A stretch of 64,000 bases of DNA from IMG/VR virus record IMGVR_UViG_3300024308_000004, positions 38,641-102,640 of that record. One strand, given 5' to 3'. Of this stretch, positions 1-64,000 are shown in pieces. Origin of the DNA: a virus. Taxonomy: Duplodnaviria > Heunggongvirae > Uroviricota > Caudoviricetes. How positions within the stretch are numbered: the stretch's first letter is position 1; each line of letters starts with the position of its first letter. The translations under genes were made by a program, and so were the position numbers. The notes beneath the pieces were generated by a model that saw only the letters and a list, made by a program, of their open reading frames with translations, was not told the origin of the DNA and did no database searches.

Positions 1-2
1 CG

Positions 3-1118
3 ATGAACCTGTTGCTGAAAGATGCCTTCGACAAGAAGCGCCTCAAAACGGAACTGAAACCCGAGATTATTCAGGTAGTTAAAGACGCATTCGCCGAAGA
101 ACTGACCGACATTGACTTCGTGGCTGAGAAGGTCACGAAGTTTGCCCGTAAGCAGGCGCTTGAAAACGCCATCGTTACTGCGGCTGAAAAGATCGACAAG
201 GGCGATTACGAAGGCGTCGAGGAGTTGATCCAGAAGGCGCAGTTGGTCGGTCAGAAGGACGACGAAGAACAGGTCGACTTCTGGAAAGAAGCTGACAACC
301 GCATGAAGCATCGCCAAGCAGTCGAAGCGGGTTTAATCAAGCCAAGTGGCATTACGACCGGCTTCCAGTTGATGGACGATGTTATGTATCACAAGGGTTG
401 GGGCCGTCAGGAGTTATCCCTGTTGATGGGTCCAGCAAAGTCGGGTAAGTCGATGGCGCTGGTTACGTTTGGTGTCAAGGCAGCGCTGGCAGGATACAAC
501 GTCCTGTATGTGTCGCTGGAAGTTTCCAAGCGCATCATCCAAGATCGTATGGATGCAAATCTGTCCGGCGTCAAGATCAATGACCTGTCGGTGCAGATGA
601 AGAAGGTTCACGACGAGGCAGTGATTCACGGCGCTAAGGCTGGTCATCTGAAAGTCCATGACTATGCTTCTGGTACGTTCACGCCGAACCAGCTGCGTCG
701 TTTGCTGGCACGTTATGCAGCGGCTGGCATTAAGTTTGACGAGGTAATCGTTGACTATGCCGATCTGATGGCACCGGACAAGGTGTCCAATGAGCCCCGA
801 GAAAACTCCCGCATGATCTACGTCGCCCTGCGAGGTATCGCCCACGAATACAACTGCGCTCTTTTGACCGCAACTCAGACCAACCGCGCCGGTTTCAAGG
901 CTGCGATGGGTGACATGGAGCATGTCTCGGACGACATTAACAAGGTGCGTACTGTGGACTTGATGATTTCTCTGAACCGCGACGACGAAGACAAGACCAA
1001 TCACACAGCCCGACTGTACTTTGCGGCGTCACGTAACCAAGGTTCGTGCATCGTGCATGTGGACTCGGACATTGCAAGCGCCCGTTACATTGCAAAGGTC
1101 AACAAGGTAGAAGACTAA
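3..1118 (+). CDS. Replicative DNA helicase (DnaB / T4 gp41-like), 5' partial at window edge
   Basis: RecA-fold C-terminal domain with Walker A GPAKSGKS, Walker B-like VIVDYADLM and arginine finger region. ORF continues upstream of window start. Confidence 0.8.
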   Translation: MNLLLKDAFDKKRLKTELKPEIIQVVKDAFAEELTDIDFVAEKVTKFARKQALENAIVTAAEKIDKGDYEGVEELIQKAQLVGQKDDEEQVDFWKEADNRMKHRQAVEAGLIKPSGITTGFQLMDDVMYHKGWGRQELSLLMGPAKSGKSMALVTFGVKAALAGYNVLYVSLEVSKRIIQDRMDANLSGVKINDLSVQMKKVHDEAVIHGAKAGHLKVHDYASGTFTPNQLRRLLARYAAAGIKFDEVIVDYADLMAPDKVSNEPRENSRMIYVALRGIAHEYNCALLTATQTNRAGFKAAMGDMEHVSDDINKVRTVDLMISLNRDDEDKTNHTARLYFAASRNQGSCIVHVDSDIASARYIAKVNKVED

Positions 1119-2188
1119 TGAGCCAAGAAGCCTTAGAAGATTTGGATATCGAGTGGGTAATTCAAGACGAGGGTTTGGACTACAAGGAATCTTGGGGTCA
1201 CAACGGTCGTCAGTTGAACCTGCGGCATTGTCCCTTCTGTGGCAACAACAAGTACAAGGTGTATATCAACGCCGATACTGGCTTGGGGAATTGCTTTGCG
1301 GGCTCTTGCTCGCAAGGCTCTTTCAACAAGTGGCAATTCTTGCGGGAAGTGTATGACCTAACCGGTCGTGACCTACATCGCAAGATCGAGGACGCAGCAG
1401 GTGAGCAAGGGTGGAAGCCCAAGCAAGCCGTGAAGAAGTTCGATCCGGGTCCGTTGAATCTGCCTGACTGTGACGCCGCATGGACCATGTCCCCGATGCC
1501 GAAGTATCTGGTAGATCGTGGTGTGACGGCTGAAATTGCCGAACACTTCGACCTGGGTTACTGCGAGTCGGGTTGGTTTGTTGTGAAGGACCCAACGGGA
1601 GAGGAGATTAAACAGAACTATGCCAAACGAATTATCATTCCGGTATATGACGTTAATGGCGAAATTGTGTCTTTTCAAGGCCGCGATACGACAGGCACAT
1701 CCGATAGACGCTATCTTTTTCCACCAATGTTTAGTGGCACCGGTACCCAGCTTTATAACATCCAAAATTGGAAGGCTGGAATGGAAAGTGTCGTTGTTGC
1801 AGAAGGTGCTTTCGACGCCATCGGTGTGTACCGAGCGCTCAAGGCAAAGAAGCTGGATTCTAAGATACTTGCAACAGCCTCATTCGGCATGAGTTTTACC
1901 GAATCGCCCACTGGCAATGATCAGGTCACGCGCTTGTTGGAGCTGAAAGATCGCGGACTCAAAGAGGTGATCTTCATGTGGGATGACGAAGCGCCGGCGA
2001 TCAAGGCTGCGCTCGCAGCGTGTAAGAAGGTGAAGCGTTACGGTCTACGTGTAAAGATCGCCATTGTCAAAGGCGCCAAAGACCCCGGTGATGCGACAGT
2101 GGATCAGATCATGGATGCTTTGCGTGAAGCCCAAGAAGTAAGGTCAGACATGCAAGCCATGTTGTTGGAACGCAAACTTACCAGTTGA
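1118..2188 (+). CDS. DNA primase (DnaG-like: zinc-binding domain plus TOPRIM)
   Basis: CPFCGNNKYKVYINADTGLGNCFAGSC zinc ribbon followed by a TOPRIM-like VVVAEGAFDAIGV...WDDE motif. Start ATG overlaps the helicase stop (TAATG). Confidence 0.8.
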   Translation: MSQEALEDLDIEWVIQDEGLDYKESWGHNGRQLNLRHCPFCGNNKYKVYINADTGLGNCFAGSCSQGSFNKWQFLREVYDLTGRDLHRKIEDAAGEQGWKPKQAVKKFDPGPLNLPDCDAAWTMSPMPKYLVDRGVTAEIAEHFDLGYCESGWFVVKDPTGEEIKQNYAKRIIIPVYDVNGEIVSFQGRDTTGTSDRRYLFPPMFSGTGTQLYNIQNWKAGMESVVVAEGAFDAIGVYRALKAKKLDSKILATASFGMSFTESPTGNDQVTRLLELKDRGLKEVIFMWDDEAPAIKAALAACKKVKRYGLRVKIAIVKGAKDPGDATVDQIMDALREAQEVRSDMQAMLLERKLTS

Positions 2189-2229
2189 TCCCTGGATATA
2201 TTCATTACACGTACACAACGGACACAACA

Positions 2230-2841
2230 ATGGAACACATGGAACTTATCGACCAGGCTGGCATCAAGCTGGACGCGATCAGCCTGAAACTGATCCAAGA
2301 CGAGTATCCCTTGGACGCATCGCGTGGTGGATGCAATACGGTATTCCACCACTGCGACGTGTATCAGGGTCGTCCGTCTTACGCATCGTGTCTGACCGTC
2401 ATGGACCAGGCAATGGAAGGCAAGAACTTCGACCTGCGTCCTGAATGTCACAAAGCCGTGGCAAACAAGACGTGCCCAGCGATGAAGCTGCGCAAGGCTG
2501 AATTGCAAGCCGGTCGAGCATTGTTCTTCGTGGACTATAGAGACGTGGTGCGTGAGCGCAAGCGCCTCGCAGATGAAGCCGAACCGGATATCTTGTTCGG
2601 TCGTCGCAGCAAGGAAGTCGCACCGCGAGGGAAGTTCGTCCCGACGGTGTTCGACAAGAAGGGTCAGCCGATCTTCGACAAGCAAAAGGCAGCCGAAGTC
2701 GAACTGCAAAAGCAGGAAGGCCCTGACAACAGCAAATTCAACAAGCCGCAGAAGTCGAAGACCAACAAGATCGAACGCGTGGGTAACGACGAAATTGGCA
2801 TCATGCAAAGGGTACTGGAGAAAAAACTAAATGAAGGCTGA
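2230..2841 (+). CDS. Hypothetical protein with basic, Lys-rich C-terminus
   Basis: Long ORF between primase and ligase. Start uncertain (ATG at 2230, or alternative TTG at 2185). Confidence 0.35.
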   Translation: MEHMELIDQAGIKLDAISLKLIQDEYPLDASRGGCNTVFHHCDVYQGRPSYASCLTVMDQAMEGKNFDLRPECHKAVANKTCPAMKLRKAELQAGRALFFVDYRDVVRERKRLADEAEPDILFGRRSKEVAPRGKFVPTVFDKKGQPIFDKQKAAEVELQKQEGPDNSKFNKPQKSKTNKIERVGNDEIGIMQRVLEKKLNEG

Positions 2842-4198
2842 GAAAATCTATATTTCCGCATCAAATCTGGGACACGCTCGCAACATTGCGAGCCGTGTGT
2901 CTGAAATCGTTCAGGGCGACGCTGACACGCCGGTGTATTGGAAGCGTACTTTGTGGTACGCGTACAACCCGTACATTCGATTCGGCGTCAAGATGACACC
3001 CGGTCTTGAGGTTCAAATCATCGATGCTTCACAGAAAGGCTCGGACGGCTGGGACATTGATGCGCAGGAAATTTGGGACCTGTTGGATGAATTCTCCAAG
3101 TCCACTGAAAGCGCATCCAAGAAATCCGATCGCCTGATTACGTTCGCCAGCAATCTGAACATTCATGCCGCATGGACTCTGGCGCATATTATTGCCAAGT
3201 CGATTGCGGTTGGCACTTCGGAATCGACCGTCAACAAGGCGTTCAAGGACTTCATCCCGGTATTCAACGTGCAGTTAGCCGCGAAGTTCTCGGAGAAGAA
3301 GATCAAGGCTACTTTGCCAGCATACGTGGAAATCAAACACGATGGTATGCGTGCAATCGGTAAGGTCTTCCCGACCTGGGAAGTTGAAATCGTCACCCGC
3401 AAGGGTCATCCGATTCCAGCGGCAGCGCCGATGCACAAGAACCTGGTCAACTTAGCCAAGGCTTATAAGAAGCTGACGGACGGTAAGATCGAATGGCAGG
3501 GCATGGTGTCCGACGGTGAACTGATGGGTGGTTCGTTCAATGAAACCATGTCGGCATATCGTAGTAGCACCGCAACCGATTCGGGCTTCTATCATGTGTT
3601 TGACATTTTGCCGATGCAGGTGCTGACGGTTGATGGATATGTTACCGACCCGTTCCGTGAACGACGCGAGCTACTGCGCCAGGCGTTTGAGTTGGCTGAA
3701 CAGGTGACACCGTTTACGGACGTGATCCGGTCGAAGTCATTCGTGGCATCCAGCGTCACCGAAATCTACACCATGTACGAACAGTTCCGCGCCGACGGCC
3801 ATGAAGGCGCGATCATCAAGACCGGTGACGGTACTTGGCAATGCAAGCGCACGTCGGATTGGCAGAAGATCAAAGCCTGTGAGACCGAAGACCTGCCGAT
3901 TATCGGTGCGTTTGAAGGCGAAGGTGAAATGGTCGGCATGTTGGGTGGCTTTATCGTTGATCGTGGTGGCGTGCATGTGCAGGTTGGCTCAGGCTTAAAG
4001 CTGGCAGACCGTATCGCTTGGTGGGAAGCCGTGCAGCGTGACTTTGCCAAAGCCCGCACGGGCATCACGGACCCTGAGGAGTTTGAAATCATCGGGTGTC
4101 TGGCCGAAATCAACTACCAAGAGGTAACTCCGGATGGTTCGTTACGCCACCCAGTCTTCATCCGTCTCCGCAAAGACAAGAACGAGGTGTCCTTCTAA
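2831..4198 (+). CDS. ATP-dependent DNA ligase
   Basis: Adenylation motif I KHDGMR (KxDG), nucleotidyltransferase plus OB-fold length, motif EGAIIK. GGAG RBS before the ATG. Confidence 0.85.
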   Translation: MKAEKIYISASNLGHARNIASRVSEIVQGDADTPVYWKRTLWYAYNPYIRFGVKMTPGLEVQIIDASQKGSDGWDIDAQEIWDLLDEFSKSTESASKKSDRLITFASNLNIHAAWTLAHIIAKSIAVGTSESTVNKAFKDFIPVFNVQLAAKFSEKKIKATLPAYVEIKHDGMRAIGKVFPTWEVEIVTRKGHPIPAAAPMHKNLVNLAKAYKKLTDGKIEWQGMVSDGELMGGSFNETMSAYRSSTATDSGFYHVFDILPMQVLTVDGYVTDPFRERRELLRQAFELAEQVTPFTDVIRSKSFVASSVTEIYTMYEQFRADGHEGAIIKTGDGTWQCKRTSDWQKIKACETEDLPIIGAFEGEGEMVGMLGGFIVDRGGVHVQVGSGLKLADRIAWWEAVQRDFAKARTGITDPEEFEIIGCLAEINYQEVTPDGSLRHPVFIRLRKDKNEVSF

Positions 4199-4791
4199 TG
4201 AAGAAATTGATCCTGTTGGTGGGTCCGACTTGCTCGGGTAAGTCCACGCTTGAAAAGGAACTGAACAGCCTGGGTGTGCCCAGTGTTATCTCTTACACCA
4301 CCCGTGCCCTGCGCACGGGTGAAACGAACGGAGTGGATTATTACTTCGTCAGCCACGAACAAGCGAAGGCATACGAAGAAGCTGGCTTGACCATTCAGAA
4401 GGTCGAGTTCTCGGGTTACTCCTATGGCTCTACTGTTGGTTCACTGAACGAGGCTTTCCGCAATTCTGAGGTCGCGGTGATGGTTGTAGAACCAACCGGT
4501 GTTGCCCAGTTCCAGGAAGTCGCAAAGCGGCTTGGATGGTTCAAAGTGGTTTCGCTGTATGTGCATGGCGAATGGACCACTTTATGTGACCGGCTTATCG
4601 CTCGCTACAATGCAGATAAGAACGCGCGCGATGAATACTATTGGCAACGCTTTATGCAAATGTCCCAAGCGTACCGTGAATGGCCAACGTATATTGCATA
4701 CACGGATCGAATCGCGTCGATTGATGATCGTGACCCCTGGCGCTCCACTCACAGCTGGGCACTCCGCATTCTTGACACGCATTGCCGTTAA
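4198..4791 (+). CDS. gmk: Guanylate kinase-like nucleoside monophosphate kinase
   Basis: P-loop GPTCSGKSTL followed by the guanylate kinase signature TTRALRTGETNGVDYYFV. ATG overlaps the ligase stop. Confidence 0.7.
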   Translation: MKKLILLVGPTCSGKSTLEKELNSLGVPSVISYTTRALRTGETNGVDYYFVSHEQAKAYEEAGLTIQKVEFSGYSYGSTVGSLNEAFRNSEVAVMVVEPTGVAQFQEVAKRLGWFKVVSLYVHGEWTTLCDRLIARYNADKNARDEYYWQRFMQMSQAYREWPTYIAYTDRIASIDDRDPWRSTHSWALRILDTHCR

Positions 4792-4830
4792 CATTCACGC
4801 CAAGGTTTACACTGGCGTTAACACTCACGC
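4786..4830. repeat. Two 14-nt direct repeats (CGTTAACAYTCACGC) in the gmk-cobT intergenic region
   Basis: ccgttaacattcacgc at ~4786 and cgttaacactcacgc at ~4816, each containing a GTTAAC palindrome. Possible operator or promoter element. Confidence 0.4.
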
Positions 4831-4871
4831 TATCATTACAACGCGTTGACGATCAGCGCACAAGGAAAAAC

Positions 4872-6851
4872 GTGACAAACAGGGCATTGAAAAACATTGC
4901 GGAGATTGCGGAGGTCGTGGCTCGTGTCACGCGCATCCTGTCGGGCCGCAATATTCAGGTCATCCAAGAGGGCCTGAAACTCGGCGTGGAGTACGATTCA
5001 CAGGGCGCTCCCGTCCGTGTGTATCTGCCCTCGCTGGTGGACAATCCGTCCGACGAACTGCTGGTTGCAGTGCATGGCTTCCTCGACCGCGAAGTCTCGA
5101 CCCTTTTGTATACGGATCATGCGGAGACCCATCGTCGCCGCATGTCTCCGCAGTACGGCAAGAAGGGTATGCACCGTGCGATGCAGAGCGTCGTTGAAGA
5201 AGTCCGCACCGAGCGCAACATGCGCCAGGACTTCGTGGGCTCGGCTCACAACTTCAACAAGAACCACGAATTCGCAATCGATGAAATCCTGGAGCCGGAG
5301 TACAAGAAGCTCCGGGGTACGGATCGTATGGCGTTGCTCGCAATGCCCGCGATCCGTGCAGCAGCGGGTGATCCGCGCTATCAGAAGTTCATGGACGGCA
5401 AGTGGGAGTCGCTGGGCAAACTCGGTGGTTCGATCCTGCATTACGCCGATGACATTGCTGAGTCGAAGACCACCAAGGACACGTATGAGCTGACCGAAAA
5501 GATCATGCGTCGCTGGGAAGAGGAAGAAAAGAAAAACGGCGACGACGAAGGTGATGGCGACGGTGACGGTAAGGGCAAGTCGAAAGGCGAAGCTGGTGCC
5601 GATGATGCCGACGGTGGCATGGGCGCTGGTGGTGGCGAAGACGACGACAGCGAAGCTGGTGAAAACGGCGAAGGTTCTCCGTATGAGAATCTGGACAAGA
5701 AGAACGAGCACCTGGACAAGCGCCATGAACAGGATGACGCCCGCGACCCGAACTCAGGTAGTTCTGGCCAACAGCAGGGTCTGACCGAGTTCAAGAAGGA
5801 CTTGGAAGATTCGTTCGCCGCTTCTGATTGGAACTCCAAGTATGAGGAGAAGATCAAGAAGCTCGCCAAGGATGAACAGTCCACTGCGCCGTATGTGCCG
5901 TATTCGCGGCAGTACGATTATGTCGGTCCGTTCCCCAATGCCGACAAGCAGATCGCCCGCTTCTCGACCACGCAGACTGCGCTCAAGGTGTACGAGCAGG
6001 CTGTCACCAACTCGCATGTGATCCAGAACCAGATTCAGAAGTTGTTCATGGCGAAAGCTCTGGTGCGCTGGGAACCCGGTCTGCGTCGCGGCAAGATCAA
6101 CGCGACGAGCCTGCACAAGCTGCGCACTGGTGACCCGCGCGTGTTCCGTCGCAAGATTGAATCGGACGACCGTAACATTGCGGTGTCGTTGCTGCTGGAT
6201 ATCTCCGGCTCCATGTCCGGCTCAAAGGTTCAGTACGCAGCCATTGCGGCCTTGATGTTCTCGCAAGTGCTGTCGAAGCTGAATATCAGCCACGAGATTT
6301 CGTGCTTCTCCACGTACTACGGATCCTACATGGGCAGTGCCTTGCCCGACGCCGATGCCATCAACAAAATGCTTTCGGGCATTGGTGCAAGCCGTGGTTG
6401 GGGTGTGGGTGCAGTCAGTGGCATCACGTATGGTCGCTATGCGCCCATCACGAACTACATCGCCAAGTCCTACGACGGACGACTCGATGAATCCACGAAG
6501 CGCCTGATCTGCATGATCCCGGATGGGTTCAGCAATCTCCGCGCCAACAACGTCGATGGTGAATCCGTCGCAACTGCGGGTCAGCGTCTGCTGGCTCGAC
6601 AAGAAAAGCGAAAGGTGATGATCGTAATGTCAGACGGCAGTCCTGCTGCTGACGGCGATGGTCGCGCTCTCGCAAAGCACCTGAAAGATGTGGTCAAGTC
6701 ATTGTCACAGCAGGGTGTCGAAATGCTTGGGCTGGGTATGCTGGACAGGTCTGTCACGCATTACTATCCCAAGTCTGTAGTGGTTAACGAGGTGGAAGAT
6801 ATTCCCACCAAAATTCTGGAACTCACCAAACAACTGGTCGTCGGAGCGTAA
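4872..6851 (+). CDS. von Willebrand factor A domain protein, CobT-like (partner of the CobS-like AAA+ ATPase)
   Basis: C-terminal vWA with MIDAS DxSxS (LLLDISGSMSG) and later T/D residues. Long acidic low-complexity linker (5512-5760, runs of D/E/G). GTG start after an AAGGAAAAA RBS; in-frame ORF opens at 4782. Confidence 0.7.
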   Translation: MTNRALKNIAEIAEVVARVTRILSGRNIQVIQEGLKLGVEYDSQGAPVRVYLPSLVDNPSDELLVAVHGFLDREVSTLLYTDHAETHRRRMSPQYGKKGMHRAMQSVVEEVRTERNMRQDFVGSAHNFNKNHEFAIDEILEPEYKKLRGTDRMALLAMPAIRAAAGDPRYQKFMDGKWESLGKLGGSILHYADDIAESKTTKDTYELTEKIMRRWEEEEKKNGDDEGDGDGDGKGKSKGEAGADDADGGMGAGGGEDDDSEAGENGEGSPYENLDKKNEHLDKRHEQDDARDPNSGSSGQQQGLTEFKKDLEDSFAASDWNSKYEEKIKKLAKDEQSTAPYVPYSRQYDYVGPFPNADKQIARFSTTQTALKVYEQAVTNSHVIQNQIQKLFMAKALVRWEPGLRRGKINATSLHKLRTGDPRVFRRKIESDDRNIAVSLLLDISGSMSGSKVQYAAIAALMFSQVLSKLNISHEISCFSTYYGSYMGSALPDADAINKMLSGIGASRGWGVGAVSGITYGRYAPITNYIAKSYDGRLDESTKRLICMIPDGFSNLRANNVDGESVATAGQRLLARQEKRKVMIVMSDGSPAADGDGRALAKHLKDVVKSLSQQGVEMLGLGMLDRSVTHYYPKSVVVNEVEDIPTKILELTKQLVVGA

Positions 6852-6857
6852 ACAACA

Positions 6858-8039
6858 ATGTCCAATGAAGAAATGATTACCTGTCAGGTTCCGGGGTGCG
6901 GCGAAACTGCCCACATCATGGAACAGCATCTGGCGTCCAAGCACCCCGAGTACAACCTGGAACGCTATCAGGCGGAATTCCCGGGAGCCCCGATCATCTC
7001 CGAGAAGGCTCGCAAGGTTCTGGCAGCCCGTACAGCGAGCGCTCGCCCCGCAACGACGGCTGAACCGACAGCAACTACCGTCGCTGTCGCCAAGAAGACC
7101 GTACAGCGCAAGCCGTTCCACGAAGTCTTCGGCTTCTCCAAGACGGATCGCGCTGCATTGTCCGCAAAGGGCGCTCCGATCGGCATCCGCGTCTTCGAGC
7201 CGGATGAACTGACTCCGGAAGCTCGCGCAACGGTGCCGGACAAGGATTCGGACTACGTGTTCAACGTGGACCTGACCAAGACCGTTGTGATGGCTCTGGA
7301 AATGAACGTGCCGATTTATCTGCACGGTCATGCCGGTGTCGGCAAGTCGACCCTGCTGGAGCAGGTCGCGCATCACACCTATCGCGGCTACACCCGCGTA
7401 CAGCACACGGCCAACATGGAAGAAGCCGACGTTGAAGGTCGTTACATCGTCAACGCGAAGGGCGAAATGGAATTCCAGAACGGTCCGCTGACCGACGCGA
7501 TGGAGCAGGGTCTCCTGTACGTCGCCGACGAATACGACTTCGCTCCTCCGATGGTGCTGTCGGTGTATCAGGCAGTTCTGGAAGGCAAGCCGCTGTTCAT
7601 CAAGGCTGCGAACAAGAAGGTTGTACCGCATCAGAACTTCCGCTTCTGCGCAACGGGTAACACGAACGGTGCCGGTGATGAATCGGGCCTGTACCAGGGC
7701 ACGATGGTCCAGAACGCGGCCAACTACGAACGCTTCGGCGTCGTGGAGAAGGTGCAGTACATGCCGCAGAAGGACGAAATCGAAATGCTGGTGCGCAAGA
7801 CCAGTATCGCCCACGAAGATGCCAAGCGTATCGTGGACTTCGCCACCAAGATGCGTGAAGGCTTCGACAAGAACGACGTGGATATCCCCATGTCGCCGCG
7901 TGCAACCCTGAATGCTGCGAAGCTGGGTATGGCACGTAACGACATGTCGTTCGGCATCAAGGTCGCGTACATCAATCGTCTGCCTGCTCGCAGTGCGGAC
8001 GTTGCACGTCAGACTTCCCAGCGCGTCTTCGGTTCGTAA
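6858..8039 (+). CDS. AAA+ ATPase, MoxR/CobS-like
   Basis: Walker A HGHAGVGKSTL, Walker B LLYVADEYD, sensor region CATGNTNG. It is the typical partner of a vWA protein. N-terminal Cys/His cluster CQVPGCGETAH. Confidence 0.75.
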   Translation: MSNEEMITCQVPGCGETAHIMEQHLASKHPEYNLERYQAEFPGAPIISEKARKVLAARTASARPATTAEPTATTVAVAKKTVQRKPFHEVFGFSKTDRAALSAKGAPIGIRVFEPDELTPEARATVPDKDSDYVFNVDLTKTVVMALEMNVPIYLHGHAGVGKSTLLEQVAHHTYRGYTRVQHTANMEEADVEGRYIVNAKGEMEFQNGPLTDAMEQGLLYVADEYDFAPPMVLSVYQAVLEGKPLFIKAANKKVVPHQNFRFCATGNTNGAGDESGLYQGTMVQNAANYERFGVVEKVQYMPQKDEIEMLVRKTSIAHEDAKRIVDFATKMREGFDKNDVDIPMSPRATLNAAKLGMARNDMSFGIKVAYINRLPARSADVARQTSQRVFGS

Positions 8040-8059
8040 CTTCTAGCAGGAGAGTAACA

Positions 8060-8767
8060 ATGCGGTCTCATCAGGCAGATGAGGCCGCACTTGCTCAGTG
8101 GGCTCCGCTGATTAACAAATTGGCGTTTGCGGCTGCGCAGCGTGCGGCAGGTCTTGGACTGGAAATGGATCACGCAGATTTCGTACAGGAAATCAGCATC
8201 GTGGTTCTGCGTTGTCAGGATTCGTTTGACCCGTCGAAGGAAGTCAAGATGATTACCTTCTTGTACCGGTCCATCTACAACGAACTGAACAAAATTTTCG
8301 CCAAGGAAGAGTCACGTCGCAGGATCGACCTGGAGTGTGAGGAATACATTGACAAGGATGGCAAACCGTCGAAGCGTCTGAAAAACGTTGTCGGCTTTAA
8401 GGTATCTGGCGATACAACCTGGTCGTCAGAAGACGGCGACGAATCCGTTTGGGGACATATCGAAGACGAACAGGCTCAGCCTGATGAAATCGCCGAAGAT
8501 GCCCAGCTGATGGACTTCGTGCATCGTCACGCAACGGATGAAATCTCATCCATTCTGACCCTGCTTGAATCTGGGTCCCCAGTTATTACCGCTCAGCTCC
8601 AAGCGTATAATTTCGGAGTCGAAGCGGACGCGAACGCAGGTGGCATCCGGAGGTTCCAGTTGGATATGGACTTCTCGTTCATCTGCAAGCTGCTCGGGTA
8701 TCCGCCCAGCAAGACTTCGCGCCTCGCGTCGCAAGTGAAATCCATCATCGCACAATACGGGAATTGA
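8060..8767 (+). CDS. ECF-type sigma factor-like protein
   Basis: Region 2-like DFVQEISIVVLRCQDSFDPSKEVKMITFLYRSIYNELNKIF (compare ECF consensus DLVQETFLKAWR...FSTWLYRIARN). C-terminal helix-turn-helix-like segment ICKLLGYPPSKTSRLASQVKSII. Confidence 0.5.
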   Translation: MRSHQADEAALAQWAPLINKLAFAAAQRAAGLGLEMDHADFVQEISIVVLRCQDSFDPSKEVKMITFLYRSIYNELNKIFAKEESRRRIDLECEEYIDKDGKPSKRLKNVVGFKVSGDTTWSSEDGDESVWGHIEDEQAQPDEIAEDAQLMDFVHRHATDEISSILTLLESGSPVITAQLQAYNFGVEADANAGGIRRFQLDMDFSFICKLLGYPPSKTSRLASQVKSIIAQYGN

Positions 8768-8768
8768 T

Positions 8769-9365
8769 ATGACCACGGTAGGCTGCTTTGGTAGCGTTGT
8801 CTACTTCGATCCGGAAGGTCGTCGTTGCAACGCTTGCTCTCTGAAAGGAGACTGTCAAGTCAAGGTGACCGAGAATGAAGCGCTGCTGGGCGATCTGATG
8901 GCTCAGCTGCGTGGCAAAGACAAGACGACCTCGAAGGCGCGTAAGCGTGCCATGTCTGCGGTCGCATCCACTGACGATGGGTTGAAATCTGCAAGTGACG
9001 ATAAGCAAGAGACGCGCGAAACGAAGCCGGTAATCAAGGCAAGCGATACGTCCGGACTTAACGTCAAGGCAGCAGAATTCGTCCATCGCTGGGAAGCAAA
9101 GGGTATTGACTTCGGAGCAACGAAGTCTGGGGTCAATCCCTTTACTGGTTCTGGCAACAAGTTTGCAGTCGTTGCCGTCGACCTGCTGTTGCAGCGTGGG
9201 TCGTGTACCAAAATGGAGATGACGGATCATCTGATCGAACACGCCGGAGCGCGTGGACCGTGGGGGTCGGGCACCGCTTGCTCCCACACCAATATCGTAT
9301 TTGAAGCCTTTGCACACCTTGGGATTATTGAGGTCTCCGGTGGCAAAGCATACTTGAAGAGGTAA
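8769..9365 (+). CDS. Hypothetical protein with N-terminal Cys cluster
   Basis: CFGSVVYFDPEGRRCNACSLKGDC motif. Lies immediately downstream of the sigma-like gene with a 1-nt gap. Confidence 0.4.
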   Translation: MTTVGCFGSVVYFDPEGRRCNACSLKGDCQVKVTENEALLGDLMAQLRGKDKTTSKARKRAMSAVASTDDGLKSASDDKQETRETKPVIKASDTSGLNVKAAEFVHRWEAKGIDFGATKSGVNPFTGSGNKFAVVAVDLLLQRGSCTKMEMTDHLIEHAGARGPWGSGTACSHTNIVFEAFAHLGIIEVSGGKAYLKR

Positions 9366-9367
9366 AG

Positions 9368-12300
9368 ATGACAGACAAAGTAATGTGGGGCTTCCAGACG
9401 CACTTTAGCGTCGGAGAATCCATCATCGATCCGGAGGAGGGCGTCAAGCTCGCCTCCGAAAACGGCTATACGCACGTTGCCCTGGCGGACACAATGTCCG
9501 TCTCGGCGCTTATCAGTGCGACCAAGCAGGGCAAGAAGTCCGGGGTGAAGGTTATCCCGGGTGTGACCCTGCGCGTCAAGAATCCGTATGTAGAGTGGGG
9601 CTATTTGTATCCACGCGTGTACGCCAAGACAGAAGCCGCAATGAAGCGGCTCTATGCGTTGTTGTCCGACACCGAAAAGGACCGCGACTGGCATTACGTC
9701 ACGCTGGAAAAACTCTGCGATGCGCTCGCAGATGACATGACGGTTGCGTCAGGGGTAGTGTATGGCCTGTTTGGGTCGTCGCTCACCGTAGCGCAGCGCG
9801 ATGAAGTGATCGCTAAGATCGAGGATCGCGTGGGCCGCAATTCCATCAACTTCATGGTTGACGTTGCCGCAATCGAGACGCCTGCTTATGCGATGCAAAA
9901 CGCCGCTGGCATTCTCGCAGCGCGTGGTAAGGAATGGGTGACGGCGATCAACCCGATTGCGCTGTACGCTCGTCCAGGCGATCACGATGCGCGTGACGTG
10001 ATGGGCGCGCTGTTGGCTCGCCGTAAGATCAGCATGGGCACCATGCGTTGGTTCCCGTCGCACAACCGCAATATCAAACCTTTCGGTGAAGTCGAAAAGG
10101 AACTGGAGAATTCGCTGGTTCTGGCTGGTAGCATTGGTTCGCCAATCGTTCACGCTGATTACATGGCGACGTATATAGCGCCGGTATTCCCGTATGAATA
10201 CTACTGGGAAAAATCAGGCCCTGCCATGCCGCAGATGGCTCCTGATGAATTCGAGGAACTGAAATCGCAGTGCAAGGCCCGTTTTGCCGATCGCATCATG
10301 CGACCGGTGTTCGGCTATCAGCCCGACAAGGCTGATCTACCCAAGTATGTGGAGCGCCTGAAATATGAATTGGACATTCTCGGCAAAATGGGTTTCTCGG
10401 GATACTTCCTTCTCGTCGCCGACCTCGTACAGTGGTCCAAAGACAATGGCATTATCGTGGGACCTGGACGCGGTTCTGTTGGCGGGTCTCTTGTCGCCTT
10501 CATCATGGGTATTACGGAAGTTGATCCTATCCGCTTCAATCTCCTCTTTGAGCGATTCATCAACCCCGGACGAAAGGACTTACCCGACGCTGACTTGGAC
10601 TTTCAGTCTGAGCGACGCCATGAAATCATCGGGTATCTCCGCGACCGATATGGACTGGACAATGTTGCGGGGATTAGTAACTACAACACTTTACAAGGAG
10701 CTGGCTCCCTTCGCGATGTTGGCAAAGCTCTCGGTCTGACGGAGAAGGATTATGAGTGTTCAAAGCTTGTCCCGAAGGTACACGGTATACCAGTCGCACT
10801 TGCGGAAGCGCGTCACACCGTCGCAGACATTGACCAGTTCGCCAAGACTCACCCCGAAGCCTTCGACATTAGCTGCCGACTTGAAGGTGTTCTCCGAGCT
10901 ATGGGCCAGCACGCAGCCGGCGTGGTTGTTTGCCACGAGCCTCTGACGAATCGTGCGGTCGTAGAAACGCGCGCCAAGGATCAGTGTATCAATTGGGACA
11001 AGCGTGTGTCGGAAGAACAAGGCTTGGTCAAGATCGATATTCTGGGTCTGTCCAACTTGGACGTGATCGAGAAGGCGTTCAACAAAGTCCGGGATGAAAC
11101 AGGCAAGAAGATCGATATCCTGGATATTGACCTGAACGACCGCAAGGTCTTGGATGCGTTCGGTCGTGGTGAAACTATCGGCGTGTTCCAGTTTGAGTCC
11201 TCGGGTATGCGTAAGCTCCTGAAAGACTTGCAAAAGGGTGGTGATCTGACCTTCGAGGAACTGTCGGCAGCAATGTCGCTGTACCGTCCGGGTCCGATGG
11301 ATTCGGGCATGTTGTCCGACTTCGTTTCGATCCGTCAAGGCGCCCAGGAACCGTACTACGACCACGACAACATGCGTCCTGCCCTGGAAGTAACGGGTGG
11401 CGTGATTATCTATCAGGAGCAGGTCATGCAAGTGGCCCGCGACCTCGCTGGTTTCAGCCTGCAAGAAGCTGACGACCTGCGAAAAGCGATGGGTAAGAAA
11501 GACAAGGACGCAATGGCTGAACAGCGCGACAAGTGGGTCGATGGTTGCGTTGCGCATTCTGGAATGAATGATCGTGTTGCAGGTGCCTTGTTCGACAAGA
11601 TCGAAGCCTTCGCAGGCTATGGTTTCAACCGCTCCCACTCGATTGAGTATTCCATTATCTCGTTCGTGTCCATGTGGCTGAAGGTCTATCACCCTCTGCA
11701 ATTCTACGCAGCGTCCTTGGAGGTTCTTGGCGAAGATAAACTCCTGGGTCTTATCGAGGACGCGGCCAAGCGCGGTATTAAGGTGTTACCTCCTGATATC
11801 AACGGGAGCGATGGCAGCTTTAAGCGCGATGGGTCTGGTAAAAACCTCACCTGCCCCTTCAACCGACTCAAAGGCTTGTCCGACAACACCCAAGCCGCGA
11901 TCCTCACGGCCCGCGAAGCTGGTCCATTCAAATCTAAGGCTGATTTCATCGCTCGGGTGGAAAAGCGCAAGTGCAACTCCCGGCACCAAGAAATCCTCGA
12001 CCGGGTCGGTGCGTTTGCGTCGGTAGAACCAGGCACGCCACCAGCAACATCACCCACTCGCGTGCGTGACCAGTTGGAACTCATGCCGGGGCTGGTCTCA
12101 GCCAAAGTAAACGTGGACCGTGAAGTTGTGTGGGATGAATTCACAAAGGAACAGATCAAGAAATTGGTCATCGATCCGGCAATGGACATTGCAGCTTCGC
12201 CCGTGATGCCCCGTTCGTCCAAGCAAATCCGGGCAATGGTTATCACCGACGCTGCGACCAAACAGGAAGAAAAGTCTGGCGCGTTCATGAATGGCAGCAA

Positions 12301-12679
12301 TGCTGATTACGTCCGCGAAGCCGTTGAAGAAGCTGGTGGTAAATGGAACAAGGGGTTCTACTATACGGCGTTGTGTAAGGTGCCCAAGAAGGATAAGCGG
12401 TTGACTGGTAAGGAAATTTCCGATTGGAAGCCCTTGCTGATGAAGGAAATCGCCATCATCCAGCCACCCATCATCATCGCCCTTGGCTCCGAAACGGCTC
12501 GCATGTTGGTCCCGGATTTGAAGGGCCCAATTAAGGAACTTGCCGGTAAGGTGGTCTATAATAAGGAACTCGATGCGAACATCGTTATCGGCATCAACCC
12601 TGGCATGATCTACGTGGACGAGTCCTCGATGGAACTGTTGGTGAAGACTTTTGATACGGTGCGAGAACTGACCGAATGA
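9368..12679 (+). CDS. dnaE: DNA polymerase III alpha subunit (DnaE-type) with C-terminal UDG-superfamily-like domain
   Basis: N-terminal PHP domain, and the Pol III alpha core [71 protein letters not shown]. The last ~160 aa resemble family-4 UDG in motif order but with the catalytic motifs replaced. Confidence 0.9.
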   Translation: [1103 protein letters not shown]

Positions 12680-12706
12680 CCCCTCCATATACTATAGGTG
12701 CAAGCA

Positions 12707-13240
12707 ATGACAACAACGACAACGATTCCCCCGATCACGGAGTATTACGACCGCGAACTGGCTAAGAAGCATTTATCCACGTTCAACTCGGATTTATCGG
12801 TTGACTTCATGCGCCAAGCTGCGCTGTATGCCTATTGGGCAGCGAAGCTGGTGCAGGCGGAATCACAGTATGATCGGTTGCAGGATACCCTGCGACTGAT
12901 GGAGGCGAGACTGGACAGGGTTGTCCGTGATGATGCAGCTAAGGCTGGTACCAAGGTCACCGAAGCGCAGGTGGCTAAGACTGTCGCGCTTGACAGTCGG
13001 GTTATCACTATGGGTCAGCGTGTGCGTGAGGCGAAGGAGCAAGTTGGTTACTTGAAATCCACTTGTATCGCCTTTGCGCAGCGTAAGGACATGTTGCAGC
13101 AGATGGGTTTTGCCAAATCGAAGGAAGAAGCAGCTGCCGGGATGCACGTCAGGTCTTCCGCTCAGAGTAATCATAACGCCCGTTTGGAAAGGATGAGTCA
13201 TGCTAGATTAGACGATGATTTGGGAGCGGAGGAAGGTTAA
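12707..13240 (+). CDS. Hypothetical coiled-coil protein
   Basis: ORF between dnaE and the SSB gene. In-frame GTG at 12698, first ATG at 12707. Heptad-like charged repeats. Confidence 0.4.
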   Translation: MTTTTTIPPITEYYDRELAKKHLSTFNSDLSVDFMRQAALYAYWAAKLVQAESQYDRLQDTLRLMEARLDRVVRDDAAKAGTKVTEAQVAKTVALDSRVITMGQRVREAKEQVGYLKSTCIAFAQRKDMLQQMGFAKSKEEAAAGMHVRSSAQSNHNARLERMSHARLDDDLGAEEG

Positions 13241-13453
13241 ATAGTCCGCACTCAACTAGGCTATTAGGGGAATAACCCCATATTTATGATAGAAGCATCC
13301 GGACCTAACGGTTAATTGTGTAGCTCTGTCCAGGCGGTGAAAGCCGGCTCGTACATCACGCAATTCAAGGCCACTAGCGATAACCCGCTGGTGGCCTTTC
13401 TTCGTTTAGGAAGATTTATTTTCAACCCAGTTGCAACATTTCTCGCTTCCCGA

Positions 13454-13461
13454 GGTATAAT
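13454..13461 (+). promoter_or_regulatory. Putative -10 element GGTATAAT upstream of the SSB gene
   Basis: ttgcaa...(19 nt)...GGTATAAT lies 47 nt upstream of the ATG at 13508. The leader ends in an AAAAAGGA RBS. Confidence 0.3.
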
Positions 13462-13507
13462 AGTGACACAAGCGAGACACTCTCAAACACAACAAAAAGG
13501 AACACAA

Positions 13508-14344
13508 ATGGCCCTCTTAGACATTATCAAAGCCAATCGCGCCAAGCTCCAGCGTGGTGCCAACAACCGCACTGAGAAGCTCCAGTCGGGCAAGAGCACC
13601 GTTCGCATCCTGCCGTCCTGGACTGGCAGCGAGGACGATGAATTCTCCCAGGCTTGGGGTCAGCACTTCATCAAGGACACTGGTGGTAATCTGAAGGCAG
13701 TTTACATCTGCACCAATACCATCTTCGATGAAGTCTGCCCGATCTGCGAAGCCATTGCGCAAGGCATGGCCACCAACAACGACGAAGATATCCTGAAGGC
13801 TATGAAGGATGGTCGTTCCAGCAAGCGTATCCTGGTGAATGCGCTGTACCTGTCGGGTGGTAAGAACGAGAATCCGACCACCAACCCCGTCGTGCTGGAA
13901 CTGCCGCCGACCGTTTTCGAGAAGATCCTGGCTGCTGCTGCGACCTTCCTGGAAGAAGGCGTCAACGTGTTCAGCCTCAAGGAAGGCCATAACTTCATCA
14001 TCGAAAAGACTGGTGCTGGTATGAACACGGAATACTCCGTCACGCCGTCCCCGCGTGGTAGCGCTGTCAGCATCACCACCGATAAGCTGGTGAACCTGGA
14101 AGATTGGGCACGTCAGGAAGGTGAAGCTGACAAGCAGAAGGCTCTGGCGTCGGTTCGTGCGATTGCCGGTGTTGCAGAAGTCAGTCATACCGCTCCGCGC
14201 CTGGCCGCTCCGACCAGCAACTCGGCGACCAATGCTCGACTGCGTGATACCAACGTTGTTGACGCCGACTTTGAGGACGTTGTTGAACAGAAGCCGGACT
14301 TGTCGGGTTCGGATAACATCGACGACTTCCTGGGCGAACTGTAA
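13508..14344 (+). CDS. Single-stranded DNA-binding protein, T4 gp32-like
   Basis: VRILPS (compare T4 IRFLPS), a Cys/His zinc site (CTNTIFDEVCPICE) and an acidic C-terminal tail DNIDDFLGEL. The upstream in-frame extension from 13316 is judged noncoding. Confidence 0.75.
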   Translation: MALLDIIKANRAKLQRGANNRTEKLQSGKSTVRILPSWTGSEDDEFSQAWGQHFIKDTGGNLKAVYICTNTIFDEVCPICEAIAQGMATNNDEDILKAMKDGRSSKRILVNALYLSGGKNENPTTNPVVLELPPTVFEKILAAAATFLEEGVNVFSLKEGHNFIIEKTGAGMNTEYSVTPSPRGSAVSITTDKLVNLEDWARQEGEADKQKALASVRAIAGVAEVSHTAPRLAAPTSNSATNARLRDTNVVDADFEDVVEQKPDLSGSDNIDDFLGEL

Positions 14345-14353
14345 GGAGTAACA

Positions 14354-14380
14354 AAGGGCCTCGCAATGAGGCCCTTTTCA
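14354..14380 (+). terminator. Rho-independent terminator after the SSB gene
   Basis: GGGCCTC-gcaat-GAGGCCC stem followed by a TTTT tract. The first ATG of the downstream ORF lies inside this hairpin. Confidence 0.6.
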
Positions 14381-14383
14381 TTT

Positions 14384-15328
14384 ATGGCTAATCATTACCT
14401 ACTTATCGACGCCAACAACCTGATGTATAGCGTCCAATACGGTGCGCGCAAACTGACTGCCGGTGAAACGGAAGTAACGTCAGTCTTCGGTGTGCTTGGC
14501 AAGGTTCGTGACTTGATGTGCAGGTATCCCAACGCAACTCCTATTGTTTTGTGGGATTCAAGCCCATCGTTTCGCGCTGACATTTATCCAGAGTACAAAG
14601 CGAATCGCAAGGAAAACAAACAGGTAGCAGCCATCACTGCTGCACTGCGTCCGCAACGTCCCATTCTGAAAGAAGTCCTGACACACTTGGGCGTCCGTCA
14701 ATACACAGTCCATAAGTATGAAGCGGATGATCTAGCAGCAGACTTGTCCCGGCGTATGTCGGCAGCAGGTCACAAGGTCACGCTTGTCACGCGTGACGGT
14801 GACTGGCAGCAGTTGGTAGACCACAATGTCACTTGGTTCGATCACAAGACCGAAGTGTCGTTGACGCCCGAGAACTTTGAGGAAGTGACCGGCTACAAGA
14901 CGCCGTACCACTTTACAGAAGGCAAGATTATTCAGGGTGACGCAGGCGATAACGTCAAGGGTGTCGGTGGGCTGGGTGAAGGATCGGCAGCCATGATTAT
15001 GCGGGACTTTGAATCGCTGGATGATCTATACAACAAGTGGCATGAGTTTGAGCCTACGATTCAGAAGGGCACCGACTGGTCACGCAACAAGTTCCGGGTC
15101 GTAAAAGCCTTTGAGGACAAAGACTTATGGGCGAAGTACGATCTGAACCGCGCACTTATGGATCTAGTGTCGCGTCAATATACCGGGATACAGTACCAGA
15201 CTGACGCCCAGTATAATGAGCAAGCGGTTAAAGCAAAGTTTGCCGCACTAGGGTTCCATTCGATTCTGCGTAAGTGGGAGCCCTGGATTGAACCATTCTT
15301 ACGCACTGCCAAAAAGGAAAAACAATGA
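14384..15328 (+). CDS. 5'-3' exonuclease / flap endonuclease (T4 RNase H / FEN family)
   Basis: N-terminal PIN-like LLIDANNLMY, acidic metal-binding residues, H3TH region. The second ATG (14384) is preferred because the ATG at 14366 sits in the terminator stem. Confidence 0.75.
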   Translation: MANHYLLIDANNLMYSVQYGARKLTAGETEVTSVFGVLGKVRDLMCRYPNATPIVLWDSSPSFRADIYPEYKANRKENKQVAAITAALRPQRPILKEVLTHLGVRQYTVHKYEADDLAADLSRRMSAAGHKVTLVTRDGDWQQLVDHNVTWFDHKTEVSLTPENFEEVTGYKTPYHFTEGKIIQGDAGDNVKGVGGLGEGSAAMIMRDFESLDDLYNKWHEFEPTIQKGTDWSRNKFRVVKAFEDKDLWAKYDLNRALMDLVSRQYTGIQYQTDAQYNEQAVKAKFAALGFHSILRKWEPWIEPFLRTAKKEKQ

Positions 15329-16446
15329 GCCTTGATATTGATAACCTGATTAACGACGCTATTGGTGAAAACGATCCGCAGCAAGGAGTTCCCGGGTGGC
15401 TGGACACCGGTTACCCGCCTCTGAATAAGGCAATTTCCAGCATGTGGGACGGTGGTCTGCCGATGGGTCGCATGATCGAGATTTTCGGTCCCCCGTCATG
15501 TGGCAAGACTGCTGTGGCTACGAAGGCAATGGCTAGCGCACAGGCTATGGGTGGCGTTGCGGCATTCATGGATCACGAAACCTCGTTCGACATTGGTCTG
15601 GCGAAAGACCTGGGGCTGGATCCGACTTCGCGCTGGGTTTACAAGCAGCCCACTACGTTTGAGCAGTCCATTGATATGGTGAAAATTCTCGCCAAGCGAC
15701 TGCGGAATGTGGATGACAAGCTGCGCCCATTGAAGGGCAAAGCTCCGTTGCCAATGGACAAGCCGATTGTGGTTGTGTTCGACTCACTGGCTTCGATGGT
15801 TCCTGATTCCAAAATGTACGACTCCAAGGGCAAGATGAAGGAAGCTGGTGATAACACCATGCACGACAAGCTGGCCCTGGCAGCTGCAACCAGTTCGCAT
15901 TTCCCCCTGCTGGTTCAGATTGCCAACAAGTGCAATATTTGCCTGATCTTCCTGAATCAGGTCCGTACCAAGCCGGGTATTGTTTACGGCGATGCGACGA
16001 CTACGCCGGGTGGTAATGCTCCCGAGTTCAACGCGTCCGTTCGTATCGGCTTGACCCGCGAAATGATTAAGGACAAGGACAAGAACATCATCGGTCAGAC
16101 CGTCAAGGCGTTTGTTCGCAAGAACAAGGTCTCGGCACCTTTCAGGAAGGCTCAGTGGAACTTTATGTTCCGTGAAGATGGCTCGGGTTACTTCGACGTT
16201 GATGGTTCCCTGGTCGAACTGCTGGCTGATAGCGGTATCCTTGAGCGCGACGGCAATGGTTACATTTGGACCGACGGCAAGAAGTACATGAAGCCAGCGT
16301 TGAAGGAGAAGATCGAGAAGGAGAATCTCCGTCCGGAACTGCTGCGACTGCTGCAAGGCGTCGAACTGGAAGAAGGCGTCCTGGGTGATACTGTCGCCGA
16401 CTTCGGTCTGGAAGAGAACGACCACGAAGAAGGCGACGAGGAGTAA
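15325..16446 (+). CDS. RecA/UvsX-like recombinase
   Basis: GGLPMGRMIEIFGPPSCGKT Walker A (compare RecA [20 protein letters not shown]), FMDHE, IFLNQVR and TTTPGGNA motifs. Acidic C-terminus. Confidence 0.85.
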   Translation: MSLDIDNLINDAIGENDPQQGVPGWLDTGYPPLNKAISSMWDGGLPMGRMIEIFGPPSCGKTAVATKAMASAQAMGGVAAFMDHETSFDIGLAKDLGLDPTSRWVYKQPTTFEQSIDMVKILAKRLRNVDDKLRPLKGKAPLPMDKPIVVVFDSLASMVPDSKMYDSKGKMKEAGDNTMHDKLALAAATSSHFPLLVQIANKCNICLIFLNQVRTKPGIVYGDATTTPGGNAPEFNASVRIGLTREMIKDKDKNIIGQTVKAFVRKNKVSAPFRKAQWNFMFREDGSGYFDVDGSLVELLADSGILERDGNGYIWTDGKKYMKPALKEKIEKENLRPELLRLLQGVELEEGVLGDTVADFGLEENDHEEGDEE

Positions 16447-16449
16447 TCA

Positions 16450-16851
16450 ATGCCTACGGTCTTGAAGACCGTCAAGTCCCAGTCAGGCAAGCGTGTGCTT
16501 GGCTGGGTTGTTCACACGGACCTTGACGGCGTTTGTTTGGTCTTGAAGCGTATGCCTGCGAAGATCGCAGTGCGCACCAAGCGCAAGGAATACAAGTCCA
16601 TCAATGATTCGGCAGATCGTGAAGAGGCGGGTTGGTCATTAGACCACCCGCTTATTCGCGCAGTCCAATCTTTCAATGTGGACAATGTGGTTGTCTACGT
16701 CCCCAAACCAGGCATTGTGTATACAACACCTGCGTCCAATTACTTCACTCCCGGTATTGTCAAGTTTGTTCCCCGCACCAAAGAGGGCGAAAAGATTCGG
16801 TGCGTAGGTCTTGAACACTTCACACGTCGCCAGTTCAGGGTGAAGCTATAA
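16450..16851 (+). CDS. Hypothetical protein
   Basis: ORF between the recombinase and the nuclease genes. No recognised motif. Confidence 0.4.
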   Translation: MPTVLKTVKSQSGKRVLGWVVHTDLDGVCLVLKRMPAKIAVRTKRKEYKSINDSADREEAGWSLDHPLIRAVQSFNVDNVVVYVPKPGIVYTTPASNYFTPGIVKFVPRTKEGEKIRCVGLEHFTRRQFRVKL

Positions 16852-16870
16852 TGAAAAGAAAGAGGCAAGC

Positions 16871-17953
16871 ATGACACGACCCATTCTCATTTTCTCCGAT
16901 CCGCATTACCACGATTTCTCCCAGTTCAGCACCATCAATGCGAACGGGTTGAACTCACGGCTTGCGGATACTTTGCGTGCCACGGTTGAGGCGTACAAGA
17001 GCGCCAATGCTCTGGGCGCATACACGGCTATTTGCTGTGGCGATATTTTCCATGTACGTGGCAAGGTCAAGCCTTCGGTTTTAAACCCCACGATGCAGAC
17101 ATTCCGGAACCTGCATGATCGTCTGGCGTTCCGTACGCACGCAATCAGTGGCAATCATGACCTGGAAACCGATAAGTCTTCCGACTTGAACTCGGCGATC
17201 ACTTCGCTGCGGTCGATTGAAGGCTTTGCGGTGCATTCTGAAAACATCTGCCACACGATGCTGGATGAATTCAGCGTGCAGGTGACTTTCATTCCCTGGG
17301 AGCCTGACCTGAAAAAGCTCCGTGCGCTTATTAAGGCTGGCCCAAGGAGCACTGACAAACCTACAGCGCTGGTCATCCACGCGCCCATGAATGGAGTTAT
17401 CAAGGGCTTACCGGATCATGGTCTGACGGTCGATGACTTCAAGGATTGCGGGTTCGACAAGGTATTTATTGGGCACTATCACAACCACAAGTCATTCAAG
17501 GTTGGCAAGACCGAAGTAATTTCAGTAGGCGCCTTGACCCATCAGAACTTCGGTGACGTGGAACATCGTGCAGGTTATCTATTGTGGTATCCCGACACGG
17601 GTAAGGTCGAGCAGTTCGCGACCAAGGCCCCGAGGTTCATACACGTCCCGGCTGATCGTGTGCAGGACTTGGTACCTGGTGCTGCGGCTGATAACTACAT
17701 CAAGGTTGTTGATGGTGAGTTTGAGAACGAGGCAGAAATCCAGGCGATCCGTGATGAACTGATCCTGAAAGGCGCCAAGGCTGTCGTAGTCGAAGGGATC
17801 ACTAAGCGTCCGGCAGTCACACGCGGGACCACTACGACTTCGGCAGCACCAACGATCCATTCGATCTTGGGTGATTACGTGCAACGGACTTATCCAGGTG
17901 ATGAAGCTGCGTTGGCTGAGGCTATGGATATTCTCAATGAGGTTTATGTATGA
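16871..17953 (+). CDS. SbcD/Mre11-like nuclease (T4 gp47-like)
   Basis: Calcineurin-like phosphoesterase motifs ILIFSDPHY, CCGDIFH, ISGNHD, GHYH. Confidence 0.75.
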   Translation: MTRPILIFSDPHYHDFSQFSTINANGLNSRLADTLRATVEAYKSANALGAYTAICCGDIFHVRGKVKPSVLNPTMQTFRNLHDRLAFRTHAISGNHDLETDKSSDLNSAITSLRSIEGFAVHSENICHTMLDEFSVQVTFIPWEPDLKKLRALIKAGPRSTDKPTALVIHAPMNGVIKGLPDHGLTVDDFKDCGFDKVFIGHYHNHKSFKVGKTEVISVGALTHQNFGDVEHRAGYLLWYPDTGKVEQFATKAPRFIHVPADRVQDLVPGAAADNYIKVVDGEFENEAEIQAIRDELILKGAKAVVVEGITKRPAVTRGTTTTSAAPTIHSILGDYVQRTYPGDEAALAEAMDILNEVYV

Positions 17954-19866
17954 GTATGGTTGAATTTGATCTGCTGGAAGTAACCTCGTTCATGGCGATC
18001 GGTGTTGCTCAGGTCAACCTGAAACAACGAGGTCTGGTATTCATTGAAGGCGAGAACCTGGATGACACCAGCGCACGGTCAAACGGCGCTGGCAAGTCTT
18101 CATTGGTCGATGCGATCAGTTGGTGCTTGTATGGCATCACTGCGCGTGGCGTGTCCGGTGATGCTGTCGTCAATCGCCAGGCGGGTAAGGGCACCGAAGT
18201 TGCCATGAATGTCTGGATCGATGGCAAGCTGTGGCGTATCGAACGTGGTCGCAAGCACAAGACCTTGAAGAACCGTGTACGCCTACTCCAGATGGACAGT
18301 GGTACGTGGCACGACTGTACGTTGGGCACGGATAAATTGACCCAAGAGCGCATCGACGCCTTGCTGGGTTGTAACGCAAAGACCTTCAACGATGCCGTGT
18401 ATATGGGCCAAGAGCGCATGGTTGATCTGCCCTCGATGACCGACAAGGTGTTGAAGTCCACGTTGGAACAGGCGCTGTCACTGGACCGGCTCGATGAAGC
18501 ACAGTCCATTGCTTCGATGCGGTTGGAGAACGCCAACATCGCCCATCGTCAGCATCGCTACGATATGGACGACCTGGTCCAAAAGGTCGTAAGCAACACC
18601 GACAAGCTCAAAGCCGCTGAGACCACAAAGATCCAGTTGGAATTCGATATGACCAATATCGAAGAAGAACGCCAGCGATTCCACAAGGATAATCTCCATA
18701 CAGTATCGATCGCAGCCAAAGAAGAAGAGGCTGCAACGTTGGAAGTGGCGCAGTGTATTAGCGCCGTGCGTGATGCGGAACTAGAAGTCGCAAAGGTCAA
18801 GGAAGAAATTAAACTGGTTGCTGCCGAGTCCAAGAAACTATTGGCCAATACCGACAAGCTCTTGGACGTGCTGACTGACATTCGGGCGTCACGTAAAATC
18901 CTGCACGACCACATCAACAATCCTAGTTCATGCACCACATGTAAGCGTCCGTTTGATGACCACGAAGACATTGAAGCCAAGCGTGCCGATCATCAAAAGG
19001 AATATGCTGCATTGGGTGTCAAGCTGGAGAAGGTGGTTCAAAAGCGTGCTGAACTGGCTGACAAGAACACGACGATGGTGACTGCGGCAACACGGGCTGA
19101 ACTGATGGCTGTATCCGCATTGGAATCGGCGCAATCGAAAGTCAAAGCCGCTGAGACCCGCTTGTCGAACGCTAAAGAGATACTGACAAAAGCGCGAACC
19201 AATGATAGGCTGTTGACGTTGGATCGCTGGCTCAAAGAGAAACAGGATCGCCATGATCAAATCGTCCGGGACATGCTCGTTATTGGTGAGGTGATCGCTG
19301 ACGCCACAGGTGAGGTCAAAGAGATTGAGGCGCGTCTGACTGAAAGCCAGGAGCGTATCGATACCTTGGAGCGCGTCAAGCACATCCTGTCACGCAAGGG
19401 TTTCCGTGGTGAAGTCCTGGATCAGGTCACGCCGTATCTGAATGCCCGGACTCAGTATTACCTAACGTGGTTGACTTCGGACAACATCACTGCGACATGG
19501 AACACTGTAACCGTAACCAGTAGTGGCGATCTGTCTGAGAACTTCCATATCAAAGTCGCACATCGTGAAGGCGCAGAGTCCTTTGAGGGCCTGTCTGGTG
19601 GTGAAAAGCGTAAGGTTCGCCTTGCGTGCGCAATGGCTCTGCAAGACTTGGTTGGTACGCGTGCGATCAAGCCTATTAAACTCTTTATCGCCGATGAAAT
19701 CGATGACGCCATTGACGAGTCCGGATTGGAGTTGCTGATGGGCCTACTGGAAGAAAAGGCGAAGTCAGTAGGCACCCTGCTGATTATCAGCCACAATGCG
19801 TTGGGGGATTGGTGCAAGGAAAGCATCACGGTTACCAAGAAAGACGGTGAGACGACCATTAAGTAA
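17950..19866 (+). CDS. SbcC/Rad50-like ATPase (T4 gp46-like)
   Basis: Walker A SNGAGKSSLVDAISWCLYG, a long coiled-coil with a CxxC zinc hook (CTTCKRPF), the ABC signature LSGGEKRKVRLA and D-loop FIADEIDDA. Confidence 0.8.
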   Translation: MSMVEFDLLEVTSFMAIGVAQVNLKQRGLVFIEGENLDDTSARSNGAGKSSLVDAISWCLYGITARGVSGDAVVNRQAGKGTEVAMNVWIDGKLWRIERGRKHKTLKNRVRLLQMDSGTWHDCTLGTDKLTQERIDALLGCNAKTFNDAVYMGQERMVDLPSMTDKVLKSTLEQALSLDRLDEAQSIASMRLENANIAHRQHRYDMDDLVQKVVSNTDKLKAAETTKIQLEFDMTNIEEERQRFHKDNLHTVSIAAKEEEAATLEVAQCISAVRDAELEVAKVKEEIKLVAAESKKLLANTDKLLDVLTDIRASRKILHDHINNPSSCTTCKRPFDDHEDIEAKRADHQKEYAALGVKLEKVVQKRAELADKNTTMVTAATRAELMAVSALESAQSKVKAAETRLSNAKEILTKARTNDRLLTLDRWLKEKQDRHDQIVRDMLVIGEVIADATGEVKEIEARLTESQERIDTLERVKHILSRKGFRGEVLDQVTPYLNARTQYYLTWLTSDNITATWNTVTVTSSGDLSENFHIKVAHREGAESFEGLSGGEKRKVRLACAMALQDLVGTRAIKPIKLFIADEIDDAIDESGLELLMGLLEEKAKSVGTLLIISHNALGDWCKESITVTKKDGETTIK

Positions 19867-19878
19867 CCGCAATATGAT

Positions 19879-19908
19879 ATGTGAGCGCAGATAAACGAGC
19901 GCTCACAT
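19879..19908. promoter_or_regulatory. Perfect 10-bp inverted repeat ATGTGAGCGC-(10 nt)-GCGCTCACAT
   Basis: Lies between the sbcC stop (19866) and the H1-like gene start (19930). No T tract follows, so it looks more like an operator or RNA hairpin than a terminator. Confidence 0.4.
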
Positions 19909-19929
19909 CCCTAACCAAGAGTACACATC

Positions 19930-20538
19930 ATGGCAGTCGCCAAGAAAGCAACCAAGAAGACCACCAAGAAGGTCGTGAAGAAAGCCGTCGCCAAGAAGAC
20001 CGCAGCGCCGAAGAAGGCAGCCACCCCGGTCATCGTCAAGCCCGACCTGAACCTGGCCCGTCGTCAGCTGGCCCACGATTACGTCAACCGCATCAACCTG
20101 CGTGTGGGCGATGAATTTCAGGTGCTCTGGGTCGGTGACTTCAAGACCGACAACCTGATCGGCCAGCAGTGCGACGACTGGCGCAACAAGGAAGACGAAT
20201 ACGTCATCTTCAAGGGCATCAACCACGAAGGCTCGCTGATCTGCGCCGACATTGATGACGAAGACCTGACCTACGAACTGCCGGCCGAGTCCGTCAACGT
20301 CGATGAAATCGACCGCAATGGCGGCAATGGTTCGGTCCGTCTGAACCGTGAATACACTGCCGATCTGTCGAACGTCCGCCACGGCCGCATCGAAGTGGGC
20401 TGCCAGAGCATCGAAGTGTCCGTCGTCCTGGCCCTCGCCGATCGCATCAAGGAAATCCAGGCTGGTGCCACGCGGAAGAATAGCCGCGACGTGACCCTGG
20501 TCGCCGATGGCACCTACGCCGAGCTGGCTTTCAAGTAA
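19930..20538 (+). CDS. Lysine-rich histone H1-like / DNA-binding protein
   Basis: N-terminus AKKATKKTTKKVVKKAVAKKTAAPKKAATP (KK/AKK repeats) followed by a ~150-aa globular domain. Flanked by the IR upstream and a strong terminator downstream. Confidence 0.55.
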   Translation: MAVAKKATKKTTKKVVKKAVAKKTAAPKKAATPVIVKPDLNLARRQLAHDYVNRINLRVGDEFQVLWVGDFKTDNLIGQQCDDWRNKEDEYVIFKGINHEGSLICADIDDEDLTYELPAESVNVDEIDRNGGNGSVRLNREYTADLSNVRHGRIEVGCQSIEVSVVLALADRIKEIQAGATRKNSRDVTLVADGTYAELAFK

Positions 20539-20544
20539 TACCCC

Positions 20545-20578
20545 AAAGGGCATGTCGCAATGACATGCCCTTTTTCTT
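20545..20578 (+). terminator. Rho-independent terminator
   Basis: GGGCATGTC-gcaat-GACATGCCC followed by TTTTTCTTT. Confidence 0.7.
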
Positions 20579-20591
20579 TGAGGATCATCCC

Positions 20592-20831
20592 ATGAACGAA
20601 GCCTTTGAAGTGTTCGGTTACGACGCTCATGATTGCGGGGTCTTGCCCCACGCTATCATGTCATCGATGACTGAGACGCTGCTACGGAATGCCAATGATG
20701 GAGTCCGTACTACATTCGGTCGTCACGCCGAGTTTTTCTACGACAACATCCATCCGAACATGCGTGGAGCAGAATACCCCGGCAACTCAATCAATCCGGA
20801 TCACCAAGCATTCCATCGCCCAAGGAGCTAA
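20592..20831 (+). CDS. Hypothetical protein
   Basis: ATG at 20592 within ORF 20565-20831. Confidence 0.3.
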   Translation: MNEAFEVFGYDAHDCGVLPHAIMSSMTETLLRNANDGVRTTFGRHAEFFYDNIHPNMRGAEYPGNSINPDHQAFHRPRS

Positions 20832-20833
20832 GT

Positions 20834-21073
20834 ATGACCCGTAAACTTTCTGCCGAACAACAGGCAGCCCTGCTGGACGCTGCGATGCGCGTGGACGTTT
20901 CGCACTACCAGCCATTGCAGACCTTCATCGATGCCAACGACCGCGCTCCAACCGTTACCGAGCTGGCTGAATACATCGCCGACATTCGTGTGACCGAAAT
21001 CGTGGCTGTGGCGAATCGCATCGCCAAAGTCGTTGACCGTCCGGAGCCGGAAGATGAACAGGAAAGCGTCTGA
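20834..21073 (+). CDS. Hypothetical protein
   Basis: ORF with an acidic C-terminus. Confidence 0.3.
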   Translation: MTRKLSAEQQAALLDAAMRVDVSHYQPLQTFIDANDRAPTVTELAEYIADIRVTEIVAVANRIAKVVDRPEPEDEQESV

Positions 21074-21254
21074 ACTGACCGAGGATAAAGTTTTCCACAT
21101 CATCCGATCCAAGGGTGAGTTTGTGGTGAACCCTTATCGCACGCAAGGTTACCAACAGAAGTTGGTTGAACAGATGCGCAAGCAGGGAAAGCTATTGCTG
21201 TGCCGTAAGTTCCGCGACCATTGGGTGTATACCCTGCCGAAGGTGGTGCGCTGA
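21054..21254 (+). CDS. Hypothetical basic protein
   Basis: ATG at 21054 within ORF 21033-21254. Overlaps its neighbours by a few nt. Confidence 0.3.
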   Translation: MNRKASELTEDKVFHIIRSKGEFVVNPYRTQGYQQKLVEQMRKQGKLLLCRKFRDHWVYTLPKVVR

Positions 21255-21682
21255 TGGATTTCTGCGTGAAGCGACCTGTTAGCGCAGTGGTCACGCTGAA
21301 AGATGGCCGCATCCTGATCGGTGGGAACGTTTGTACCAATCAACAACCAACATGCCCCCGACAACCAGGAGAAGGCTATGAAAAATGCTACACCGTCTGT
21401 GGACAAATCGGACACGCCGAACAAGTCGCAATCCGGCTTATCGTCGCCGAGCAACTTACTGGGTCAGCAGCTAACCATGTCACGAGTGTGGACGTCTATG
21501 GTCACCATGGACCCTGCGATGCTTGCAAGCGCATGTTGGTTGCTTTCGGTCTGGATAAAGTAACAAAGTTTCATCCGCTGGCCAGCCCGGTCCCACTCGA
21601 TAAGGGTGACATTGACGCCATCAATCGAGAATACGGGCTGTACCAGCTTGGCTCTCACTCAAAACAAAAAGGGGATTGGTAA
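21254..21682 (+). CDS. dCMP/cytidine deaminase family zinc enzyme
   Basis: HAEQVAI ... PCDACKRML zinc-binding motifs (H-A-E ... P-C-x-x-C). Confidence 0.7.
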   Translation: MDFCVKRPVSAVVTLKDGRILIGGNVCTNQQPTCPRQPGEGYEKCYTVCGQIGHAEQVAIRLIVAEQLTGSAANHVTSVDVYGHHGPCDACKRMLVAFGLDKVTKFHPLASPVPLDKGDIDAINREYGLYQLGSHSKQKGDW

Positions 21683-21969
21683 TGCAAATGCTGTTTTTCG
21701 TCGTACTTTGGTTGGCGCTCGCGTGGTACGCAGCCCGACCCATTGCTCGCAAGGCTTTCCAGGACTGTGATTCGGACAACATCGCGGCGTTCATTGGCTG
21801 GTGGGCATTGTTCGCTCTGCTTGTTGCGATCCCGGCACTCATCCTGACTGTTGTATGGCCGGTTACTCTGGTTGGTCTGGCGCTGGGTGCCCTGTACGTG
21901 TTCGTGCCGAAGGTCAAGTCCGTGGTTGATGCCAAGCTGGCACAGATCAAGGAATACGCCGAAGCATGA
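21682..21969 (+). CDS. Small membrane protein (two predicted TM helices)
   Basis: MQMLFFVVLWLALAWYAA and ALFALLVAIPALILTVVWPVTLVGLALGALYVFV hydrophobic segments. Confidence 0.45.
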   Translation: MQMLFFVVLWLALAWYAARPIARKAFQDCDSDNIAAFIGWWALFALLVAIPALILTVVWPVTLVGLALGALYVFVPKVKSVVDAKLAQIKEYAEA

Positions 21970-22286
21970 TCTTCCGTATCCAAGATGAACTGCGGCTTAT
22001 CACGGAAGAGGAAGCTCTGATTACCCATGTGTCAAACGGCAATGTCTTTTGCTGGCGTACATGGCGTCGTGAAGTGGTGCTGAACATCAAGACGACCAAC
22101 AACTGGTCCATCGAGGTGATCTACGATCAACACGGCGTCCAGTTCGTTCGCAAGGCTGTCGGCCCGGACGGTAAGAATCATGTGGGTTGGGCTTCGATCC
22201 CAATCCATAACTTGCTGGACGACGCCGAAATTGCAGCACTGAATACCGAAATGAAATCTGCACTCGGTAGTCTGTTCCCGCTCTAA
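21966..22286 (+). CDS. Hypothetical protein
   Basis: ORF in the gene run. No recognised motif. Confidence 0.35.
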   Translation: MIFRIQDELRLITEEEALITHVSNGNVFCWRTWRREVVLNIKTTNNWSIEVIYDQHGVQFVRKAVGPDGKNHVGWASIPIHNLLDDAEIAALNTEMKSALGSLFPL

Positions 22287-22339
22287 ACTGTTCATGTAAC
22301 AGACAAGCACGTCACACAACAATCACCAGGATCACTCCA

Positions 22340-22582
22340 ATGAACCAACTGAAAAAGCTGTGGGCCCGCCTGCTCCAGCGTTTCGATACTGTCGATGACC
22401 TGCTGGCAGGTTTCGACAAGCACCAGCGCAAGCTGCTGGAAATGTCCGAGCGTCTCCGCGCCCGTGCAGCCAAGCAGGAAGCTGATGCCCAGCGTCTCGT
22501 CGCCGAAGCTGCTGCGAAGTCCGCAGAAGCCGAACGCGCGGTCACCGTGGCGGATCGTTTCGCCAACCTGTTGTCCAAGTAA
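22340..22582 (+). CDS. Hypothetical coiled-coil protein
   Basis: ORF. Ala/Glu/Arg-rich helical sequence. Confidence 0.3.
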   Translation: MNQLKKLWARLLQRFDTVDDLLAGFDKHQRKLLEMSERLRARAAKQEADAQRLVAEAAAKSAEAERAVTVADRFANLLSK

Positions 22583-22602
22583 CACCAACCAAGAGAGCCG
22601 CA

Positions 22603-22752
22603 ATGAAAGTCACCTGCAAGTGCAAGCATGAATTCCAGGATGCAACCCTGGGTAAGGGTGTCCGTCACACCACTCCCGTCAACAAGTCCAAGAAGGACGG
22701 GAAGGTGATCGAACATCGCTGCACGGTCTGCGGCACGACCCACCGGTCGTAA
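22603..22752 (+). CDS. Small zinc-ribbon protein (50 aa)
   Basis: Not in the ORF track because it is under 60 aa. CKCKHEF ... CTVCGT cysteine pairs. Confidence 0.3.
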   Translation: MKVTCKCKHEFQDATLGKGVRHTTPVNKSKKDGKVIEHRCTVCGTTHRS

Positions 22753-22791
22753 TCGCATCAACAACCAATTCAACACAAAGGTATCAGAACC

Positions 22792-23247
22792 ATGAGTAAG
22801 AACAACGCCAAGTCCAACTTCGATCCGGAAGTGAAGTTCATCCACATGCGCTACCGTGATGGCGCCGGCAACATCCTGTCCTCGGGCGGCACCACGTTCG
22901 CGTACCGCGCAGTCGAAGGTGGCATCCAGTACGCCCACGCTCGCTGCCATCCGAACGACAACTACGTCAAGTCCCTGGGCCGCGTCAAGGCGCACGGTCG
23001 TCTGGCGTCCAAGTCCTCGCACACCTTCGCCGGTGTCGAGCAGGACTTCCTGAACACCCTGGAAGCGCAGGCTGAAGGCTGGAACAAGGCCGAGCAGTTC
23101 ACCGTGTTGCAGATGGGCTACGATCCGGGCGACGCCGTCCAGATGTTCCGCAAGTTCAACGGCAAGCGCAAGGGTCGTGCGCTGACCGACGCCGATGCCG
23201 CAGCCGATCTGGCTGGCGAACCGCGTCCGGATGCTCCGAGCGCCTAA
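22792..23247 (+). CDS. Hypothetical protein
   Basis: 151-aa ORF with a plausible RBS. Precedes the tRNA island. Confidence 0.45.
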   Translation: MSKNNAKSNFDPEVKFIHMRYRDGAGNILSSGGTTFAYRAVEGGIQYAHARCHPNDNYVKSLGRVKAHGRLASKSSHTFAGVEQDFLNTLEAQAEGWNKAEQFTVLQMGYDPGDAVQMFRKFNGKRKGRALTDADAAADLAGEPRPDAPSA

Positions 23248-23298
23248 GGTGTTGACGCAGGAGGGCTAGGGCTTTATACTAGCCCTCCTGTATGAAGT

Positions 23299-23373
23299 AG
23301 GGCCGTAGCTGAGTGGTTTAGCTCTCGCCTTTTAAGCGAGTTGACGTGGGTTCGATCCCCACCGGCCCCACCA
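23299..23373 (+). tRNA. tRNA-Lys (anticodon TTT)
   Basis: Anticodon stem CTCGC/GCGAG with loop cTTTTaa. T-arm GTGGG-TTCGATC-CCCAC. 3' CCA encoded. Exact acceptor register uncertain. Confidence 0.7.
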
Positions 23374-23390
23374 ACATGAGTATCTTTAGG

Positions 23391-23466
23391 TGTGTGCGTT
23401 GACTGTATTGGTTCAGTCGCCTGATTGTGAGTCAGGAGCATGTGGGTTCAATTCCCATCGTACACC
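23391..23466 (+). tRNA. tRNA-His (anticodon GTG)
   Basis: Acceptor GTGTGCG/CGTACAC, D-stem GACT/AGTC, anticodon stem CCTGA/TCAGG with loop ttGTGag. T-arm GTGGG-TTCAATT-CCCAT. Position -1 is T, so no G-1 is encoded. C73. Confidence 0.7.
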
Positions 23467-23480
23467 CCTAAAGGTATTTA

Positions 23481-23568
23481 GGATAATTAGACGTTTAAGG
23501 AGAACGCCCCGGCTGTAACCCGGGTACCCTAACGGGTCCGCAAGGTTCGGTACCTTGATTATCCACCA
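23481..23568 (+). tRNA. tRNA-Tyr (anticodon GTA), class II with long variable arm
   Basis: Acceptor GGATAAT/ATTATCC plus A plus CCA. Anticodon stem CCCGG/CCGGG with loop ctGTAac. Variable-arm hairpin ACCC-taac-GGGT. T-arm CAAGG-TTCGGTA-CCTTG. Confidence 0.7.
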
Positions 23569-23692
23569 CATTGGACGTAAACGAAAAAGGCGTTATAGTA
23601 GGTAGAGTGCCGAGAACGCCTGAAAGACCCGAAGGTCTACGGACTAGTGAAGCTCTAGGCTCTACACGTCCAACCACACAGTAGGAGGTAAC

Positions 23693-23779
23693 ATGCTGAT
23701 CGTACAAGGCTTATTGTTCTTTGCCGTGATGCTCGCTGCCTTCTACGCCGTATGGAAAATCGGCACAACGAAAAAGTGA
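23693..23779 (+). CDS. Tiny hydrophobic peptide (28 aa) inside the tRNA island
   Basis: MLIVQGLLFFAVMLAAFYAVWKIGTTKK, preceded by an AGGAGG RBS. Confidence 0.2.
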   Translation: MLIVQGLLFFAVMLAAFYAVWKIGTTKK

Positions 23780-23859
23780 GGGGTCTTTATACCGTTAGGT
23801 GATTAGACTGTGGATACAAGTCGGGCTCTGTTGTTCACCCGAATCCTCACGAATGTTTA

Positions 23860-23936
23860 GGATTGTAAGCACAAGTGGTATATGCACCGGCCTGTTAAGC
23901 CGGGGACAGATGGTTCGAGTCCATCACAATCCGCCA
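23860..23936 (+). tRNA. tRNA-Asn (anticodon GTT)
   Basis: Acceptor GGATTGT/ACAATCC plus G plus CCA. Anticodon stem CCGGC/GCCGG with loop ctGTTaa. T-arm GATGG-TTCGAGT-CCATC. Confidence 0.7.
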
Positions 23937-24024
23937 GCCCGAATAGAGTCCGCATACAAAAACCGGGTAGCTCTCAATGGTTGTAGGTGACGATGGGTTT
24001 GTATAGGAACCTTCATGAATTCAT

Positions 24025-24101
24025 AGGCGCGTGGTGAAGTGGTCCAACACAGCAGACTTTGACTCTGCCATTCCTAGGTTCAAATCCTAGCGCGTCTGCC
24101 A
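24025..24101 (+). tRNA. tRNA-Gln (anticodon TTG)
   Basis: Acceptor AGGCGCG/CGCGTCT (one G-U pair) plus G plus CCA. Anticodon stem GCAGA/TCTGC with loop ctTTGac. T-arm CTAGG-TTCAAAT-CCTAG. Confidence 0.7.
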
Positions 24102-24120
24102 AACAACAAACGAGGACACT

Positions 24121-24393
24121 ATGAAAATCGGTGACATTGCAGCACACGGGCGTTACACTAACCGGATTGGTTTCGTTACTGCGGTCAACCACGCATCACA
24201 TGGTCCGATCAGTTCCTACGAAGTCGAGTGGCTGAACGGCTCGCAACAGGGCAAGCGGGATACGATTAGCGCATGGAACGTTGTTGACATGCAGGAAGCT
24301 CTGGAATCAGCGCGTGCCGAAGTCAACCGTCGTGAAAGCGACCTCATCAAGTGGTGTCACGCAGCAGCAATCGCAAAGATCGCCGTCAAGTAA
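24121..24393 (+). CDS. Hypothetical protein embedded in the tRNA island
   Basis: 90-aa ORF between tRNA-Gln and tRNA-Trp. Confidence 0.4.
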   Translation: MKIGDIAAHGRYTNRIGFVTAVNHASHGPISSYEVEWLNGSQQGKRDTISAWNVVDMQEALESARAEVNRRESDLIKWCHAAAIAKIAVK

Positions 24394-24397
24394 CAAA

Positions 24398-24473
24398 GTT
24401 TGGGTAGCTCAACAGGCAGAGCGCTGGTCTCCAAAACCAGAGGTTGTGAGTTCGACTCTCACCCCATTCGCCA
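24398..24473 (+). tRNA. tRNA-Trp (anticodon CCA), imperfect acceptor stem
   Basis: D-arm GCTC...GAGC. Anticodon stem CTGGT/ACCAG with loop ctCCAaa. T-arm GTGAG-TTCGACT-CTCAC. The acceptor GTTTGGG/CCCATTC has two U-U mismatches, so it may be a degenerate copy. Confidence 0.55.
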
Positions 24474-24563
24474 GTAAGAGCCGAAGTGAGAACTGGGGTA
24501 CGCCGCGAGGTCCCAGCGAGTCTGTTCCGACTATAAAAGTGTCTCACAAAGGCTCGATGTATC

Positions 24564-24639
24564 GCCGGTATAGCTCAGATGGTAGAGCAGCGCACTTGTA
24601 ATGCGCAGGTCCTGGGTTCGATGCCTAGTGCCGGCACCA
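24564..24639 (+). tRNA. tRNA-Thr (anticodon TGT)
   Basis: Clean cloverleaf. Acceptor GCCGGTA/TGCCGGC plus A plus CCA. D GCTC/GAGC. Anticodon stem GCGCA/TGCGC with loop ctTGTaa. T-arm CTGGG-TTCGATG-CCTAG. Confidence 0.85.
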
Positions 24640-24685
24640 CAAACCCGCTGTACGCCCCGGGGATAACGGGTGTACGACAAATTAC

Positions 24686-24762
24686 TGCGGGTTAGCTCAG
24701 TGGTTTAGAGCGTTCGGCTGATAACCGAGAGGTCGGGAGTTCAAATCTCTCACCCGCAACCA
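24686..24762 (+). tRNA. tRNA-Ile (anticodon GAT)
   Basis: Acceptor TGCGGGT/ACCCGCA plus A plus CCA. D GCTC/GAGC. Anticodon stem TTCGG/CCGAG with loop ctGATaa. T-arm GGGAG-TTCAAAT-CTCTC. Confidence 0.8.
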
Positions 24763-24896
24763 AAAGAGTCAGCGTGCGGGGTTCGAGACCCCGGTAGTCC
24801 GCGAGAGGGCTAAGTATTGCGGTACGACGTTGCACCTAAGTGACTATACTGGTATAGTCCGCTCCGGGGTCAGGCGTTATTGGCCTCATGTATTTA

Positions 24897-24973
24897 ACCG
24901 AGTGTAGCTCAATCTGGTGGAGCAACGCGTTTGGGGCGCGAAGGCTGGGAGTTCAAATCTCTCCGCTCGGACC
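24897..24973 (+). tRNA. tRNA-Pro (anticodon TGG)
   Basis: Acceptor CCGAGTG/CGCTCGG plus A plus CCA. D GCTC/GAGC. Anticodon stem CGCG/CGCG with loop ttTGGgg. T-arm GGGAG-TTCAAAT-CTCTC. Confidence 0.7.
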
Positions 24974-25170
24974 AAAAATGGAGGTGGTCTGCTAGGTGGA
25001 TTAGAAACCCATCGAGCATTGTTAGCCTCCAGATAAATGAGGTAGTTATTAGTAACGGCTGTAGGGCCGCCAACGTAAGACGCCTCAGATAAATAGGTGT
25101 TGAAACGGCCTTGTGTGGGCACTGTTCTGTTCCAACCTAGTTGCTAACAGTTCCAGACACCTAGATACAA

Positions 25171-25200
25171 AAAGGCCCCTCATTGAGGGGCCTTTTCTTT
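25171..25200. terminator. Bidirectional hairpin terminator AGGCCCCTC-att-GAGGGGCCT
   Basis: A runs precede and T runs follow the GC-rich stem. It closes the first tRNA block and also serves the convergent minus-strand ORF. Confidence 0.6.
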
Positions 25201-25364
25201 TACGAGCCTTGTGGCGGCTGTGCTTCCTGCAACTGCTGCACTTGGAACTCCAACATCTGAATACGACGAGACAGGTTAACAATCTGTGCCGGTGACGGGT
25301 CATCCCAGTTCGTCAGGGGTACAGCGTTGGGATCAAAGTCAAACGGTAAATCAGCCATCTCTAC
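25200..25364 (-). CDS. Possible minus-strand small protein (MADLPFDFDPN...)
   Basis: Internal ATG of minus ORF 25200-25421. Convergent with the bidirectional terminator. Acidic/Pro-rich N-terminus and Q-rich coiled C-terminus. Confidence 0.25.
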   Translation of the reverse strand, partial: VEMADLPFDFDPNAVPLTNWDDPSPAQIVNLSRRIQMLEFQVQQLQEAQPPQGS

Positions 25365-25421
25365 TACTCCTACTCCACGAATACAAGTGTCCATTGTCCC
25401 GCAAAAGTACATGCAGGTCAA

Positions 25422-25811
25422 ATGATTGCCACGTCATCCCTGTTCTATACTTGTCGCATGTTGATATACGCACGCACTCCAAAATCAAAACGCTACAAGC
25501 GTCCGGGCATGGGTGATGTAGCCAAGAAGTTACCCAAGCAGAAGTTCAAACCCAAAGCTGCGCCGAAAGAAACAAAGTTCCGCGCAGAAGGTACTGAAAA
25601 GTATCGCTCCAAGATTGACGAACACTTGGCGAATAACGAACCGGTCAACAAACAACCGTTACGTTATGAGGATGCAGACATGGCAGCACGCGAAGCGGAA
25701 GCGCAAAAAGAAATCAAGCGCAAGTCCGAATGCGTAGCGCCGGCATTCAACAAGGGAAATCTTACTTACATCGCTACCGAGGAACAAGCGAAGTGGGTAG
25801 GTAGAAAGTAA
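25422..25811 (+). CDS. Hypothetical basic (Lys-rich) protein
   Basis: ORF. Start uncertain, with alternative ATGs at 25458 and 25509. Confidence 0.35.
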   Translation: MIATSSLFYTCRMLIYARTPKSKRYKRPGMGDVAKKLPKQKFKPKAAPKETKFRAEGTEKYRSKIDEHLANNEPVNKQPLRYEDADMAAREAEAQKEIKRKSECVAPAFNKGNLTYIATEEQAKWVGRK

Positions 25812-25847
25812 CAAATCATCCGCAAAATCTCACTGAGGCTCGGTATA

Positions 25848-26111
25848 ATGCGTACCAACAAAGGCTTTACCCTCATCGAACTGATGATCGTGATGGCTAT
25901 TATTGGCATCCTGGCGTCGATCTTCTACCCCATGTGGCGTGATCGCAACCTGACGGACTATCAGCGCCAGCAAAAACGCGAAGCCCTGCAACGTGAGTAC
26001 GCCAACACAGGCGTCCGTTGCATCGGTGGTTACAAGTTTGCACAACCGGACTGGAACAATCCGCCCGTGCAGATCAAGGACAACACTGGTAACGGGATTC
26101 CGTGCCAGTAA
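25848..26111 (+). CDS. Type IVa prepilin-like protein
   Basis: N-terminus MRTNKG/FTLIELMIVMAIIGILASI: a short basic leader, then Gly-Phe and the conserved Glu5 hydrophobic helix. C-terminal Cys pair (C...C, ~28 aa apart) typical of the pilin disulfide D-region. The CGGTATAATG motif overlaps the start. Confidence 0.75.
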   Translation: MRTNKGFTLIELMIVMAIIGILASIFYPMWRDRNLTDYQRQQKREALQREYANTGVRCIGGYKFAQPDWNNPPVQIKDNTGNGIPCQ

Positions 26112-26225
26112 GTAAATGGTTAGAAGTGGTCGTCTAAACCTCCATGCAAGTCGGGAAGAGACTTGGGCTATTCGGATCAGGACACTGCCGTTTGAGGCAG
26201 AGATAATCTTCAACCAGATTTAAAC

Positions 26226-26310
26226 GGGCCGTTGGCGAAACAGGCATACGCAGCAGACTTAAAATCTGCCGGAGAAATCCATGAGGGTTCGATCCCCTCA
26301 CGGCCCACCA
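26226..26310 (+). tRNA. tRNA-Leu (anticodon TAA), class II
   Basis: Acceptor GGGCCGT/ACGGCCC plus A plus CCA (perfect). Anticodon stem GCAGA/TCTGC with loop ctTAAaa. Long variable arm. T-arm GAGGG-TTCGATC-CCCTC. Confidence 0.85.
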
Positions 26311-26326
26311 CTTTAGGAGATACACG

Positions 26327-26536
26327 ATGGACCTGTATGAAACGCTGGGCTTGAAGCGCCCAACCAAAGAAGAAATGGAAATGCACCACGTCGCAACGAT
26401 CGGCGACCTGGAAGTCAACGCGTCGGAACACCTGGTCAATGTCAAGTGCGACGGCGAAGTCATCCTGGCCATCATGCGCCACGATGGTGGCTTGCAGGAG
26501 CTGGTCGATGCCCTGCAATCGCAGGTCAAGCCGTGA
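26327..26536 (+). CDS. Hypothetical small protein
   Basis: 69-aa ORF with an AGGAG RBS. Confidence 0.35.
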   Translation: MDLYETLGLKRPTKEEMEMHHVATIGDLEVNASEHLVNVKCDGEVILAIMRHDGGLQELVDALQSQVKP

Positions 26537-26703
26537 CCAAGGAAGAGGGCGATCAGATTCGCCTAGCGTATGGCAAGGTACTGACATACGCGGACAAGGC
26601 GATGAAAACTCCACCAGGTGTGCATCGTCGGATCGCCTTGAACGAATACTCCAAGGCGAAGAATGAATTCCGGGCGTTGTTGCGATCCCTGGAAGGCAAG
26701 TAG
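26536..26703 (+). CDS. Hypothetical small protein
   Basis: GTG/ATG overlapping the upstream stop. Start uncertain; in-frame ORF from 26446. Confidence 0.3.
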   Translation, partial: TKEEGDQIRLAYGKVLTYADKAMKTPPGVHRRIALNEYSKAKNEFRALLRSLEGK

Positions 26704-26706
26704 GGA

Positions 26707-26779
26707 GTTCTAGTAGCTCAGTTGGTAGAGCAGCCGCCCTGTAAGCGGTGTGTCGGGGGTTCGAGTCCCTTCTAGTGTT
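26707..26779 (+). tRNA. tRNA, second Thr-like copy (anticodon TGT with atypical C33; no CCA)
   Basis: Acceptor GTTCTAG/CTAGTGT (one mismatch). D GCTC/GAGC. Anticodon stem GCCGC/GCGGT with loop ccTGTaa. T-arm GGGGG-TTCGAGT-CCCTT. Confidence 0.5.
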
Positions 26780-26946
26780 GACAAGGACACTTGTCATAGT
26801 AAACCCCGATCAGGATGATGCGTCCCTAGAAGACTTATTCATCCTTCTTAAGTAGGGTCAGATAGTTTAACGGCGAGAACGCCCTGCGAGCGCGGGGAAG
26901 TAGGGTTCGAGTCCCAGAAAACAGGTGTAATCACCTGGATCCGATC

Positions 26947-26985
26947 AAGGCGTATAACTATTGTGGTTATACGCCTTTCTTTTGT
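26947..26985 (+). terminator. Rho-independent terminator closing the tRNA island
   Basis: AAGGCGTATAAC-tattgtg-GTTATACGCCTT followed by TCTTTTGTT. Confidence 0.7.
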
Positions 26986-27080
26986 TCTAGGGCAGTGAAT
27001 TGTTCAATTAACACCGTGCGATTCTTAAACGCGCCGTGTAAATATTCTCTAAAATCACTGCACACAGACGAGAAAGTAAC

Positions 27081-28040
27081 ATGGATCATTTCAAGGACGT
27101 GAAGGTTGTTGATTCATCCGACACGAACGTTTCCAAGTATGTGTTTGACATGGGCTCGGCAGTCGCCGAAGCCGTACTGTATAAGTACGGAACCTATGAA
27201 GAACGTACCGTGATCTGTTGCTCCACCCAGTCAGGCTGCCCCATCGGTTGCCGTTTCTGCGGAGCCGGTGATGCGTTCGTTCGTAACCTGTCTGCGGAAG
27301 AAATCGTCGCGCAGGTGGATCATTTGTTCGCGGATCGCAACATCGATCCAACCCAGGTCAAGCGTGGACAGATCATGTTCATGTCCATGGGTGAACCGTT
27401 GCTGAACCTCAAGCAACTGATCCCGGCGATGGAGGTCCTGTACGCCAAGTACCCCAACTTCGCGTTGCTGATTTCGACCAGCGCTCCGCGAGTGGATTTC
27501 ACGCCGTTGTTCCGGGCAGCCGCGCTCATTCCGACCATTGGTTTGCAGTTCAGCGTCCACGAATCTACCGACGAGGCGCGTGACCGGCTGATCCCGTTCA
27601 AGAACAAGTACACCATCGCCGAGATTGCCATCCTCGGTGATATTTTCCACACCACTACGGGGCGTCAGGCGTTCTTCAACTACTGCGCCCATACGGACAA
27701 CACCGCGCAGGAAGATGCTGACCGCATCCACGCGCTGTTCAATCCTGCATCCTTCCAGGCAACGGTTTCGGTCATCTGCGAGCGGGATGAGTCCATCGCT
27801 GCTGCGAACGAACGACAGCGCGAACTTGCTACGGGATTCATGGGTAAGCTCTTGCAAAAGGGTTATTCCGTTCGCACATTCGACCCTGCTGGTCAGGACG
27901 ACATTGGAGGTGGCTGTGGTCAACTCTGGTTCGTGCAGGATTGGATGCGTCAACACCCTGATCTGGCCCGACCGTCCGTCGGTCGCGGGCTGCCCACTGT
28001 TCACACTCCACGAGCCATCGACGTAAAGGTGATCGAATGA
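27081..28040 (+). CDS. Radical SAM RNA methyltransferase, RlmN/Cfr family
   Basis: Family-specific signature ICCSTQSGCPIGCRFCGAG (CxSxQxGC-x3-C-x2-C) and FMSMGEPLLN (RlmN GMGEPLxN). At 319 aa it is shorter than bacterial RlmN. Confidence 0.8.
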   Translation: MDHFKDVKVVDSSDTNVSKYVFDMGSAVAEAVLYKYGTYEERTVICCSTQSGCPIGCRFCGAGDAFVRNLSAEEIVAQVDHLFADRNIDPTQVKRGQIMFMSMGEPLLNLKQLIPAMEVLYAKYPNFALLISTSAPRVDFTPLFRAAALIPTIGLQFSVHESTDEARDRLIPFKNKYTIAEIAILGDIFHTTTGRQAFFNYCAHTDNTAQEDADRIHALFNPASFQATVSVICERDESIAAANERQRELATGFMGKLLQKGYSVRTFDPAGQDDIGGGCGQLWFVQDWMRQHPDLARPSVGRGLPTVHTPRAIDVKVIE

Positions 28041-28315
28041 CCCAAGAAGTAGAGGTATCCGATGACAGCGAGCCAGCTGAAATCGAAGGCGAAATCCTTG
28101 AAGCGGACGACCTGACGTACTTCGTCTCCGGACCTTCGTGTGGCTTCATCGTCCAGGGCAAGCAATACATCAAGCCCATGACCATTGCGGCGTGCATGAT
28201 TAACGGCGACCCCGAGGAAGCATACACGCACCAGCAGGTCAAGTCCGTCGCAGTCGTTCCGCAACAGCCGTCAGTCCATCTGATGACCCGTCGCCACAAT
28301 ACCACCTTGCATTGA
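28037..28315 (+). CDS. Hypothetical acidic protein
   Basis: ORF overlapping the rlmN-like stop. Confidence 0.35.
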   Translation: MTQEVEVSDDSEPAEIEGEILEADDLTYFVSGPSCGFIVQGKQYIKPMTIAACMINGDPEEAYTHQQVKSVAVVPQQPSVHLMTRRHNTTLH

Positions 28316-28322
28316 GGCATTC

Positions 28323-28535
28323 ATGTTCGATCCCGCAATTACCGACCTTTACAAGCGCGCCCATGAACTGCGCAACGCCCAGCGGAACTACATCGCAGAC
28401 GGCACGCGCAACGAAATCCTGGGCCGAGAAGTCCACAACGCAGCCGAACGTCTCGATGCGGCGTTGCAAGTCGTAGAAGATGAAGGCTACATTGCGGAGA
28501 AGGATATCCGCGACGTGCGCCCGGTGACGCCGTAA
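28323..28535 (+). CDS. Hypothetical protein
   Basis: 70-aa ORF. Confidence 0.35.
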   Translation: MFDPAITDLYKRAHELRNAQRNYIADGTRNEILGREVHNAAERLDAALQVVEDEGYIAEKDIRDVRPVTP

Positions 28536-28708
28536 TGTGGGTCTTGATCCTGACCCTGGCGATGCGTGGTCAAGCTGTTACGGTAACCACGCAGGACGGC
28601 TTCGCGTCGCAGGAATCCTGCATGATCGCCGCGAAGGCATGGACGGAACAGGTTGAAAGGATGCCACTCAGCAATCTGCACCGACGCGCCCTTTGTGTCC
28701 GCAAGTAA
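28535..28708 (+). CDS. Small secreted/membrane-anchored protein (57 aa)
   Basis: MWVLILTLAMRGQA signal-like N-terminus. Under 60 aa, so not in the ORF track. Confidence 0.3.
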   Translation: MWVLILTLAMRGQAVTVTTQDGFASQESCMIAAKAWTEQVERMPLSNLHRRALCVRK

Positions 28709-28884
28709 GCCCGTTACTTAACGCTTCTAGGTCTTCACGAAACGCGTATACTAATCACATGTCGCAGCGATCTACATCCGCTGCGATAACAGAACCAAGC
28801 GTGATGGCTTGTGGTTGTCACAGAGGGTGACACTAATGACCGGGGTAGTGCCCGGGTACCCTTCGACTCTGGTGGGAAGCCAGA

Positions 28885-29006
28885 GACCATAAGAAGTTCT
28901 GCTGTCCAACACCCGCATTAACGTGATGCCGGTGTAAGCAAAGTCCTAGTCGATTACCTCCTAGTTGCCGAATAGGACGGACAGGGCAGCAGAACTTCTT
29001 ATGGTC
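28885..29006. repeat. Perfect 20-bp inverted repeat forming a ~120-nt stem-loop (GACCATAAGAAGTTCTGCTG ... CAGCAGAACTTCTTATGGTC)
   Basis: Arms at 28885-28904 and 28987-29006 in a 310-nt noncoding region. The 3' arm abuts the GAGGAG RBS of the gene starting at 29019. Confidence 0.6.
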
Positions 29007-29018
29007 GAGGAGATTCAC

Positions 29019-29216
29019 ATGTCTGCCAAAGAAGTAGAACTGCCGCGCGGGGATACGTTTGATTCCCAGATGCGCAGGTACACCTTCAGTGAGGGTCAGG
29101 TGCGTGATATCCTGACCATCTATACCCAGAAACAGCAGGATGAAATTGATCGCCTGCGTTCTGAGGTTGACGGTTTGAAAATGAGTATCGCCCTTGCTGA
29201 AATGGGCGATGAATAA
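29019..29216 (+). CDS. Hypothetical protein
   Basis: ATG at 29019 after a GAGGAG RBS (in-frame ORF from 28965). Confidence 0.4.
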   Translation: MSAKEVELPRGDTFDSQMRRYTFSEGQVRDILTIYTQKQQDEIDRLRSEVDGLKMSIALAEMGDE

Positions 29217-29241
29217 CCACAGACGTTGATGGAAAGAAATC

Positions 29242-29592
29242 ATGTCAAAGCCTGATGCGGCGTTGTTCGTTCTGGTAGGCAGGAAGCCGGCCTACAACAA
29301 GATTTTCTTGGCGCCAAAGTCCGCGTTGCAGTGGTGCTATAACGCGGACTACGGTGACCAGCCAATACCAAGGAACGTTCTTGGTGATCTGACACCGTTC
29401 CTGGACTCGGATTACGATGGCGATCCTGCAACGGACACGTTTGACATTACTCCGGGGTCTGCCGATAATGACGTAGCGCTGGCGTTGAGCCAAGTATGCC
29501 GCGCGTTCAAGAGTCCGATTGAAGCGATGGAATATGCGTTCGCGCATTACACCGTCAATTCGGCTGACTGCTACACGGGTCTGGAATATTGA
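29242..29592 (+). CDS. Hypothetical protein
   Basis: 116-aa ORF immediately upstream of the tmRNA gene. Confidence 0.5.
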   Translation: MSKPDAALFVLVGRKPAYNKIFLAPKSALQWCYNADYGDQPIPRNVLGDLTPFLDSDYDGDPATDTFDITPGSADNDVALALSQVCRAFKSPIEAMEYAFAHYTVNSADCYTGLEY

Positions 29593-29927
29593 CCTAGGTT
29601 TATGGTTGTATGACGTGAAGTGAAGGGTGCTTGGACGGTGGTTCAACTCCACCCAGGTCCACCACAAATCAGTCTTAGTCGAGGTGCCGGCGTTACTGGC
29701 TGAGACTGATTTGTAATGGGCCTGCCGGGTTTCGACAGGCGCAGATAGCAGAACCGACAACTAAGGGTAGGCACTCCTTGACGCACACGCGTCGATAGTC
29801 CACAATAAAACATAATCGCCAATGACGACATGTTTGTGGTGGCCCTCGCGGCCTGATCCACTGGGGTCTTGAACGACCTTATTACCCAATAGTTCACGAT
29901 AAGCCCGAGGTCCGCCTCGGGCTTTTT
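29593..29927 (+). ncRNA. ssrA: Circularly permuted (two-piece) tmRNA gene
   Basis: Acceptor piece ending ~29664 with T-arm GGTGG-TTCAACT-CCACC and CAGGTCC-A-CCA. Inter-piece hairpin 29665-29713. Coding piece starts at 29718 with GGGCCTGCCGGGTTTCGACAGG, so G3:U70 plus A73. Tag ORF 29818-29856 (ANDDMFVVALAA then stop). Terminator 29902-29927. Confidence 0.8.
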
Positions 29928-29987
29928 CGTTGTGCAGCATCCCATATTTAACCTAGATATAGTGATTGCACACACTGGAGAACGTCA

Positions 29988-30430
29988 TGACCACGTATGC
30001 AGTAGTTGATCCACGGGATATCCGTGACGACGCGGAGCAGGCTGAACTGGGCCTGACACGACTGCTCGGTATACGGTTCGAGGAACTTGCCGATGAAGTC
30101 TACGAGGACGAAGAAAACAATACCTTCGGATGGTTCGGTCTGCGTAAGGTCCAGAAGCGCTACAGCCGTCGCCAGATCGGTCAGTGGATGCAGGAAATCC
30201 TGAACGACGCACCACGCAGCAAGGACAATGGCATCCGCGATTACTGGTCAGCGCAAGGCACACAGTTCTCCTACGCTGGCTACAAGCATCACGTCATCGA
30301 TCCGGTACGTGACCTGATCCGTGCGGCGCGTGACCTGAACACGCAGGAACTACGCGTTGACGCGCGTACCATGCGTCTGTTTGAGGATGCGTATGCTGCG
30401 GGCGCTCGCCGTTACGAGCCCGAAGAATAA
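29988..30430 (+). CDS. Hypothetical protein
   Basis: ORF; start at ATG 29988 or 29966. Confidence 0.45.
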
Positions 30431-30460
30431 TCAACACACAATCACACGCACATACAAACC

Positions 30461-30967
30461 ATGAAAGCCATTCAGAAAATCATCCTCGACGGGTCGACCA
30501 CGCAAGTGAACCTGATCGACAACGATGCGGTCGAGGTCCACCACGTACCGCTCGCAGAGCTGCCGTTCTTCCTGATCGAACTGGCAGTGACGGACAAGGG
30601 CATCGATGCTGCCGCCACTGCGACGATCACTCACTCGCCGGAAATCGTACAGGCTATCCAGGACGTGAAGACTGCCCTGGCAGGTATCGGACTGGATGCA
30701 ACCACAGCAGGCGTGTTTGCAACGACCTTCTGCGGCGATACCCGGGACGAAATCACTGCCATGTCGGACTCGGTATTGAACGCCATCGCCAAGCTGCTGC
30801 GTGAATCTGGCTTCAAGTCCAAGGCGTTCGATGGACGTTCGTACACGGGCAATCTGACCTGTGTTGAATGGCTGGAAGGATTCCGTTACGGTTTCATCCG
30901 TGCGTCGGATGAAAAGCTCCAGCAGGAACTGGAAGGCATGTTGCAGCCCGAGATTGGTGCATGGTAA
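30461..30967 (+). CDS. Hypothetical protein
   Basis: 168-aa ORF. Confidence 0.45.
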   Translation: MKAIQKIILDGSTTQVNLIDNDAVEVHHVPLAELPFFLIELAVTDKGIDAAATATITHSPEIVQAIQDVKTALAGIGLDATTAGVFATTFCGDTRDEITAMSDSVLNAIAKLLRESGFKSKAFDGRSYTGNLTCVEWLEGFRYGFIRASDEKLQQELEGMLQPEIGAW

Positions 30968-31037
30968 TCAACCGTCATTTCATCATGACGCCGTTTGTTA
31001 CCAGTACATAATACTCACGCAACGCAAACAACTTAAC

Positions 31038-31129
31038 GGGTACGTGACTGAGCTAGGCTTAAGGTGCCGGTCTTGAAAACCGATGACGGGGTGACTCGTC
31101 CGTGGGTTCAAATCCCACCGTACCCTCCA
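31038..31129 (+). tRNA. tRNA-Ser (anticodon TGA), class II
   Basis: Acceptor GGGTACG/CGTACCC plus T plus CCA (perfect). Anticodon stem CGGT/ACCG with loop ctTGAaa. Long variable arm. T-arm GTGGG-TTCAAAT-CCCAC. Confidence 0.85.
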
Positions 31130-31143
31130 CTACAAGGTGTCCA

Positions 31144-31431
31144 ATGGCTGTCAATCTGCAAGACCCGCACTACAAACTGCACGGTGATCCGAAGCAGTTC
31201 CCGCGTTACGCGACCCACGCATGGCGCAATGGTTTCTCTGACTGCGCTGGCATCGTCCAACGTTCGTCAGGTTCAGGTCTCCAGCGTGTCATGTGGGACG
31301 GTTCGTTCCAGCCTGCAATTGATGCCGGTACAGACCTCGACGCATGGATCAGCGACATGATGGGTCGTGCCCGTCAGGTCTCGGGTCTCGCCATCGCTGC
31401 TCTACTCCACGAACACAACCAGGGGAAGTAA
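31144..31431 (+). CDS. Hypothetical protein
   Basis: ATG at 31144 within ORF 31102-31431 (the upstream part overlaps the tRNA). Confidence 0.4.
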   Translation: MAVNLQDPHYKLHGDPKQFPRYATHAWRNGFSDCAGIVQRSSGSGLQRVMWDGSFQPAIDAGTDLDAWISDMMGRARQVSGLAIAALLHEHNQGK

Positions 31432-31433
31432 AC

Positions 31434-31643
31434 ATGGCACAAGCATTCAAGTTCTTCGGCGCGATTCTGGTGGGCCTGTTGTGGCTCTACGCAATCGTGA
31501 TTGAACTCCCGCTGTTGCTCACCGCAGGTGGTCTCAGCTGGCTGTTAGGTGTTGCGCTGGTCGTCCTCAGCGTGACCGTCCCGGCCTTCATGGTCTGGAA
31601 GATTGTCAAGGGCAAAACCAAAACCACCTCCAACAAGGAATGA
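31434..31643 (+). CDS. Small membrane protein (two TM helices), possible partner of the SPFH protein
   Basis: FFGAILVGLLWLYAIVIELPLLL and LLGVALVVLSVTVPAFMVW hydrophobic segments. Ends 9 nt before the SPFH gene. Confidence 0.45.
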   Translation: MAQAFKFFGAILVGLLWLYAIVIELPLLLTAGGLSWLLGVALVVLSVTVPAFMVWKIVKGKTKTTSNKE

Positions 31644-31651
31644 TTCCAACC

Positions 31652-32500
31652 ATGAACAAGTTCATGCGCCTCGGCGCTCTGCTGGTACTGGCCCTGTCGG
31701 CTGTCGCCTGCTCCAAGGTCGAACCGGGTTACGTCGGCGTCCGCGTCAACAACTTCAACGAACGCGGCGTGTCCGGCGAAATCGTCCAGCCGGGCAAGTA
31801 CGTCTACAACGGCCCGGGCTACCAGCTGTATGAGTTCCCGACCTTCAAGCAGAACCACGTCTACAAGGACGACACTGCCATCTCGTTCGGCACTGTCGAA
31901 GGTCTGACCGTCACTGCTCCGATCGGCGTGTCGTACCGTGTCGAAGGCTCCCTGGCTCCGAAGCTGTTCCAGGACTACCGCAAGGGCGTCGATGAAATCA
32001 CTGCCGTCGACCTGCGGAACATCATCCAGAACTCCTTCGTCAACGTCGCCGGTACCCGCAAGATCGAGACCGTCTACGGCCAGGGCAAGAAGGACCTGAT
32101 CGATGAGGTCAAGAAGCAGGTGACCGCGCGTGTCAAGGTCTCGGGCCTGACCATCGATGACGTGTACTGGGCCGGCAATCCGCAGCTGCCGCAGTCGGTG
32201 ACCGCGAGCATCAACGCCAAGATCGCCGCGACGCAGATGGCTGAACAGCGCCAGAACGAGGTCGCCCAGGCAAAGGCCGAAGCTGAAAAGCAGGTCGCAA
32301 CCGCGCAGGGTGAAGCGGACTCTCGTCTGGCAGTCGCAAAGGCTGAAGCCGAAGCGATCAACATCAAGGGCGAAGCGCTGCGCAACAACGCCAACCTGGT
32401 CGATCTGACCATCGCAGAGAAGTGGGACGGCAAGCTGCCTGAGCAGTACCTGGGCGGTGGTGGAAACGACGGCAAGATCCTTCAGATCATGCGCAAGTAA
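31652..32500 (+). CDS. SPFH/band-7 (prohibitin/HflKC-like) domain lipoprotein
   Basis: Signal peptide with lipobox LSAVAC. An SPFH-like core followed by an Ala/Glu/Gln-rich coiled-coil (EQRQNEVAQAKAEAEKQVATAQGEADSRLAVAKAEAEAI). Confidence 0.7.
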   Translation: MNKFMRLGALLVLALSAVACSKVEPGYVGVRVNNFNERGVSGEIVQPGKYVYNGPGYQLYEFPTFKQNHVYKDDTAISFGTVEGLTVTAPIGVSYRVEGSLAPKLFQDYRKGVDEITAVDLRNIIQNSFVNVAGTRKIETVYGQGKKDLIDEVKKQVTARVKVSGLTIDDVYWAGNPQLPQSVTASINAKIAATQMAEQRQNEVAQAKAEAEKQVATAQGEADSRLAVAKAEAEAINIKGEALRNNANLVDLTIAEKWDGKLPEQYLGGGGNDGKILQIMRK

Positions 32501-32526
32501 TCCAGCACAACGTCGGTAGTAAGACC

Positions 32527-32556
32527 GAGCCCTGGGGCTAACACCCTGGGGCTTTT
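32527..32556 (+). terminator. Putative terminator (CCCTGGGG quasi-palindrome pair plus T tract)
   Basis: ccctggggctaacaccctggggcttttt. Confidence 0.5.
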
Positions 32557-32635
32557 TGTTGCCTGTAAATTATTCAACGCCCGTTTAGACCCTCACTTAT
32601 ACTTACATTGTCATCACGCAACAGGAGTAAATGAC

Positions 32636-32854
32636 GTGGCTACGTTGTTGGAAATGAAACAGAAGTCCACCCGGGAACACATGAAGATCATGCAGGCGTG
32701 GCTGGACGGCAAGACCATTCTGGTCCGTCTGATGGATTCCGACAAGTGGATCGAGACTCGCTACCCGTCGTGGAATTTCACTCACTACGAGTACCGTATC
32801 CTGGGTGAAGAACCCGCAGGTAACGACGCTGAGGAGGATGCCCGTGTCGCGTAA
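32636..32854 (+). CDS. Hypothetical protein
   Basis: Short ORF (GTG start). Confidence 0.3.
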   Translation: MATLLEMKQKSTREHMKIMQAWLDGKTILVRLMDSDKWIETRYPSWNFTHYEYRILGEEPAGNDAEEDARVA

Positions 32855-33035
32855 GGAATTGCCGTTGTTGAACAAGACCCTGGCTGAGGCTGCGGATATC
32901 CTCAACGATGCCGGTCATTCGTTCCGTATCGTCAAGCGTGACGGCGTGCCGTACGTTGTGACCTGCGACCACAATATCAATCGTTGCAACCTGACCCTAC
33001 TGAACGGGAAGGTTGCAGAATACAAGTGGGGTTAA
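32841..33035 (+). CDS. Hypothetical protein
   Basis: Internal ATG of ORF 32805-33035. Confidence 0.3.
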   Translation, partial: PVSRKELPLLNKTLAEAADILNDAGHSFRIVKRDGVPYVVTCDHNINRCNLTLLNGKVAEYKWG

Positions 33036-33237
33036 TATGGCATTGCAGCCAATAGACTTCGTGGACCAGCCTGAAACGCAGACTGGTCAGAAGCAAGTAA
33101 CCGTCATGGCAGCAGCTGCCGTGTATGGCCAGTCGTACAACGCCGCGCGTGCAAGGGGCTTGACTCCAGTTGACTCACGTGCCGAAGCCCGTGCAGCAGC
33201 GCAGGACTTCCTGCACATGGAGTTTGAACGTGAGTAA
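33013..33237 (+). CDS. Hypothetical protein
   Basis: 74-aa ORF. Confidence 0.3.
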   Translation: MQNTSGVNMALQPIDFVDQPETQTGQKQVTVMAAAAVYGQSYNAARARGLTPVDSRAEARAAAQDFLHMEFERE

Positions 33238-33242
33238 GACCA

Positions 33243-33463
33243 TGTGGAAAATCTGGTTCTCTATCGTCTTCGCTCCTCTGATTATTGGCTGCGCGCTGCT
33301 GGGCTGCACGCGCCAAATCGATCCGACCACCGGTCGTCCAGTCACTACGCTGGATGGACTTCCGAACCCGGTTGATCGTGCTGCTGAGGCTTGCAAGGCC
33401 GGTGGTAAGACCCTGAAATCCTACAAGGACACCTCGTCGGGTGTCGAATTCACCTGCGAGTAA
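33243..33463 (+). CDS. Small lipoprotein
   Basis: MWKIWFSIVFAPLIIGCALLGC signal peptide with lipobox, then a Cys-containing mature part. Confidence 0.4.
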
Positions 33464-33805
33464 GAAGTCCTTGAAACGCGCTAAGAAGCCTGCATCGAAT
33501 CACCCTTGGCGTGCCAACTTCGGCACGACCAAGCAACACCATGCCAATGACCGTCGTCGTGACGCCATTATTCCCCTCCACGCTAAACCGGTGAAGTAAG
33601 TGTCCCTTTCCGAACTCGATCTGCTCCGCGCAGAAAATGCCATCCTGCGCGCAGCGCTCACCAAGATTAAAGATGGTGTTGACTTCCCTCAGCAACTTGC
33701 GCTCCAGGTTATCGACCCTGAGGGTTACGAAAAATTCCAGGACTCGCTGTATGCCGACATTTTCGGCAACGGCGACGGCGCCACTTCATAAACAAGGAGT
33801 AGAAC

Positions 33806-34234
33806 GTGACCGAGAACAAACTCCACACCGCAGTAATGGAAGCTGTTAGTCTCCTGAACGGAGTCCATATGGGCGACGATAAGACGGGAGGGATATTTTC
33901 TGCACACAATATCCTGCGCAAGGCTTTGATTGATTACGCCGACGAGGCTTTGCAGATCAGTGACCAGCCAGCTGGTCACGAAATGGTCGTGATGCTGTAC
34001 GAAACTGGCGCGCCCAACTACTACGTGGAACGGATCGTGACCGACCATGACCCGCGTGAAGTCGAGGTCATCGCCCGTTACATCGACGGTGAAACTCCGG
34101 TTGAACAGTTGGCTGTAGCGAAAGCCAAGCTGGACAACTACGAGAAGACCTTGGGGCGCATCGCAGAAGGTCACGCCGCACCCATGTTGCTCGCGCGGGC
34201 CGTGTTGTCGGGTGCGAACTGGGACGTGAAGTGA
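33806..34234 (+). CDS. Hypothetical protein
   Basis: GTG start after an AAGGAG RBS. Confidence 0.4.
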   Translation: MTENKLHTAVMEAVSLLNGVHMGDDKTGGIFSAHNILRKALIDYADEALQISDQPAGHEMVVMLYETGAPNYYVERIVTDHDPREVEVIARYIDGETPVEQLAVAKAKLDNYEKTLGRIAEGHAAPMLLARAVLSGANWDVK

Positions 34235-34620
34235 TGGACGACGCGCATCCCAACACCATCAACGACCTGTTGGCCATCATCCATCGTGATGGTGGTCACT
34301 ATCAGGAAGAACACGGTCTGGAAGAAGCCTTGCGTCGTGCTGCGGAAATCGTGGTCAACGAACGCGCCCGCTTGGAACTCCAGGAGCGCATGAACGGTCA
34401 AGCGTTTCGTTCCGGCATGACAACTGGCCGAAACATCGCCAACATGGAGCGCCTGGGTGCACAGCCTATCAACGGCGAGGTCGAAGAACTTACCGCTCGC
34501 GTCAACCGTTACTCCAATGCGCTGTCGATCATTCGCAATGGCGATCCAATGCCGGAACGTATCGCGGACGAAGCGTTGTACGGCGAGCAACGTGCAGCCA
34601 TCGGTGTAGTACGTGGGTAA
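34231..34620 (+). CDS. Hypothetical protein
   Basis: 129-aa ORF. Confidence 0.4.
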   Translation: MMDDAHPNTINDLLAIIHRDGGHYQEEHGLEEALRRAAEIVVNERARLELQERMNGQAFRSGMTTGRNIANMERLGAQPINGEVEELTARVNRYSNALSIIRNGDPMPERIADEALYGEQRAAIGVVRG

Positions 34621-34743
34621 GCCGACACACTACTTGGTACGCTTCGCACGACCTGGAGGTGGCATCGACCGTCTGATCGTAAAGAAGCCACGCAACGCTA
34701 AGAAGGAGGTTGATCCCAGCCTCATTCTTAGCGTTGTTCCTAT

Positions 34744-35601
34744 TTGGGAAATCAAAACAGGCAGGGCATACAAGTGACCATCAAGATCACTCCAATCAGT
34801 GACACCCATCAGGAATTTGGCGAGTACGAAGCTGGGTTCGGTGAAGGCGACGTGTGCGTGCTGGCTGGTGACAACAACGTCGCCTTGCATCTGGCATCCA
34901 ACAACGAAATCATCCTGGCCCGTGACATGCTGGGTCGTGCGCAGCGCCAGATTGCGAAAGCATTGGAGACGCACGATCATGTGGTGATGATCGCTGGCAA
35001 CCACGAACACTACGCCGGGTTCTTCAATCTCACCCATCGGATCATGCGTGACAAACTGGGCTCCGAGCGCGTGCATATCCTGGACAAGGAAACCTGGCAC
35101 CATAAGGGCGTTGATTTCTACGGCGCTACCATGTGGACTGACATTGCCGGTGGTAATCGCAAGGCGATTGATCGTGTGCATCAGGGCATGATGGACTATC
35201 AGGAAATCTGGATGCACGATTCGTTCCAGTCCCCGCCTGAGCGCAAGCTGCATCCCTTGGACACCATTGAGGATCACTTGCAGGCCATGATTGCCTTGCA
35301 AGAAGCGCGCGAAGCAGCACGCGAGAATTCAAACCGTCTCGTGGTTGTCACGCATCATGCTCCAAGCCCTAAGTCATTGCTGCCCAAGTATCAAATAGGT
35401 GGCAAGTACGCCGCGCTGTCCCCTGCGTATTATTCTGATCTGGAACACGCAATGCCCGGTGTTGATCTGTGGATTCACGGTCACATGCACGACACGTTTG
35501 ACTACCGGGTGGGTGACACGCGTGTGGTTTGTAACCCATGTGGGATTCTGGGTCACAGGCTGAATCTCAGTTTCAATCCCAAACTTTCTATCGAGGTATA
35601 A
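34744..35601 (+). CDS. Calcineurin-like metallophosphoesterase
   Basis: Motifs PISDTHQ, VLAGDNN, IAGNHEHY, VVVTHHAP, WIHGHMHD. Start position uncertain. Confidence 0.6.
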   Translation: MGNQNRQGIQVTIKITPISDTHQEFGEYEAGFGEGDVCVLAGDNNVALHLASNNEIILARDMLGRAQRQIAKALETHDHVVMIAGNHEHYAGFFNLTHRIMRDKLGSERVHILDKETWHHKGVDFYGATMWTDIAGGNRKAIDRVHQGMMDYQEIWMHDSFQSPPERKLHPLDTIEDHLQAMIALQEAREAARENSNRLVVVTHHAPSPKSLLPKYQIGGKYAALSPAYYSDLEHAMPGVDLWIHGHMHDTFDYRVGDTRVVCNPCGILGHRLNLSFNPKLSIEV

Positions 35602-35602
35602 A

Positions 35603-35956
35603 ATGACAAAGCAAGAACGGCGCCTGAACCTGGGCCTGGGTATCTTCGCAGCAATGGTCTTCGCAGGCAGCATCTTGCAGTGGAGTATCGTTGCGTTCCT
35701 GGTGGGACTGATTGTTGCCATCGCCATGATCTTCTGTCTCATGGGGCTGTGGGCTTCGATGGACGATGAATGGGTTGCCAAGCAACGCTTCCAGAAGACA
35801 CCCATCTGGAAGTACGTGTACGACCTGGCGATCCTGGCCATGTTGAGCGTGCCCAGCACCAATGCAATCGCCATCATGTACGCCATCAACTTCGCAATGG
35901 CTTTGCACATCAAGTACCGTTACAACCGAGTCAATCGGATCGTATCGAGCAAGTAA
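35603..35956 (+). CDS. Membrane protein (3-4 TM helices)
   Basis: Hydrophobic segments LGLGIFAAMVFAGSILQWSIVAFLVGLIVAIAMIFCLMGLWA and AILAMLSVPSTNAIAIMYAINFAMAL. Confidence 0.45.
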   Translation: MTKQERRLNLGLGIFAAMVFAGSILQWSIVAFLVGLIVAIAMIFCLMGLWASMDDEWVAKQRFQKTPIWKYVYDLAILAMLSVPSTNAIAIMYAINFAMALHIKYRYNRVNRIVSSK

Positions 35957-36180
35957 TCTGCGGATCGATTTTAAAGCGCATGGGGCTCGCTCTGTGCGCT
36001 TTTCTTTTGCGCGACGATAAGTGATCGCAGTCAGCACAGGAAGCAGCTTAGAACGCGTCCCACGAGCTTGGGCCCGGGCTGGGTAAATTCTATCACCGGA
36101 CCAGTATAATGCTTTTGACGTTAACACCAGTAAGTTACCTGTTTAAACTACAAGCAACTAACTACTTACTGGAGCGGTTT

Positions 36181-36486
36181 ATGCGGACCCGGTTACTTGC
36201 AATCATTGCGGCGCTGGCAATCTCCGGCGTGACCCAAGCTGCTACGGTGTTCAAAGCGACACCTGCACCCGGCTCCAAGTCTGAACTGGAGCTGACGGAC
36301 GAACCAATCATCCAGTGTCCGGCTGGGACCAACTACGCTTTTGGAAAGCTGCACGACGGTACACCCGTCGAAGGCTGCTGGGTCTACAACGCTCGGCAAA
36401 ATGTCGTGACGTTCTTCCGACTGCCTGCTTACACCAAGATCGAAATTCCTGCCTACGTTTTCAAGCGAGTGGAGCAACCCATCTAA
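36181..36486 (+). CDS. Secreted small protein
   Basis: Signal peptide MRTRLLAIIAALAISGVTQA/A. CCAGTATAAT promoter-like motif 70 nt upstream. Confidence 0.45.
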   Translation: MRTRLLAIIAALAISGVTQAATVFKATPAPGSKSELELTDEPIIQCPAGTNYAFGKLHDGTPVEGCWVYNARQNVVTFFRLPAYTKIEIPAYVFKRVEQPI

Positions 36487-36689
36487 TGTTCACCACCGGT
36501 TCTTACATGTTCCCGCGTGTGTCGATTTGGGGTGACTGGATCCTCCCGACACTTGATAAGGTACGCAAGTGGCTCACAACCGGCCGTACCAACTCGCGTG
36601 GACCCAGCGGTCCACGTCATTATCGACCGGCATATCGCTAAATCGTCCCGCGCCGCCGGGCACTTTCCCGCAACTCCATAGAGGATCAC

Positions 36690-37139
36690 ATGACTGAAAC
36701 TACCAAACCCACCCTGCGTGAAGAAACCGAATTGGCTTTTGTTGAGTACGGTTTCCAGTTCAATCAGGCTGAATTCTTATCCCGGATCGCCAGCAACCCG
36801 TTGTTCGCTGCCATCCAGCGTGAGCAAGACCGTCAGGTTGCAAAGTGGGGCGTGCAGGATCACCCGTCATTCGATGCTGGTGCTGACCTGGAAGAACGTC
36901 AAGGTCTTTCTAACACCATCAAGTCGATGGTCGACGCCAGTGCCAAGCGAGGGACCTTGGTCTGGGAAGAAATCATGTCCGAAGAAGTCGCAGAGGCCCT
37001 TGCGGAACTGAACGACGACGAAGCTCTCAAGACCGAACTGATCCAGATTGCAGCCGTTGCGCTGTCGTGGGTCGAGTCCATCAATCGCAAGGAGTCCGCA
37101 GGTGGCGATCAAGTCCCCGAAGTTCAAGCCGCCGAGTAA
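36690..37139 (+). CDS. Possible MazG-like all-alpha NTP pyrophosphohydrolase
   Basis: REQDRQVAKWG and EEVAEALAELNDDEALKTELIQIAAVALSWVESI helices resemble the MazG/HisE-type EExxE metal-binding helices. Weak assignment. Confidence 0.3.
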   Translation: MTETTKPTLREETELAFVEYGFQFNQAEFLSRIASNPLFAAIQREQDRQVAKWGVQDHPSFDAGADLEERQGLSNTIKSMVDASAKRGTLVWEEIMSEEVAEALAELNDDEALKTELIQIAAVALSWVESINRKESAGGDQVPEVQAAE

Positions 37140-37418
37140 AACAACGGGCGCTAACGGCGACAAGATTGAGATTTACGGGTGGAACAAGACCTGTAAGTAT
37201 TGTGGCAAGGCTGATCTGCGTTGGGTTGGTGTAACCAACGCAGATACCGGCACCAAGAAGTGGTCGCTTGAAGAACGGGACTCGACAACGCCATCTGGTG
37301 TGCGAGTCCATCGTTGCCCTGCGTACACTGCAAGAGACAAAGCGCGAGAAGAAGGACTCGACCCGGCAACGGTTGTTACTCCTAGCGCACCCACACAAGA
37401 AAACTACGGAGAGTGGTA

Positions 37419-37754
37419 ATGAACAAGGTTTTGATCGCATTCCAGGCCGATTACGCCGATGAATTCGACGTGTACGGCTGGGCTGTGCGTGACCAGGATT
37501 ACTGGGAGAAGTTCCAGGCACAAGCTGCCGCGTGGTTTGCAAACAACCCCGGCAAGACGCTGGAGTTCTGGTTTGGTGGCAATGAAGTCATCGAATTCGA
37601 CAGCCTTGAGGACTTCCAGGCAGCGTACGCTGCCAAGCCCATCACTGACGAACAGGCAGATGGGATCGTCGGCGTCTGGGGTGATCTGGCGACACAACCT
37701 CGTTTGGGCGTTACTTACGGCCACTTCTGTGAGCCATCGGAGTTCGGCGAATGA
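37419..37754 (+). CDS. Hypothetical protein
   Basis: ATG overlaps the upstream stop (TAATG). Confidence 0.4.
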   Translation: MNKVLIAFQADYADEFDVYGWAVRDQDYWEKFQAQAAAWFANNPGKTLEFWFGGNEVIEFDSLEDFQAAYAAKPITDEQADGIVGVWGDLATQPRLGVTYGHFCEPSEFGE

Positions 37755-38134
37755 ACGAGAACATGATGCTGAACCCTGGCGAGTCCATTCTGTTTATGTC
37801 CAACGGTTCGGGCGGCAAGATGGTGAACACCACGCGCGTGTTCACGACTGTGGAAGAATTCCGCAATTACGTGCGCGAGAACGCCAACATCATGGAGGCG
37901 TACCCGGGCCGCAAAGTCGGCGACACGGTTCATTCGTACACCTACACGTATGGCCCACGAAAGGGCTCGACCAGTCATACGATCCTGGTTCGTGAAGGTC
38001 ATCATGTGTCGATGTGGGGTCAGTTCTACGTCGCCAGCCCCGACAAGCCACCCAAGCGCTTTGAACTGACTGCCGAAATGATCGGAATGGTCAGTGTCAA
38101 GACCAAAACCAAGAACATCAAGCCGAGTACCTGA
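37751..38134 (+). CDS. Hypothetical protein
   Basis: 127-aa ORF. Confidence 0.4.
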   Translation: MNENMMLNPGESILFMSNGSGGKMVNTTRVFTTVEEFRNYVRENANIMEAYPGRKVGDTVHSYTYTYGPRKGSTSHTILVREGHHVSMWGQFYVASPDKPPKRFELTAEMIGMVSVKTKTKNIKPST

Positions 38135-38135
38135 T

Positions 38136-38447
38136 ATGACCCGCGTTGTCGAAGCTCATCCGAAAGTCCTGGTGATGCGCAATCCCAAGACCGAATCCAA
38201 AGAAAAGTTCATGGCTCGTGCCGAAGAACTCGCAGATCGGCTGTACGAGGAGCCGGTTGAGGCTGAGACCGTGGAAGAGTCGGTCGAGGAAACGATCCAG
38301 ACCATACGCTCGGTGAAAACCGAACTGGACTACTTGCGTTGGTGGCACAACAACTTCGGTTCGGATGACACGGACGTGCGAGCAACGATGAACGCCCGTT
38401 ACGTCGAGGCAGGTGGGATAATCCCCGAAGGCTACCAAAATGAGTAA
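38136..38447 (+). CDS. Hypothetical acidic protein
   Basis: ATG at 38136 within ORF 38094-38447. Confidence 0.4.
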   Translation: MTRVVEAHPKVLVMRNPKTESKEKFMARAEELADRLYEEPVEAETVEESVEETIQTIRSVKTELDYLRWWHNNFGSDDTDVRATMNARYVEAGGIIPEGYQNE

Positions 38448-38782
38448 GTGGACGCCTCGTGTTGGTCAGCGCGTGCAATTGAATAAGGTGGGGTATGCAA
38501 CGCTTCACCTGACTTCCAACGAAGCGCATGAACAAGCCAAGCAAATGGTGATTACGGATGTGGAGAACCTCGGGTACGCACATGCGCCCATCTGGGCCAT
38601 CGAGGTTGACCAGCCGCTTATCAATGTTTTCCTCCTCGACTCGTCAATGGTCGACCCACTCTTTTGAGGTGTCTATGATCGGCTTCATCAAAGCAATCAT
38701 CCAAATGATTCGTGACGGTTTCGCGCTGCATCATGCGGCTCACCGTCGTCACGGTGGCAACCCCTGGAAATAAGGAACCAAT

Positions 38783-39940
38783 ATGTGTATCTCCGAACTG
38801 CATGGTGGCCGTATCAAGCTGTGGACTCCGATCCACGAGGTTGAATCGGCTGCCCTGGACCAACTCAAGAACATCGCCAACCTGCCGTGGATGTTCAAGC
38901 ATGTGGCAGCGATGCCGGATGTTCACTTCGGCAAGGGTGCGACCGTGGGCAGCGTCATCGCCATGCAAAACGCCGTGTCGCCTGCTGCGGTAGGTGTTGA
39001 CATTGGTTGTGGCATGGGTGCCGTGCTGACGAACCTGACTGCAAAAGACCTGCCGGAATCGCTGCGTGAAATCCGTGCGCAGATCGAACGGGACGTGCCG
39101 GTCGGCTTCAACCGTCATGATTCCGGTCTGACGTTGGGTGCCAAGTCTGTCATGCACACCTTCAAGGACCTGCGTGCGCCCGTATCCACCGTCGAAAAGA
39201 CGGCTCACTGTCAGATCGGTACGTTGGGTGGTGGTAACCACTTCATCGAAATCTGTCTGGACACTACCGACCGCGTGTGGGTGGTGTTGCATTCGGGTTC
39301 GCGCAACATCGGCAAGACGTTGGCTGAGCATCACATCGCCATCGCACGCAAGCTGATCCACAACGAGACCCTGCCGGACCGAGACCTGGCTGTGTTCCTG
39401 CGTGGCACCAAGGAGATAGATGATTATCGCCATGACCTGATGTGGGCGCAGCAGTACGCGTTTGAGAACCGCGCCCACATGAAGGAACTGGTGATGGCTG
39501 CGATCAAGCGGCATATTCCGCATCTGTCCGAAGTGGATTACATCGCGTGTCACCACAACTACGTGTCCGAAGAAACTCACTTCGGCGAAGACGTAATCGT
39601 GACCCGCAAAGGCGCGATTTATGCTGGTCGTGGCGTGTACGGGATCATCCCGGGTTCAATGGGCACCAAGTCGTACATCGTCCGTGGCCTGGGCAACGAG
39701 GAATCGTACTGCTCGGCATCACACGGCGCTGGTCGTCGCATGTCGCGTGGCGCCGCAAAGCGTGCGTTCACCAAGGAAGACCTGGCCGAGCAAACCCAGG
39801 GCGTTGAGTGCCGCAAGGATGAAGGTGTGATCGATGAAATCCCGGCAGCATACAAGGATATCGATCAGGTGATGGAGAACCAGAAGGACCTGGTCGAAGT
39901 CGTGGCTGAACTCAAACAGGTCATGTGCGTAAAGGGGTAA
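38783..39940 (+). CDS. rtcB: RtcB-family RNA 3'-phosphate/5'-OH ligase
   Basis: Signature HFGKGATVGSV, metal-binding C (DIGCGMG), GGGNHFIEI, HSGSRNIG, and an HHNY region containing the catalytic His. Confidence 0.85.
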   Translation: MCISELHGGRIKLWTPIHEVESAALDQLKNIANLPWMFKHVAAMPDVHFGKGATVGSVIAMQNAVSPAAVGVDIGCGMGAVLTNLTAKDLPESLREIRAQIERDVPVGFNRHDSGLTLGAKSVMHTFKDLRAPVSTVEKTAHCQIGTLGGGNHFIEICLDTTDRVWVVLHSGSRNIGKTLAEHHIAIARKLIHNETLPDRDLAVFLRGTKEIDDYRHDLMWAQQYAFENRAHMKELVMAAIKRHIPHLSEVDYIACHHNYVSEETHFGEDVIVTRKGAIYAGRGVYGIIPGSMGTKSYIVRGLGNEESYCSASHGAGRRMSRGAAKRAFTKEDLAEQTQGVECRKDEGVIDEIPAAYKDIDQVMENQKDLVEVVAELKQVMCVKG

Positions 39941-39942
39941 CC

Positions 39943-40179
39943 ATGAAAGCATCTGATGCCAAAGCCCTCTCGGAAAAGAACACCATTCCGACCGAACTGG
40001 AAATGCAAGCCATTTACAACGCCATTCGTGGGCGTTGTTTGATGGGTAAGCGTGACCTTTACATCAATTGGCCCGGAAAGGCAGTCGCCATCATTGCCAT
40101 CCTGCGCAACAAGGGCTACAAGGTTGATATGAGCCCCACCCGACAGCCCGGTCCCGACCAAATGCGAATCTCGTGGTAA
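39943..40179 (+). CDS. Hypothetical protein
   Basis: ATG at 39943 within ORF 39925-40179. Confidence 0.35.
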   Translation: MKASDAKALSEKNTIPTELEMQAIYNAIRGRCLMGKRDLYINWPGKAVAIIAILRNKGYKVDMSPTRQPGPDQMRISW

Positions 40180-40221
40180 AACATCCCGACGTATAGTAAT
40201 TACACACAACGGAGACAAAAC

Positions 40222-40713
40222 GTGACAAAGAAACGCCTTTTCGTGGACCTGGACGGTGTATGTGCCGGGTTCGATGAACATTACCTGGCCACATTCGGCA
40301 AGGACCTGCGTGAAGGCGCAGTTTCGGACGAAGAACTGTGGGCGAATGTGGATTCGTATGAAGGTGACTTCTTCTACGATCTGCCGGTCTTACCCGGTAC
40401 GCAGGAAGCCCTGCAAACGCTGCGTGATTGCGGCTATGAAATCGTCTACCTGACTGCGTGCCCGGCCAGCAATTACGGTTACGTAGCACAACAGAAGCAC
40501 GACTGGGTGCGGATGAAGCTGGAAGATCAGGATGCCCTGGTCATTCCCATCGTCGGTGGCAAGAACAAAGCCAAGCTGATCCAATTCCAGGGCGACGTTC
40601 TGATCGATGACTTCCACAAGAACACCCAGGCGTGGGCCGATGCTGGTGGCGAACCGATCCTGCATACGGATTGGGCCAAGTCACTACTGACGCTGGAAGC
40701 CCTGCACGCGTAA
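40222..40713 (+). CDS. HAD-family 5'(3')-deoxyribonucleotidase-like
   Basis: FVDLDGVCAGF (DxDxV motif I) and the later VLIDD motif, as in NT5C-type deoxyribonucleotidases. Confidence 0.65.
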   Translation: MTKKRLFVDLDGVCAGFDEHYLATFGKDLREGAVSDEELWANVDSYEGDFFYDLPVLPGTQEALQTLRDCGYEIVYLTACPASNYGYVAQQKHDWVRMKLEDQDALVIPIVGGKNKAKLIQFQGDVLIDDFHKNTQAWADAGGEPILHTDWAKSLLTLEALHA

Positions 40714-40766
40714 TACGCCCCGCGCCGCCGAGACAAAAACGATAACTCCATACAGAGCAAAAGATC

Positions 40767-41627
40767 ATGCCGCATCTGCAAATGTTCAACCACAAAATTC
40801 GTCGGATGGATCAACCGTTCGATGACACCAAAGCCAAAATTATGATTTCGTTGGCCTACGAATGGTCCGAAAAGTGGTATTGGTGGTGGTTCGCCGATCA
40901 CCCGAACGAACTGGCGTGGCGTTGCGTTGGTAACGATATCCAGGTCAAGATCGAAGGCAATTGGACTGATGCGATCTGGCTGGGTTCGGAAAGCTCCGAG
41001 TGGGTCAACATCATTCGGAGCGACACGTACACGGACGCTTATATCCAGATTCTGGACGGTCGCGTGCATGATACGTGCTTTGCCATCTGGGAAAAGAGCG
41101 ACATTGAGTCCAACTACGGTGCGCTCAACAAGGAATACTTCGCAACGGTCGGCAAGACCCACAAGGGTCGGGGTTGTAAGAACATGCCAGACTTCACCAA
41201 GGATCAGCTGGAAACCCTGCGCAAGAAGATCGGTGACCGTTATCTGGAGTGCGCGAAGCGCTGGTTTGAGCGAAACGACGTGGATGCCAAGTACGAAATG
41301 GAGTACCACGCTGGTCGTCTGGCTGAAATTGGCTTCAAGCCTCCGGAACACAATTACACCAAGCCCGACCCCATTGTAGTCCCGGTGTATCATTACGAGG
41401 GTGCGACGTTCATCACTGATCCTGAGGAAACGCATAATGGCGACAGTGCTTGCGAATGCGCCAAGTGCGACCACAGCCAAGATGCTTACGAGGACGAGGA
41501 TTCGTGCAGTTGCGACAATTGTATGGATAATCTGGACCACTGGACGAGCAATGGTCGCAATCCTGACCACTGCAACTTCTGTAAGGAGTTCGCCAAGCAT
41601 ATTGGTCATGACGAAGAGGAGGACTGA
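40767..41627 (+). CDS. Hypothetical protein with Cys/His-rich acidic C-terminus
   Basis: CECAKCDHSQ ... CSCDNCMDNLDHW ... HCNFCKEFAKHIGH cluster. Confidence 0.45.
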   Translation: MPHLQMFNHKIRRMDQPFDDTKAKIMISLAYEWSEKWYWWWFADHPNELAWRCVGNDIQVKIEGNWTDAIWLGSESSEWVNIIRSDTYTDAYIQILDGRVHDTCFAIWEKSDIESNYGALNKEYFATVGKTHKGRGCKNMPDFTKDQLETLRKKIGDRYLECAKRWFERNDVDAKYEMEYHAGRLAEIGFKPPEHNYTKPDPIVVPVYHYEGATFITDPEETHNGDSACECAKCDHSQDAYEDEDSCSCDNCMDNLDHWTSNGRNPDHCNFCKEFAKHIGHDEEED

Positions 41628-41755
41628 TGGAAGAATGTTGTAATTGTGGTTGCGAAGTGTACGAGGAAGATGTAACTTGGGATGACGACGGCCAGCCGTG
41701 GTGTCCTGATTGTGCCGAAATGCACGACATTGAACAGTACGACGAAGCAGCCTAA
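41627..41755 (+). CDS. Small zinc-ribbon protein (42 aa)
   Basis: CCNCGC ... CPDC motifs. Under 60 aa. Confidence 0.3.
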   Translation: MEECCNCGCEVYEEDVTWDDDGQPWCPDCAEMHDIEQYDEAA

Positions 41756-42073
41756 ACTACAGAGACGCAATGGTTCGCTACGGGTTGCGTCTCCGTTTAT
41801 GTCATCGTAGCGAGCTACTGCAACAACCCGGCAATAAAGGTAAGCGCATGGGAAAGACGTATCGCAAAGAAAAGCCTCAGTACAAGAAGGCCCGTGAGGA
41901 CGACGCCGCACACAAAAAGGTCGATCATGACCACGAGCGGACAACAGCACGACGCCAGATGCGTGAGGTTTTACAACACGACTGGGAGGATGAGGAAGAT
42001 GAGTGAGAAGGGCACAGTGATCGACAACGGCGTTGAAGGCTAAAAAGTCCGATTAAATCTGGCTTTTCAAATC

Positions 42074-42115
42074 ATCCCGCGTTATTCTAGGACTTTAGTT
42101 CTAGGAGCGCGGGAT
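42074..42115 (+). promoter_or_regulatory. Hairpin sequestering the HNH start codon and RBS
   Basis: ATCCCGCG ... CGCGGGAT inverted repeat. The 3' arm contains the RBS TAGGAG and the AT of the ATG (42114). The inner region carries TTCTAGG direct repeats. Confidence 0.4.
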
Positions 42116-42569
42116 GAAGCTTTGTAAGGATTGTGAAGTAGAAATGACAGAGGAGAACACCTATAAATCAGGTGGCTCTTACTGCAAACCTTGTGCGCAA
42201 GCGCGGACTCGCAGACACTACCACGAAAACAAAGAAAAGCGGGTAGAGTACGGCAAGACGTATAAGAAAAAGACCAAATACCATCAAAGGACTTGGTTAA
42301 AAGAAAAGTTAGCCTGCCTTGAGCATTACTCGGGCGGCAAGCCGTACTGTAAAGGTTGCGGCATAGAGAACTTAGAGGTTCTCACTATCGACCACATTCA
42401 CGAAGATGGCGCTGCTCACCGAAAGGAAATTGGGCAAAGCGTTCAACGCTGGTTGATTGCAAACAAATTCCCCGAAGGTTTTCAGGTGCTTTGTTGGAAT
42501 TGCAACAACGCCAAGCATCGTCATGGCGAAATTCCTCGGTATACTTATCGGCAATTAACCGGAGTATAA
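42114..42569 (+). mobile_element. HNH homing endonuclease ORF (low-GC insertion-like cassette)
   Basis: HNH motif LTIDHIHEDG ... CWNCNNAKHRHG plus N-terminal zinc-finger Cys pairs. Visibly lower GC (eyeballed as mid-40s percent) than flanking DNA. Confidence 0.8.
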
Positions 42570-42571
42570 CC

Positions 42572-43135
42572 ATGGCCACAATCAAAGTAATGGGCATCGA
42601 CGCGGCTTTCTCAAACGTCGGATTCGCCCTGACAGAAATGGACTTAACGAATCCCAAGAAAGCCATTGTGAAATTGCTTGATCTGCATATTGTGCAGACA
42701 GAGGGATTAAAGAAACGCCCGAAGGGTGTTCCTAAGTCCGCAGATGACATGCGCCGAGCGCGTGAATCCATCGAAGCGATCCGAGCCAAGATCGCAGAGT
42801 GGCAGCCCGACTACATCGTCGCGGAAGTTCCATTCGGCTCACAATCCGCACGTAGCGCTTGGACTCTAGGTATCGCCCTGGGGATTTTGTCGTCCATTGA
42901 TGGCTTGATTCAAGTCACCCCACGACAAGTCAAGGCAGCGACCGGTGAGGCGTATGCTGACAAAGAGGAAATGATTGCGTGGGCAATGGACAAATTCCCG
43001 GATGGTCCTTGGAAGATGCGCAAGTTACACGGCAAATACATCCAAGTGGCATCAACCAACGAACATATGGCCGACGCAGTTGCCGCCACGTTCGCGGGAA
43101 TTCCAGAGATTTACGGGAAGATGCAAGCATCTTAA
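42572..43135 (+). CDS. RuvC-like Holliday junction resolvase
   Basis: N-terminus VMGIDAAFSNVGFAL (compare RuvC ILGIDPGSRVTGYGV), acidic DYIVAEVPFG, and C-terminal EHMADAVAATFAG (compare RuvC DAADALAIA). GC lower than the phage average, as for the HNH gene. Confidence 0.6.
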   Translation: MATIKVMGIDAAFSNVGFALTEMDLTNPKKAIVKLLDLHIVQTEGLKKRPKGVPKSADDMRRARESIEAIRAKIAEWQPDYIVAEVPFGSQSARSAWTLGIALGILSSIDGLIQVTPRQVKAATGEAYADKEEMIAWAMDKFPDGPWKMRKLHGKYIQVASTNEHMADAVAATFAGIPEIYGKMQAS

Positions 43136-43252
43136 AACCCCACGGTATAATGACAACGTAACTGTGAAGCTCTACGAGGGTTCCCTGATATATCAGCCTC
43201 AGACCCACTGATATAACATGGGAACCCTTTTCAAAAACGACCAGAGGAAGAA

Positions 43253-45106
43253 ATGACAGAGAAAGATTACACCCGCAAGCGCGCCCGGGATATGCGTGCA
43301 GGGATCAGCATTGATTACACCCGCGACAGCCTGTTGACCGATTTCGGCAAGGCTACCCTGGATCGTTCGTATCTGATGGCTGATGAAAAATACCAAGACG
43401 CCTTTGCGCGAGTTGCCGGTTACTACGGCGATGACGCTGCACACGCACAGCGGCTCTACGACCGCATTTCCAAGCATCACTTCATGCCAGCCACTCCAGT
43501 GTTGTCCAATGGTGGTACTACGCGTGGTATGCCGATCAGTTGCTTCCTGAACGACGTGCCGGATAGTATCGAAGGCATTCAGGATACTTGGAACGAGAAC
43601 GTGGCTCTTGCGCGTCATGGTGGTGGTATCGGTACTTATTGGGGCGATGTGCGTTCGATGGGCGAAATCGTCGGTGGCAACGGTAAGACCACTGGTGTCA
43701 TTCCGTTCATGAAGGTTCAGGATTCGATGACGCTGGCTATTTCGCAGGGTTCGCTGCGTCGTGGCTCAGCGGCCATGTATCTGCCCGTCTGGCACCCCGA
43801 AATCGAGGAATTCCTGGACATTCGTCGACCAACTGGTGGTGATCCGAACCGCAAGGCCCTGAATCTTCACCACGGTATTGCCGTCGATGACGCCTTCATG
43901 CAAGCCGTTGAACGCGGTTGTGATTACGACCTTAAATCCCCGAAGACTGGCATGACTATTCGTACCATTCCGGCACGTAATCTGTGGGCGAAGATCCTCC
44001 AGACGCGCATGGAACAGGGCGAACCGTACATCCTGTATATCGATACGGTCAATCGTGCCTTGCCAAGCCACCAGTCCATGTTGGGTTTGAAGGTCAAACA
44101 GTCCAATCTGTGCGTGGAGATTACACTCCCGACCGGTATTGATCCGTGGGGTAAGAAGCGCACGGCTGTTTGCTGTTTGTCCTCGCTGAACCTGGAACGC
44201 TGGGACGAATACGCGGACGACATTGAGCAGGTGGTTGAAGACGCACTGCGGTTCCTGGATAACGTGCTGGAAGATTTCATCCAGACGGCTCCGCCCGAGT
44301 TCGCCCTGGCTGTGTATTCGGCTATTCGTGAGCGCAGCGTGGGTCTGGGTGTGATGGGCTTCCATTCGTATCTGCAATCCAAGGGTGTCGCGTTTGAGTC
44401 CGAAGAAGCCGCAAGGATCAACAAAGATATCCATGTGCGAATCGCGCGAGCCGCCGAAGCTGCAAACTACAAGCTCGCAGTTGAACGTGGCGCGTGTCAG
44501 GATGCTGAACAGTTAGGTCACATGAAGCGCTTCTCCAACATGACGGCACATGCTCCGACTGCGAGCATTTCCATCATCGCTGGTACGACTTCGCCCATGA
44601 CTGAACCGGTGTTGACCAATTCGTTCTCGCAGAAGACCTTGTCTGGTACGTTCAATGTCCAGAACAAGTACCTGACGGCACTACTGGATGCAAAGGCTCA
44701 GAACACCAAGGCTGTGTGGTCAGATATTGTGGCTAATGGTGGTTCCGTACAACACTTGACCTTCCTGACGCCGGATGAAAAGGCTGTGTTCAAGACCGCG
44801 TTTGAGATTGACCAGTGGTGGGTTGTGCGTCACGCCGGCGACCGTCAGCCGTTCATCAATCAGTCCCAGTCGGTGAATCTGTTCCTGCGTCCCGATATCC
44901 ACAAGCGCGAATTACATAGCCTACACATGCAGGCTTGGAAAGCCGGAGTAAAATCTCTGTACTACTGCCGTTCGCAGGCTATCAAGCGTGCCGAGGCAGT
45001 TAACGTGAAAGTCGCCAACTACGAAGACAAGGCTCTGGAAGCAGCAGCCAAGATCGAGGAAGAAGATGACCAAGCAAAGTATGAGGTTTGTGCAGCGTGT
45101 CAGTAA
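43253..45106 (+). CDS. nrdA: Ribonucleotide reductase class I large subunit (NrdA-like, no ATP cone)
   Basis: RNR catalytic-core motifs (PISCFLNDV, NLCVEI region, HGGGIGTYWG) and a C-terminal redox-active Cys pair CAAC. Confidence 0.9.
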   Translation: MTEKDYTRKRARDMRAGISIDYTRDSLLTDFGKATLDRSYLMADEKYQDAFARVAGYYGDDAAHAQRLYDRISKHHFMPATPVLSNGGTTRGMPISCFLNDVPDSIEGIQDTWNENVALARHGGGIGTYWGDVRSMGEIVGGNGKTTGVIPFMKVQDSMTLAISQGSLRRGSAAMYLPVWHPEIEEFLDIRRPTGGDPNRKALNLHHGIAVDDAFMQAVERGCDYDLKSPKTGMTIRTIPARNLWAKILQTRMEQGEPYILYIDTVNRALPSHQSMLGLKVKQSNLCVEITLPTGIDPWGKKRTAVCCLSSLNLERWDEYADDIEQVVEDALRFLDNVLEDFIQTAPPEFALAVYSAIRERSVGLGVMGFHSYLQSKGVAFESEEAARINKDIHVRIARAAEAANYKLAVERGACQDAEQLGHMKRFSNMTAHAPTASISIIAGTTSPMTEPVLTNSFSQKTLSGTFNVQNKYLTALLDAKAQNTKAVWSDIVANGGSVQHLTFLTPDEKAVFKTAFEIDQWWVVRHAGDRQPFINQSQSVNLFLRPDIHKRELHSLHMQAWKAGVKSLYYCRSQAIKRAEAVNVKVANYEDKALEAAAKIEEEDDQAKYEVCAACQ

Positions 45107-45302
45107 GTGGATTGATGACCTGATCCATCCCAAGAAGGTATGCAAGAAGTGTGGCGTTGAAAAACGCTGCACTCTCTTCCAAGAAGCGCGCGGCTACGAT
45201 CATCGTGGCCGCTGTATCGCACGCATACCTAGCGGCATTTGCTTGGAATGCTGGCCTGAGGTTGCTAAGGCAACCATGAACATGATTTTAAAGAGGAGTT
45301 AA
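45081..45302 (+). CDS. Small zinc-finger protein
   Basis: CKKCG ... CIARIPSGICLEC Cys cluster. The start overlaps the nrdA 3' end, so the exact start is uncertain. Confidence 0.35.
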   Translation: MRFVQRVSKWIDDLIHPKKVCKKCGVEKRCTLFQEARGYDHRGRCIARIPSGICLECWPEVAKATMNMILKRS

Positions 45303-45303
45303 A

Positions 45304-46779
45304 ATGTCCCTGTTTGAAGAACGTATTGCCTTCAAGCCGTTCCAGTATCCCTGGGCATACGAGGCTTGGCTGACTCAGCAAAAGATGCACTGGCTGCCGG
45401 AAGAAGTTCCGATGGCTGACGACGTGCAGGACTGGAAGAACAAACTGTCGCCCAACGAGCGCAATCTGGTTACCCATATCTTCCGGTTGTTTACACAGTC
45501 CGACGTGGAAGTTTCCAAGTCGTATCATATGGTCTACATGCCGCGCATCAAACCCATCGAACTCCAGATGATGCTGGCTTCCTTCCAGAACATGGAAACT
45601 ATCCACGCTGCGGCTTACTCGCACTTGCTGGATACGCTGGGCCTGCCTGAAACCGAGTACAACAAGTTCCTGGAATACCAGGCCATGAAGGACAAGTGGG
45701 AAACCTGGCAGAACTACATGGACCCGCAGACGGATGAAGAACTCGCCCTGTCGATGGCAGCGTTTGGTGGCTTCACCGAAGGCGCACAGTTGTTTGCATC
45801 CTTTGCCATGCTGTTGAATTTCCCGCGTCACAACAAGCTCAAGGGCATGGGTCAAATTATCACTTGGTCGGTTCGTGACGAAACGCTCCATTGTGAATCG
45901 GTAATCAAGTTATTCCACGCGCTGTTGGCTGAAAAACCCCATCTGAATACCCCGCGCCTGCGTGAACTGATCGAAACCCACGCTCGGCAGGTTGTTGAGC
46001 AGGAAGACCGGTTCATTGACCTGGCGTTTGAAATGGGCGATCAGGAAGATTTGACCGCAGAGGATATGAAGCAATACATGCGGTTCATTGTTGATCGCCG
46101 TTTGATCCAGCTGGGTTACAAGGGCATCTTCAAGGTCAAGGAAAACCCCCTCGACTGGATGGATACCATGCTGAACACCGTGGAACACGTCAACTTCTTT
46201 GAACAGCGTGGCACTGAGTACGCCAAGGCTGCGACGCAGGGCGAATGGGGCGATGTGTGGGACATGGTTGACAGCGTTGGTAGCGACGAGTGGGTGGTTT
46301 ACAGCAAGGACGGTTGTGGGTTGTGCGTTGAAGCCAAGCGTATGTTGGCTGATCGCGGTATTCACCCGACGGTAGTAGACCTGACCGATGATGCAGAACG
46401 CGCGGCGTTCTACGAGCGCACACCGGGCATTGACTACATGCCGTTCGTAACCAAGAACGGTCGTCCGATCGGTGGTTGCAACGAGCTGGATGAATTCCTG
46501 GCCGGCAATGAAACTTACCTGGAACTCAAGCCTGTATCTGAATGGGTGGTTTACAGCAAGACAGGCTGTCCGGGTTGCGTTGTAGCCAAGCGCCAACTTA
46601 CACAGATGGGCTTTGAGTACGAGGAAGTGGTCTGCGATGAAGAAGACACCCGCAAGGACCTGTACGCCAAGACCGGACTACGCACGATGCCTATCGTGAT
46701 GCACCGTGGTCATGTGGTTGGTTCCAGCAACGACCTGCGGAACTACCTTAATGCTCACCGTGAAGAACTGACCAAGTAA
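45304..46779 (+). CDS. nrdB: Ribonucleotide reductase small subunit NrdB fused to two C-terminal glutaredoxin-like domains
   Basis: Ferritin-like R2 core (~320 aa) followed by two ~80-aa repeats, each with VVYSK-x-GC-x-x-C (CGLC and CPGC) and a C-terminal glutaredoxin fold signature. Confidence 0.85.
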   Translation: MSLFEERIAFKPFQYPWAYEAWLTQQKMHWLPEEVPMADDVQDWKNKLSPNERNLVTHIFRLFTQSDVEVSKSYHMVYMPRIKPIELQMMLASFQNMETIHAAAYSHLLDTLGLPETEYNKFLEYQAMKDKWETWQNYMDPQTDEELALSMAAFGGFTEGAQLFASFAMLLNFPRHNKLKGMGQIITWSVRDETLHCESVIKLFHALLAEKPHLNTPRLRELIETHARQVVEQEDRFIDLAFEMGDQEDLTAEDMKQYMRFIVDRRLIQLGYKGIFKVKENPLDWMDTMLNTVEHVNFFEQRGTEYAKAATQGEWGDVWDMVDSVGSDEWVVYSKDGCGLCVEAKRMLADRGIHPTVVDLTDDAERAAFYERTPGIDYMPFVTKNGRPIGGCNELDEFLAGNETYLELKPVSEWVVYSKTGCPGCVVAKRQLTQMGFEYEEVVCDEEDTRKDLYAKTGLRTMPIVMHRGHVVGSSNDLRNYLNAHREELTK

Positions 46780-46913
46780 CCCCTCGGTATAATGAAAGAG
46801 TCGCTGACAACGGCGACTCTTTCTTTTGGAGGGTACATGAACGAAATGCCTTATGATCCCGAGAACCACTACGATGATGGTGAGTTCCCCGAAGAACCTT
46901 AATGGAGAAACAA

Positions 46914-47543
46914 ATGACACAAGCAAATTACCAAATCCAGCTGGATGCACAAACCGCGATGATTACTGGCTTGCAGGCGCAAGTGGCAGTCCTGGCTGAC
47001 CAGCATCAGGTGCAGTCGAGCACCATCAAGGTGGTTGTGACCGACGAACGCGTGGGTGAAAATCTGCCAGAAGTGCAGACCGTTGATTCTGCTGGTTTTG
47101 ACCTACGTGCGTATCCGCGTGGCAGGCGCCACTGGGTTGACATTGATGCGGCAAATCAGATTGTCAAGAAGGGTTTTGAGGATGATATGCCGCTCGATTC
47201 GATCGTCTTGGGCCCGGGCGAACAAGCGATAGTATCGACCGGTCTGCGTGTATGGATTGACAAGCCGGGTTACGCTGGCTTTATGTTCGCTCGCAGTGGC
47301 ATGGGCGTGAAGGGTTTGGTGCTGGGCAACGGCACGGGCGTGATTGATTCGGACTATCAGGGCGACCTGAAAATGTGTCTGTGGAATCGTAGTGATGAAG
47401 CCATCACCATCAACGCTGGTGATCGCGTTGCACAGTTGGTCATCATGCCGGTCTTGACTGGCTACAAGATGGAAGTGGTTGAGTCTTTTGAAACCGAGAC
47501 TGAACGTGGCACTGGTGGTTTCGGTAGCACAGGAGTTCAGTAA
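46914..47543 (+). CDS. dut: dUTP pyrophosphatase (trimeric dUTPase) with N-terminal extension
   Basis: Motifs [22 protein letters not shown] and C-terminal [10 protein letters not shown]. The second ATG is preferred. Confidence 0.75.
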
Positions 47544-48391
47544 TGTCCAATAACGAAATGCAGTACGAGGGAGCCTTACGATATGTTTACGAAAACGGTG
47601 TTGAGTCTGGCGATCGGACTGGCGTTGGCACGCGGCGTGTATTCGGGCTTCAATACCGCTACGACCTTTCAAAAGCGTTCCCACTTATCACCTCCAAGCG
47701 CGTCCACTTCAAGTCGGTAATCGCTGAACTGGTCTGGATGCTGTCCGGCTCAACCAACGCCAAGGAGCTTAACGAACTGGGTGCGACCATCTGGGACGAG
47801 TGGGCGAACGAAGACGGCGAACTGGGTCCGATCTACGGCAAACAGTGGCGTGCGTGGAATCATACCACCGTGCAGCCCCTGGGTTATGGTAAGTGGATTC
47901 AAGAACAGCAAATCGACCAAATCAAGTGGGTCGTGGATGAAATTCGTCGCAACCCTGATTCACGTCGCCTGATCGTCAGCGCTTGGAACCCTGCTGACAT
48001 TCCGGATATGGCTCTGGCTCCGTGTCACACGTTGTTCCAGTTCGTCGTGATCGATGGCAAGCTGCATTGTCAGTTGTACCAGCGCAGTGCGGATATGTTC
48101 CTGGGTGTGCCGTTCAATCTGGCGTCTTATGCGTTGCTGACGCATATGGTCGCGGCGTGTACCGGTCTGGAAGTTGGTGACTTCGTGCATACCATTGGCG
48201 ATGCCCATATCTATTCCAATCACATGGACCAGGTCAAGGAACAACTGTCACGTCCCGTCAAGGACCTGCCACAGTTGCTGTTCACCAATCCGTACGAAGG
48301 TGTTGTTTATCCCTGGGAGTTCAAGGTCGAAGACTTTGAAGTCGATGGCTACAAACCCCATCCCGCGATTAAAGCTGATGTAGCCGTGTAA
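47543..48391 (+). CDS. thyA: Thymidylate synthase (ThyA)
   Basis: [22 protein letters not shown] (catalytic Cys) and [16 protein letters not shown] overlaps the dut stop (TAATG). Confidence 0.9.
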
Positions 48392-48436
48392 GTCCCGAAG
48401 TATATTGACTACACACAAGACACAGCAGGTATCTGA

Positions 48437-48667
48437 ATGAAGTTCGCACCCACAGTAGTTGGAACAATGTTACGCGCGGCGATTAGTCATCATGGCTACA
48501 CTGCAACCGAAATTGCTCGTCAGATTGGCATGTCCCAGTCTTTCATCAGCCGGGTACAAGGTGGTCGTGAAAAATTACCAGTGCATTACACGGACGACAT
48601 TCAGAACCTGCTGCCAGTCTTGGAAACGCTGGATTTCAGACAGAAGGTATTGGAGCAGTATTACTAA
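48437..48667 (+). CDS. Small helix-turn-helix protein
   Basis: TATEIARQIGMSQSFISRVQGG resembles an XRE-type HTH. Confidence 0.4.
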   Translation: MKFAPTVVGTMLRAAISHHGYTATEIARQIGMSQSFISRVQGGREKLPVHYTDDIQNLLPVLETLDFRQKVLEQYY

Positions 48668-48935
48668 TGGCAACACCCGTCAGACACGGGGCGACAAAGG
48701 AAGTCACCCGAAGAATTGCAAGGAGCAAATTTGCCACGGACGTAATGTTCAGGCTATGGGATGCTCACAATTCGTGTTGGGTGTCCATCAACTCTCGCAC
48801 GGTCTGGTCCAAGCGATCCAGTGTAGACAAAATCCGCACCGGATTGATCGCTAAAGGTCGTGATCCTAGTCACCTCACGGTTGAGCGCGTGATGGTGGAA
48901 GTCAAGTAAGCTCACCTATCAAACAAGGAAACCAA

Positions 48936-49349
48936 ATGTCAATCAATCTCCAACTGCAAGAACGCCACGCGCTGCTGCTGACTGTGGCTCTGGGCCTGCT
49001 GGTCATCGATTCCAACAAGCGCATCGAAACTGGCGAAAGCACCATGCTGCGTGGTATGTCGGTCACTCCGGCCGAAGCCATCACGCTGATCGGTCTGATC
49101 CGCAATGCGCTGTTGGATTCCAAGGGTGCCCCGACTGCTGATCCGGAAATCCTGACCAATCGTGAGAAATTCCTGCTGGGTGGTGCCCTGGGCGCCATGT
49201 TTAGCCAGATGGACGCGGTCGCTATCACCGATGCTGCCGCTGAAAAGGTCGGACAGATCAAGCTGGAACTGACCCGCGCTGCCGAAAAGCTGTCGCTGAT
49301 GGAAGGATTTGCTCCGGGCGCCGTCGATTTCCTCAAGGATCTGAACTAA
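48936..49349 (+). CDS. Hypothetical protein
   Basis: 137-aa ORF. Confidence 0.4.
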   Translation: MSINLQLQERHALLLTVALGLLVIDSNKRIETGESTMLRGMSVTPAEAITLIGLIRNALLDSKGAPTADPEILTNREKFLLGGALGAMFSQMDAVAITDAAAEKVGQIKLELTRAAEKLSLMEGFAPGAVDFLKDLN

Positions 49350-49351
49350 TC

Positions 49352-49981
49352 ATGGCCGGATTTGGTATCGCAGGCGCTCACCGTAGTGGCAAGACGACCC
49401 TGGCTCGCGCAGTAGCGCTGACCCGTGGCATTGAGTACCTCGATGCCAACGTATCCAAGGTCATCACTGACCTTGGGTATACCCCGAAGCAAGAGCTGCC
49501 GTTTGAGGAGCGCCTTAAGGTGCAGAATGCAATCCTCGAATCGTTGCGGTTCAAGTACGCGATGATGGGTGACAAGCCTTTCATCACGGACCGCACGCCC
49601 TTTGACGTGCTGGGCTATACTTTTTCGGAAGTGTCACGGACGACACTGACTCCGGAACTGACCAAGGCTTTCGCCGAACATGTTGCGTTGGCAGTGCGTA
49701 TCTGCTTGGAACATCTGGCCGGCGTGATGCTGATTCGTCCAATCCTGAACGCTCCCGAAGCTGAGACTTCGGCTCAGGCTTGTCCGATCTATATGCAGCA
49801 TGTGTACGTGTGCATCCGGGAAATGTGTGAAACGCTGGGTCAAGAAATGTTCGGTCGCACCCTGGTCGCCACGACGGACTCAATGGAATCTGAGGATCGC
49901 CAACGAGACTTGATCCAATTGATGAACACGGTTGATGACCTGAACAAACCGAGGACCGCAGTGTGGACGCCCAAACCCTGA
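49352..49981 (+). CDS. P-loop NTPase, probable nucleotide/nucleoside kinase
   Basis: Walker A GAHRSGKTTL, then DRTPFD (lid/Walker B-like). Confidence 0.5.
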   Translation: MAGFGIAGAHRSGKTTLARAVALTRGIEYLDANVSKVITDLGYTPKQELPFEERLKVQNAILESLRFKYAMMGDKPFITDRTPFDVLGYTFSEVSRTTLTPELTKAFAEHVALAVRICLEHLAGVMLIRPILNAPEAETSAQACPIYMQHVYVCIREMCETLGQEMFGRTLVATTDSMESEDRQRDLIQLMNTVDDLNKPRTAVWTPKP

Positions 49982-50386
49982 TCGATGAACTCAACCTCAA
50001 AGTCGCAACATCCGTAATTGGTATTTGCGACGACGAGCGGCGAGGTCTTATCACGAAGGCTCAGGCCGGTACAGCGATCAAGGCTGTATTCGATGCAGTC
50101 TCAGGCTTGGTGTCGCAAGACAACTTTGACCTGATTTCGGCTGCATCAGAGGAGTACAAGCGCGAAAAGGGCATGGAAGCCACGTTCGTTAAGAATGGTG
50201 ACGAAATCGTAGGAACCATTCGTATTTGCGGAGCAGGTGCCCTGTTGAGTTACCGGGGCGGCAAACCCATTCGACTCCCGCAAGATAATACTGAACGTGA
50301 AGTCGATGCAGAAGCCAAGCAAGAGCAGGCTGAATGGCATCGCAAAGTAGTGGCGCACTTGCAGAAGAAACAGGAGCAGGGAAAAT

Positions 50387-50945
50387 GGTAATTGTAGGAC
50401 TCGATACTGAAACAACCGGATTCTCTTTCACCGATAAGAAGGATCGAATCGTTGAAGCCTGCTTCGCCATCTACACGTATGACGGAAAAGTGCTTGAACA
50501 CAAGCGAACCATCACGCAGCGAATCAATCCTGAACGGTCGATTCCTGCTGACGCCCAGGCCGTACATGGGATCAGTCTTGATGATGTGAAAGGTTCGCCG
50601 AAGTGGGCAGAGTTCGCGGATACTGCCAAGAAAATTCTAGACCGCGCTGATATGGTTGTAATCCACAATGCCGCATTCGACGTTGACTTCTTGGTTAACG
50701 AGCAGCTTGCAGCAGGACAACCATTGACCGGATCGTTGGCTGACAAATCGTTCTGCACTATGGTGAACGGTCGATGGGCAACGTTTGACGGTAAGAGTCC
50801 GAGCCTGAAAGAGCTTTGCTGGTCCCTGGGGATTGAATACGATCCTTCCAAGGCTCACGCAGCGGAATACGACGTGCATGTGATGATGGCGTGTTACGAG
50901 AAGGCAGTCACGTTGGGACTATTCACAAATCCAACCAATCAATAA
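50387..50945 (+). CDS. DnaQ-like DEDDh 3'-5' exonuclease (candidate proofreading subunit for the DnaE polymerase)
   Basis: Exo I VGLDTETTG, Exo II IHNAAFDVDFL, Exo III HxxxxD region (HAAEYDVHV). Confidence 0.7.
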
Positions 50946-50957
50946 GAGGAAGAACAC

Positions 50958-51161
50958 ATGGCTAAGACTGTCAAGACCAAGAACCGCACCCTGGGCACCG
51001 TTGCCGGCTGGGGTATCGCCACCAATTTGAATGGTGGTCTGGAGCTGGTTGAAATCTCCAGCAACCGTCTGGATATCCGTGCCGTCAAGCGCAAGGATTA
51101 CCCGGGCAAGGACTACAAGGTGGTCAAGATCGACGCCAAGTTGACGCATTACCTCAAGTAA
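50958..51161 (+). CDS. Hypothetical small basic protein
   Basis: 67-aa ORF with a good RBS. Confidence 0.35.
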   Translation: MAKTVKTKNRTLGTVAGWGIATNLNGGLELVEISSNRLDIRAVKRKDYPGKDYKVVKIDAKLTHYLK

Positions 51162-51167
51162 TGCAAC

Positions 51168-51243
51168 GGAGACTAGTTCCTAGAAAGACTAGTCTCCCTA
51201 ACCCCGGCCTGCACGCGTGTATAGGTGCGGTTCGGGGTTAAAC
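51168..51243. repeat. Copy A of a ~60-nt conserved intergenic element (palindrome AGACTAGTCT plus CCCTAACCCCGGCCT ... GGGGTTAAAC), with an extra 10-bp-stem hairpin
   Basis: GGAGACTAGT-tcctagaaag-ACTAGTCTCC hairpin at 51168-51197, then shared sequence to 51243. Matches copy B at 63052-63109. Confidence 0.55.
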
Positions 51244-51266
51244 AAAACTTAGGATTCACCATCCAT

Positions 51267-51298
51267 AAAGCGGCTAGCTGAATAGCCGCTTTATTTTT
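51267..51298 (+). terminator. Rho-independent terminator
   Basis: AAAGCGGCTA-gctgaa-TAGCCGCTTT followed by ATTTTTGT. Confidence 0.6.
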
Positions 51299-51470
51299 GT
51301 GTAGACCAAATGAATCCCAAGTCAATGGGGAATTGAATTGTAAAGTCCCTGATACACATTCTTGGTGCCCATAACAAAGTGCTTGCATGGTTCGCTTGAA
51401 AGTCAATACTGCACATGTCGCGTAACTTCTTAATCCCCTCGCAGCGCGACACTTTCAACGGAGAACAAAC

Positions 51471-51686
51471 ATGCAAATCGCCCAGGCTCGAATCAAGGCT
51501 GAAAAGATCATCCATGACCACATCCAGATCAGCGACACCAAGCGCCCAGCTGCCGATGAAAAGGTCATGGTTCGCTTCCCGAAGCCGAACTCTCCGACCA
51601 TCATCATGGCTGCTTCGGAAGCCGAACTGCGCGAAAAGCTGGCAAAGCGCATCCAGGCTGCCGAACGTCGTAAGTCGGCGCACTAA
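51471..51686 (+). CDS. Hypothetical small protein
   Basis: 71-aa ORF followed by the palindromic terminator CCCCTATAGGG ... CCCTATAGGGG plus T tract (51700-51755). Confidence 0.4.
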   Translation: MQIAQARIKAEKIIHDHIQISDTKRPAADEKVMVRFPKPNSPTIIMAASEAELREKLAKRIQAAERRKSAH

Positions 51687-52068
51687 GTTCAACGGTCCCC
51701 TATAGGGTTGGGAGGTTTTCCCGGGGAGCCCTATAGGGGATTTTTCATATATAAGTACCAACACGTCTAGTATTAGGACTCGGCACCGTCCCGGTGCCTT
51801 CACAAAGCTGAATCAAATGGCGTGGCATGGTGTGGGTCGAACACAGGGTTTATCGGGTACCGATATAAATCGCTTGTGTGCCGTGTATGTACGTGTTACG
51901 CGTGCGCGCGTTCATTTATATGCGCTGAGTCCGTATGCACCACATACCCAATGTCGGCTGGAACATTGACGCATTTAACGCCACGTTCTATGCAATATCC
52001 CGGAACATGTGACTTGTAGCCGTTCGCAGCCAGCTACAATATAACGACACTCTCACGGATTTAACGAA

Positions 52069-52233
52069 ATGTCGGACTCTTGCTGCGGTGAACCTCTGCA
52101 CGTCCACGGGACTGATCCCAAGGCTCACAAGAAGCACCATTGGGCAGAGCGTTTCAAGTGCCTTGCATTCTGCACGGCAGCCCACGTGGTATATGAATTG
52201 GTCATGTACTTCGGCTTTAACCACCATCACTGA
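52069..52233 (+). CDS. Possible Cys/His-rich micro-protein (54 aa)
   Basis: MSDSCCGEPLHVHGTDPKAHKKHHWAERFKCLAFCTAAHVVYELVMYFGFNHHH, inside an otherwise ~480-nt noncoding stretch. Confidence 0.25.
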   Translation: MSDSCCGEPLHVHGTDPKAHKKHHWAERFKCLAFCTAAHVVYELVMYFGFNHHH

Positions 52234-52240
52234 GAACGCC

Positions 52241-52450
52241 ATGGAAACTGAGAACGCCGTCAAGGCAGTAGAAGAACTGGTCGCCAGTCTGAATGAACTG
52301 ACCAAGCAGCACAACGCCGTGATTCGTGCGGTTCAGCTTGGTGACGCCACGCAAGTTGGTGAAGCCATCGTGCGATACGTCGAGCGGTCCACGGCGATGC
52401 ACACCAAGACGACTGGCGCTGTGTTGGCTGTCCTGAAAGTGGCTGTCTAA
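52241..52450 (+). CDS. Hypothetical protein
   Basis: ATG at 52241 within ORF 52088-52450. Confidence 0.4.
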   Translation: METENAVKAVEELVASLNELTKQHNAVIRAVQLGDATQVGEAIVRYVERSTAMHTKTTGAVLAVLKVAV

Positions 52451-52777
52451 TCAAGGAGACCGGTATGTATCTTTGGAAAGGTTTGAAGTCGGTTTGCCGC
52501 GCTTGCTGCCACAAGGTATATACCGGTCGTTGGCCCAGCAAGGTGTGGTACTGATGATTCGGGTTGGCGACGCAATCCTGTGGGTGCTTGAGAAAGCGTT
52601 GGTCGCTATTGCCTTTGTGGCACTTGCGGGTTTTATCTGGGAAGCGTTCCATAAGAACGCATCGGATGCCGCACAAAAGTCCTTGCAGCCAAGTCCTGAC
52701 GCGCTACATTGTGATTGTCGCAGCGCTACACAGCGACCGCGAAACGAAATCATCCAATCATGCCCAGGAGGCACGCA

Positions 52778-53455
52778 ATGAACGCTGCAACCAAGTCCCG
52801 CTCTGATGAAGTCCTCGCCAACGAACTCGCTGGCGCAACCGGTACCGGTGAAGAACTGCCGAAGAAGACGACCCTCGCCGAAGAACTGGCCCGCACTGGC
52901 GAGACCATCGCTGATCTGACCAGCGGCAAGAAAACCACGAAGCGCGCAGCCAAGGTCAAGAACGACGGCGAGGCTCCGACGACCACGACCCCGCGTCCGC
53001 GCATCATCCCGGGTTCGACCCCGAGCCAGGTGCTGGCCCAGCACATCAACGACACCGAAAAGCTGAACGCCGCGTGCGTGTTGGAAGTCGGTGATGAACC
53101 CTCGGACGCCAACACTGTCGCCGTCGGTGGCATGATGGACAAGCTCGCCAAGAAGATTGGCGAGAAGGCAGTCAACATGTTGCGCAACCGCGACAACATC
53201 GGCAACCTCCAGGTCTACACCCGCATCGGCATCGAGCGCCTCGTCAAGGCCGGCACGATGACCTCCAAGGATCTCACCGATCACTACCACTCGGGCGCTG
53301 GTGGCAAGACGTACTCGATCGGTACGGCCCGCGCGCAGTGCAACCAGCTGATGACTCTGTTGCCGGCCATGAAGATCGCCACCGAGACCTCGAAGGGCAA
53401 CCTCGAAATCAACCCGAAGTCGGCCATCCTGGCGTCGCTGAACCTGGTCAAGTAA
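52778..53455 (+). CDS. Hypothetical protein (Ala/Thr/Lys-rich N-terminal half)
   Basis: ATG at 52778 within ORF 52715-53455. Followed by two terminator hairpins. Confidence 0.5.
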   Translation: MNAATKSRSDEVLANELAGATGTGEELPKKTTLAEELARTGETIADLTSGKKTTKRAAKVKNDGEAPTTTTPRPRIIPGSTPSQVLAQHINDTEKLNAACVLEVGDEPSDANTVAVGGMMDKLAKKIGEKAVNMLRNRDNIGNLQVYTRIGIERLVKAGTMTSKDLTDHYHSGAGGKTYSIGTARAQCNQLMTLLPAMKIATETSKGNLEINPKSAILASLNLVK

Positions 53456-53533
53456 GTGCAACATGGGCCTGCGACTGAGCCTTCGTACAGAGGGCTCAGT
53501 CTCGGCAAACCCAAGACCCCTTCCACATTGGGT

Positions 53534-53567
53534 ACGCCCTACAAGTTCTGCTTGTAGGGCGTTTTTG
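53534..53567 (+). terminator. Rho-independent terminator
   Basis: ACGCCCTACAAG-ttctg-CTTGTAGGGCGT followed by TTTTTGT. Confidence 0.7.
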
Positions 53568-53827
53568 TATGCGTGACAATGAATCATCAAAGGACGCTTA
53601 CAAAGGAACGAACATGTCATACACGGTCAAAATCTCGGAAGAACAGCGGAAGATCATCGCAGCGGCACTGATCGTTATGATCGGTACGCGCGTAGGTGAA
53701 GATGACTACGAGGAATCTCTGGTCCGGGAAGAAACGCAAGCCATGATCGATATGTTGGAAGAGTTGCCGCAGATCGAAGCGGCAAACCCGGGTATTCTGC
53801 ACGGCTTCGCACTCTAAGGAAACCATC

Positions 53828-54148
53828 ATGCACACTCTCGATCCCCACTTGGAACACATCATCGCCACTGCCAAAGAGAAGCTGCAAGACCAGCTTATCT
53901 ACCTTGAGGATACCCTCAAGAAAAGTGGCGACGTGCGTACCACTCCGATCTATGGCTTGATCTTCTTCATCTCCGGCACGTCGCTGCATTATTCGGGTGA
54001 TCCGAACGGATTTCTGCCCGTTGACAGCGATTCCGAAATCAACGCCGTAACATTGTTGCGTGGGTCGGGCTTCGACTCGGTCGAACGTAACAACCTCGCC
54101 AATGAAATCATGGATTGGTTCAACAATCCCACCTTCCAGCACAAGTAA
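53828..54148 (+). CDS. Hypothetical protein
   Basis: 106-aa ORF. Confidence 0.4.
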   Translation: MHTLDPHLEHIIATAKEKLQDQLIYLEDTLKKSGDVRTTPIYGLIFFISGTSLHYSGDPNGFLPVDSDSEINAVTLLRGSGFDSVERNNLANEIMDWFNNPTFQHK

Positions 54149-54337
54149 CCGGAAGCCATCACAATGTCCCATAAAATCGTCACCATCAGTGTTGAGGTTC
54201 GCGTCGCCGACATGGACGATGCAAACATGATTACCGAATCCCTGCGCGAGTTCGCCCAGGATGCTATGGATTGGTGCAAGATCGATCCCCAGCCGAAGGC
54301 AGAAATCACTGCCGTCACCGACGTGGAGGAATAAGCC

Positions 54338-54691
54338 ATGCGTATCGATACCAACATGCTCGCGGGTGTCACTGACAAGGACACCATCATGAAGATGCTT
54401 CTGCGCCCCAACGTGTCGCACACCCATACGTGGTTGAACATCAACGGCGACCACAAGGTGCTGATTGTCCGGGTCGATATGCTCGACGCCAAAGAGCAGA
54501 ATTACCTGATCGAAATCTGGCGCATCAACGCAGAAAACCCGAACATTGGCTTCCAGCATTTCGATCGCCATGCGGGTATGCCTTTCGATGACCTTATCCA
54601 CACGCCGATCAACGGCTGGCTGTATCCGGACCGTGCAGCGATGATGGCTGACCTGATGCAGTTCATCGACGCCAACGTACACAGCAGCTAA
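54338..54691 (+). CDS. Hypothetical protein
   Basis: 117-aa ORF. Confidence 0.4.
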   Translation: MRIDTNMLAGVTDKDTIMKMLLRPNVSHTHTWLNINGDHKVLIVRVDMLDAKEQNYLIEIWRINAENPNIGFQHFDRHAGMPFDDLIHTPINGWLYPDRAAMMADLMQFIDANVHSS

Positions 54692-55096
54692 CCCACGCGC
54701 GCCGCGTGTCTGAGTGCTACGCTGATAGCTCAGACACGCGCGCAGCGCTCACAACGTCATACAGAGCGTCCCATGAGCACTACCATCAAGAAGATAAACG
54801 CTGCTTTGAAGCGTGATGGCTACAAAGGCGAAATCGTGCGTGGTGATGGTTATCACTACTTCGTGGGTGATGATTTCGACCATGCCTTTTCTTCGTCGGT
54901 TTGTGTGCCCTATACCAACAGCCTCAGCATCGAACGATGGCTGTGGTGGGCCCAAGTGGTTCGCACCGAGTCACACGAACGCCGTGATTTCAACGCCGAG
55001 CAAGTGCAGGCTGCGACCTACATTCATTGATTGTAGGGACTTCGTGCCGGACTTAATCTATACGTACTGAAAGTCCATCACGCAAGGAATTTACAC

Positions 55097-55441
55097 ATGA
55101 ACACCATTCAACTCGATCACCTTGGCATCGAACTCGACGCATGGTGCATGTTGCAGGGTCTTGAGCCGCAGGACGTTGCTGAAATGTTGGAAGATGGAAA
55201 TCTGACCGACTATCAGCTGGCATGGCTGAAAGACTTCGCCAATCGTTGGTGCTGGTTGGAAGACGGTAAGTTCTGGATTTCGGGTCGCTTGCGCCACCCG
55301 GATTCTTTCACCGAACAGACGACCTGGTACAGGTCCCAGCAGTTTGAAACCCTCGTTACTGAGTGGGGTAAGCCCGTCATCCCGGAAGGCTACGAAGCTG
55401 CCCGTGTGGAGATGGTGAACGCTACTCATTGGGTTCTGTGA
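55097..55441 (+). CDS. Hypothetical Trp-rich protein
   Basis: 114-aa ORF. Confidence 0.4.
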   Translation: MNTIQLDHLGIELDAWCMLQGLEPQDVAEMLEDGNLTDYQLAWLKDFANRWCWLEDGKFWISGRLRHPDSFTEQTTWYRSQQFETLVTEWGKPVIPEGYEAARVEMVNATHWVL

Positions 55442-55767
55442 TGGATATCACCTACATGGAACATTTGGCGCTGCTGAATGCCTATCTGACTGTAGGCAGC
55501 GAACTGAACGACCCGCCGTCGTTCAATCCTTCGGGCAGTATGTTGCTGCCCGATCCCCGCAATGAGCCGTATCGTGAACTGCTTGTCACGATGCGTACCG
55601 AGGAGCGTTCGCATGGTTGAGATTTTGTTTTCCCTCATCCTGATCGTAAACGGTCACACCTACGTGGTGGACTACGATATGACGGCAAGTGATTGCTTGG
55701 CTGCGATCACCGAACGTTATGAAGCCGGACTCAGCCCCGAGTACATGCGTTGTGAGGCGCAACCGAA

Positions 55768-56130
55768 ATGAACCCGATCAACAACGATTGTCTGGTGTCG
55801 CACACCTTCGATGACAGTCGCACCATCGCGGTGTTTGACAATGGTGATTGTTTTACGGTCACCAAAATGTTCCCTGCTGGTGGAGCCGCGTGCTTTGTCG
55901 TTGAAGACGGCAGCGTGCAGGGTCCCGAACGTGAGTTCGTGGTGACGGTCAACTTTGATTTCTACGGCGACCGCATCGAACACGAAAACCCGGCAGAAGT
56001 CACTGGTATCGCCAGTGAGTTCGTGTCGGTGAATTATCTCGATTCGCATTACCTCAACCAGTACGTGGCTGATCGTAAGGCGAATCTCATTACCACCTGC
56101 GCACTCCATGAGGCACACCACAATGTTTGA
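55768..56130 (+). CDS. Hypothetical protein
   Basis: 120-aa ORF. Confidence 0.4.
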   Translation: MNPINNDCLVSHTFDDSRTIAVFDNGDCFTVTKMFPAGGAACFVVEDGSVQGPEREFVVTVNFDFYGDRIEHENPAEVTGIASEFVSVNYLDSHYLNQYVADRKANLITTCALHEAHHNV

Positions 56131-56395
56131 CCCCATCAAGCGCAACGACGCCAACAATCGTCCGCTGTCCATCAACGGTGGCCTGGCAGCGATGACCCCG
56201 CGTGCGACTTCGCCACGTATCACCAACATGCAAGACCGGGTCACCGATCTGATCGCTGACACCAACGCTGCGCTGGCTGATCTGCCGTCGTATGCGCCGG
56301 AACGTGTAGCGCTGACCACGGCCCGTGTCGCGTTGATGCAGGCTCAGCGTGAATTGACCACGCTGTAAGCTCGCGCCACGCGCAACCCACGATAT

Positions 56396-56429
56396 AACGC
56401 TGCAAGTCTGTACGATTGCAGCGTTTTTT
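56396..56429 (+). terminator. Rho-independent terminator
   Basis: AACGCTGCAA-gtctgtacga-TTGCAGCGTT followed by TTTTAT. Confidence 0.65.
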
Positions 56430-56452
56430 ATTGGCTATTGAGGGTTGAGCGC

Positions 56453-57139
56453 ATGACAGAAGAGGAATTAGAAGCCACAGCGCTCGCTACGATGCGAGCA
56501 GTAATTGAAGCCGACAAAGAATTGACGGCCATCGCCGCGTTGGAAACCAAGATCACTACCTTGGAAGCGAGAATACCGCCGGGTGTGATGGCAACGCCGG
56601 CTCCATCGCGCTTTATGGAAACGACATTTGCAGATGGTTCTTGGGAAGTCAAAGATTTAGATGGCGTAACCCGTGTACGCTTTGGCGTGTGGGGAGAAAC
56701 CCAAGAAATACCGGCTGATAATGATTCAACACAACAGGCACTCACAATGGATTTCAACAACACCGACATTCTGAAACAGCGGTTATTCCGCGACAAGGCG
56801 ATCATCGCCATGCACGTATTGCGGGTGACGAAGCCGCAAGGTGATAAGGGTAAAGGTATCGGCCCGAATCGTGAAGATCACCCCCTGTTCCGCGAAGTGG
56901 TGCATATGTGGATGCAGGGCGCTGAAATCACTGGTGAGAATCTCGACAAGGTCGAACAAGCCCGTGAACGCGTCACCAAGTACGCCAAGCAACTGCGCAA
57001 TAGCATTTACTTGGGTCCGATTGTCAATCCGGATTACAAACGGGCAGAAATGTTGGAATCGGTCCAACATGCCTACAAAGAACAAGCCGAGGCTGAACTT
57101 GCCCAGGCTCTGAGGGAGGAAACGTATGGCGGCTGGTAA
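56453..57139 (+). CDS. Hypothetical protein
   Basis: ATG at 56453 within ORF 56438-57139. Confidence 0.45.
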   Translation: MTEEELEATALATMRAVIEADKELTAIAALETKITTLEARIPPGVMATPAPSRFMETTFADGSWEVKDLDGVTRVRFGVWGETQEIPADNDSTQQALTMDFNNTDILKQRLFRDKAIIAMHVLRVTKPQGDKGKGIGPNREDHPLFREVVHMWMQGAEITGENLDKVEQARERVTKYAKQLRNSIYLGPIVNPDYKRAEMLESVQHAYKEQAEAELAQALREETYGGW

Positions 57140-57914
57140 TATCACCGAACAGGTAGCGATCATCGGCAAAATTGCAGCCGAAGGAGACCTTCTTGGTGTG
57201 GAAGAAGCTCGCGGTCAGATGATCCGAACATTGGTGTTGTCTGATCCGCTGTCCTCGGTCCGTGTCGCAGCAGGTGAAGTGGCAGGTCGGATTGGCGTGT
57301 TGGCAGCATATCTGCCACCGGAACTCGGCAATGAAGCCCTGCGGTTGTTCGACGCAACCCATCCGATCTTCGGCAGGGTCATCCCCGACGACCTGGAGTC
57401 GGCACTTACTACTGGCAAGCAGCTGGGCAAGCAATTTGCCCTGAAAAAGCAAATCGAGGCTGAAAACGCCAAGAAGCTCAAACAGGCTGCTGAACTCGGC
57501 GTAGTTCTCCCCGACGGTGAAGAAGAAGTCACCTCGGACCAGGCAGCCAGGATCCTGAATGCCACACGCAAGAAGCGTGCGGAATCCGGTGATGCAATGG
57601 CTGTCAAGGAAATGGAAGAACTCAAGGATTGGGAAACCGAACGCGCAGCCCGTGTCCGAGCCGAAGAACTCGCAGCCATGTCTGATCCTGCCGAGGAAGA
57701 AGAGGAAGAAGACGACGAGGGAGAATACGAGGATTGCCCCGAATGTGGCGAAGATTACTACCTCAAGGCTGAAGGTTGTCACGGCTGTGGTTACAGGACC
57801 CCTGAGGTTGCAAGCGCAGAAGAAGCCGCACGCAAAAAGGAAGCTGCTGCCCATGACGCCGCAATCGCAGCCGCTCGCGCAGCACCCAAGGTTGACTACG
57901 ATTCCCCGTTCTAA
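57126..57914 (+). CDS. Hypothetical protein with helical-repeat N-terminus and C-terminal zinc ribbon
   Basis: CPECGEDYYLKAEGCHGCGY. Glu-rich acidic stretch EEEEEDDEGEYED. Confidence 0.45.
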   Translation: MAAGNITEQVAIIGKIAAEGDLLGVEEARGQMIRTLVLSDPLSSVRVAAGEVAGRIGVLAAYLPPELGNEALRLFDATHPIFGRVIPDDLESALTTGKQLGKQFALKKQIEAENAKKLKQAAELGVVLPDGEEEVTSDQAARILNATRKKRAESGDAMAVKEMEELKDWETERAARVRAEELAAMSDPAEEEEEEDDEGEYEDCPECGEDYYLKAEGCHGCGYRTPEVASAEEAARKKEAAAHDAAIAAARAAPKVDYDSPF

Positions 57915-59376
57915 GTCCTATACTTAGAACTTTGACCCGACATGACCCTCTTGTATGATTGACTTACACACAGTCATCACGCAAGAGGGTTTTTGGTATG
58001 TCGATTTACATCCTCGTGGACGCCCAACGCAACGTGGCCTTCAATGGCATTCGGGGTTTGCGTACTGCGGAAGGCAAGATCATCGACCATGTGTATGACT
58101 GGTCCGATCTTGACAACGCCGCAATCCAGTCCGTCATGATGGACCAGGAAAACGCCGAGCGTTTCCAGCAAATGCTGGCTAACAGTGGTTACAACACCGA
58201 GGTCGTCAAAATGTCCCAGGACTCAAAACTTTCGGTGCTGTGGATTATTCCGGGTGCAATGATCGTCGGTGCGTTCGTCGCAATGGTTTTCAACTGATGC
58301 GTACCTGGCGTGGATACTTCAATGGCCGTGATTGCTTGGCTATCCTCGCAATCATTGTATTGGCTCTGATCTGGATAGGAGTAATGCCATGACCCGTATC
58401 ATTGACTTGACCAACGACGGCAAGCGTATTGACCCGGCTGGCTGTGGTTGTACCGATTGTATCGTCGGTGATTCCACGCCCGCAGATCGTATCCCGAATC
58501 CACAACCAGGCGACGTGATCTTGGTTGGATACACGCGCCCCATGGATATCGCAGCCATCACGGTTGAACGCACTGGTGGCTGGGTGATGCGAAAAGATGA
58601 TCGCTACAACCTGCCGGTGTATATGCGGTACGAAGACTTGCACCCGTATGTTATTGGCAAACTCCAGGGGAAATACGAATGACCCGTGAAGAATTTGAAA
58701 GGCAATTGATCCGCGTTGCCGAAATCCAGCGTGAACATGGTTGGTCGGAAGAATCCATTCAAATGTACGCCGACGAACAGCGTCATTTCGCCACTGATGC
58801 CACCCTGGCTTGCACCGTGATGATCGGTGCGGGATTGGCCCAAGATAATACACGTTATGGAGTAACCACATGATACCCGAAGATTTTGAGCGTATGTCGG
58901 AAAAGGATCGGTATATCTACGTCACCATGTATGATTTCCCGGAGGAAATGTTCTTGAAGCACGCCTGTAAGCAGCCGCTTTTAATCATTGGCATTATGTC
59001 CGCGATCTACAATATCGGACAACTCCCCGAATACAAGGCAGGAGCCTAGCACTATGTTTGTTACCAAGGGTAAGTATCGTGCATTGCAGCAAGCCGCGAT
59101 TTCACTCGGCGTGGAAGCTATGACGACCCGTATGCAGTTGGACCGCATGACTGAAAATTGGCAAGAAGCCAATGATGAAATCAAGCGGTTGTTGATCGCT
59201 AACCAGGAAATGCACGAAACCTTGCTACGCACCCAGCGTAACAACCCCTCCGCACTCACGACACCGGGATTCACGCGTGCGCACCTGCAATACATCCGTA
59301 GGCAGTGTCATCCGGATCGTAACCAGGATTCTGTTACTGCCACTGAAATCACCCAGATTTGCAACCGGGAATTGTC

Positions 59377-59610
59377 ATGACCGAGTGTCCTCATTGCCGT
59401 AAGCATTATGATGCCCATACCAAAATTTCACCCCAGAAAAACACATGGGTGCAAATCGTCTTGGCTTTCATCATCGTTGTCATCGCCGGGACTATTGCCG
59501 GTATCGGTGCAGCATCGTTGGCAATCAGTGTGATCCAAGGTAAGCCGCAAGTGCATTATCCTGGGGAATCACTCCCCGAAATCATCGACAACCACGAGAC
59601 AAAACCATGA
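59377..59610 (+). CDS. Small membrane protein with N-terminal CxxC
   Basis: MTECPHCRKHY then the TM helix WVQIVLAFIIVVIAGTIAGIGAASLAISVI. Confidence 0.35.
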   Translation: MTECPHCRKHYDAHTKISPQKNTWVQIVLAFIIVVIAGTIAGIGAASLAISVIQGKPQVHYPGESLPEIIDNHETKP

Positions 59611-60032
59611 GCGAAACCACCACACCCACCATGTACGCACGCGTCACGGCATATAAGAACATCCTGGTCATCGAATGGCTGACGGAAACATCCGATGACA
59701 ACGTGGTCACGCCGTATGATAAACCCGGTAATCTCGGGTATGTCTGCAACGACACCAATCTGATCGGTGTCAGTGACGAGGCTTACCAGATCCTCAAGAA
59801 TCAGATCAAGCGCAGTAGTGACGCCATCGGTGAAATCGATGCTTTCCGTTGCGATGATGGCCGGTACGCCTTCGCAACACTGGGTGGTAAGTACAGCCTG
59901 GTGGATCCGAAACACGCCGCAGGTAGTAGGACCTACGAATGCCCGGATCGTGGATCCTTCCAGGTCATTGACAACGAATCGCCCCAAGGCGCGCGTGAAG
60001 CAATCGACGCCGAAGTCCCGGACGAAGCATAA
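59607..60032 (+). CDS. Hypothetical protein
   Basis: 141-aa ORF followed by terminator ACCCGG-cctaaaaca-CCGGGT plus TTT (60047-60080). Confidence 0.4.
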   Translation: MSETTTPTMYARVTAYKNILVIEWLTETSDDNVVTPYDKPGNLGYVCNDTNLIGVSDEAYQILKNQIKRSSDAIGEIDAFRCDDGRYAFATLGGKYSLVDPKHAAGSRTYECPDRGSFQVIDNESPQGAREAIDAEVPDEA

Positions 60033-60746
60033 CCGGCAAGCCACAAGTAAACACCGACCCGGCCTAAAACACCGGGTTTTATGTTCCACGTGAAACACCA
60101 CCCCAAACCACATAAAAATCAAGATCATACACACCAAACCCGCCCCAGGTATAAAGTACAACCCTAAACCCGCGTGAAACACATGGCGTGGAACATTTTC
60201 CGCAAAAAGACATATACCGTATGTAGCAGAAACCTAAATACGAAATCCCGGATCAGACTCAAAAATTTTCCCCTATATACATACAGGATCATAGGTAAGA
60301 GCAAATTTTCAAGCCAGAAAAACAAGACATATCAGTAATCACGTACATATCGAACCATGAAAACCATGTGTAGTAGACATAGCGAAATTCCTTAGGGAGG
60401 TATGATTCCGGTATGTACGTGTGTACCTAGAGAGGGAAGAATCATATAGGGGTGAAGTTCCGGTGTGTATGTATAGGTGTAGTGTAGAAAGAAAAACCTT
60501 GCCGTGGCCTATAAGGAGTGTACCGTGTCCTGACCATAAGGCGGCATGGCAAAGTAAGGTAAGGCCAGGAACCCGTCCCCACGCCACCCCGCCCCAACCC
60601 ACACCAATCCTAGCCACCTGCACGGTAAGGCATGGCATGGGCCTATTAGGTAAGCCGTGAAACAAATCCCAGCCCAGCGTGAAAAATCCCTCTCCGGCCC
60701 AGTATATAATCTGTTTGTCAGCTTTTAACACACCAAGGAAAACAAC
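60033..60746. other. 714-nt noncoding A/C-rich region with multiple short direct repeats (candidate origin or regulatory hub)
   Basis: CGTGAAACA x3-4, TTCCGGTRTGTAYGT x2 (60402-60472), ATAAGG x5, GGCATGG x3, C-rich tracts CCCACGCCACCCCGCCCCAACCCACACC. No ORF of 60 aa or more with an RBS. Confidence 0.5.
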
Positions 60747-61085
60747 ATGACTGAAACCGTACTGGAATCATACGACCCCGTAACCCTGCTGGAACTCCAG
60801 GCAGCTTTCGGGATGCTGATTCAAAATAACCCCTCTCTGGTACAACTTGTCAACGCCACCGCACCGGTACTCTTTGCCACCATGCTTTTCAGTGCCAGTT
60901 CTGATTACCGGGTCACTGAAGACGGTGAAGGCGTCGAAGCCCAGCTTAACGCCATGGAAGCACTTGAAGTCGCCCGGGGTCACCTGGAATCGGTCGCTCA
61001 GGCTTTCGGTATTGCAGAAGGTAGCATTGCCGTGGAACCCAGTGATAGTGAGATTGACCAGGATACAGAAATCAACCCGGTGTAA
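60747..61085 (+). CDS. Hypothetical acidic protein
   Basis: ORF followed by terminator AACCCGGT-gtaa-ACCGGGTT plus TTTTTT (61073-61097). Confidence 0.4.
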   Translation: MTETVLESYDPVTLLELQAAFGMLIQNNPSLVQLVNATAPVLFATMLFSASSDYRVTEDGEGVEAQLNAMEALEVARGHLESVAQAFGIAEGSIAVEPSDSEIDQDTEINPV

Positions 61086-61182
61086 ACCGGGTTTTTTGTT
61101 CTAGGGTATGTCTAGCTCCATTTCATCCCTTATGTAATATACATACGTGCAACAAGCACACATCACTCACAAGGAGGACCTC

Positions 61183-62181
61183 GTGTCCCAGAGCAACAAA
61201 ATCCGTCTGATCGCTCCGACCATGACCCACGACACCTCGGGCCCGCTGGAAGTCGAGTCGGACTGGAATCCCACCAAGATCGCCAAGGTCCTGGCCAGCC
61301 TGCTGGTTGCGGGTTTCCGTGAAGGTAGCATCGCCGACTCGGACCTGTCCAACATCATCGATGAACTGGACGGCGTGGGCGAAGCGCTCGGCGCCAAGCT
61401 CAACCTGGATGCACGCTACACCGAGTCCACCTCGGAAGCCGCTCGCAAGATCCCCGGCATCCTGGGCCTGCTGTATATCAGCAACATCACCCAGGGTCTG
61501 GCGTTCGGCAAGATGACCCGTGACCCGGCAGTTGCACTGGCGCTGTATCAGACCTGGGCCGAAGCGCACGTCGAACTCACCAGTCAGGATCAGCTGGATA
61601 CCAACGCCACTGCCCGTCTGCTGGAACTGACCGGCTCGAACGACGAAGGCGAGTACCCCGAAGAACTCGTCGCCGAGTACGTCGAGAACTTCAACGAAGC
61701 CGGGTGCGTTTGTGGCAAGGAGCATCCCCGTGCCGGTCAGCTGACCAAGGCCACCGTGCAGGACCTGTCGGGCGAAGCACTTCTGGAGACCATTCCGGAA
61801 GAAGTGCGCCCGCTGCTGGGAATGCTGTCGCTGACCACGGGCAAGTCGGAAATCGAAATCACCGAGGCCCTGCGTGATGCGTTCCTGGCTGGTGAAGACC
61901 CCGGTGTGGCCATGCAGCGTCTGGTCGTGGAATCCCTGGGCGGCAAGGTCACCAAGACCTCGGCACCGAAGGCCCGCGTCACGGATGTGGGCACGGTGGA
62001 AGTCGATACCACCCAGGACGTCGTGGAACAGCTCTACCAGCAGACCGTGCAGAACATGCCGGGCCTGCGTCCGGACCAGTACCAGGCGATTCGTGACCAG
62101 CTGGAAGAACAGCGCGCCGAAATCGTCGCAGCCGGTCGTACTGGTGGCGTCCACGCCCTGCGTGTGAAGCTGCCGAAGTAA
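61183..62181 (+). CDS. Hypothetical protein (333 aa)
   Basis: GTG start after an AAGGAGG RBS (in-frame ORF from 61147). Strong terminator follows. Confidence 0.5.
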   Translation: MSQSNKIRLIAPTMTHDTSGPLEVESDWNPTKIAKVLASLLVAGFREGSIADSDLSNIIDELDGVGEALGAKLNLDARYTESTSEAARKIPGILGLLYISNITQGLAFGKMTRDPAVALALYQTWAEAHVELTSQDQLDTNATARLLELTGSNDEGEYPEELVAEYVENFNEAGCVCGKEHPRAGQLTKATVQDLSGEALLETIPEEVRPLLGMLSLTTGKSEIEITEALRDAFLAGEDPGVAMQRLVVESLGGKVTKTSAPKARVTDVGTVEVDTTQDVVEQLYQQTVQNMPGLRPDQYQAIRDQLEEQRAEIVAAGRTGGVHALRVKLPK

Positions 62182-62195
62182 AGCGTGAGTGGTGG

Positions 62196-62236
62196 CCCGG
62201 TGTAGTAGGCGTAAAAACCTACTACACCGGGTTTTC
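62196..62236 (+). terminator. Rho-independent terminator with 14-bp stem
   Basis: CCCGGTGTAGTAGG-cgtaaaaa-CCTACTACACCGGG followed by TTTTCTTGTT. Confidence 0.75.
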
Positions 62237-62293
62237 TTGTTTAACGGGTTCGCTATAATGTAATTACGCAGTCACACAGCAGTAGAGGTGTAT

Positions 62294-62746
62294 ATGGAAC
62301 AAGAACCCGTGTATGTCATGTCCGACAAGCTCCGTGGTGTATGTGAAAAGGCACTAGGGCTGATTTACGATTACCGAAAAACTCGTTCACAGGAATACGT
62401 CGAGCAACGCACCCAGGCTTACAATCTGGGTATGGTGGAAAAGAACAAAGTGCGGTCGAAGTTTTCTTGGCTGGGCGTGAAACCCCGGGATTATCTGACG
62501 CCATTTGGTATGGAAGGAGTCATTCTTGAAGAAATGGGAGCGCTGTCAGAGCAAGAACTCCCAAATCACCCCATGTGTCAAATCAACAGCGCCTACCTGG
62601 AAATGGAGCATCAGTGCAAAGACGCCATGATTCAGTGCGCCATGAACGAATCGGTATTGGTGAGTTCTGATATGGCCCGGGGTATTAGCCATCTGGGAAT
62701 TCCGTTGGACTTCTGTCGTCGTAGGCCGATAGGTTTTACCCCGTAA
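62294..62746 (+). CDS. Hypothetical protein
   Basis: ATG at 62294 within ORF 62288-62746. CGCTATAATG promoter-like motif at 62251. Nested-hairpin terminator at 62768-62815. Confidence 0.4.
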   Translation: MEQEPVYVMSDKLRGVCEKALGLIYDYRKTRSQEYVEQRTQAYNLGMVEKNKVRSKFSWLGVKPRDYLTPFGMEGVILEEMGALSEQELPNHPMCQINSAYLEMEHQCKDAMIQCAMNESVLVSSDMARGISHLGIPLDFCRRRPIGFTP

Positions 62747-62817
62747 CATTAGGCTTGTAGGTCGCAAAAACCCTCGTTTACGCTGTATGTGTCATATACA
62801 GCAAGCGAGGGTTTTTA

Positions 62818-63060
62818 GTGGCCAAGAAATCGAAATCCATGGAAGCAATCCGCGCTTTAGCGGAAGCCAACAACCTCAAAATACTAGAGGTGTACCAAAA
62901 CAAACATATCCGCGTAAAGGTCGAACGACCAGATGGCACGCAAGGGACACTCACATACCCGGTATCCCCGCGTTGTCCCCGTACCGACAAGGCCCAAAAG
63001 ATGCAATGGCGACATTTTGCGTTAGGTATCAACCTAAAAGGTCAAACGCCAAAAGACTAG
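62818..63060 (+). CDS. Hypothetical small basic protein
   Basis: GTG start. Its stop codon TAG lies inside the AGACTAGTCT palindrome of element copy B. Confidence 0.35.
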   Translation: MAKKSKSMEAIRALAEANNLKILEVYQNKHIRVKVERPDGTQGTLTYPVSPRCPRTDKAQKMQWRHFALGINLKGQTPKD

Positions 63061-63109
63061 TCTCCCTAATCCCGGCCTCACACACCATCACGCACATAAG
63101 GGTTTAAAC
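63052..63109. repeat. Copy B of the ~60-nt conserved intergenic element
   Basis: AAAGACTAGTCTCCCTAATCCCGGCCT ... CATAAGGGTTTAAAC; 28 of the first 29 nt are identical to copy A, and the tail motif is shared. Confidence 0.55.
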
Positions 63110-63110
63110 C

Positions 63111-63320
63111 ATGGCTACTCACGTCAACCTCGTACCTGACAAAACTTACGCCAACATGGACACTTTGAATCGTGCCTTGGCAAAGTACCCCAGGGTCGCA
63201 GAAAACCCGGACCTCAGGTATCTGATCCTGACCACGCCTGAGGGTCGGCTGTATCCCGTGTTCCTCGGTGAAAAGGCAGTCCAAGCTGGTGTCCACTTCC
63301 TGTTCTGTGTAGCAGGGTAA
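63111..63320 (+). CDS. Hypothetical small protein
   Basis: 69-aa ORF immediately after element copy B. Confidence 0.35.
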   Translation: MATHVNLVPDKTYANMDTLNRALAKYPRVAENPDLRYLILTTPEGRLYPVFLGEKAVQAGVHFLFCVAG

Positions 63321-63812
63321 GTAACCTATAGGGGTGGTGAAAAAATCACCCCTATTTGGTGTGCCGCATAGCCCCATGCCATCCCAAGCCAAATGAAAAC
63401 TTCTCCCTATAGCAAAAATCGTGCTATGTAAGATCACATACCCGGTTATAGCGGGAAAGCTCATGGGACGCTCAACCCGCTGCTTCCTCTGAGTCTACAG
63501 CTACACAGCTACATTCATACAAAAGGTGAGCTATCCCGACGCTTGGGCCGAGTTGGGCTGATTTTTGGGCTGATTCGCCCATAGGGAAAAATTTGCCATA
63601 GGCGAAAATTGCTATAAATACGAGGCCAGCTTCTGTATTAGGGTCCCGAGGGATGGTCGCACCCCACGGTATAAGGTACGGGATGGGATGGGCCGATCCT
63701 TGGCATGGTATGGGATGGCGCAATACGGGAAACGTACCAGCCCGACAAAAAGCGCTTGCACCCATATGCGCGTGTGACACTATATAAGTACATTCACAGC
63801 GAGATGCGACAC
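63321..63812. other. 492-nt noncoding region with iteron-like repeats
   Basis: GCCATAGG(G/C)GAAAAWTT x2, (T)ATGGGATGG x3, CACGGTATAAGG, hairpin GGGGTG-gtgaaaaaat-CACCCC. Shares the ATAGGGGTG and GGCATGG motifs with 60033-60746. Confidence 0.45.
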
Positions 63813-64000
63813 ATGTTCAAGTTCAATATTGGTAGCGACAACTGGGAACAGTGCTTTGACGTTGACGTTGTAGACGCAGATGGCAACATCGTGCTCAACG
63901 TGGTAATCGACTACACGACTCTTAGTGGGGATTGTCAGATTACGTTGGCAAACTTCGATGATACGAAAGTCAGCTTTACCAACGCACATGCTTTCTACGC
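63813..64000 (+). CDS. Hypothetical protein, 3' partial at window end
   Basis: ATG at 63813 after a long untranslated region. ORF runs off the window. Confidence 0.4.
   Translation, partial: MFKFNIGSDNWEQCFDVDVVDADGNIVLNVVIDYTTLSGDCQITLANFDDTKVSFTNAHAFY

Follow-up and report, generated by a model that had tools for sequence, protein, structure and literature searches.

What occupies the place of the OB and tau-binding domains in a phage-encoded DnaE polymerase, and what could it do for the replicase? The gene that raises this question lies in a window of 64,000 nucleotides of phage DNA (the whole stretch that was analysed). Its product matches the phrog_405 DNA polymerase over aa 10-1100 (E=2.5e-265) and is 93% identical to the DnaE of the Stenotrophomonas phages ANB28 and BUCTxx99. 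A preliminary description had recognised a Pol III alpha (DnaE) core, and PHP, Pol3, fingers and (HhH)2 indeed each score above the Pfam threshold (Table 1), with borders at 297-560 for DNA_pol3_alpha and at 563-730 for the finger domain. Aligning the family to E. coli DnaE with hhalign gave E=3e-133 over 858 columns, covering E. coli residues 8-895 only; because the alignment ends at 895, E. coli residues 896-1160 have no counterpart in the family. The (HhH)2 domain is the last region shared with cellular DnaE, and neither an OB nor a tau-binding domain was found in the Pfam scan of the window polymerase. In the full-length AF2 model (pLDDT 89.4), an alpha/beta uracil-DNA glycosylase (UDG) fold follows the HhH domain. 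This confirms the earlier suggestion that the OB domain and the tau-binding C-terminal domain (CTD) have been replaced, the substitute being a conserved linker plus a UDG-fold domain.

Table 1. Features of the polymerase gene and of the separate exonuclease gene; positions refer to the window.
Feature	Residues	Position	Strand	Basis
DnaE-type (family C) DNA polymerase gene	1103 aa + stop codon	9368..12679	+	ORF list
PHP domain	10-153	9395..9826	+	Pfam PF02811, 38.6 bits
Pol III alpha catalytic core + finger	297-730	10256..11557	+	PF07733, 259.5 bits; PF17657, 184.8 bits
(HhH)2 domain	803-887	11774..12028	+	Pfam PF14579 (HHH_6), 63.2 bits
Linker motif, candidate beta-clamp-binding motif or interdomain connector	R898-V-R-D-Q902-L-E-L-M-P-G-L909	12059..12094	+	conservation
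UDG-fold domain, family-4 type, catalytic residues replaced	924-1103	12137..12676	+	Pfam, profile, AF2, Foldseek
Motif-1 remnant	M957-V-I-T-D961-A-A963-T-K-Q-E967-E968	12236..12271	+	HMM alignment to 1ui0, 4zbx, TM0511
Y-x-T-N-x-x-K-C-R-P-P remnant	Y998-Y-T-A1001-L-C-K1004-V-P-K1007	12359..12388	+	profile alignment
Motif-2 remnant, catalytic His -> Asn	G1075-I-N1077-P-G1079	12590..12604	+	alignment to 4zbx
Separate DnaQ-like 3'-5' exonuclease		50334..50945	+	Pfam RNase_T, 78.7 bits; phrog_192 'DNA polymerase exonuclease subunit', E=2e-42

The assignment of the tail to the UDG fold is supported at every level of comparison. Within the full protein, aa 951-1062 match the Pfam UDG family PF03167 with 29.3 bits, and the isolated tail reaches 33.8 bits (E=4e-8), where the gathering score is 24.3. 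Family-4 UDGs were the only matches in a PDB sequence search with the tail, and a profile of 36 family tails retrieved 4zbx (E=3.8e-22), TM0511 (8e-18) and 1ui0 (6.5e-15), followed by UDGX at about 1e-12 and family 5 UDG at 0.86. The AlphaFold2 model of the tail (pLDDT 93.4, pTM 0.89) adopts the same fold; its top 36 Foldseek matches in the PDB are all family-4 UDG or UDGX (TM 0.65-0.77, E about 1e-9 to 1e-11), with TM 0.73-0.77 to 1l9g, 4zbx and 1ui0. The match is far above chance level, and among UDG families the tail is nearest to family 4, for which Foldseek gave 1e-11, families 5, 2 and 3 reaching no better than 1e-5. Profile and structure searches had been named beforehand as the refutation test for this assignment, and they returned the UDG fold and no unrelated one.

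The order of motifs and secondary-structure elements is common to the tail, UDGX and the family-4 UDGs, or UDGa (Thermus thermophilus (Tth) 1ui0, TM0511 1l9g/1vk2, S. tokodaii 4zbx), which are together its best matches in both sequence and structure. A family-4 motif order had been proposed from pairings with comparator peptides, which proved to be those of Tth UDGa (1ui0), and our HMM alignment reproduces these pairings. The region then delimited (12190-12679, aa ~942-1103 plus stop) is UDG-like, but the domain starts earlier, with a helix at 924-941 (nt ~12137).

The tail thus keeps the UDG fold and most of the fold-determining residues; it differs from UDGa in being fused to a polymerase and in having lost the catalytic His, the uracil-reading Asn, the stacking Phe, GE(A/G)PG and, within its clade, the four Fe-S cysteines. 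Motif 1 of family 4 has the form m-x-V-G-E-G/A-P-G-x-x-E-D, and in place of its G-E-(A/G)-P-G the window protein has T-D-A-A-T, the family as a whole reading x-D-[ACGS]-P-[TNS] by consensus. D961 is found in 108 of 124 family members, P963 in 104 and E967 in 91, the window protein itself carrying A963. In the segment 998-1007, the uracil-reading Asn, equivalent to Tth N80, has become A1001 and an Fe-S Cys has become Val; position 1001 is Ser, Ala, Gly or Thr in 35, 31, 24 and 21 of the 124 sequences, and Asn is restricted to standalone canonical UDGs. For motif 2 (x-x-H-P-A/S in family 4), 'TYHPAA' of 4zbx pairs with 'GINPGM' of the tail. Residue 1077 is Asn in 70 family members, Ser in 24, Thr in 15 and His in 11 (n = 124), and none of the 11 with His is a full-length DnaE of ~1100 aa: they comprise eight short UDGs that stand alone and three proteins built differently (P0109, 518 aa; P0121, 1840 aa; P0133, 815 aa). 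The replacement of HPAY by NPGM and the loss of GEGPG, both noted in the preliminary description, hold up, but the partner of GEGPG is T960-D-A-A-T964 rather than ITDAA.

Taken from Tth UDGa to the window protein, the changes read E41->D961, G42->A962, P43->A963, F54->M974, N80->A1001 and H155->N1077, and the HMM alignment gives N89 no equivalent in the tail. No Cys occupies any of the [4Fe-4S] ligand positions of the tail (M939, V1005, W1020), which is also devoid of a CxxC, whereas C939, H945 and C1020 are kept in about half of the family. A pattern of Asp, a small residue and Asn, Ser or Thr recurs, with few exceptions, throughout the ~100 DnaE-associated clusters surveyed, the E/N/H triad being confined to short standalone UDGs. 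In Tth UDGa, k2/Km drops from 2.4e5 to 9.4e1 in H155S (a loss of about 2500-fold), to 5.5e3 in N80A, to 1.4e4 in F54A and to 2.7e2 in E41Q (Xia et al. 2017, PMC5387724). With the residues for uracil recognition and excision gone, uracil glycosylase activity is, judging from these alignments, very unlikely for the tail.

It should be noted, however, that E. coli MUG, a member of the UDG superfamily, has an Asn at the position of the motif-2 His. As superfamily enzymes without this His exist, its loss alone is no proof of inactivity on every substrate. Furthermore, D961, E967, Y998, T1000, K1004 and P1078 are near-invariant, and a ligand pocket around the conserved D961 and E967 could still be in use. 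A glycosylase of altered chemistry or specificity might accordingly be imagined, which would flip and excise a template base ahead of the polymerase, with D961 and N1077 as catalytic residues and a pocket enlarged at 1001. The motif-2 Asn of the tail resembles the NPSG of family-2 MUG, which counts for this idea, and abasic sites could be dealt with by two further phage gene products, an ATP-dependent ligase and a 5'-3' exonuclease. We nonetheless consider it rather improbable, as the changes affect all the residues of demonstrated importance in Tth UDGa together, the stacking aromatic varies over the family (L/M/G/F), and the window protein even lacks the motif-1 Pro.

Fused UDGs that read template dU do exist in phage PolA, the active UDG of SPO1-like and SP15-like enzymes excising it ahead of the fork (Missoury et al. 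2025 preprint, 10.1101/2025.03.26.645540). As in the window DnaE, a UDG fold is here physically joined to a phage replicase, and the SP-15 DNA polymerase is among the structural matches of the tail model; in the PolA enzymes, however, the catalytic motifs are conserved, whereas in our tail they are lost. The genetic setting also differs, since SP-15, YerA41 and RP13 have hypermodified thymidines and most SP15-like phages encode PolX, while the window phage has ordinary dTTP synthesis genes, no PolX was found in it, and no base-modification genes were seen among its genes scanned. With a dUTPase-family protein, ThyA and dCMP deaminase all encoded by the phage, uracil excision is not obviously needed. 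The carrier of this DnaE is a Stenotrophomonas phage of ~108 kb.

Could the tail bind a template base without cutting it, and so stall or signal to the polymerase in the manner of the archaeal family-B read-ahead pocket? A retained fold and pocket scaffold combined with a lost catalytic His would suit such a lesion or uracil sensor. Against it, no fused member has the uracil-specificity Asn, conservation does not extend to the stacking Phe, and no precedent is known among family-C polymerases, so that we give this idea very little credence. A non-catalytic role in DNA sensing, uracil sensing or docking, as suggested in the preliminary description, is reasonable, but uracil sensing has the lowest likelihood of the three, since the equivalent of Tth N80 is Ala in the window protein and Ser, Ala, Gly or Thr in the family.

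The loss of catalytic residues and Fe-S ligands might also be read as the decay of a once-active fused UDG that has no present function. Selection speaks strongly against this: at a dS of ~0.6-0.7, the tail has a dN/dS of 0.05-0.06, the polymerase core one of 0.07-0.08 and the linker one of 0.02. With a dN/dS as low as that of the core, the domain is therefore functional and must serve an essential purpose, and the decaying remnant, to which we assign next to no probability, is effectively refuted. Family-specific conserved motifs and conservation in more than 100 clusters point the same way. In the survey of homologs for the same fusion, these clusters (at 50% identity) came from phages of Stenotrophomonas, Rhizobium, Pseudomonas, enterobacteria and Acinetobacter. 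The SSU5-type tail alone occurs in 974 PLSDB plasmid records, and that of SSU5 is 100% identical to the tail on a Y. pestis plasmid; carriers include Y. pestis plasmids as well as SSU5-like phage-plasmids of clinical Klebsiella, E. coli, Enterobacter and Acinetobacter. As such, the DnaE-UDG fusion is real, strongly selected and very widespread.

The architecture itself is not new. A DnaE with a UDG domain replacing OB and CTD was published in 2014 from Yersinia pestis and Salmonella enterica strains (Timinskas, Balvociute, Timinskas & Venclovas, NAR 2014, PMC3919608), and the window protein has the same PHP-Pol3-(HhH)2-UDG(PF03167) layout as their 'DnaEX'. A UDG domain is likewise already listed in the GenBank note of phage RHEph10 gp048. 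SSU5-type proteins share key motifs with the window protein and are 36-38% identical to it over 97% of its length. The latter represents a different lineage, from a Stenotrophomonas phage of the virulent type, and has diverged further than the DnaE-UDG of 2014, its motif-1 Pro having become Ala. That paper describes the architecture only, and is silent on catalytic degeneracy, selection and function.

So what exactly is the role of a conserved UDG fold without its catalytic residues? On balance we lean towards a non-catalytic module for DNA handling and processivity in the phage replisome, by analogy with N4-like PolA and poxvirus D4. The tail would grip template or duplex DNA beside the polymerase, would bind DNA in place of the absent OB domain, and would raise processivity in a replisome without a phage-encoded clamp or clamp loader. 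Neither of these was found among the window ORFs scanned, as had been stated before, and the annotated genes of the relative BUCTxx99 include neither. The separate DnaQ-like exonuclease described earlier is present, its ORF starting at 50334 rather than 50387, and is possibly the proofreading partner of the window DnaE.

A close analogue is N4-like PolA, in which a UDG fold of the family-4 type has non-conserved catalytic residues and has been proposed to act as a processivity module (Czernecki 2023, PMC10201439). Like the window DnaE, it is a phage replicative polymerase fused to an inactive UDG fold, and N4-like PolAs (Motura, pEa_SNUABM_5, SBP1) are among the structural matches of the tail model. 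It differs in belonging to the unrelated polymerase family A, in having its UDG N-terminally, between the exo and pol domains, and in the lack of a helix and a beta-hairpin in its UDG domain. Poxvirus D4 is a family 1 UDG that is still catalytically active. Together with A20 it serves the replicase E9 in a structural processivity role (D4/E4; PMC3201878, PMC4889955), much as proposed for our tail, but as a separate subunit bridged by A20 and with a polymerase of family B. Precedents are also SPO1/T5 PolA and vaccinia D4/A20 (Kazlauskas & Venclovas 2011, PMC3201878).

We only tentatively suggest that, after the replicases of families A (SPO1, SP15, N4, T5) and B (poxvirus), those of family C are a third and unrelated group into which the UDG fold was recruited as an integral part. 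If the tail is an intrinsic processivity or DNA-handling module, this third family would join a recurrent partnership between UDG and replicase, and a family-C replicase would dispense with OB, tau and perhaps its own clamp machinery. More specific forms of the idea are doubtful: the tail might be an intrinsic, clamp-independent element for processivity and template gripping, or a base-flipping template reader of new specificity acting through the D961/E967/N1077 pocket. Either, if true, would imply a family-C replicase that operates in the absence of the canonical OB domain, tau and clamp loader.

A conserved segment between the HhH and UDG-like domains may bear on the same question. At 15 residues past the HhH domain, the linker has the family consensus Q-x-E-L-[LM]-P-G-[LI], with R898 and Q902 conserved in at least 90% of 41 full-length homologs. 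In addition to DNA gripping by the tail, this motif may recruit the host beta clamp, an idea based on its resemblance to QL[SD]LF-type motifs and on its site after the HhH domain. SSU5 reads QAELM and E. coli DnaE QADMF, and both MAFFT and hhalign leave these motifs out of register. Unlike many clamp-binding peptides, the segment is predicted to be helical and ordered (helix 896-905, pLDDT ~86-88 in the full-length model).

The exact coincidence of the tail with the place of the tau-binding domain in cellular DnaE invites yet another reading, in which it replaces that domain as a docking site and couples the polymerase to a replisome protein, with no DNA binding of its own. Candidates would be a DnaB-like helicase or primase, the DnaQ-like exonuclease, a gp32-like SSB, or the small conserved ORFs that adjoin the polymerase gene upstream (8769-9365) and downstream (12698-13240) and have small counterparts at the same positions in other lineages. 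The tail is near-neutral (median pI 6.4, net charge 0), most canonical UDGs of the set being more basic, and poxvirus D4 also acts through a protein bridge (PMC4889955). The near-neutral charge also weighs against a DNA-handling role, as does the conservation of D961 and E967. Charge and protein bridge favour docking, yet we hold it to be an outside prospect: neither a fold nor a family can be recognised in the flanking ORFs, and the most conserved positions of the tail appear to lie in the classical motifs of the DNA and base pocket, not on a new surface. Docking also draws some support from ~30 clusters in which, because a homing endonuclease splits the polymerase gene, the HhH and UDG-like domains form a separate polypeptide of ~390 aa that must reassemble with the core; such splitting also fits a modular DNA-handling domain. 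Automated annotation labels this C-terminal piece as 'uracil-DNA glycosylase family protein', a name that is probably wrong as to function.

The C-terminal part of the window DnaE is, judged from sequence and predicted structure, a uracil-DNA glycosylase (UDG) fold of the family-4 type, and four lines of evidence concur on this. A phmmer search with aa 902-1103 against all PDB sequences matched nothing other than family-4 UDGs, namely TM0511, S. tokodaii UDG and Thermus UDGa; a profile of 36 diverse tails from the family matched those same enzymes at E=3.8e-22, 8e-18 and 6.5e-15, UDGX at ~1e-12 and family 5 at only 0.86. The AlphaFold2 model of the tail, made with the family-tail alignment, has a mean pLDDT of 93.4 and a pTM of 0.89, and the top 36 Foldseek matches in the PDB were all family-4 UDGs and UDGX (TM 0.65-0.77, E ~1e-9 to 1e-11), followed at lower ranks by family 5, TDG/MUG and SMUG at 1e-5 to 1e-4. 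The observation and structural interpretation of the preliminary description, which had proposed a DnaE fused to a degenerate UDG-fold domain, are thus correct, and neither profile nor structure searches placed the tail in an OB domain or any other fold. Its boundary does need to be moved, since the proposed interval 12190-12679 covers aa ~942-1103 and the stop codon, whereas the fold in the AlphaFold model begins earlier, with helix 924-941.

The same holds for the suggestion that the usual OB/tau-binding region has been replaced. An hhalign comparison of 41 full-length family members with E. coli DnaE (E=3e-133) spans only E. coli residues 8-895, and residues 896-1160, which hold what is left of the beta-binding domain as well as the OB fold and tau-binding CTD, are without counterpart in the family. 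In the full-length AlphaFold model (pLDDT 89.4, pTM 0.81), the HhH domain is followed by a helix (896-905), which a short linker joins to the alpha/beta UDG fold; that fold opens with helix 924-941. Alignment and model together show a predicted family-4-type UDG fold taking the place of the OB domain and CTD. One reading of this replacement, that the domain would act as a protein-docking platform instead of the tau-binding domain, we consider rather unlikely; the bulk charge of the domain (median pI 6.4) is uninformative on its role.

The window is part of a ~108 kb Stenotrophomonas phage, and the surroundings of the DnaE gene share 87-88% nucleotide identity with BUCTxx99 (OR529408) and ANB28 (PQ434692), and 78%, over part of this region, with Xanthomonas phage JGB6. 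The protein itself is 93% identical to BUCTxx99 and ANB28 proteins annotated as 'DNA polymerase III subunit alpha'. In JGB6 (OQ436456), the DnaE region is spread over several short CDSs whose product names ('AAA family ATPase', 'metallophosphoesterase') do not match their content, and this breakage probably stems from a frameshifted assembly and shifted annotation.

Features of the window DnaE and of its genomic surroundings (nt, window positions; aa, residues of the window DnaE)
Feature	nt	Strand	aa	Remarks
DnaB-like helicase	3-1118			
Primase	1046-2188			
ATP-dependent ligase	2831-4198			
CobT-like/CobS-like pair	4782-8039			vWA-type; MoxR-type AAA ATPase
Sigma-70-like factor	8060-8767			
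Small upstream ORF	8769-9365			no assigned function; phrog_3616
DnaE-UDG	9368-12679	+	1-1103	1103 aa
PHP			10-153	Pfam
DNA_pol3_alpha			297-560	Pfam
Finger			563-730	Pfam
HHH_6			803-887	Pfam
Linker motif R-x-[RK]-D-Q-x-E-L-[LM]-P-G-[LIV]	12059-12094		898-909	extremely conserved
C-x2-C...H-P segment (window-equivalent)	~12173-12202		936-945	
UDG PF03167			951-1062	Pfam, 29.3 bits; isolated tail 33.8 bits, E=4e-8; gathering score 24.3
C1020 position	12425-12427		1020	
Small downstream ORF	12698-13240			no assigned function; phrog_1069/2058
gp32-like SSB	13316-14344			
5'-3' exonuclease	14366-15328			
UvsX/RecA-like recombinase	15325-16446			
SbcD and SbcC	16871-19866			
dCMP deaminase	21221-21682			
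RtcB RNA ligase	38783-39940			
RNR	43253-46779			
dCTP-deaminase/dUTPase-family protein	46902-47543			
ThyA	47543-48391			
DnaQ-like exonuclease	50334-50945			RNase_T, 78.7 bits

Tth UDGa, TM0511 and S. tokodaii UDG served as references for mapping the catalytic positions by HMM alignment, and family counts come from a MAFFT alignment of 124 of the clusters retrieved by an exhaustive HMMER search with the tail. Tth E41 corresponds to window D961 (D in 108/124), G42 to A962 (A/C/G/S in the family), P43 to A963 (P in 104/124), E47 to E967 (E in 91/124), F54 to M974 (variable, L/M/G/F), N80 to A1001 (S/A/G/T) and H155 to N1077 (N70, S24, T15 and H11 of 124); N89 has no window equivalent, its position lying inside an insertion. 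In Tth UDGa, k2/Km is 2.4e5 for the wild type, 9.4e1 for H155S, 5.5e3 for N80A, 1.4e4 for F54A and 2.7e2 for E41Q (Xia et al. 2017, PMC5387724). Within the 124-sequence alignment, the canonical E/N/H triad is confined to 7 short standalone UDGs, all among the weakest matches, and the 11 sequences with His at 1077 are 8 short standalone UDGs and three proteins of other architectures (P0109, P0121 and P0133), this His being absent from every full-length (~1100 aa) DnaE. Nearly all DnaE-associated sequences combine D961 with a small residue at 1001 and N, S or T at 1077. The alignments show that the residues by which family-4 UDGs recognise and excise uracil have been lost, and uniformly so. The preliminary description had noted this replacement of the catalytic motifs, in a different register: GEGPG pairs with T960-D-A-A-T964, and not with ITDAA. 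Furthermore, roughly half of the family members have preserved a C-x2-C...H-P segment and C1020, left over from the family-4 [4Fe-4S] site or perhaps forming a Zn site, while neither the window protein nor its close relatives retain any of these residues.

Could the domain then still act on uracil? A non-cleaving uracil or lesion sensor seems quite improbable to us, given that the uracil-reading Asn is lost. A glycosylase with altered chemistry or specificity finds some support in the near-invariance of D961 and E967 and in a MUG-like Asn in motif 2, and we regard it as unlikely. As for the idea that the domain is a decaying remnant, Nei-Gojobori comparison of the window gene with its ANB28 and BUCTxx99 orthologs (dS ~0.6-0.9) yielded a dN/dS of 0.05-0.06 for the UDG-like domain (aa 951-1103), 0.07-0.08 for the polymerase core (aa 1-887) and 0.02 for the linker (aa 888-950). 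The UDG-like domain is under strong purifying selection, which effectively refutes decay and leaves it a negligible probability. Features conserved in the family and missing from canonical UDGs include R1045-x-[FL]-x-P-[DG]-x-K1052-G and, in the linker, [RK]-D-Q-x-E-L-[LM]-P-G-[LIV].

We lean, at somewhat better than even odds, towards the UDG-like domain being a DNA-handling or processivity module without catalytic function, which would compensate for the missing OB domain. UDG domains on family-A polymerases offer several points of reference. By analogy with vaccinia D4/A20, the N-terminal UDG domain of SPO1/T5 PolA has been proposed to act as an intrinsic processivity factor (PMC3201878), and N4-like PolAs carry a family-4 UDG domain in which catalytic residues are not conserved and for which a processivity role was suggested (Czernecki et al. 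2023, PMC10201439). In SP15-like PolAs, an active UDG, located where the Mpox holoenzyme has its own, excises template dU ahead of the fork (Missoury et al. 2025 preprint). What job an inactivated UDG fold performs on a family-C replicase is an experimentally tractable question.

The DnaE-UDG architecture, which is detectable by standard Pfam scanning, is already published. In Kazlauskas & Venclovas 2011 (PMC3201878), viral family-C polymerases have a C-terminal region without assignment. Timinskas et al. 2014 (PMC3919608) described a DnaE variant of Yersinia pestis and Salmonella in which a UDG domain (PF03167) replaces OB and CTD, and drew it in their Figure 3, citing Aravind & Koonin 2000 for the UDG domain. 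This variant is the family of the window protein, which adds a Stenotrophomonas phage member. A GenBank note on RHEph10 gp048 likewise lists 'uracil-DNA glycosylase-like' among its DnaE domains. Our literature searches found no paper on what the DnaE-fused UDG domain does, on its catalytic state or on the selection acting on it.

The conserved linker resembles beta-clamp-binding peptides and may recruit the host beta clamp. Its Q-x-E-L-[LM]-P-G part (QAELM in SSU5) begins 15 residues past the HhH domain and by resemblance recalls 920-QADMF-924 of E. coli DnaE. It should be noted that this is a likeness only, because neither method brought the two into register, MAFFT giving no alignment and hhalign homology ending at 895, and because the full-length model predicts the segment as an ordered helix; it could alternatively be an interdomain connector. 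In line with the preliminary description, neither the scanned window ORFs nor the BUCTxx99 annotation yielded a clamp or clamp-loader domain; several small window ORFs carry no assignment.

When homologs were sought by word-indexed searches, the tail and its profile gave just 3-5 close relatives, and exhaustive HMMER searching was needed to reveal the family (227 clusters at E<=1e-3, 116 at E<=1e-10). In the phage collection, DnaE matched 1424 records, only 29 of them with at least 80% query coverage. Full-length homologs (36-45% identity) occur in RHEph10-type Rhizobium phages, nickie-like Pseudomonas phages and SSU5-like phage-plasmids of Salmonella, Escherichia and Klebsiella. The SSU5-type tail is present in 974 PLSDB plasmid records (Klebsiella 346, Escherichia 219, Acinetobacter 137, Enterobacter 91, Yersinia 63, Salmonella 49, and others), and one Y. 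pestis plasmid tail is 100% identical to that of SSU5.

Some 30 clusters of ~380-420 aa proteins start at query residue ~730 (window ~11555), right past the finger domain, because a homing endonuclease splits the DnaE gene, as seen from genomic context. In a metagenomic relative (L010:1-3027), the DnaE N-terminal part is followed by a free-standing HNH/NUMOD4 homing endonuclease and an HhH + UDG-like ORF, and in A. baumannii plasmids (L012:902-5145) dnaE (785 aa) is followed by a NUMOD4 protein and a 421 aa ORF, which PGAP names 'uracil-DNA glycosylase family protein' and from which the catalytic residues are absent. These short proteins share the N-terminus 'MK[IV]K.[IV]..L.DG'. The split loci therefore show that the HhH + UDG-like module can be detached from the polymerase core and exist as a polypeptide of its own. 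We rejected the ~390 aa homologs as C-halves of split inteins, as they are longer by only ~10 residues at the N-terminus and lack intein motifs; the free-standing endonuclease between the halves also counters this.

The nucleotide-metabolism genes of the window indicate ordinary thymine DNA made from canonical dTTP, together with an enzyme that would lower dUTP, and base-modification genes were not seen in the window. With these genes, uracil excision is not obviously needed, which fits a UDG-like domain dispensable for uracil removal. Both small ORFs flanking DnaE, examined as potential overlooked clamps or accessory factors, lack Pfam matches, and the downstream one also lacks a PDB match; they are candidate polymerase accessory subunits. 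The Rhizobium, Pseudomonas, SSU5-like and metagenomic relatives likewise have small ORFs on either side of DnaE, a correspondence in position. In the window, the CobT-like/CobS-like pair and the sigma-70-like factor lie directly upstream of the polymerase region. A CobS-like gene also adjoins DnaE in nickie and SSU5-like elements, as does a sigma factor in RHEph10-like phages and Acinetobacter plasmids.

The separate DnaQ-like exonuclease noticed earlier is indeed present, as a stand-alone 3'-5' exonuclease gene ~38 kb from that of the polymerase. It also matches the exonuclease segment of phrog_17 (positions 665-823), and the DnaE tail matches positions 456-634; as such, phrog_17 appears from these matches to contain a UDG-like region and then an exonuclease region. 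Finally, the window carries an RtcB RNA ligase gene, and BUCTxx99 has about a dozen clustered tRNA genes (L009:32530-40100). By analogy with BUCTxx99 for the tRNA part, RtcB and such a cluster may form a tRNA-repair counter-defence module.

Follow-up and report, generated by a model that had tools for sequence, protein, structure and literature searches.

The gene under study (19930-20538, + strand) lies in a 64,000-nt stretch of a Caudoviricetes genome, hereafter the window, and encodes a 202-aa protein that begins MAVAKKATKKTTKKVVKKAVAKKTAAPKKAATPVIVKP. The window is ~82% identical at the nucleotide level to the Stenotrophomonas phages BUCTxx99 and ANB28, and a protein identical to that of the window (P0001) is encoded on a contig of 109,689 bp, with the phage genome at ~109 kb. 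Upstream of the gene is a replication/recombination block that includes: a DnaB-like helicase, primase, ATP-dependent ligase, CobT/CobS-like proteins, Pol III alpha, a gp32-type single-stranded DNA-binding protein (SSB), a 5'-3' exonuclease (FEN), RecA, an SbcD-like metallophosphoesterase (16871-17953, + strand) and an SbcC/Rad50-like ATPase (17950-19866, + strand). The SbcD and SbcC assignments are based on the BUCTxx99 annotation and on Pfam families of homologous contigs. The gene under study closes the block and is followed by small ORFs, a dCMP deaminase gene and a cluster of 12 tRNA genes with a tmRNA-like gene, which begins 2.7 kb downstream; ribonucleotide reductase and dUTPase genes are found farther downstream. 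No structural genes were identified near the gene in the window, which represents an early or middle region (replication, nucleotide metabolism and tRNA genes). An antisense ORF (19903-20553, - strand) of 216 aa is longer than the + strand ORF but is rejected as the true gene, as only the + frame has homologues and the GC content by codon position (0.62, 0.36 and 0.80 at positions 1, 2 and 3) fits the + frame. The antisense ORF is instead attributed to the high GC3 of the codons in the + frame.

The gene has a hairpin at each boundary. Downstream, positions 20545-20578 (+ strand) have the features of a predicted Rho-independent terminator, with a stem-loop of ~12-13 pairs and a 5-nt loop (20545-20573) followed by a T-run to 20578 (TTTTTCTTT). 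The centroid structure is at -19.7 kcal/mol (z = -4.4) and, across eight loci, both partners are changed in 6 of the 12 pairs, pairing is kept in 96% of cells and none of 500 shuffles reaches the covariation score; Rfam yielded sub-threshold terminator-like matches only. Upstream, a perfect 10-bp inverted repeat (19879-19908, + strand) is formed by ATGTGAGCGC (19879-19888), a 10-nt spacer and GCGCTCACAT (19899-19908). The folding energy of the repeat is -19.1 kcal/mol (z = -3.6), which none of 200 shuffled sequences equals, and a 10-bp stem without mismatches and with a loop of 3-12 nt would, by the authors' estimate, arise by chance in this 63-nt intergenic spacer with a probability of ~6e-4. 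The hairpin is present in all nine loci of the clade. Its covariation is supportive but thin: among the eight distinct sequences 96% of cells pair, yet only two pairs are changed on both sides and 7 of the 10 are invariant. Changes in the outer pair are symmetric (AT...AT to AA...TT), and in one locus (L004) an inner pair is altered on both sides (GTGAGCGC/GCGCTCAC to GAGAGCGC/GCGCTCTC). Directly adjoining the left arm is a -10-like hexamer, TATGAT (19873-19878, + strand), which is a candidate promoter element; the hexamer is TATGAT in 8 of the nine loci and TATAAT in L006, with flanking bases that vary. A Shine-Dalgarno-like AAGAG (19917-19921, + strand), read from the sequence, is positioned 8 nt before the ATG, and CCAAGAG is kept in 7 of the nine loci and changed in L005 and L004. 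The reading frame, the perfect repeat and the strong terminator had each been placed at exactly these positions by a first-pass annotation of the window.

That annotation also suggested that the inverted repeat may serve in autoregulation. The repeat would then be the double-stranded operator of a dimeric repressor, possibly the product of the gene itself, that controls the TATGAT promoter. The location of a perfect palindrome just downstream of a conserved -10-like box fits this proposal, and the symmetric arm changes are what a symmetric operator would also show. A palindromic operator would, however, be expected to keep its half-site spacing constant, to have a cognate DNA-binding protein and, in many cases, to recur in the genome, and none of these is seen here. 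In L004 the loop (and thus the half-site spacing) is 5 nt rather than 10 nt, with the pairing of the arms intact, and in some relatives the hairpin is followed by a terminator-like T-run. The repeat is also rejected as a repeated operator motif: the half-site TGTGAGCGC has 16 matches in the 64-kb window compared to 22.5 expected (at up to 1 mismatch), with no second paired site. In addition, the product has no recognisable helix-turn-helix, ribbon-helix-helix or similar sequence-specific DNA-binding domain, and the element is absent in a remote relative. An operator is, therefore, given a low probability, and autoregulation through the repeat, for which no support was found, is disfavoured. 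The likeness of the arm TGTGAGCGC to a lac-operator half-site is treated as coincidence, as the spacing is incompatible.

The inverted repeat is more readily interpreted as a boundary hairpin between sbcCD and the gene, overlapped by a putative promoter, and this reading is favoured. The sequence that follows the hairpin is CACAT-CCCTAA in the window, which lacks a T-run, CACTTTCCC in the BUCTxx99 clade and CTCTCTTTTCATTTC in L004, where a T-run is found; in the window, the hairpin would terminate transcription weakly or partially at best. Both arms of the hairpin would be present in RNA that reads through from sbcCD, while RNA initiated ~7 nt after the -10 box, the start site predicted from the position of the box, would have its 5' end within the left arm and would thus escape the hairpin. 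The promoter remains a candidate, as no good -35 element was found upstream of the TATGAT box and the box does not fit the CTCGGTATAAT promoter class of the phage. The CTCGGTATAAT motif is enriched in the window (18 sites compared to 8.6 expected). At 46783-46826, ahead of the dUTPase gene, a hairpin and TTTT come directly after this motif, in the same -10-then-hairpin geometry. The AACCGCAATATGAT element was tried as a general phage promoter and rejected (6 matches compared to 4.6 expected). As a separate observation, a promoter nested in a hairpin also occurs ahead of the tRNA cluster (23252-23290).

High-level expression, as proposed in the first-pass annotation, is plausible from codon usage and gene layout. 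The GC3 of the gene is 0.80 compared to a window mean of 0.58 (sd 0.08), the second highest of ~98 ORFs, and CTG, ATC, GCC, ACC and GTC codons are strongly preferred; codon bias of this type is indirect evidence of abundance. Three strong + strand terminators are found in the first 20.6 kb of the window, two of which bracket the gp32 SSB gene and one of which follows the gene under study. Besides this gene, the gp32 SSB gene (ORF 13316-14344, with a real start near 13505) is the sole terminator-bracketed gene of the replication block, and it likewise has its own -10 box. The gp32 protein coats DNA and is needed in stoichiometric amounts, which makes the parallel suggestive, although the two proteins are unrelated in sequence and fold. 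The gp32 gene also differs in its CTCGGTATAAT-like promoter (2 mismatches) and GC3 of 0.63, compared to the TATGAT box and 0.80 of the gene under study. The view of the gene as an insulated unit holds within the clade, where the terminator covaries and the boundary hairpin is conserved, but does not extend to a remote relative in L009, which is without flanking hairpins and in which the next gene begins 10 nt after the stop codon. The hairpin-gene-terminator layout is, thus, specific to this clade.

The N-terminus of the protein is a disordered Lys-rich tail. Residues 1-38 include 13 Lys, 9 Ala and 3 Pro with no Asp or Glu (net charge +13). Codons 1-35 (19930-20034, + strand), with 12 Lys and no acidic residues, form six xxKK units that are encoded by DNA of a 12-nt period (2.7 copies) and are devoid of secondary structure in the AlphaFold2 (AF2) model. 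Across the homologues, xxKK recurs strictly every 4 residues in a tail of 5-8 units (28-55 aa, 10-18 Lys), and the copy number varies, with one extra TKKT unit in ANB28. The first-pass annotation had allowed that the repeat could be a local low-complexity accident, lacking in close homologues. The Lys-rich N-terminus is instead present in 13 of 13 close homologues (12 found by a word-indexed search plus ANB28) and is the best-conserved segment of the protein, with a mean pairwise identity of 76% compared to 44-49% for the head segments. This pattern indicates a conserved and selected feature.

Tails of related composition are found on several DNA-associated proteins. The PAKKA tails of mycobacterial Ku and Hlp/HupB, the KPAA repeats of AlgP and the C-terminal domain of histone H1 are likewise disordered, rich in Lys/Ala/Thr/Val/Pro and free of acidic residues. 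The phage tail shares with these its short periodic units, variable copy number and attachment to a folded domain, and the phage gene is encoded near genes of DNA-end processing. By contrast, the phage unit is xxKK with a period of 4 and 5-8 copies, and the domain to which the tail is attached is neither Ku nor HU nor a winged helix. The long tails of H1 also set it apart from the phage protein, the tail of which is short in comparison. The H1/AlgP-like label of the first-pass annotation stands with respect to composition, as the protein does have the Lys/Ala/Pro-rich disordered tail of H1, but not with respect to homology. No Pfam family matches the protein even at E <= 10, the winged helix of linker histone H1 (Linker_histone) included, and the predicted head differs from this fold. 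Similarly, NCBIfam has no bacterial H1-like or AlgP match for the window protein, which is also without long KPAA/AAKP arrays; the relative P0013 reaches hist_H1_lk_Burk at E = 0.11, with 12.7 bits compared to a cutoff of 80. "H1-like", as judged by sequence, is thus a description of composition alone. The protein does not belong by sequence or fold to the classical nucleoid-associated families (HU/IHF, H-NS, Fis and Lsr2), and no known DNA-binding domain was detected by Pfam, PHROG, NCBIfam or the predicted fold, such that DNA binding has no support from homology. The case for DNA binding by the tail is instead one of analogy: tails of the Lys-rich PAKKA type associate with DNA, stimulate end-joining and are found repeatedly on DNA-binding proteins that are not related to one another (PMC3553676).

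The strongly basic tail, together with the signs of high expression and the single-gene layout, would also suit a protein that is packaged to condense DNA or is internal to the virion, where it would offset the charge of the genome in the capsid. The gene is, however, outside of any structural module and in an early or middle region. Furthermore, residues 39-202 have a net charge of -12 (pI 4.6), and this acidic head brings the whole-protein net charge to ~+1, which would make the protein a poor condensing agent. A virion role is, thus, regarded as very improbable.

The head, described in the first-pass annotation as a globular domain of unknown fold, reads as a helix, a Mind-bomb-repeat (SH3_15-type) beta-barrel and a new C-terminal module. 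The AF2 model on which this layout depends was built from a 51-sequence alignment and is of moderate confidence (mean pLDDT 74.6, pTM 0.52; ~80-90 over residues 40-180); it replaced a run with 12 sequences that gave a pLDDT of 55. In the model, residues 1-38 are disordered and are followed by a helix (40-54), a beta-barrel (62-128), two hairpins (135-162) and a second helix (163-177). On the DNA (all + strand), codons 36-61 (20035-20112) specify a linker, the helix of residues 40-54 and an LRVGD motif that leads into the barrel, with L40, A43, R44, H49, D50, R54 and L57-D61 invariant. The barrel, which is one of the variable segments of the head, is encoded by codons 62-130 (20113-20319) and the C-terminal module ('LNxxYTA...VGCQ...helix', two beta-hairpins and a helix) by codons 131-177 (20320-20460). 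The remainder (codons 178-202 and the stop, 20461-20538) is a low-confidence end in which R186 and Y196 are conserved.

Assignment of the barrel to the Mib-repeat/SH3_15 family (PF18346; MIB1 REP; PDB 4tse, 4xi6 and 4xi7) is made at the level of the profile and of the SH3-like beta-barrel fold. The 51-sequence family profile matches the MIB1 REP domain (E = 4.2e-10 and 1.4e-9), and 6 of the 51 members match PF18346 at E < 0.01, with P0106 above the curated cutoff; the window protein by itself is below the Pfam threshold and has no PF18346 match. Used alone, the window protein drew no match of note from Pfam, PHROGs, NCBIfam, PADLOC or PDB sequences, with phrog_35509 the best at E = 0.088, and a fold search of BFVD gave nothing at E <= 0.001. 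The best Foldseek match of the head is an MZM-REP fragment of MIB1 crystallised with a Jagged1 peptide, and a peptide-binding role for the head thus has precedent. MIB1, an E3 ubiquitin ligase of eukaryotes, has its repeats in tandem, whereas the 202-aa phage protein has a single barrel between a Lys tail and an unrelated C-terminal module. In archaea, small chromatin proteins such as Sso7d/Sac7d and Cren7 likewise pair an SH3-like barrel with a high lysine content, and these are abundant and DNA-associated.

A barrel of this type also raises the possibility that the Lys tail and an SH3/KOW-like barrel bind RNA (phage mRNA, the many phage tRNAs or ribosomes) and thereby affect translation or the stability of RNA. 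A Lys-rich tail binds polyanions of any kind, and the tRNA and tmRNA-like genes are close by. The sole sequence-level match of the barrel, however, is the peptide-binding Mib repeat and not KOW, and the synteny that is kept in remote relatives is with SbcCD rather than with the tRNA region. An RNA-directed function is, for these reasons, considered improbable.

The C-terminal module (LNxxYTAxV...VxVGCQxIxxxxVxEL), which corresponds to the last ~45 residues, has G157, C158 and Q159 invariant in the 51 sequences. It is not covered by any Pfam, PHROG or NCBIfam model and has no structural match. In two proteins (P0135 and P0109), this module is found behind Tad2-like (Thoeris anti-defence 2) domains, both of which score over the Pfam cutoff; the association is of the small module alone and concerns 2 of the 10 proteins examined.

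The family is real. The 12 close homologues are all on phage-sized contigs or in metagenomes, and an exhaustive profile search retrieved 305 proteins at E <= 1e-3 that fall into three groups: (i) full-length relatives of 190-230 aa with the Lys-rich tail at the C-terminus (P0016, P0019, P0020, P0022 and P0025) or at both ends (P0015, P0018, P0021 and P0031), (ii) proteins of 120-140 aa that have the barrel and the C-terminal module but no tail, and (iii) proteins, many of the 305, that have the last ~45 residues in common and place these behind unrelated N-terminal regions. A further homologue search added next to nothing, and a search for related loci yielded matches to the C-terminal module only. 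As the tail is at differing termini and is absent from the 120-140 aa relatives, it appears to have been gained or moved repeatedly with the head; the pairing of tail and head also appears to be selected, since the tail shifts between termini and yet stays on the same head. The acidic nature of the head is not universal, as several remote relatives are basic overall. Among 185,579 bacterial and archaeal genomes scanned, 600 matches to the Lys-rich pattern and no relatives were found. The family is known from two cultured phages and metagenomes only: tblastn against cultured phages gave nothing with P0024 and BUCTxx99 alone with P0016. Literature on the related phages, H1-like phage proteins and SH3_15 returned nothing relevant, and the architecture, the VGCQ module and the cassette behaviour outlined below are undescribed as far as the libraries and literature searched show.

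Linkage of the gene to sbcC is recurrent but not obligate. Three deeply diverged relatives are positioned directly after SbcC: P0020 (24% identical), P0031 and an ORF in L019, a locus with an SbcC of 40% identity. Of 18 IMG/VR loci that have a related SbcC, however, the family is present in two only, and ~14 of the 16 other informative SbcC loci have a different gene in the slot, mostly a different protein of ~230 aa that ends in FGxWA and otherwise unrelated ORFs. A universal SbcC-linked accessory gene is, thus, rejected. With so few SbcC loci that carry the family, the post-SbcC position is instead viewed as a variable slot of which this family is one recurrent occupant, and the link to SbcC is weaker than an obligate partnership.

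Relative to the BUCTxx99/ANB28 clade, the head-coding segment differs sharply from its surroundings. Nucleotide identity to BUCTxx99 is 92-97% up to ~20030, falls to 35-65% over ~20035-20540 and returns to 82-95% from ~20545. The dip (cassette at 20035-20540, + strand) is the same in the comparison to ANB28, with a left edge that is less exact due to the extra repeat unit of ANB28. At the protein level, identity to this clade is 35-37% for the head compared to 71-94% for the tail, 85-86% for SbcC, 73-74% for SbcD and 71-84% for most downstream ORFs. The sharp edges at the end of the tail repeat and at the terminator are, therefore, read as the footprint of a cassette replacement. Head and SbcC types are uncoupled, as L005 has an SbcC of 61% and a head of 74% identity, while BUCTxx99 has an SbcC of 85% and a head of 37%; this argues against a specific contact between the head and SbcC.

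The head also evolves fast over short distances. Nei-Gojobori dN/dS values of the gene in three independent close pairs are 0.51, 0.35 and 0.58, compared to 0.02-0.10 for SbcC and SbcD and <= 0.24 for the other real neighbours in those pairs. The window and its nearest relative differ at 24 codons of the gene (16 non-synonymous and 8 synonymous), and every one of these falls in codons 36-132. The helix and barrel are thus under either relaxed constraint or diversifying selection, two readings that fit alike given that dN/dS is below 1 and the sequences are few.

Genes in host-phage conflict typically show a similar pattern, with elevated dN/dS (0.35-0.58) confined to one domain and alleles swapped as cassettes. 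The variable SH3/VGCQ head may, on this basis, bind or sequester a host factor that varies among strains (a defence nuclease, sensor or nucleoid protein), with the tail concentrating the protein on DNA. The fusion of the VGCQ module to Tad2-like domains and the restriction of the family to phage and metagenomic contigs, to the exclusion of the bacterial and archaeal genomes scanned, are in agreement with host takeover or counter-defence. The window protein, however, has no PADLOC or anti-defence family match, and PADLOC was likewise empty for five relatives. The gene is also in a replication/recombination block and not among typical early accessory genes, the dN/dS values are explained equally well by relaxed constraint, and the Tad2 association is limited to the small module. 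A counter-defence function is, on balance, rated as possible but rather unlikely.

The product is proposed instead to be an abundant, DNA-tethered accessory protein of the phage replication/recombination module, a tentative reading that is held at slightly below an even chance. The disordered tail of 5-8 xxKK units, with a net charge of ~+12, would hold the protein on DNA with no need for sequence specificity. The acidic head (helix, Mib-repeat/SH3_15 barrel and VGCQ module) may act as a protein-binding platform, by analogy with the MIB1-peptide complex. In this clade, the gene would be expressed on its own, with the strong terminator ending the unit, and the protein is probably abundant, judging from codon bias. 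The head-coding segment is exchanged as a cassette among phage lineages and evolves fast, and the partner of the head is thus probably variable and possibly a host protein.

A more far-reaching version of this proposal, which is doubtful, is that of a chromatin-like protein of the phage. The xxKK tail would coat replicating DNA, while the hypervariable SH3/VGCQ head would either block a strain-specific host nuclease or defence sensor or recruit the SbcCD-type nuclease of the phage to DNA ends. The cassette would be exchanged as hosts change, and the VGCQ module would be a widespread partner-binding or oligomerisation unit of counter-defence proteins.

If the DNA-tethered accessory role is correct, the gene offers a testable case of an adaptor in which a low-complexity Lys tail is joined to a swappable protein-binding head beside an Mre11/Rad50-type nuclease. 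It would also provide a first functional handle on the C-terminal module of ~300 metagenomic proteins, some of which are fused to Tad2-like domains, and a handle on the Mib-repeat SH3 domains that are scattered in phage genomes with no known role. If the role is not correct, the gene is an ordinary fast-evolving hypothetical gene of a phage with well-defined boundaries. The -10 box that adjoins a hairpin may be of use in its own right: read-through and local transcripts would fold differently, and the arrangement is compact, could find reuse in phage engineering and is present in at least two instances in this genome.

In most related phages, the slot immediately 3' of SbcC is occupied by a ~230-aa protein family that is different from the Lys-tail protein, the 202-aa product with a Lys-rich N-terminal tail that closes the replication block of this phage. 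Members of this family are encoded on the related loci L021 (4414-5100), L022 (4453-5145), L026 (4414-5136), L032 (4425-5120), L034 (4401-5141) and L031 (4444-5130). The proteins share an MPL[IV]K N-terminus and a conserved aromatic C-terminal tail (...FGxWA), have no Pfam match and form an uncharacterised family that may be the functional counterpart of the Lys-tail protein. In the related Stenotrophomonas phage ANB28, an additional 163-aa ORF (L002, 3293-3784), likewise with no Pfam match, lies between SbcC and the conserved hairpin. This ORF, possibly inserted at the 3' end of sbcC, overlaps that end and has the same terminal ...PIK-TAA as SbcC.

The VGCQ module, the ~45-aa C-terminal unit of the Lys-tail protein, is also fused to the C-terminus of Tad2-like (Thoeris anti-defence 2) domains in the metagenomic proteins P0109 and P0135, the latter having two tandem copies of both the Tad2-like domain and the module.

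Besides the Lys-tail gene, the only single-gene unit of the replication block is the gp32-type SSB gene, which is flanked by two strong terminators (13367-13398 and 14353-14377) and has its own perfect TATAAT (13457-13462). The actual start of this gene is at ~13505, not at the TTG at 13316. The motif CTCGGTATAAT is over-represented in the window, with 18 sites at ≤2 mismatches compared to 8.6 expected, a count reached in none of 100 shuffles. Sites of this motif, all on the + strand, include 13451-13461, 25839-25849, 42535-42545, 43141-43151 and 46783-46793. It is found upstream of the RNR large subunit, dUTPase/dCTP-deaminase and gp32 genes, and possibly of tRNA-Leu. The motif is probably an early or middle promoter consensus of the phage, and it lacks a clear -35 element. 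Overlap of terminator and promoter seems to be a recurrent design of the phage genome: in the gap that separates the RNR small subunit gene from that of dUTPase (46783-46826), a terminator hairpin is immediately adjoined by a -10 box, and just 5' of the tRNA cluster (23252-23290), an 11-bp hairpin encloses a TTGACG-17-TATACT promoter.

In the tRNA region (23299-31129), small ORFs are scattered among 12 tRNA genes and one that is tmRNA-like (29572-29947; tag ANDDMFVVALAA). An RtcB-type tRNA ligase gene is present at 38783-39940. Besides the Lys-tail gene, two genes have a very high GC3, at 31640-32500 and 61147-62181 (GC3 of 0.82 and 0.77, respectively). One of these is assigned to phrog_200 ('lipoprotein'). 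The second is probably highly expressed and encodes 344 aa that match no family; its product shares just 49.7% identity with the corresponding proteins of BUCTxx99 and ANB28, so this gene too is strongly diverged. Within the block, the only gene besides the Lys-tail gene to be strongly diverged from the BUCTxx99 clade is a small hydrophobic ORF (97 aa, 21676-21969), with 46-50% identity and a moderately elevated dN/dS of 0.12-0.24.

Two further genes inside the replication block form a pair at 4782-8039: one is CobT-like (VWA domain), the other CobS/AAA-like ('porphyrin biosynthesis' PHROG). The phage Pol III alpha (9368-12679) has a uracil-DNA-glycosylase superfamily domain at its C-terminus (residues 951-1062, E = 1e-6), an arrangement shared with the remote relative on L009.

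Follow-up and report, generated by a model that had tools for sequence, protein, structure and literature searches.

A small phage protein that joins a prepilin-like N-terminus to a conserved C-terminal knob with an invariant cysteine pair

Pilus-subunit mimics that act as anti-phage barriers have only just been demonstrated, in the form of P-FimU of F10-like Pseudomonas phages, a prophage protein that enters pili and blocks tip-binding phages, with the proposed purpose of blocking other pilus-dependent phages (Sztanko et al., 2026; PMC12952977). The same paper lists PilA-like proteins of virulent phages, the function of which was not studied there, and mentions truncated PilA-like proteins of about 60 aa in virulent Pseudomonas phages of the PAK_P3/KPP10 group. 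The locus analysed here lies in a window of 64,000 nucleotides, i.e., the whole stretch of phage DNA that was examined, and encodes a protein of 87 aa. Like P-FimU, this protein is phage-encoded, carries a prepilin signal and would be led by that signal into the host type IV pilus pathway. However, P-FimU, which has the FimU fold and the full size of a minor pilin, comes from temperate phages and has been shown at the pilus tip, whereas the 87-aa protein comes from a virulent-type phage whose relatives lack an integrase, and ends in an unrelated knob; its similarity to FimU/GspH is confined to residues 5-49. With the PAK_P3/KPP10 proteins it shares a virulent phage context, a prepilin-type N-terminus and a tiny size, and tblastn gave 44% identity over residues 1-50. 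The match stops at residue 50, so that nothing corresponding to the Cys-Cys knob was detected in those proteins. PHROG 10597, a 59-position profile, likewise covers only residues 1-49 of the query.

Among cellular proteins, PilA, PilE and Geobacter PilA-N have in common with the 87-aa protein the leader, G-1, F+1, E+5, G+14 and P+22, and its C-terminal Cys pair recalls the D-region of type IVa pilins. Unlike these pilins, it has no detected alpha-beta roll head, is encoded by a phage and has no assembly genes nearby. The type II pseudopilins GspG, GspH, GspI and GspJ use the same class III signal and the same peptidase, and their N-terminal matches are about as strong as those of pilins, but the protein falls below all of their cut-offs and has no pseudopilin head. 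A different comparison is with T4 Sp and Imm, T5 Llp and T1/phi80 Cor, small, tethered periplasmic exclusion proteins of virulent phages. They resemble the present protein in size, in early/accessory gene location and in having a small domain in the periplasm held by a membrane tether; some members of its family, moreover, are anchored as lipoproteins. However, there was no sequence or profile similarity to them (searches of PHROGs and PADLOC were negative, PADLOC returning no match at all), and no prepilin signal is known in any of them. Finally, archaeal bindosome proteins carry class III signals on sugar-binding proteins that do not form filaments (PMC4471445). As may be the case here, the signal does not serve to build a classical pilus fibre but to bring a functional domain to the surface; bindosome proteins, however, are archaeal and cellular, have large substrate-binding domains and are unrelated in sequence.

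The features of the locus, all on the + strand, are as follows.

25835..25838, +, Shine-Dalgarno sequence GAGG, read from the sequence, with a 9-nt spacer (CTCGGTATA) before the ATG
25841..25850, +, the 10-mer CGGTATAATG, lying over the start codon; it does not argue that the mRNA is leaderless
25848..26111, +, coding sequence of the 87-aa mini-pilin or knob protein, stop codon included (profile matches, homologs, dN/dS, GC3)
25848..25865, +, putative leader peptide MRTNKG, its last residue being Gly-1 (G6) (Pfam N_methyl, TIGR02532 and PilFind rule passed)
25866..25931, +, alpha1-N, FTLIELMIVMAIIGILASIFYP, with F+1, E+5, G+14 and P+22 (AF2 helix 9-31, pLDDT 87-95)
25932..26012, +, linker, M29-G55 (AF2 models, family alignments)
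26013..26108, +, C-terminal knob, VRCIGGYKFAQPDWNNPPVQIKDNTGNGIPCQ (alignments, knob-only profile; AF2 pLDDT 81-88)
26019-26021 and 26103-26105, +, codons of Cys58 and Cys86, both invariant

The gene is under purifying selection, with dN/dS values of 0.21 and 0.30 against its two closest homologs. Its GC3 is 0.69, compared with 0.62-0.67 in the secure genes of the phage, it is preceded by a Shine-Dalgarno sequence, and homologs of its product number in the hundreds. Judged by these features, 25848-26111 is a real gene and not a chance open reading frame. An antisense frame of 127 aa (25830-26213, - strand) was rejected on its GC3 (0.51 versus 0.69), on strand organisation and because nothing supported it. 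The gene is flanked by tRNA-Pro (24898-24974) and tRNA-Leu (26226-26310), placing it inside a tRNA island as had been proposed. Its neighbourhood holds genes for a ligase, a DNA polymerase, a UvsX-like protein, SbcC, RtcB and RNR and no structural or lysis genes, and no pilus-assembly machinery genes were found in the window. The phage is related to virulent Stenotrophomonas siphoviruses, of which ANB28 has no integrase (PMC11881566), in agreement with the original prediction of a virulent phage; that paper contains no pilus or receptor-identification data for this phage group. The prediction that the host has type IV pili also fits, in that Stenotrophomonas has them and at least six phages use them as receptor (PMC9206674). 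The protein is only 49% identical to its counterpart in BUCTxx99, compared with 82-94% for the flanking proteins; such fast divergence is as expected for a gene engaged in phage-phage or phage-host conflict.

The N-terminus reads MRTNKG followed by FTLIELMIV..., giving a leader of 6 aa with G-1 at G6, F+1 at F7 and E+5 at E11; after E11 come 14 uncharged residues, with Pro at +22. It was recognized by Pfam N_methyl (PF07963) with 42.9 bits against a cut-off of 21.2 (E = 2.9e-11), and by TIGR02532 with 41.8 bits against a cut-off of 16.3. Running PilFind had been suggested as a check, and we applied its rule by hand and script (PMC3244431), i.e., [GAS]-x4-[DE] plus 14 uncharged residues no more than 35 aa from the N-terminus, in a protein of no more than 350 aa with a single N-terminal transmembrane segment; the 87-aa protein passed, with the match at G6. 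It also corresponds to the definition of a class III signal as a short hydrophilic leader ending in Gly(-1), followed by about 21 hydrophobic residues interrupted by Glu at +5, and its leader length, F+1, E+5, G+14 and P+22 agree with T4a-type pilins as described in the same source (PMC4471445). The near-consensus class III signal of the original prediction, of the short-leader Phe+1 type, was thus confirmed in three ways, and it is the only such signal in a six-frame translation of the window. By these signal models, cleavage by prepilin peptidase is predicted after Gly6 (after 25865), which would leave a mature protein of 81 aa, close to the roughly 80 aa anticipated. AlphaFold models alpha1-N as a helix, which would be the membrane anchor and a potential filament-core helix. 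Both processing by the host pilin peptidase and a site of action in the cell envelope are probable, with pili or incoming phages as possible targets. A CDS annotated "pilin" in the related phage JGB6, considered as a second pilin gene of the group, was discarded for want of a class III signal.

Beyond the signal, the likeness to pilins ends. None of the full-length pilin or pseudopilin models was matched above its cut-off. The type IVa major-pilin models NF041775 (34.2 versus a cut-off of 400) and NF007862 (31.3 versus 138) aligned with residues 1-31 only, Pfam Pilin (PF00114) gave no match, and the pseudopilin models GspH (34.5 versus 80), GspG (28.1 versus 88.85), GspJ (16.9 versus 64.85) and GspI (13.7 versus 44.35) all remained under their cut-offs, the GspH model TIGR01708 covering residues 5-49 only. 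Sequence matches in the PDB, to PilA, PilE and geopilin (best E 1e-12 to 1e-9), were confined to the alpha1 segment. The AlphaFold models matched no pilin fold in the PDB, and no structural similarity of the head to solved pilins or pseudopilins was detected; the structural neighbours in BFVD included a phage protein annotated "Lipoprotein". On these profile and model comparisons, the 87-aa protein is not a conventional pilin. Of the original assignment as a type IVa prepilin-like protein, the prepilin N-terminus and the Cys pair stand.

What follows the helix is a distinct module. In the family alignments C58, G61 and C86 of the knob are invariant, conservation reaches 90% or more at R57, Y62, K63, F64, Q75, D78, G81 and G83, and the pattern over about 30 residues is C-x2-G-Y-K-F...Q-x-x-D-x-x-G-x-G-x-x-C. 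The two cysteines noted earlier as about 28 residues apart are C58 and C86, separated by 28 positions; across the family the pair is invariant at a distance of 27-28 residues, which fits a disulfide staple. The knob would be a periplasmic beta structure closed by a Cys58-Cys86 disulfide. Residues 37-51 of the linker are modelled as helical in this clade (AF2), and in the main clade the helical linker is replaced by one rich in Gly, Ser, Asn and Thr, with extra beta strands. No model in Pfam, NCBIfam or PHROG covers the knob; the PHROG matches were all to pilin-like families at the N-terminus, and a search there with just the knob gave no match. A resemblance to an Excalibur-like calcium-binding module (PF05901) was not supported, as only 1 of 22 knob sequences matched, with E = 0.15.

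We therefore defined the family by its knob, as small proteins with an N-terminal membrane anchor and C-x2-G-[YF]-x-[FV]...Q-x2-D-x2-G-x-G-x2-C at the extreme C-terminus, a definition that the 87-aa protein fits. A search with a knob-only profile found 421 representative clusters at E <= 1e-3, and among the matches listed nearly all were proteins of 40-220 aa. Five large repeat proteins that matched positions of about 12-34 of the knob profile (7-17 repeats) were judged to be unrelated beta-hairpin repeats. Outside the BUCTxx99/ANB28/JGB6 group, all nine of the contexts inspected were phage-like, and none of the nine had a pilus or secretion operon around the homolog. For the main clade, scans with exact peptide patterns of this clade alone gave 66 confirmed loci in IMG/VR versus none in 185,579 species genomes, so that the family is apparently restricted to phages and not cellular. 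It is unnamed, and may be among the four phage PilA-like groups of PMC12952977. The gene belongs to this large family, in which a new mini-domain is coupled to a perfect prepilin signal. No conserved partner gene was found, in that, when the genes on either side of the homolog in nine phage contexts were compared all against all by BLAST, only near-identical pairs matched; this counts against the mechanism proposed below.

The anchor varies more than the knob. A canonical prepilin signal is present in about 55-60% of knob proteins, the others having decayed signals, plain membrane anchors or lipoprotein signals; in a search seeded with the C-terminal knob only, the prepilin motif was missing from 58-66 of 145 small representatives. 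In the closest isolates, BUCTxx99 and ANB28, the syntenic genes read LGNQ followed by MTLIEW, with Q at -1 and with E+5 and the helix kept, and the PilFind rule was failed by BUCTxx99, ANB28, P0005 and XacN1. Because Gly-1 has been called "absolutely critical" for processing (PMC4471445), the Q at -1 counts against a model based on processing by PilD. The original prediction had named homologs without the G-1/E+5 signature as evidence against it; such homologs exist, as just described, but the majority of knob proteins keep G-1, E+5 and P+22. In Xanthomonas phage XacN1, a knob 58% identical to that of JGB6 stands behind a lipoprotein signal, whereas the JGB6 protein has a prepilin signal; the knob's job would thus have no universal need for pilin-type processing or polymerisation. 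The conserved functional unit therefore appears to be the knob, with the pilin-type anchor common but optional. Nevertheless, where present, that anchor is under its own constraint. In 80 canonical-motif proteins from the knob-only search, pairwise identity over +1 to +22 was 47.8%, versus a composition baseline of 13.8%, whereas the plain anchors of 36 other members were at 11.8% versus a baseline of 11.3%; knob conservation was equal in both anchor classes, at about 50-57%. This argues that the pilin-type helix is under specific selection and is not merely hydrophobic. Many of the "plain" anchors retain relics of FTLIE, which suggests that the prepilin form is ancestral and selected.

The reading we favour, tentatively and at somewhat less than an even chance, is that the protein is a PilD-processed, membrane-tethered pseudo-pilin, the periplasmic knob of which acts on the type IV filament machinery or on phage entry. 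It would consist of two modules, i.e., the class III signal with the alpha1-N helix, and the periplasmic beta knob of about 30 residues. Expressed together with the replication and nucleotide-metabolism genes (a timing suggested by its position), it would be inserted via Sec/SRP with its N-terminus inside, after which a host prepilin peptidase of the PilD/XpsO type would cut after Gly6 and methylate Phe7, leaving an 81-residue protein held in the inner membrane as a pilin is before it is assembled. Because it resembles a pilin to the cell, it would be drawn to the type IV filament machinery, i.e., the type IV pilus and/or the type II secretion pseudopilus. There the disulfide-closed knob, as the conserved business end, would block or alter the assembly or display of filaments, and the infected cell would no longer present pili, either to the phage's own progeny or to other phages that depend on them, amounting to superinfection exclusion or progeny protection. 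Capping or poisoning of pili with superinfection exclusion, as put forward originally, is plausible. None of the computations here identified a target.

The same observations bear on other readings. In one, which we would give perhaps something under a one-in-three hearing, the protein is a generic membrane-tethered periplasmic effector and the prepilin signal is one of several interchangeable anchors, the knob binding, for example, tail tip or ejection proteins of an incoming phage, a periplasmic enzyme, peptidoglycan or an outer-membrane receptor. It would then function much as T4 Sp and Imm, T5 Llp and T1/phi80 Cor do. The presence of canonical prepilin, decayed prepilin, plain transmembrane and lipoprotein anchors within one family, the equal conservation of the knob across anchor classes, the closely related knobs of XacN1 and JGB6 behind different signals, the BFVD neighbour annotated "Lipoprotein" and an early/accessory gene location like that of known exclusion genes all agree with it. 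However, the prepilin helix is conserved beyond what anchoring needs while plain anchors sit at baseline, most members keep G-1, E+5 and P+22, and FTLIE relics persist in many "plain" anchors, all of which point back to a role for the pilin-type signal. The original prediction itself, of a true structural minimal pilin (a major, minor or tip subunit) that alters the fibre surface and so excludes pilus-binding phages on the P-FimU/P-PilA model, now seems unlikely. The T4a-type signal with G+14 and P+22 would suit it, as would the precedent of P-FimU and the existence of short pilins, geopilin chains being the best PDB sequence matches; in this clade, AF2 moreover gave a helix of about 45 residues (9-31 plus 37-51) followed by a small disulfide-stapled sheet, i.e., a miniature lollipop. 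Yet the type IV pilin fold used for comparison is a lollipop with an alpha1 of about 50 residues and a four-stranded beta-meander head, and no such head was detectable; the mature form has only 81 residues, alpha1-C is missing from the main-clade relatives, which have a hinge that is flexible, and the family includes non-cleavable and non-pilin anchors.

Slightly less likely still is a decoy substrate or inhibitor of prepilin peptidase, which by titrating PilD would leave host pilins and type II pseudopilins unprocessed and stall both machines. The near-consensus PilD recognition region accords with this, and the Q-1 variants of BUCTxx99 and ANB28 retain both E+5 and the helix, as might be seen in a dead-end pseudo-substrate; in a pilD mutant of a cyanobacterium, prepilins that stay unprocessed do harm (PMC8546353). 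A decoy, however, leaves the strong conservation of the knob and the members with plain transmembrane or lipoprotein anchors unexplained, and presupposes abundant early expression. A role in lysis, as a small holin, antiholin or spanin-like membrane protein, is very improbable: although the protein is small and single-pass and weakly matched PHROG holins, these matches (E = 0.069 and 0.35) were not significant, the gene lies in the tRNA/replication arm with no lysis cassette, no endolysin was adjacent in any context examined, and a periplasmic disulfide knob with a prepilin signal is foreign to known holins.

Should the knob act on the machinery of pili or of secretion, it would be a compact and widespread off-switch for type IV pili or type II secretion, both of which contribute to virulence and serve phages as receptors in Stenotrophomonas, Xanthomonas and Pseudomonas. 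This would be relevant to the design of phage cocktails, because an infected cell might become refractory to pilus-dependent phages. A broader possibility, to which we would again give something under one chance in three, is that the knob proteins constitute an undescribed, phage-only effector of large virulent phages, a 30-residue disulfide knob tethered in the periplasm, of which the commonest form is disguised as a prepilin and thereby processed and delivered by the peptidase and type IV filament machinery of the host. The phages concerned would infect many Gram-negative hosts, among them Xanthomonadaceae and freshwater cyanobacteria, and would also include marine and jumbo phages. If true, this would represent a widely used means of disarming pili or type II secretion, or of shutting out competing phages, the anchor being swapped for a plain transmembrane segment or a lipoprotein signal where the disguise was unneeded or had been countered. 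The natural anchor swaps offer a ready system for finding out what else, apart from holding a protein in the membrane, a prepilin signal does.

The start region differs from the earlier description. The frame opens at 25848 and not at 25841, the latter being where the CGGTATAATG string begins. That string does overlap the ATG, as noted originally, and occurs in three copies on the + strand of the window versus about 0.05 expected; it is absent from BUCTxx99 and ANB28. A very short or absent 5' UTR had been deduced from it, and this did not hold up. TATAAT is at chance level on the + strand (11 copies versus about 9.8 expected), none of the copies having a good -35, and a promoter scan found no promoter at the site. 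Because the -10 hexamer includes the A of the ATG, transcription would begin downstream of the start codon, so that the leaderless inference was mechanistically wrong, and the GAGG lies 9 nt upstream. The promoter or leaderless reading was therefore rejected. A translationally coupled upstream gene, absent in the phage studied, is present in three relatives, encoding an HNH endonuclease in L082 and an unrelated protein in L083 and JGB6. The roughly 36 nt preceding the ATG are conserved in L082 and L083, where CGGTATAATG forms the 3' end of the upstream ORF, with a TAATG stop/start overlap.

The mini-pilin ORF lies within a run of 12 tRNA genes and one tmRNA. It sits between tRNA-Pro and tRNA-Leu, inside the tRNA island as in the original prediction:

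24898-24974, + strand, tRNA-Pro
25848-26111, + strand, mini-pilin ORF, encoding MRTNKGFTLIELMIVMAIIGILASIFYPMWRDRNLTDYQRQQKREALQREYANTGVRCIGGYKFAQPDWNNPPVQIKDNTGNGIPCQ
26226-26310, + strand, tRNA-Leu

The genes of the window run on the + strand throughout; the twelve tRNA genes (23299-31129) are all on that strand too, with small ORFs in between. The ORF is a real gene, because its dN/dS is low (0.21 and 0.30 against its two closest homologs), its GC3 of 0.69 is like that of secure genes (0.62-0.67; overlapping antisense ORF, 0.51), and a Shine-Dalgarno sequence, GAGG, is present 9 nt upstream of the start. Neighbors of the tRNA island encode DNA ligase, DNA polymerase, an exonuclease, a UvsX-like recombinase, SbcC, RtcB and ribonucleotide reductase (RNR). 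Because replication and nucleotide-metabolism genes adjoin the island, we assign the mini-pilin gene to an early/middle accessory arm, outside the structural and lysis modules; from this placement, its expression would be early or middle.

By every available test, the N-terminus of the mini-pilin is a class III (prepilin) signal, in agreement with the near-consensus signal first proposed. It scored 42.9 bits with Pfam N_methyl (cut-off 21.2) and 41.8 bits with TIGR02532 (cut-off 16.3), and it passed the PilFind rule (taken from PMC3244431 and run as a script), a check suggested with the original prediction. The textbook definition (PMC4471445) asks for a short hydrophilic leader with a terminal Gly, for Glu at +5 and for a hydrophobic stretch; the mini-pilin matches it, its leader of six hydrophilic residues closing with Gly and preceding Phe+1, Glu+5 and the hydrophobic stretch, and it also has Gly+14 and Pro+22. 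A six-frame translation of the window yielded no other class III ORF. The two C-terminal cysteines, said to be about 28 residues apart, were found as C58 and C86.

The mini-pilin is, however, pilin-like at its N-terminus only. Full-length pilin and pseudopilin models in NCBIfam matched residues 1-50 alone, all far under their cut-offs, and the family profile, run against all PDB sequences, matched PilA, PilE, geopilin and GspG over α1 only. An AlphaFold model of the mini-pilin (pLDDT 78.6) has helices at 9-31 and 37-51 and a small β module (pLDDT 81-88). In the model of a main-clade relative, α1-N (8-30) leads into a low-confidence hinge (residues 34-36 have pLDDT below 50) and then a small β meander, with no predicted α1-C onto which a head could pack. 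Our membership tests excluded the mini-pilin from three groups (the type IV pilins PilA/PilE, Gsp pseudopilins and P-FimU), and in PAK_P3-type phages the truncated PilA-like proteins gave no detected match to its C-terminal knob. Its membership is only of the very broad "class III signal" superfamily, although in probable mode of action it resembles both the pilin mimics of phages and the small exclusion proteins that are tethered to the membrane.

Judged by sequence, the conserved unit is the knob. Homolog searches returned a large family of proteins of 67-97 residues with a common C-terminal motif, R-C-[IV]-x-G-[YF]-[KR]-F ... Q-[IL]-x-D-x-x-G-x-G-[IV]-x-C, in which two Cys and one Gly are invariant. 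No model in Pfam, NCBIfam, PHROG or PADLOC covers the knob, and no description of the family was found in the literature searched. Because whole-protein seeds favor the pilin N-terminus (121 of 122 members so recovered had G-1, F+1 and E+5), a knob-only profile (alignment A4) was run against 1.84 billion cluster representatives. This gave 421 representatives at E ≤ 1e-3; among the 150 listed, nearly all were small, with the knob at the extreme C-terminus. Five very large proteins (P0231, P0281, P0298, P0316 and P0319; 997-5152 residues) each had 7-17 matches to the middle of the profile (about 12-34); these are probably Ig-like adhesin repeats with a common V-x-V-x-D-x-x-G-N hairpin rather than true relatives. 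The knob family is real, widespread and unnamed, and its architecture is unusual and experimentally tractable; the function we have in view is putative.

The knob was found behind several kinds of anchor. Among 145 small representatives, a regular expression found the canonical G-1/E+5 motif in 83, and 79 passed the PilFind rule (87 allowing for mis-called starts). Eight had the E+5 helix without G-1, about 39 had plain hydrophobic anchors (several with FTLIE relics), and a handful had lipoprotein-type signals. Homologs lacking the G-1/E+5 signature had been named as evidence against the original prediction, and here the outcome was mixed: the majority just described are canonical, but the syntenic gene of the nearest isolates, Stenotrophomonas phages BUCTxx99 and ANB28, reads LGNQ|MTLIEW, where Q occupies -1. 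In Xanthomonas phage JGB6 the site reads KG|FTLIE, cyanophage BUCT-ZZ01 has the canonical prepilin form, and in Xanthomonas jumbo phage XacN1 a lipoprotein signal, LAIGG|C, precedes a knob 58% identical to that of JGB6. In a viral structure library the best match was a 72-residue protein, probably that of XacN1 (judged from protein length and accession style only), and the third was a Pseudomonas phage protein annotated "Lipoprotein". Three of four further lipobox-type members have Asp at +2. In E. coli, Asp at +2 retains lipoproteins in the inner membrane (the Lol-avoidance rule); by analogy, these members would stay in the same place as a pilin anchor.

Anchor and knob appear to be constrained separately. 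Over +1 to +22, canonical anchors shared 47.8% identity, where the baseline from composition was 13.8% (the 47.8% includes five positions fixed by the regular expression, the other columns being strongly biased too), whereas plain anchors were at baseline (11.8% versus 11.3%). The prepilin helix, where present, is therefore selected for something specific, e.g., recognition by the peptidase and probably also by the assembly machinery. Pairwise identity of the knob was about 50-57% in both anchor classes of the knob-seeded set; being equally conserved whatever the anchor, it nevertheless would keep its function with other tethers.

Within what could be tested, the family occurs only in phages. 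All nine contexts of relatives beyond the BUCTxx99/ANB28/JGB6 group consisted of small ORFs arrayed in the same direction, with hallmarks of phages (HNH/GIY-YIG endonucleases, Thy1/ThyA/DHFR, RNR, NAMPT/NadR-like genes, DnaB and radical-SAM genes), and none of the nine lay within a pilus or secretion operon. A scan with exact peptide patterns of the main-clade knob only confirmed 66 loci in IMG/VR, the longest contig being 374 kb (57 canonical by regular expression and one more by eye) and none in 185,579 bacterial and archaeal species, one genome each. No conserved partner gene was found across the contexts compared. Two marine phage contigs encode a Band_7/SPFH protein (L008:7208-7999; L010:8993-9787) that has a lipoprotein-like signal, LATG|C, and whose gene directly precedes the mini-pilin gene or is one gene removed from it. 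The neighbors may be paired in function, or the arrangement may merely reflect common ancestry of the two contigs, given the 85% identity between their Band_7/SPFH proteins. In a third (L009), the mini-pilin is flanked by a MoxR-like ATPase and a DUF2201 protein.

At the DNA level, the region shares about 87-88% identity with BUCTxx99 and ANB28 (genomes of ~108-109 kb), and a protein identical to the mini-pilin occurs on metagenomic contigs, the largest of 109,890 bp. ANB28 is a siphovirus without an integrase, whose receptor was not reported (PMC11881566). Because the mini-pilin is only 49% identical to that of BUCTxx99, with a 13-residue indel, whereas four flanking proteins are 82-94% identical, the gene is a local hot-spot at which sequences diverge or cassettes are exchanged, as would be expected if it takes part in a conflict. 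In a 107.7-kb relative (L082), a 183-residue HNH endonuclease-like protein (2450-3001; Pfam HNH 21.0 bits, cut-off 21.4) is encoded directly upstream, overlapping the mini-pilin start codon; an unrelated gene of ~150 codons takes this place in L083 and JGB6, and the window has neither insert. Island content also varies: ANB28 has only 5 tRNAs, and BUCTxx99 has an HNH endonuclease gene and tRNA-Met at the place of the window's tRNA-His and tRNA-Tyr.

Our account, the best supported of those considered although it may well prove wrong, is of a membrane-anchored, PilD-type-processed knob protein that interferes with type IV filaments. The mini-pilin would insert N-in into the inner membrane, be cut after Gly6 by the host prepilin peptidase and remain anchored, like a pilin awaiting assembly, with its knob, closed by a disulfide, displayed in the periplasm. 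Given the specific conservation of the pilin-type helix, this form would be drawn to the type IV filament machinery of the pilus and/or of type II secretion; interference with filament assembly or surface display would then give superinfection exclusion or protection of progeny. Every one of these points, from cleavage and the disulfide bond to timing, target and phenotype, is our inference. The account agrees with two points in the literature: phages of Stenotrophomonas frequently use type IV pili as receptor (PMC9206674), and prophage FimU mimics are a precedent for phage pilin mimicry (PMC12952977); virulent phages carry untested PilA-like genes, according to the latter study.

The main rival, that the knob's target is unrelated to pili and the prepilin signal merely one of several tethers, draws on the knob's indifference to its anchor and runs against the selection on the helix; we consider it unlikely, if a serious contender. 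A true structural mini-pilin is improbable for a protein that resembles pilins at its N-terminus only. That the protein is a decoy for PilD, for which its signal would serve and its conserved knob would not, we find quite improbable, and a lysis protein, small and membrane-bound though it is, is very hard to credit for a gene outside the lysis module.

Other genes in the window included:

4782-8039, + strand, adjacent pair: CobT/VWA-like protein (689 residues) and MoxR/CobS-like AAA ATPase (393 residues)
27081-28040, + strand, radical-SAM protein (319 residues), motif CPIGCRFCGAG
29572-29947, + strand, permuted (two-piece type) tmRNA, Rfam match 29604-29856, tag peptide ANDDMFVVALAA
45304-46779, + strand, RNR small subunit with C-terminal thioredoxin-like domain

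CobT/VWA-like and MoxR/CobS-like pairs occur in many large phages. ARAGORN and Rfam RF04321 (88 bits, gathering score 47) agree on the tmRNA, and the RNR subunit matches phrog_86 over residues 4-383 and phrog_22 over 415-488. The radical-SAM protein scored 28.9 bits with Pfam Radical_SAM, slightly below the cut-off of 29.5; its homologs are labeled "prohibitin family protein" (BUCTxx99, JGB6), which looks wrong, or "rRNA large subunit methyltransferase N" (ANB28). A JGB6 CDS annotated "pilin" (L013:1256-1792; WEU67351) has neither a class III signal nor a hydrophobic N-terminus, and is probably a mis-annotation unrelated to the mini-pilin.

The 10-mer CGGTATAATG at 25841-25850 overlaps the mini-pilin ATG and had been taken to imply an extremely short or absent 5′ UTR. 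This does not follow. With the A of the ATG inside the -10 hexamer, the transcript would begin on the 3′ side of the start codon. On the + strand TATAAT shows no enrichment (11 versus ~9.8 expected), and none of its copies has a good -35. In L082 and L083 TCGGTATAATG forms the end of an upstream ORF, with a TAATG stop/start overlap, and BUCTxx99 and ANB28 lack the 10-mer. Oddly, TATAAT is completely absent from the - strand, although base composition predicts about 9.8 copies on each strand. On the + strand, CGGTATAATG occurs three times (25841, 43143 and 46785) against ~0.05 expected. The other two copies are intergenic, 6-8 nt past the stop codons of ORF 42356-43135 and the RNR small subunit gene, and each is followed by a stem-loop, that at 46795-46825 with a T-run. 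In T4-type phages, promoter-plus-hairpin units flank mobile gene cassettes, and the intergenic copies may be units akin to these.
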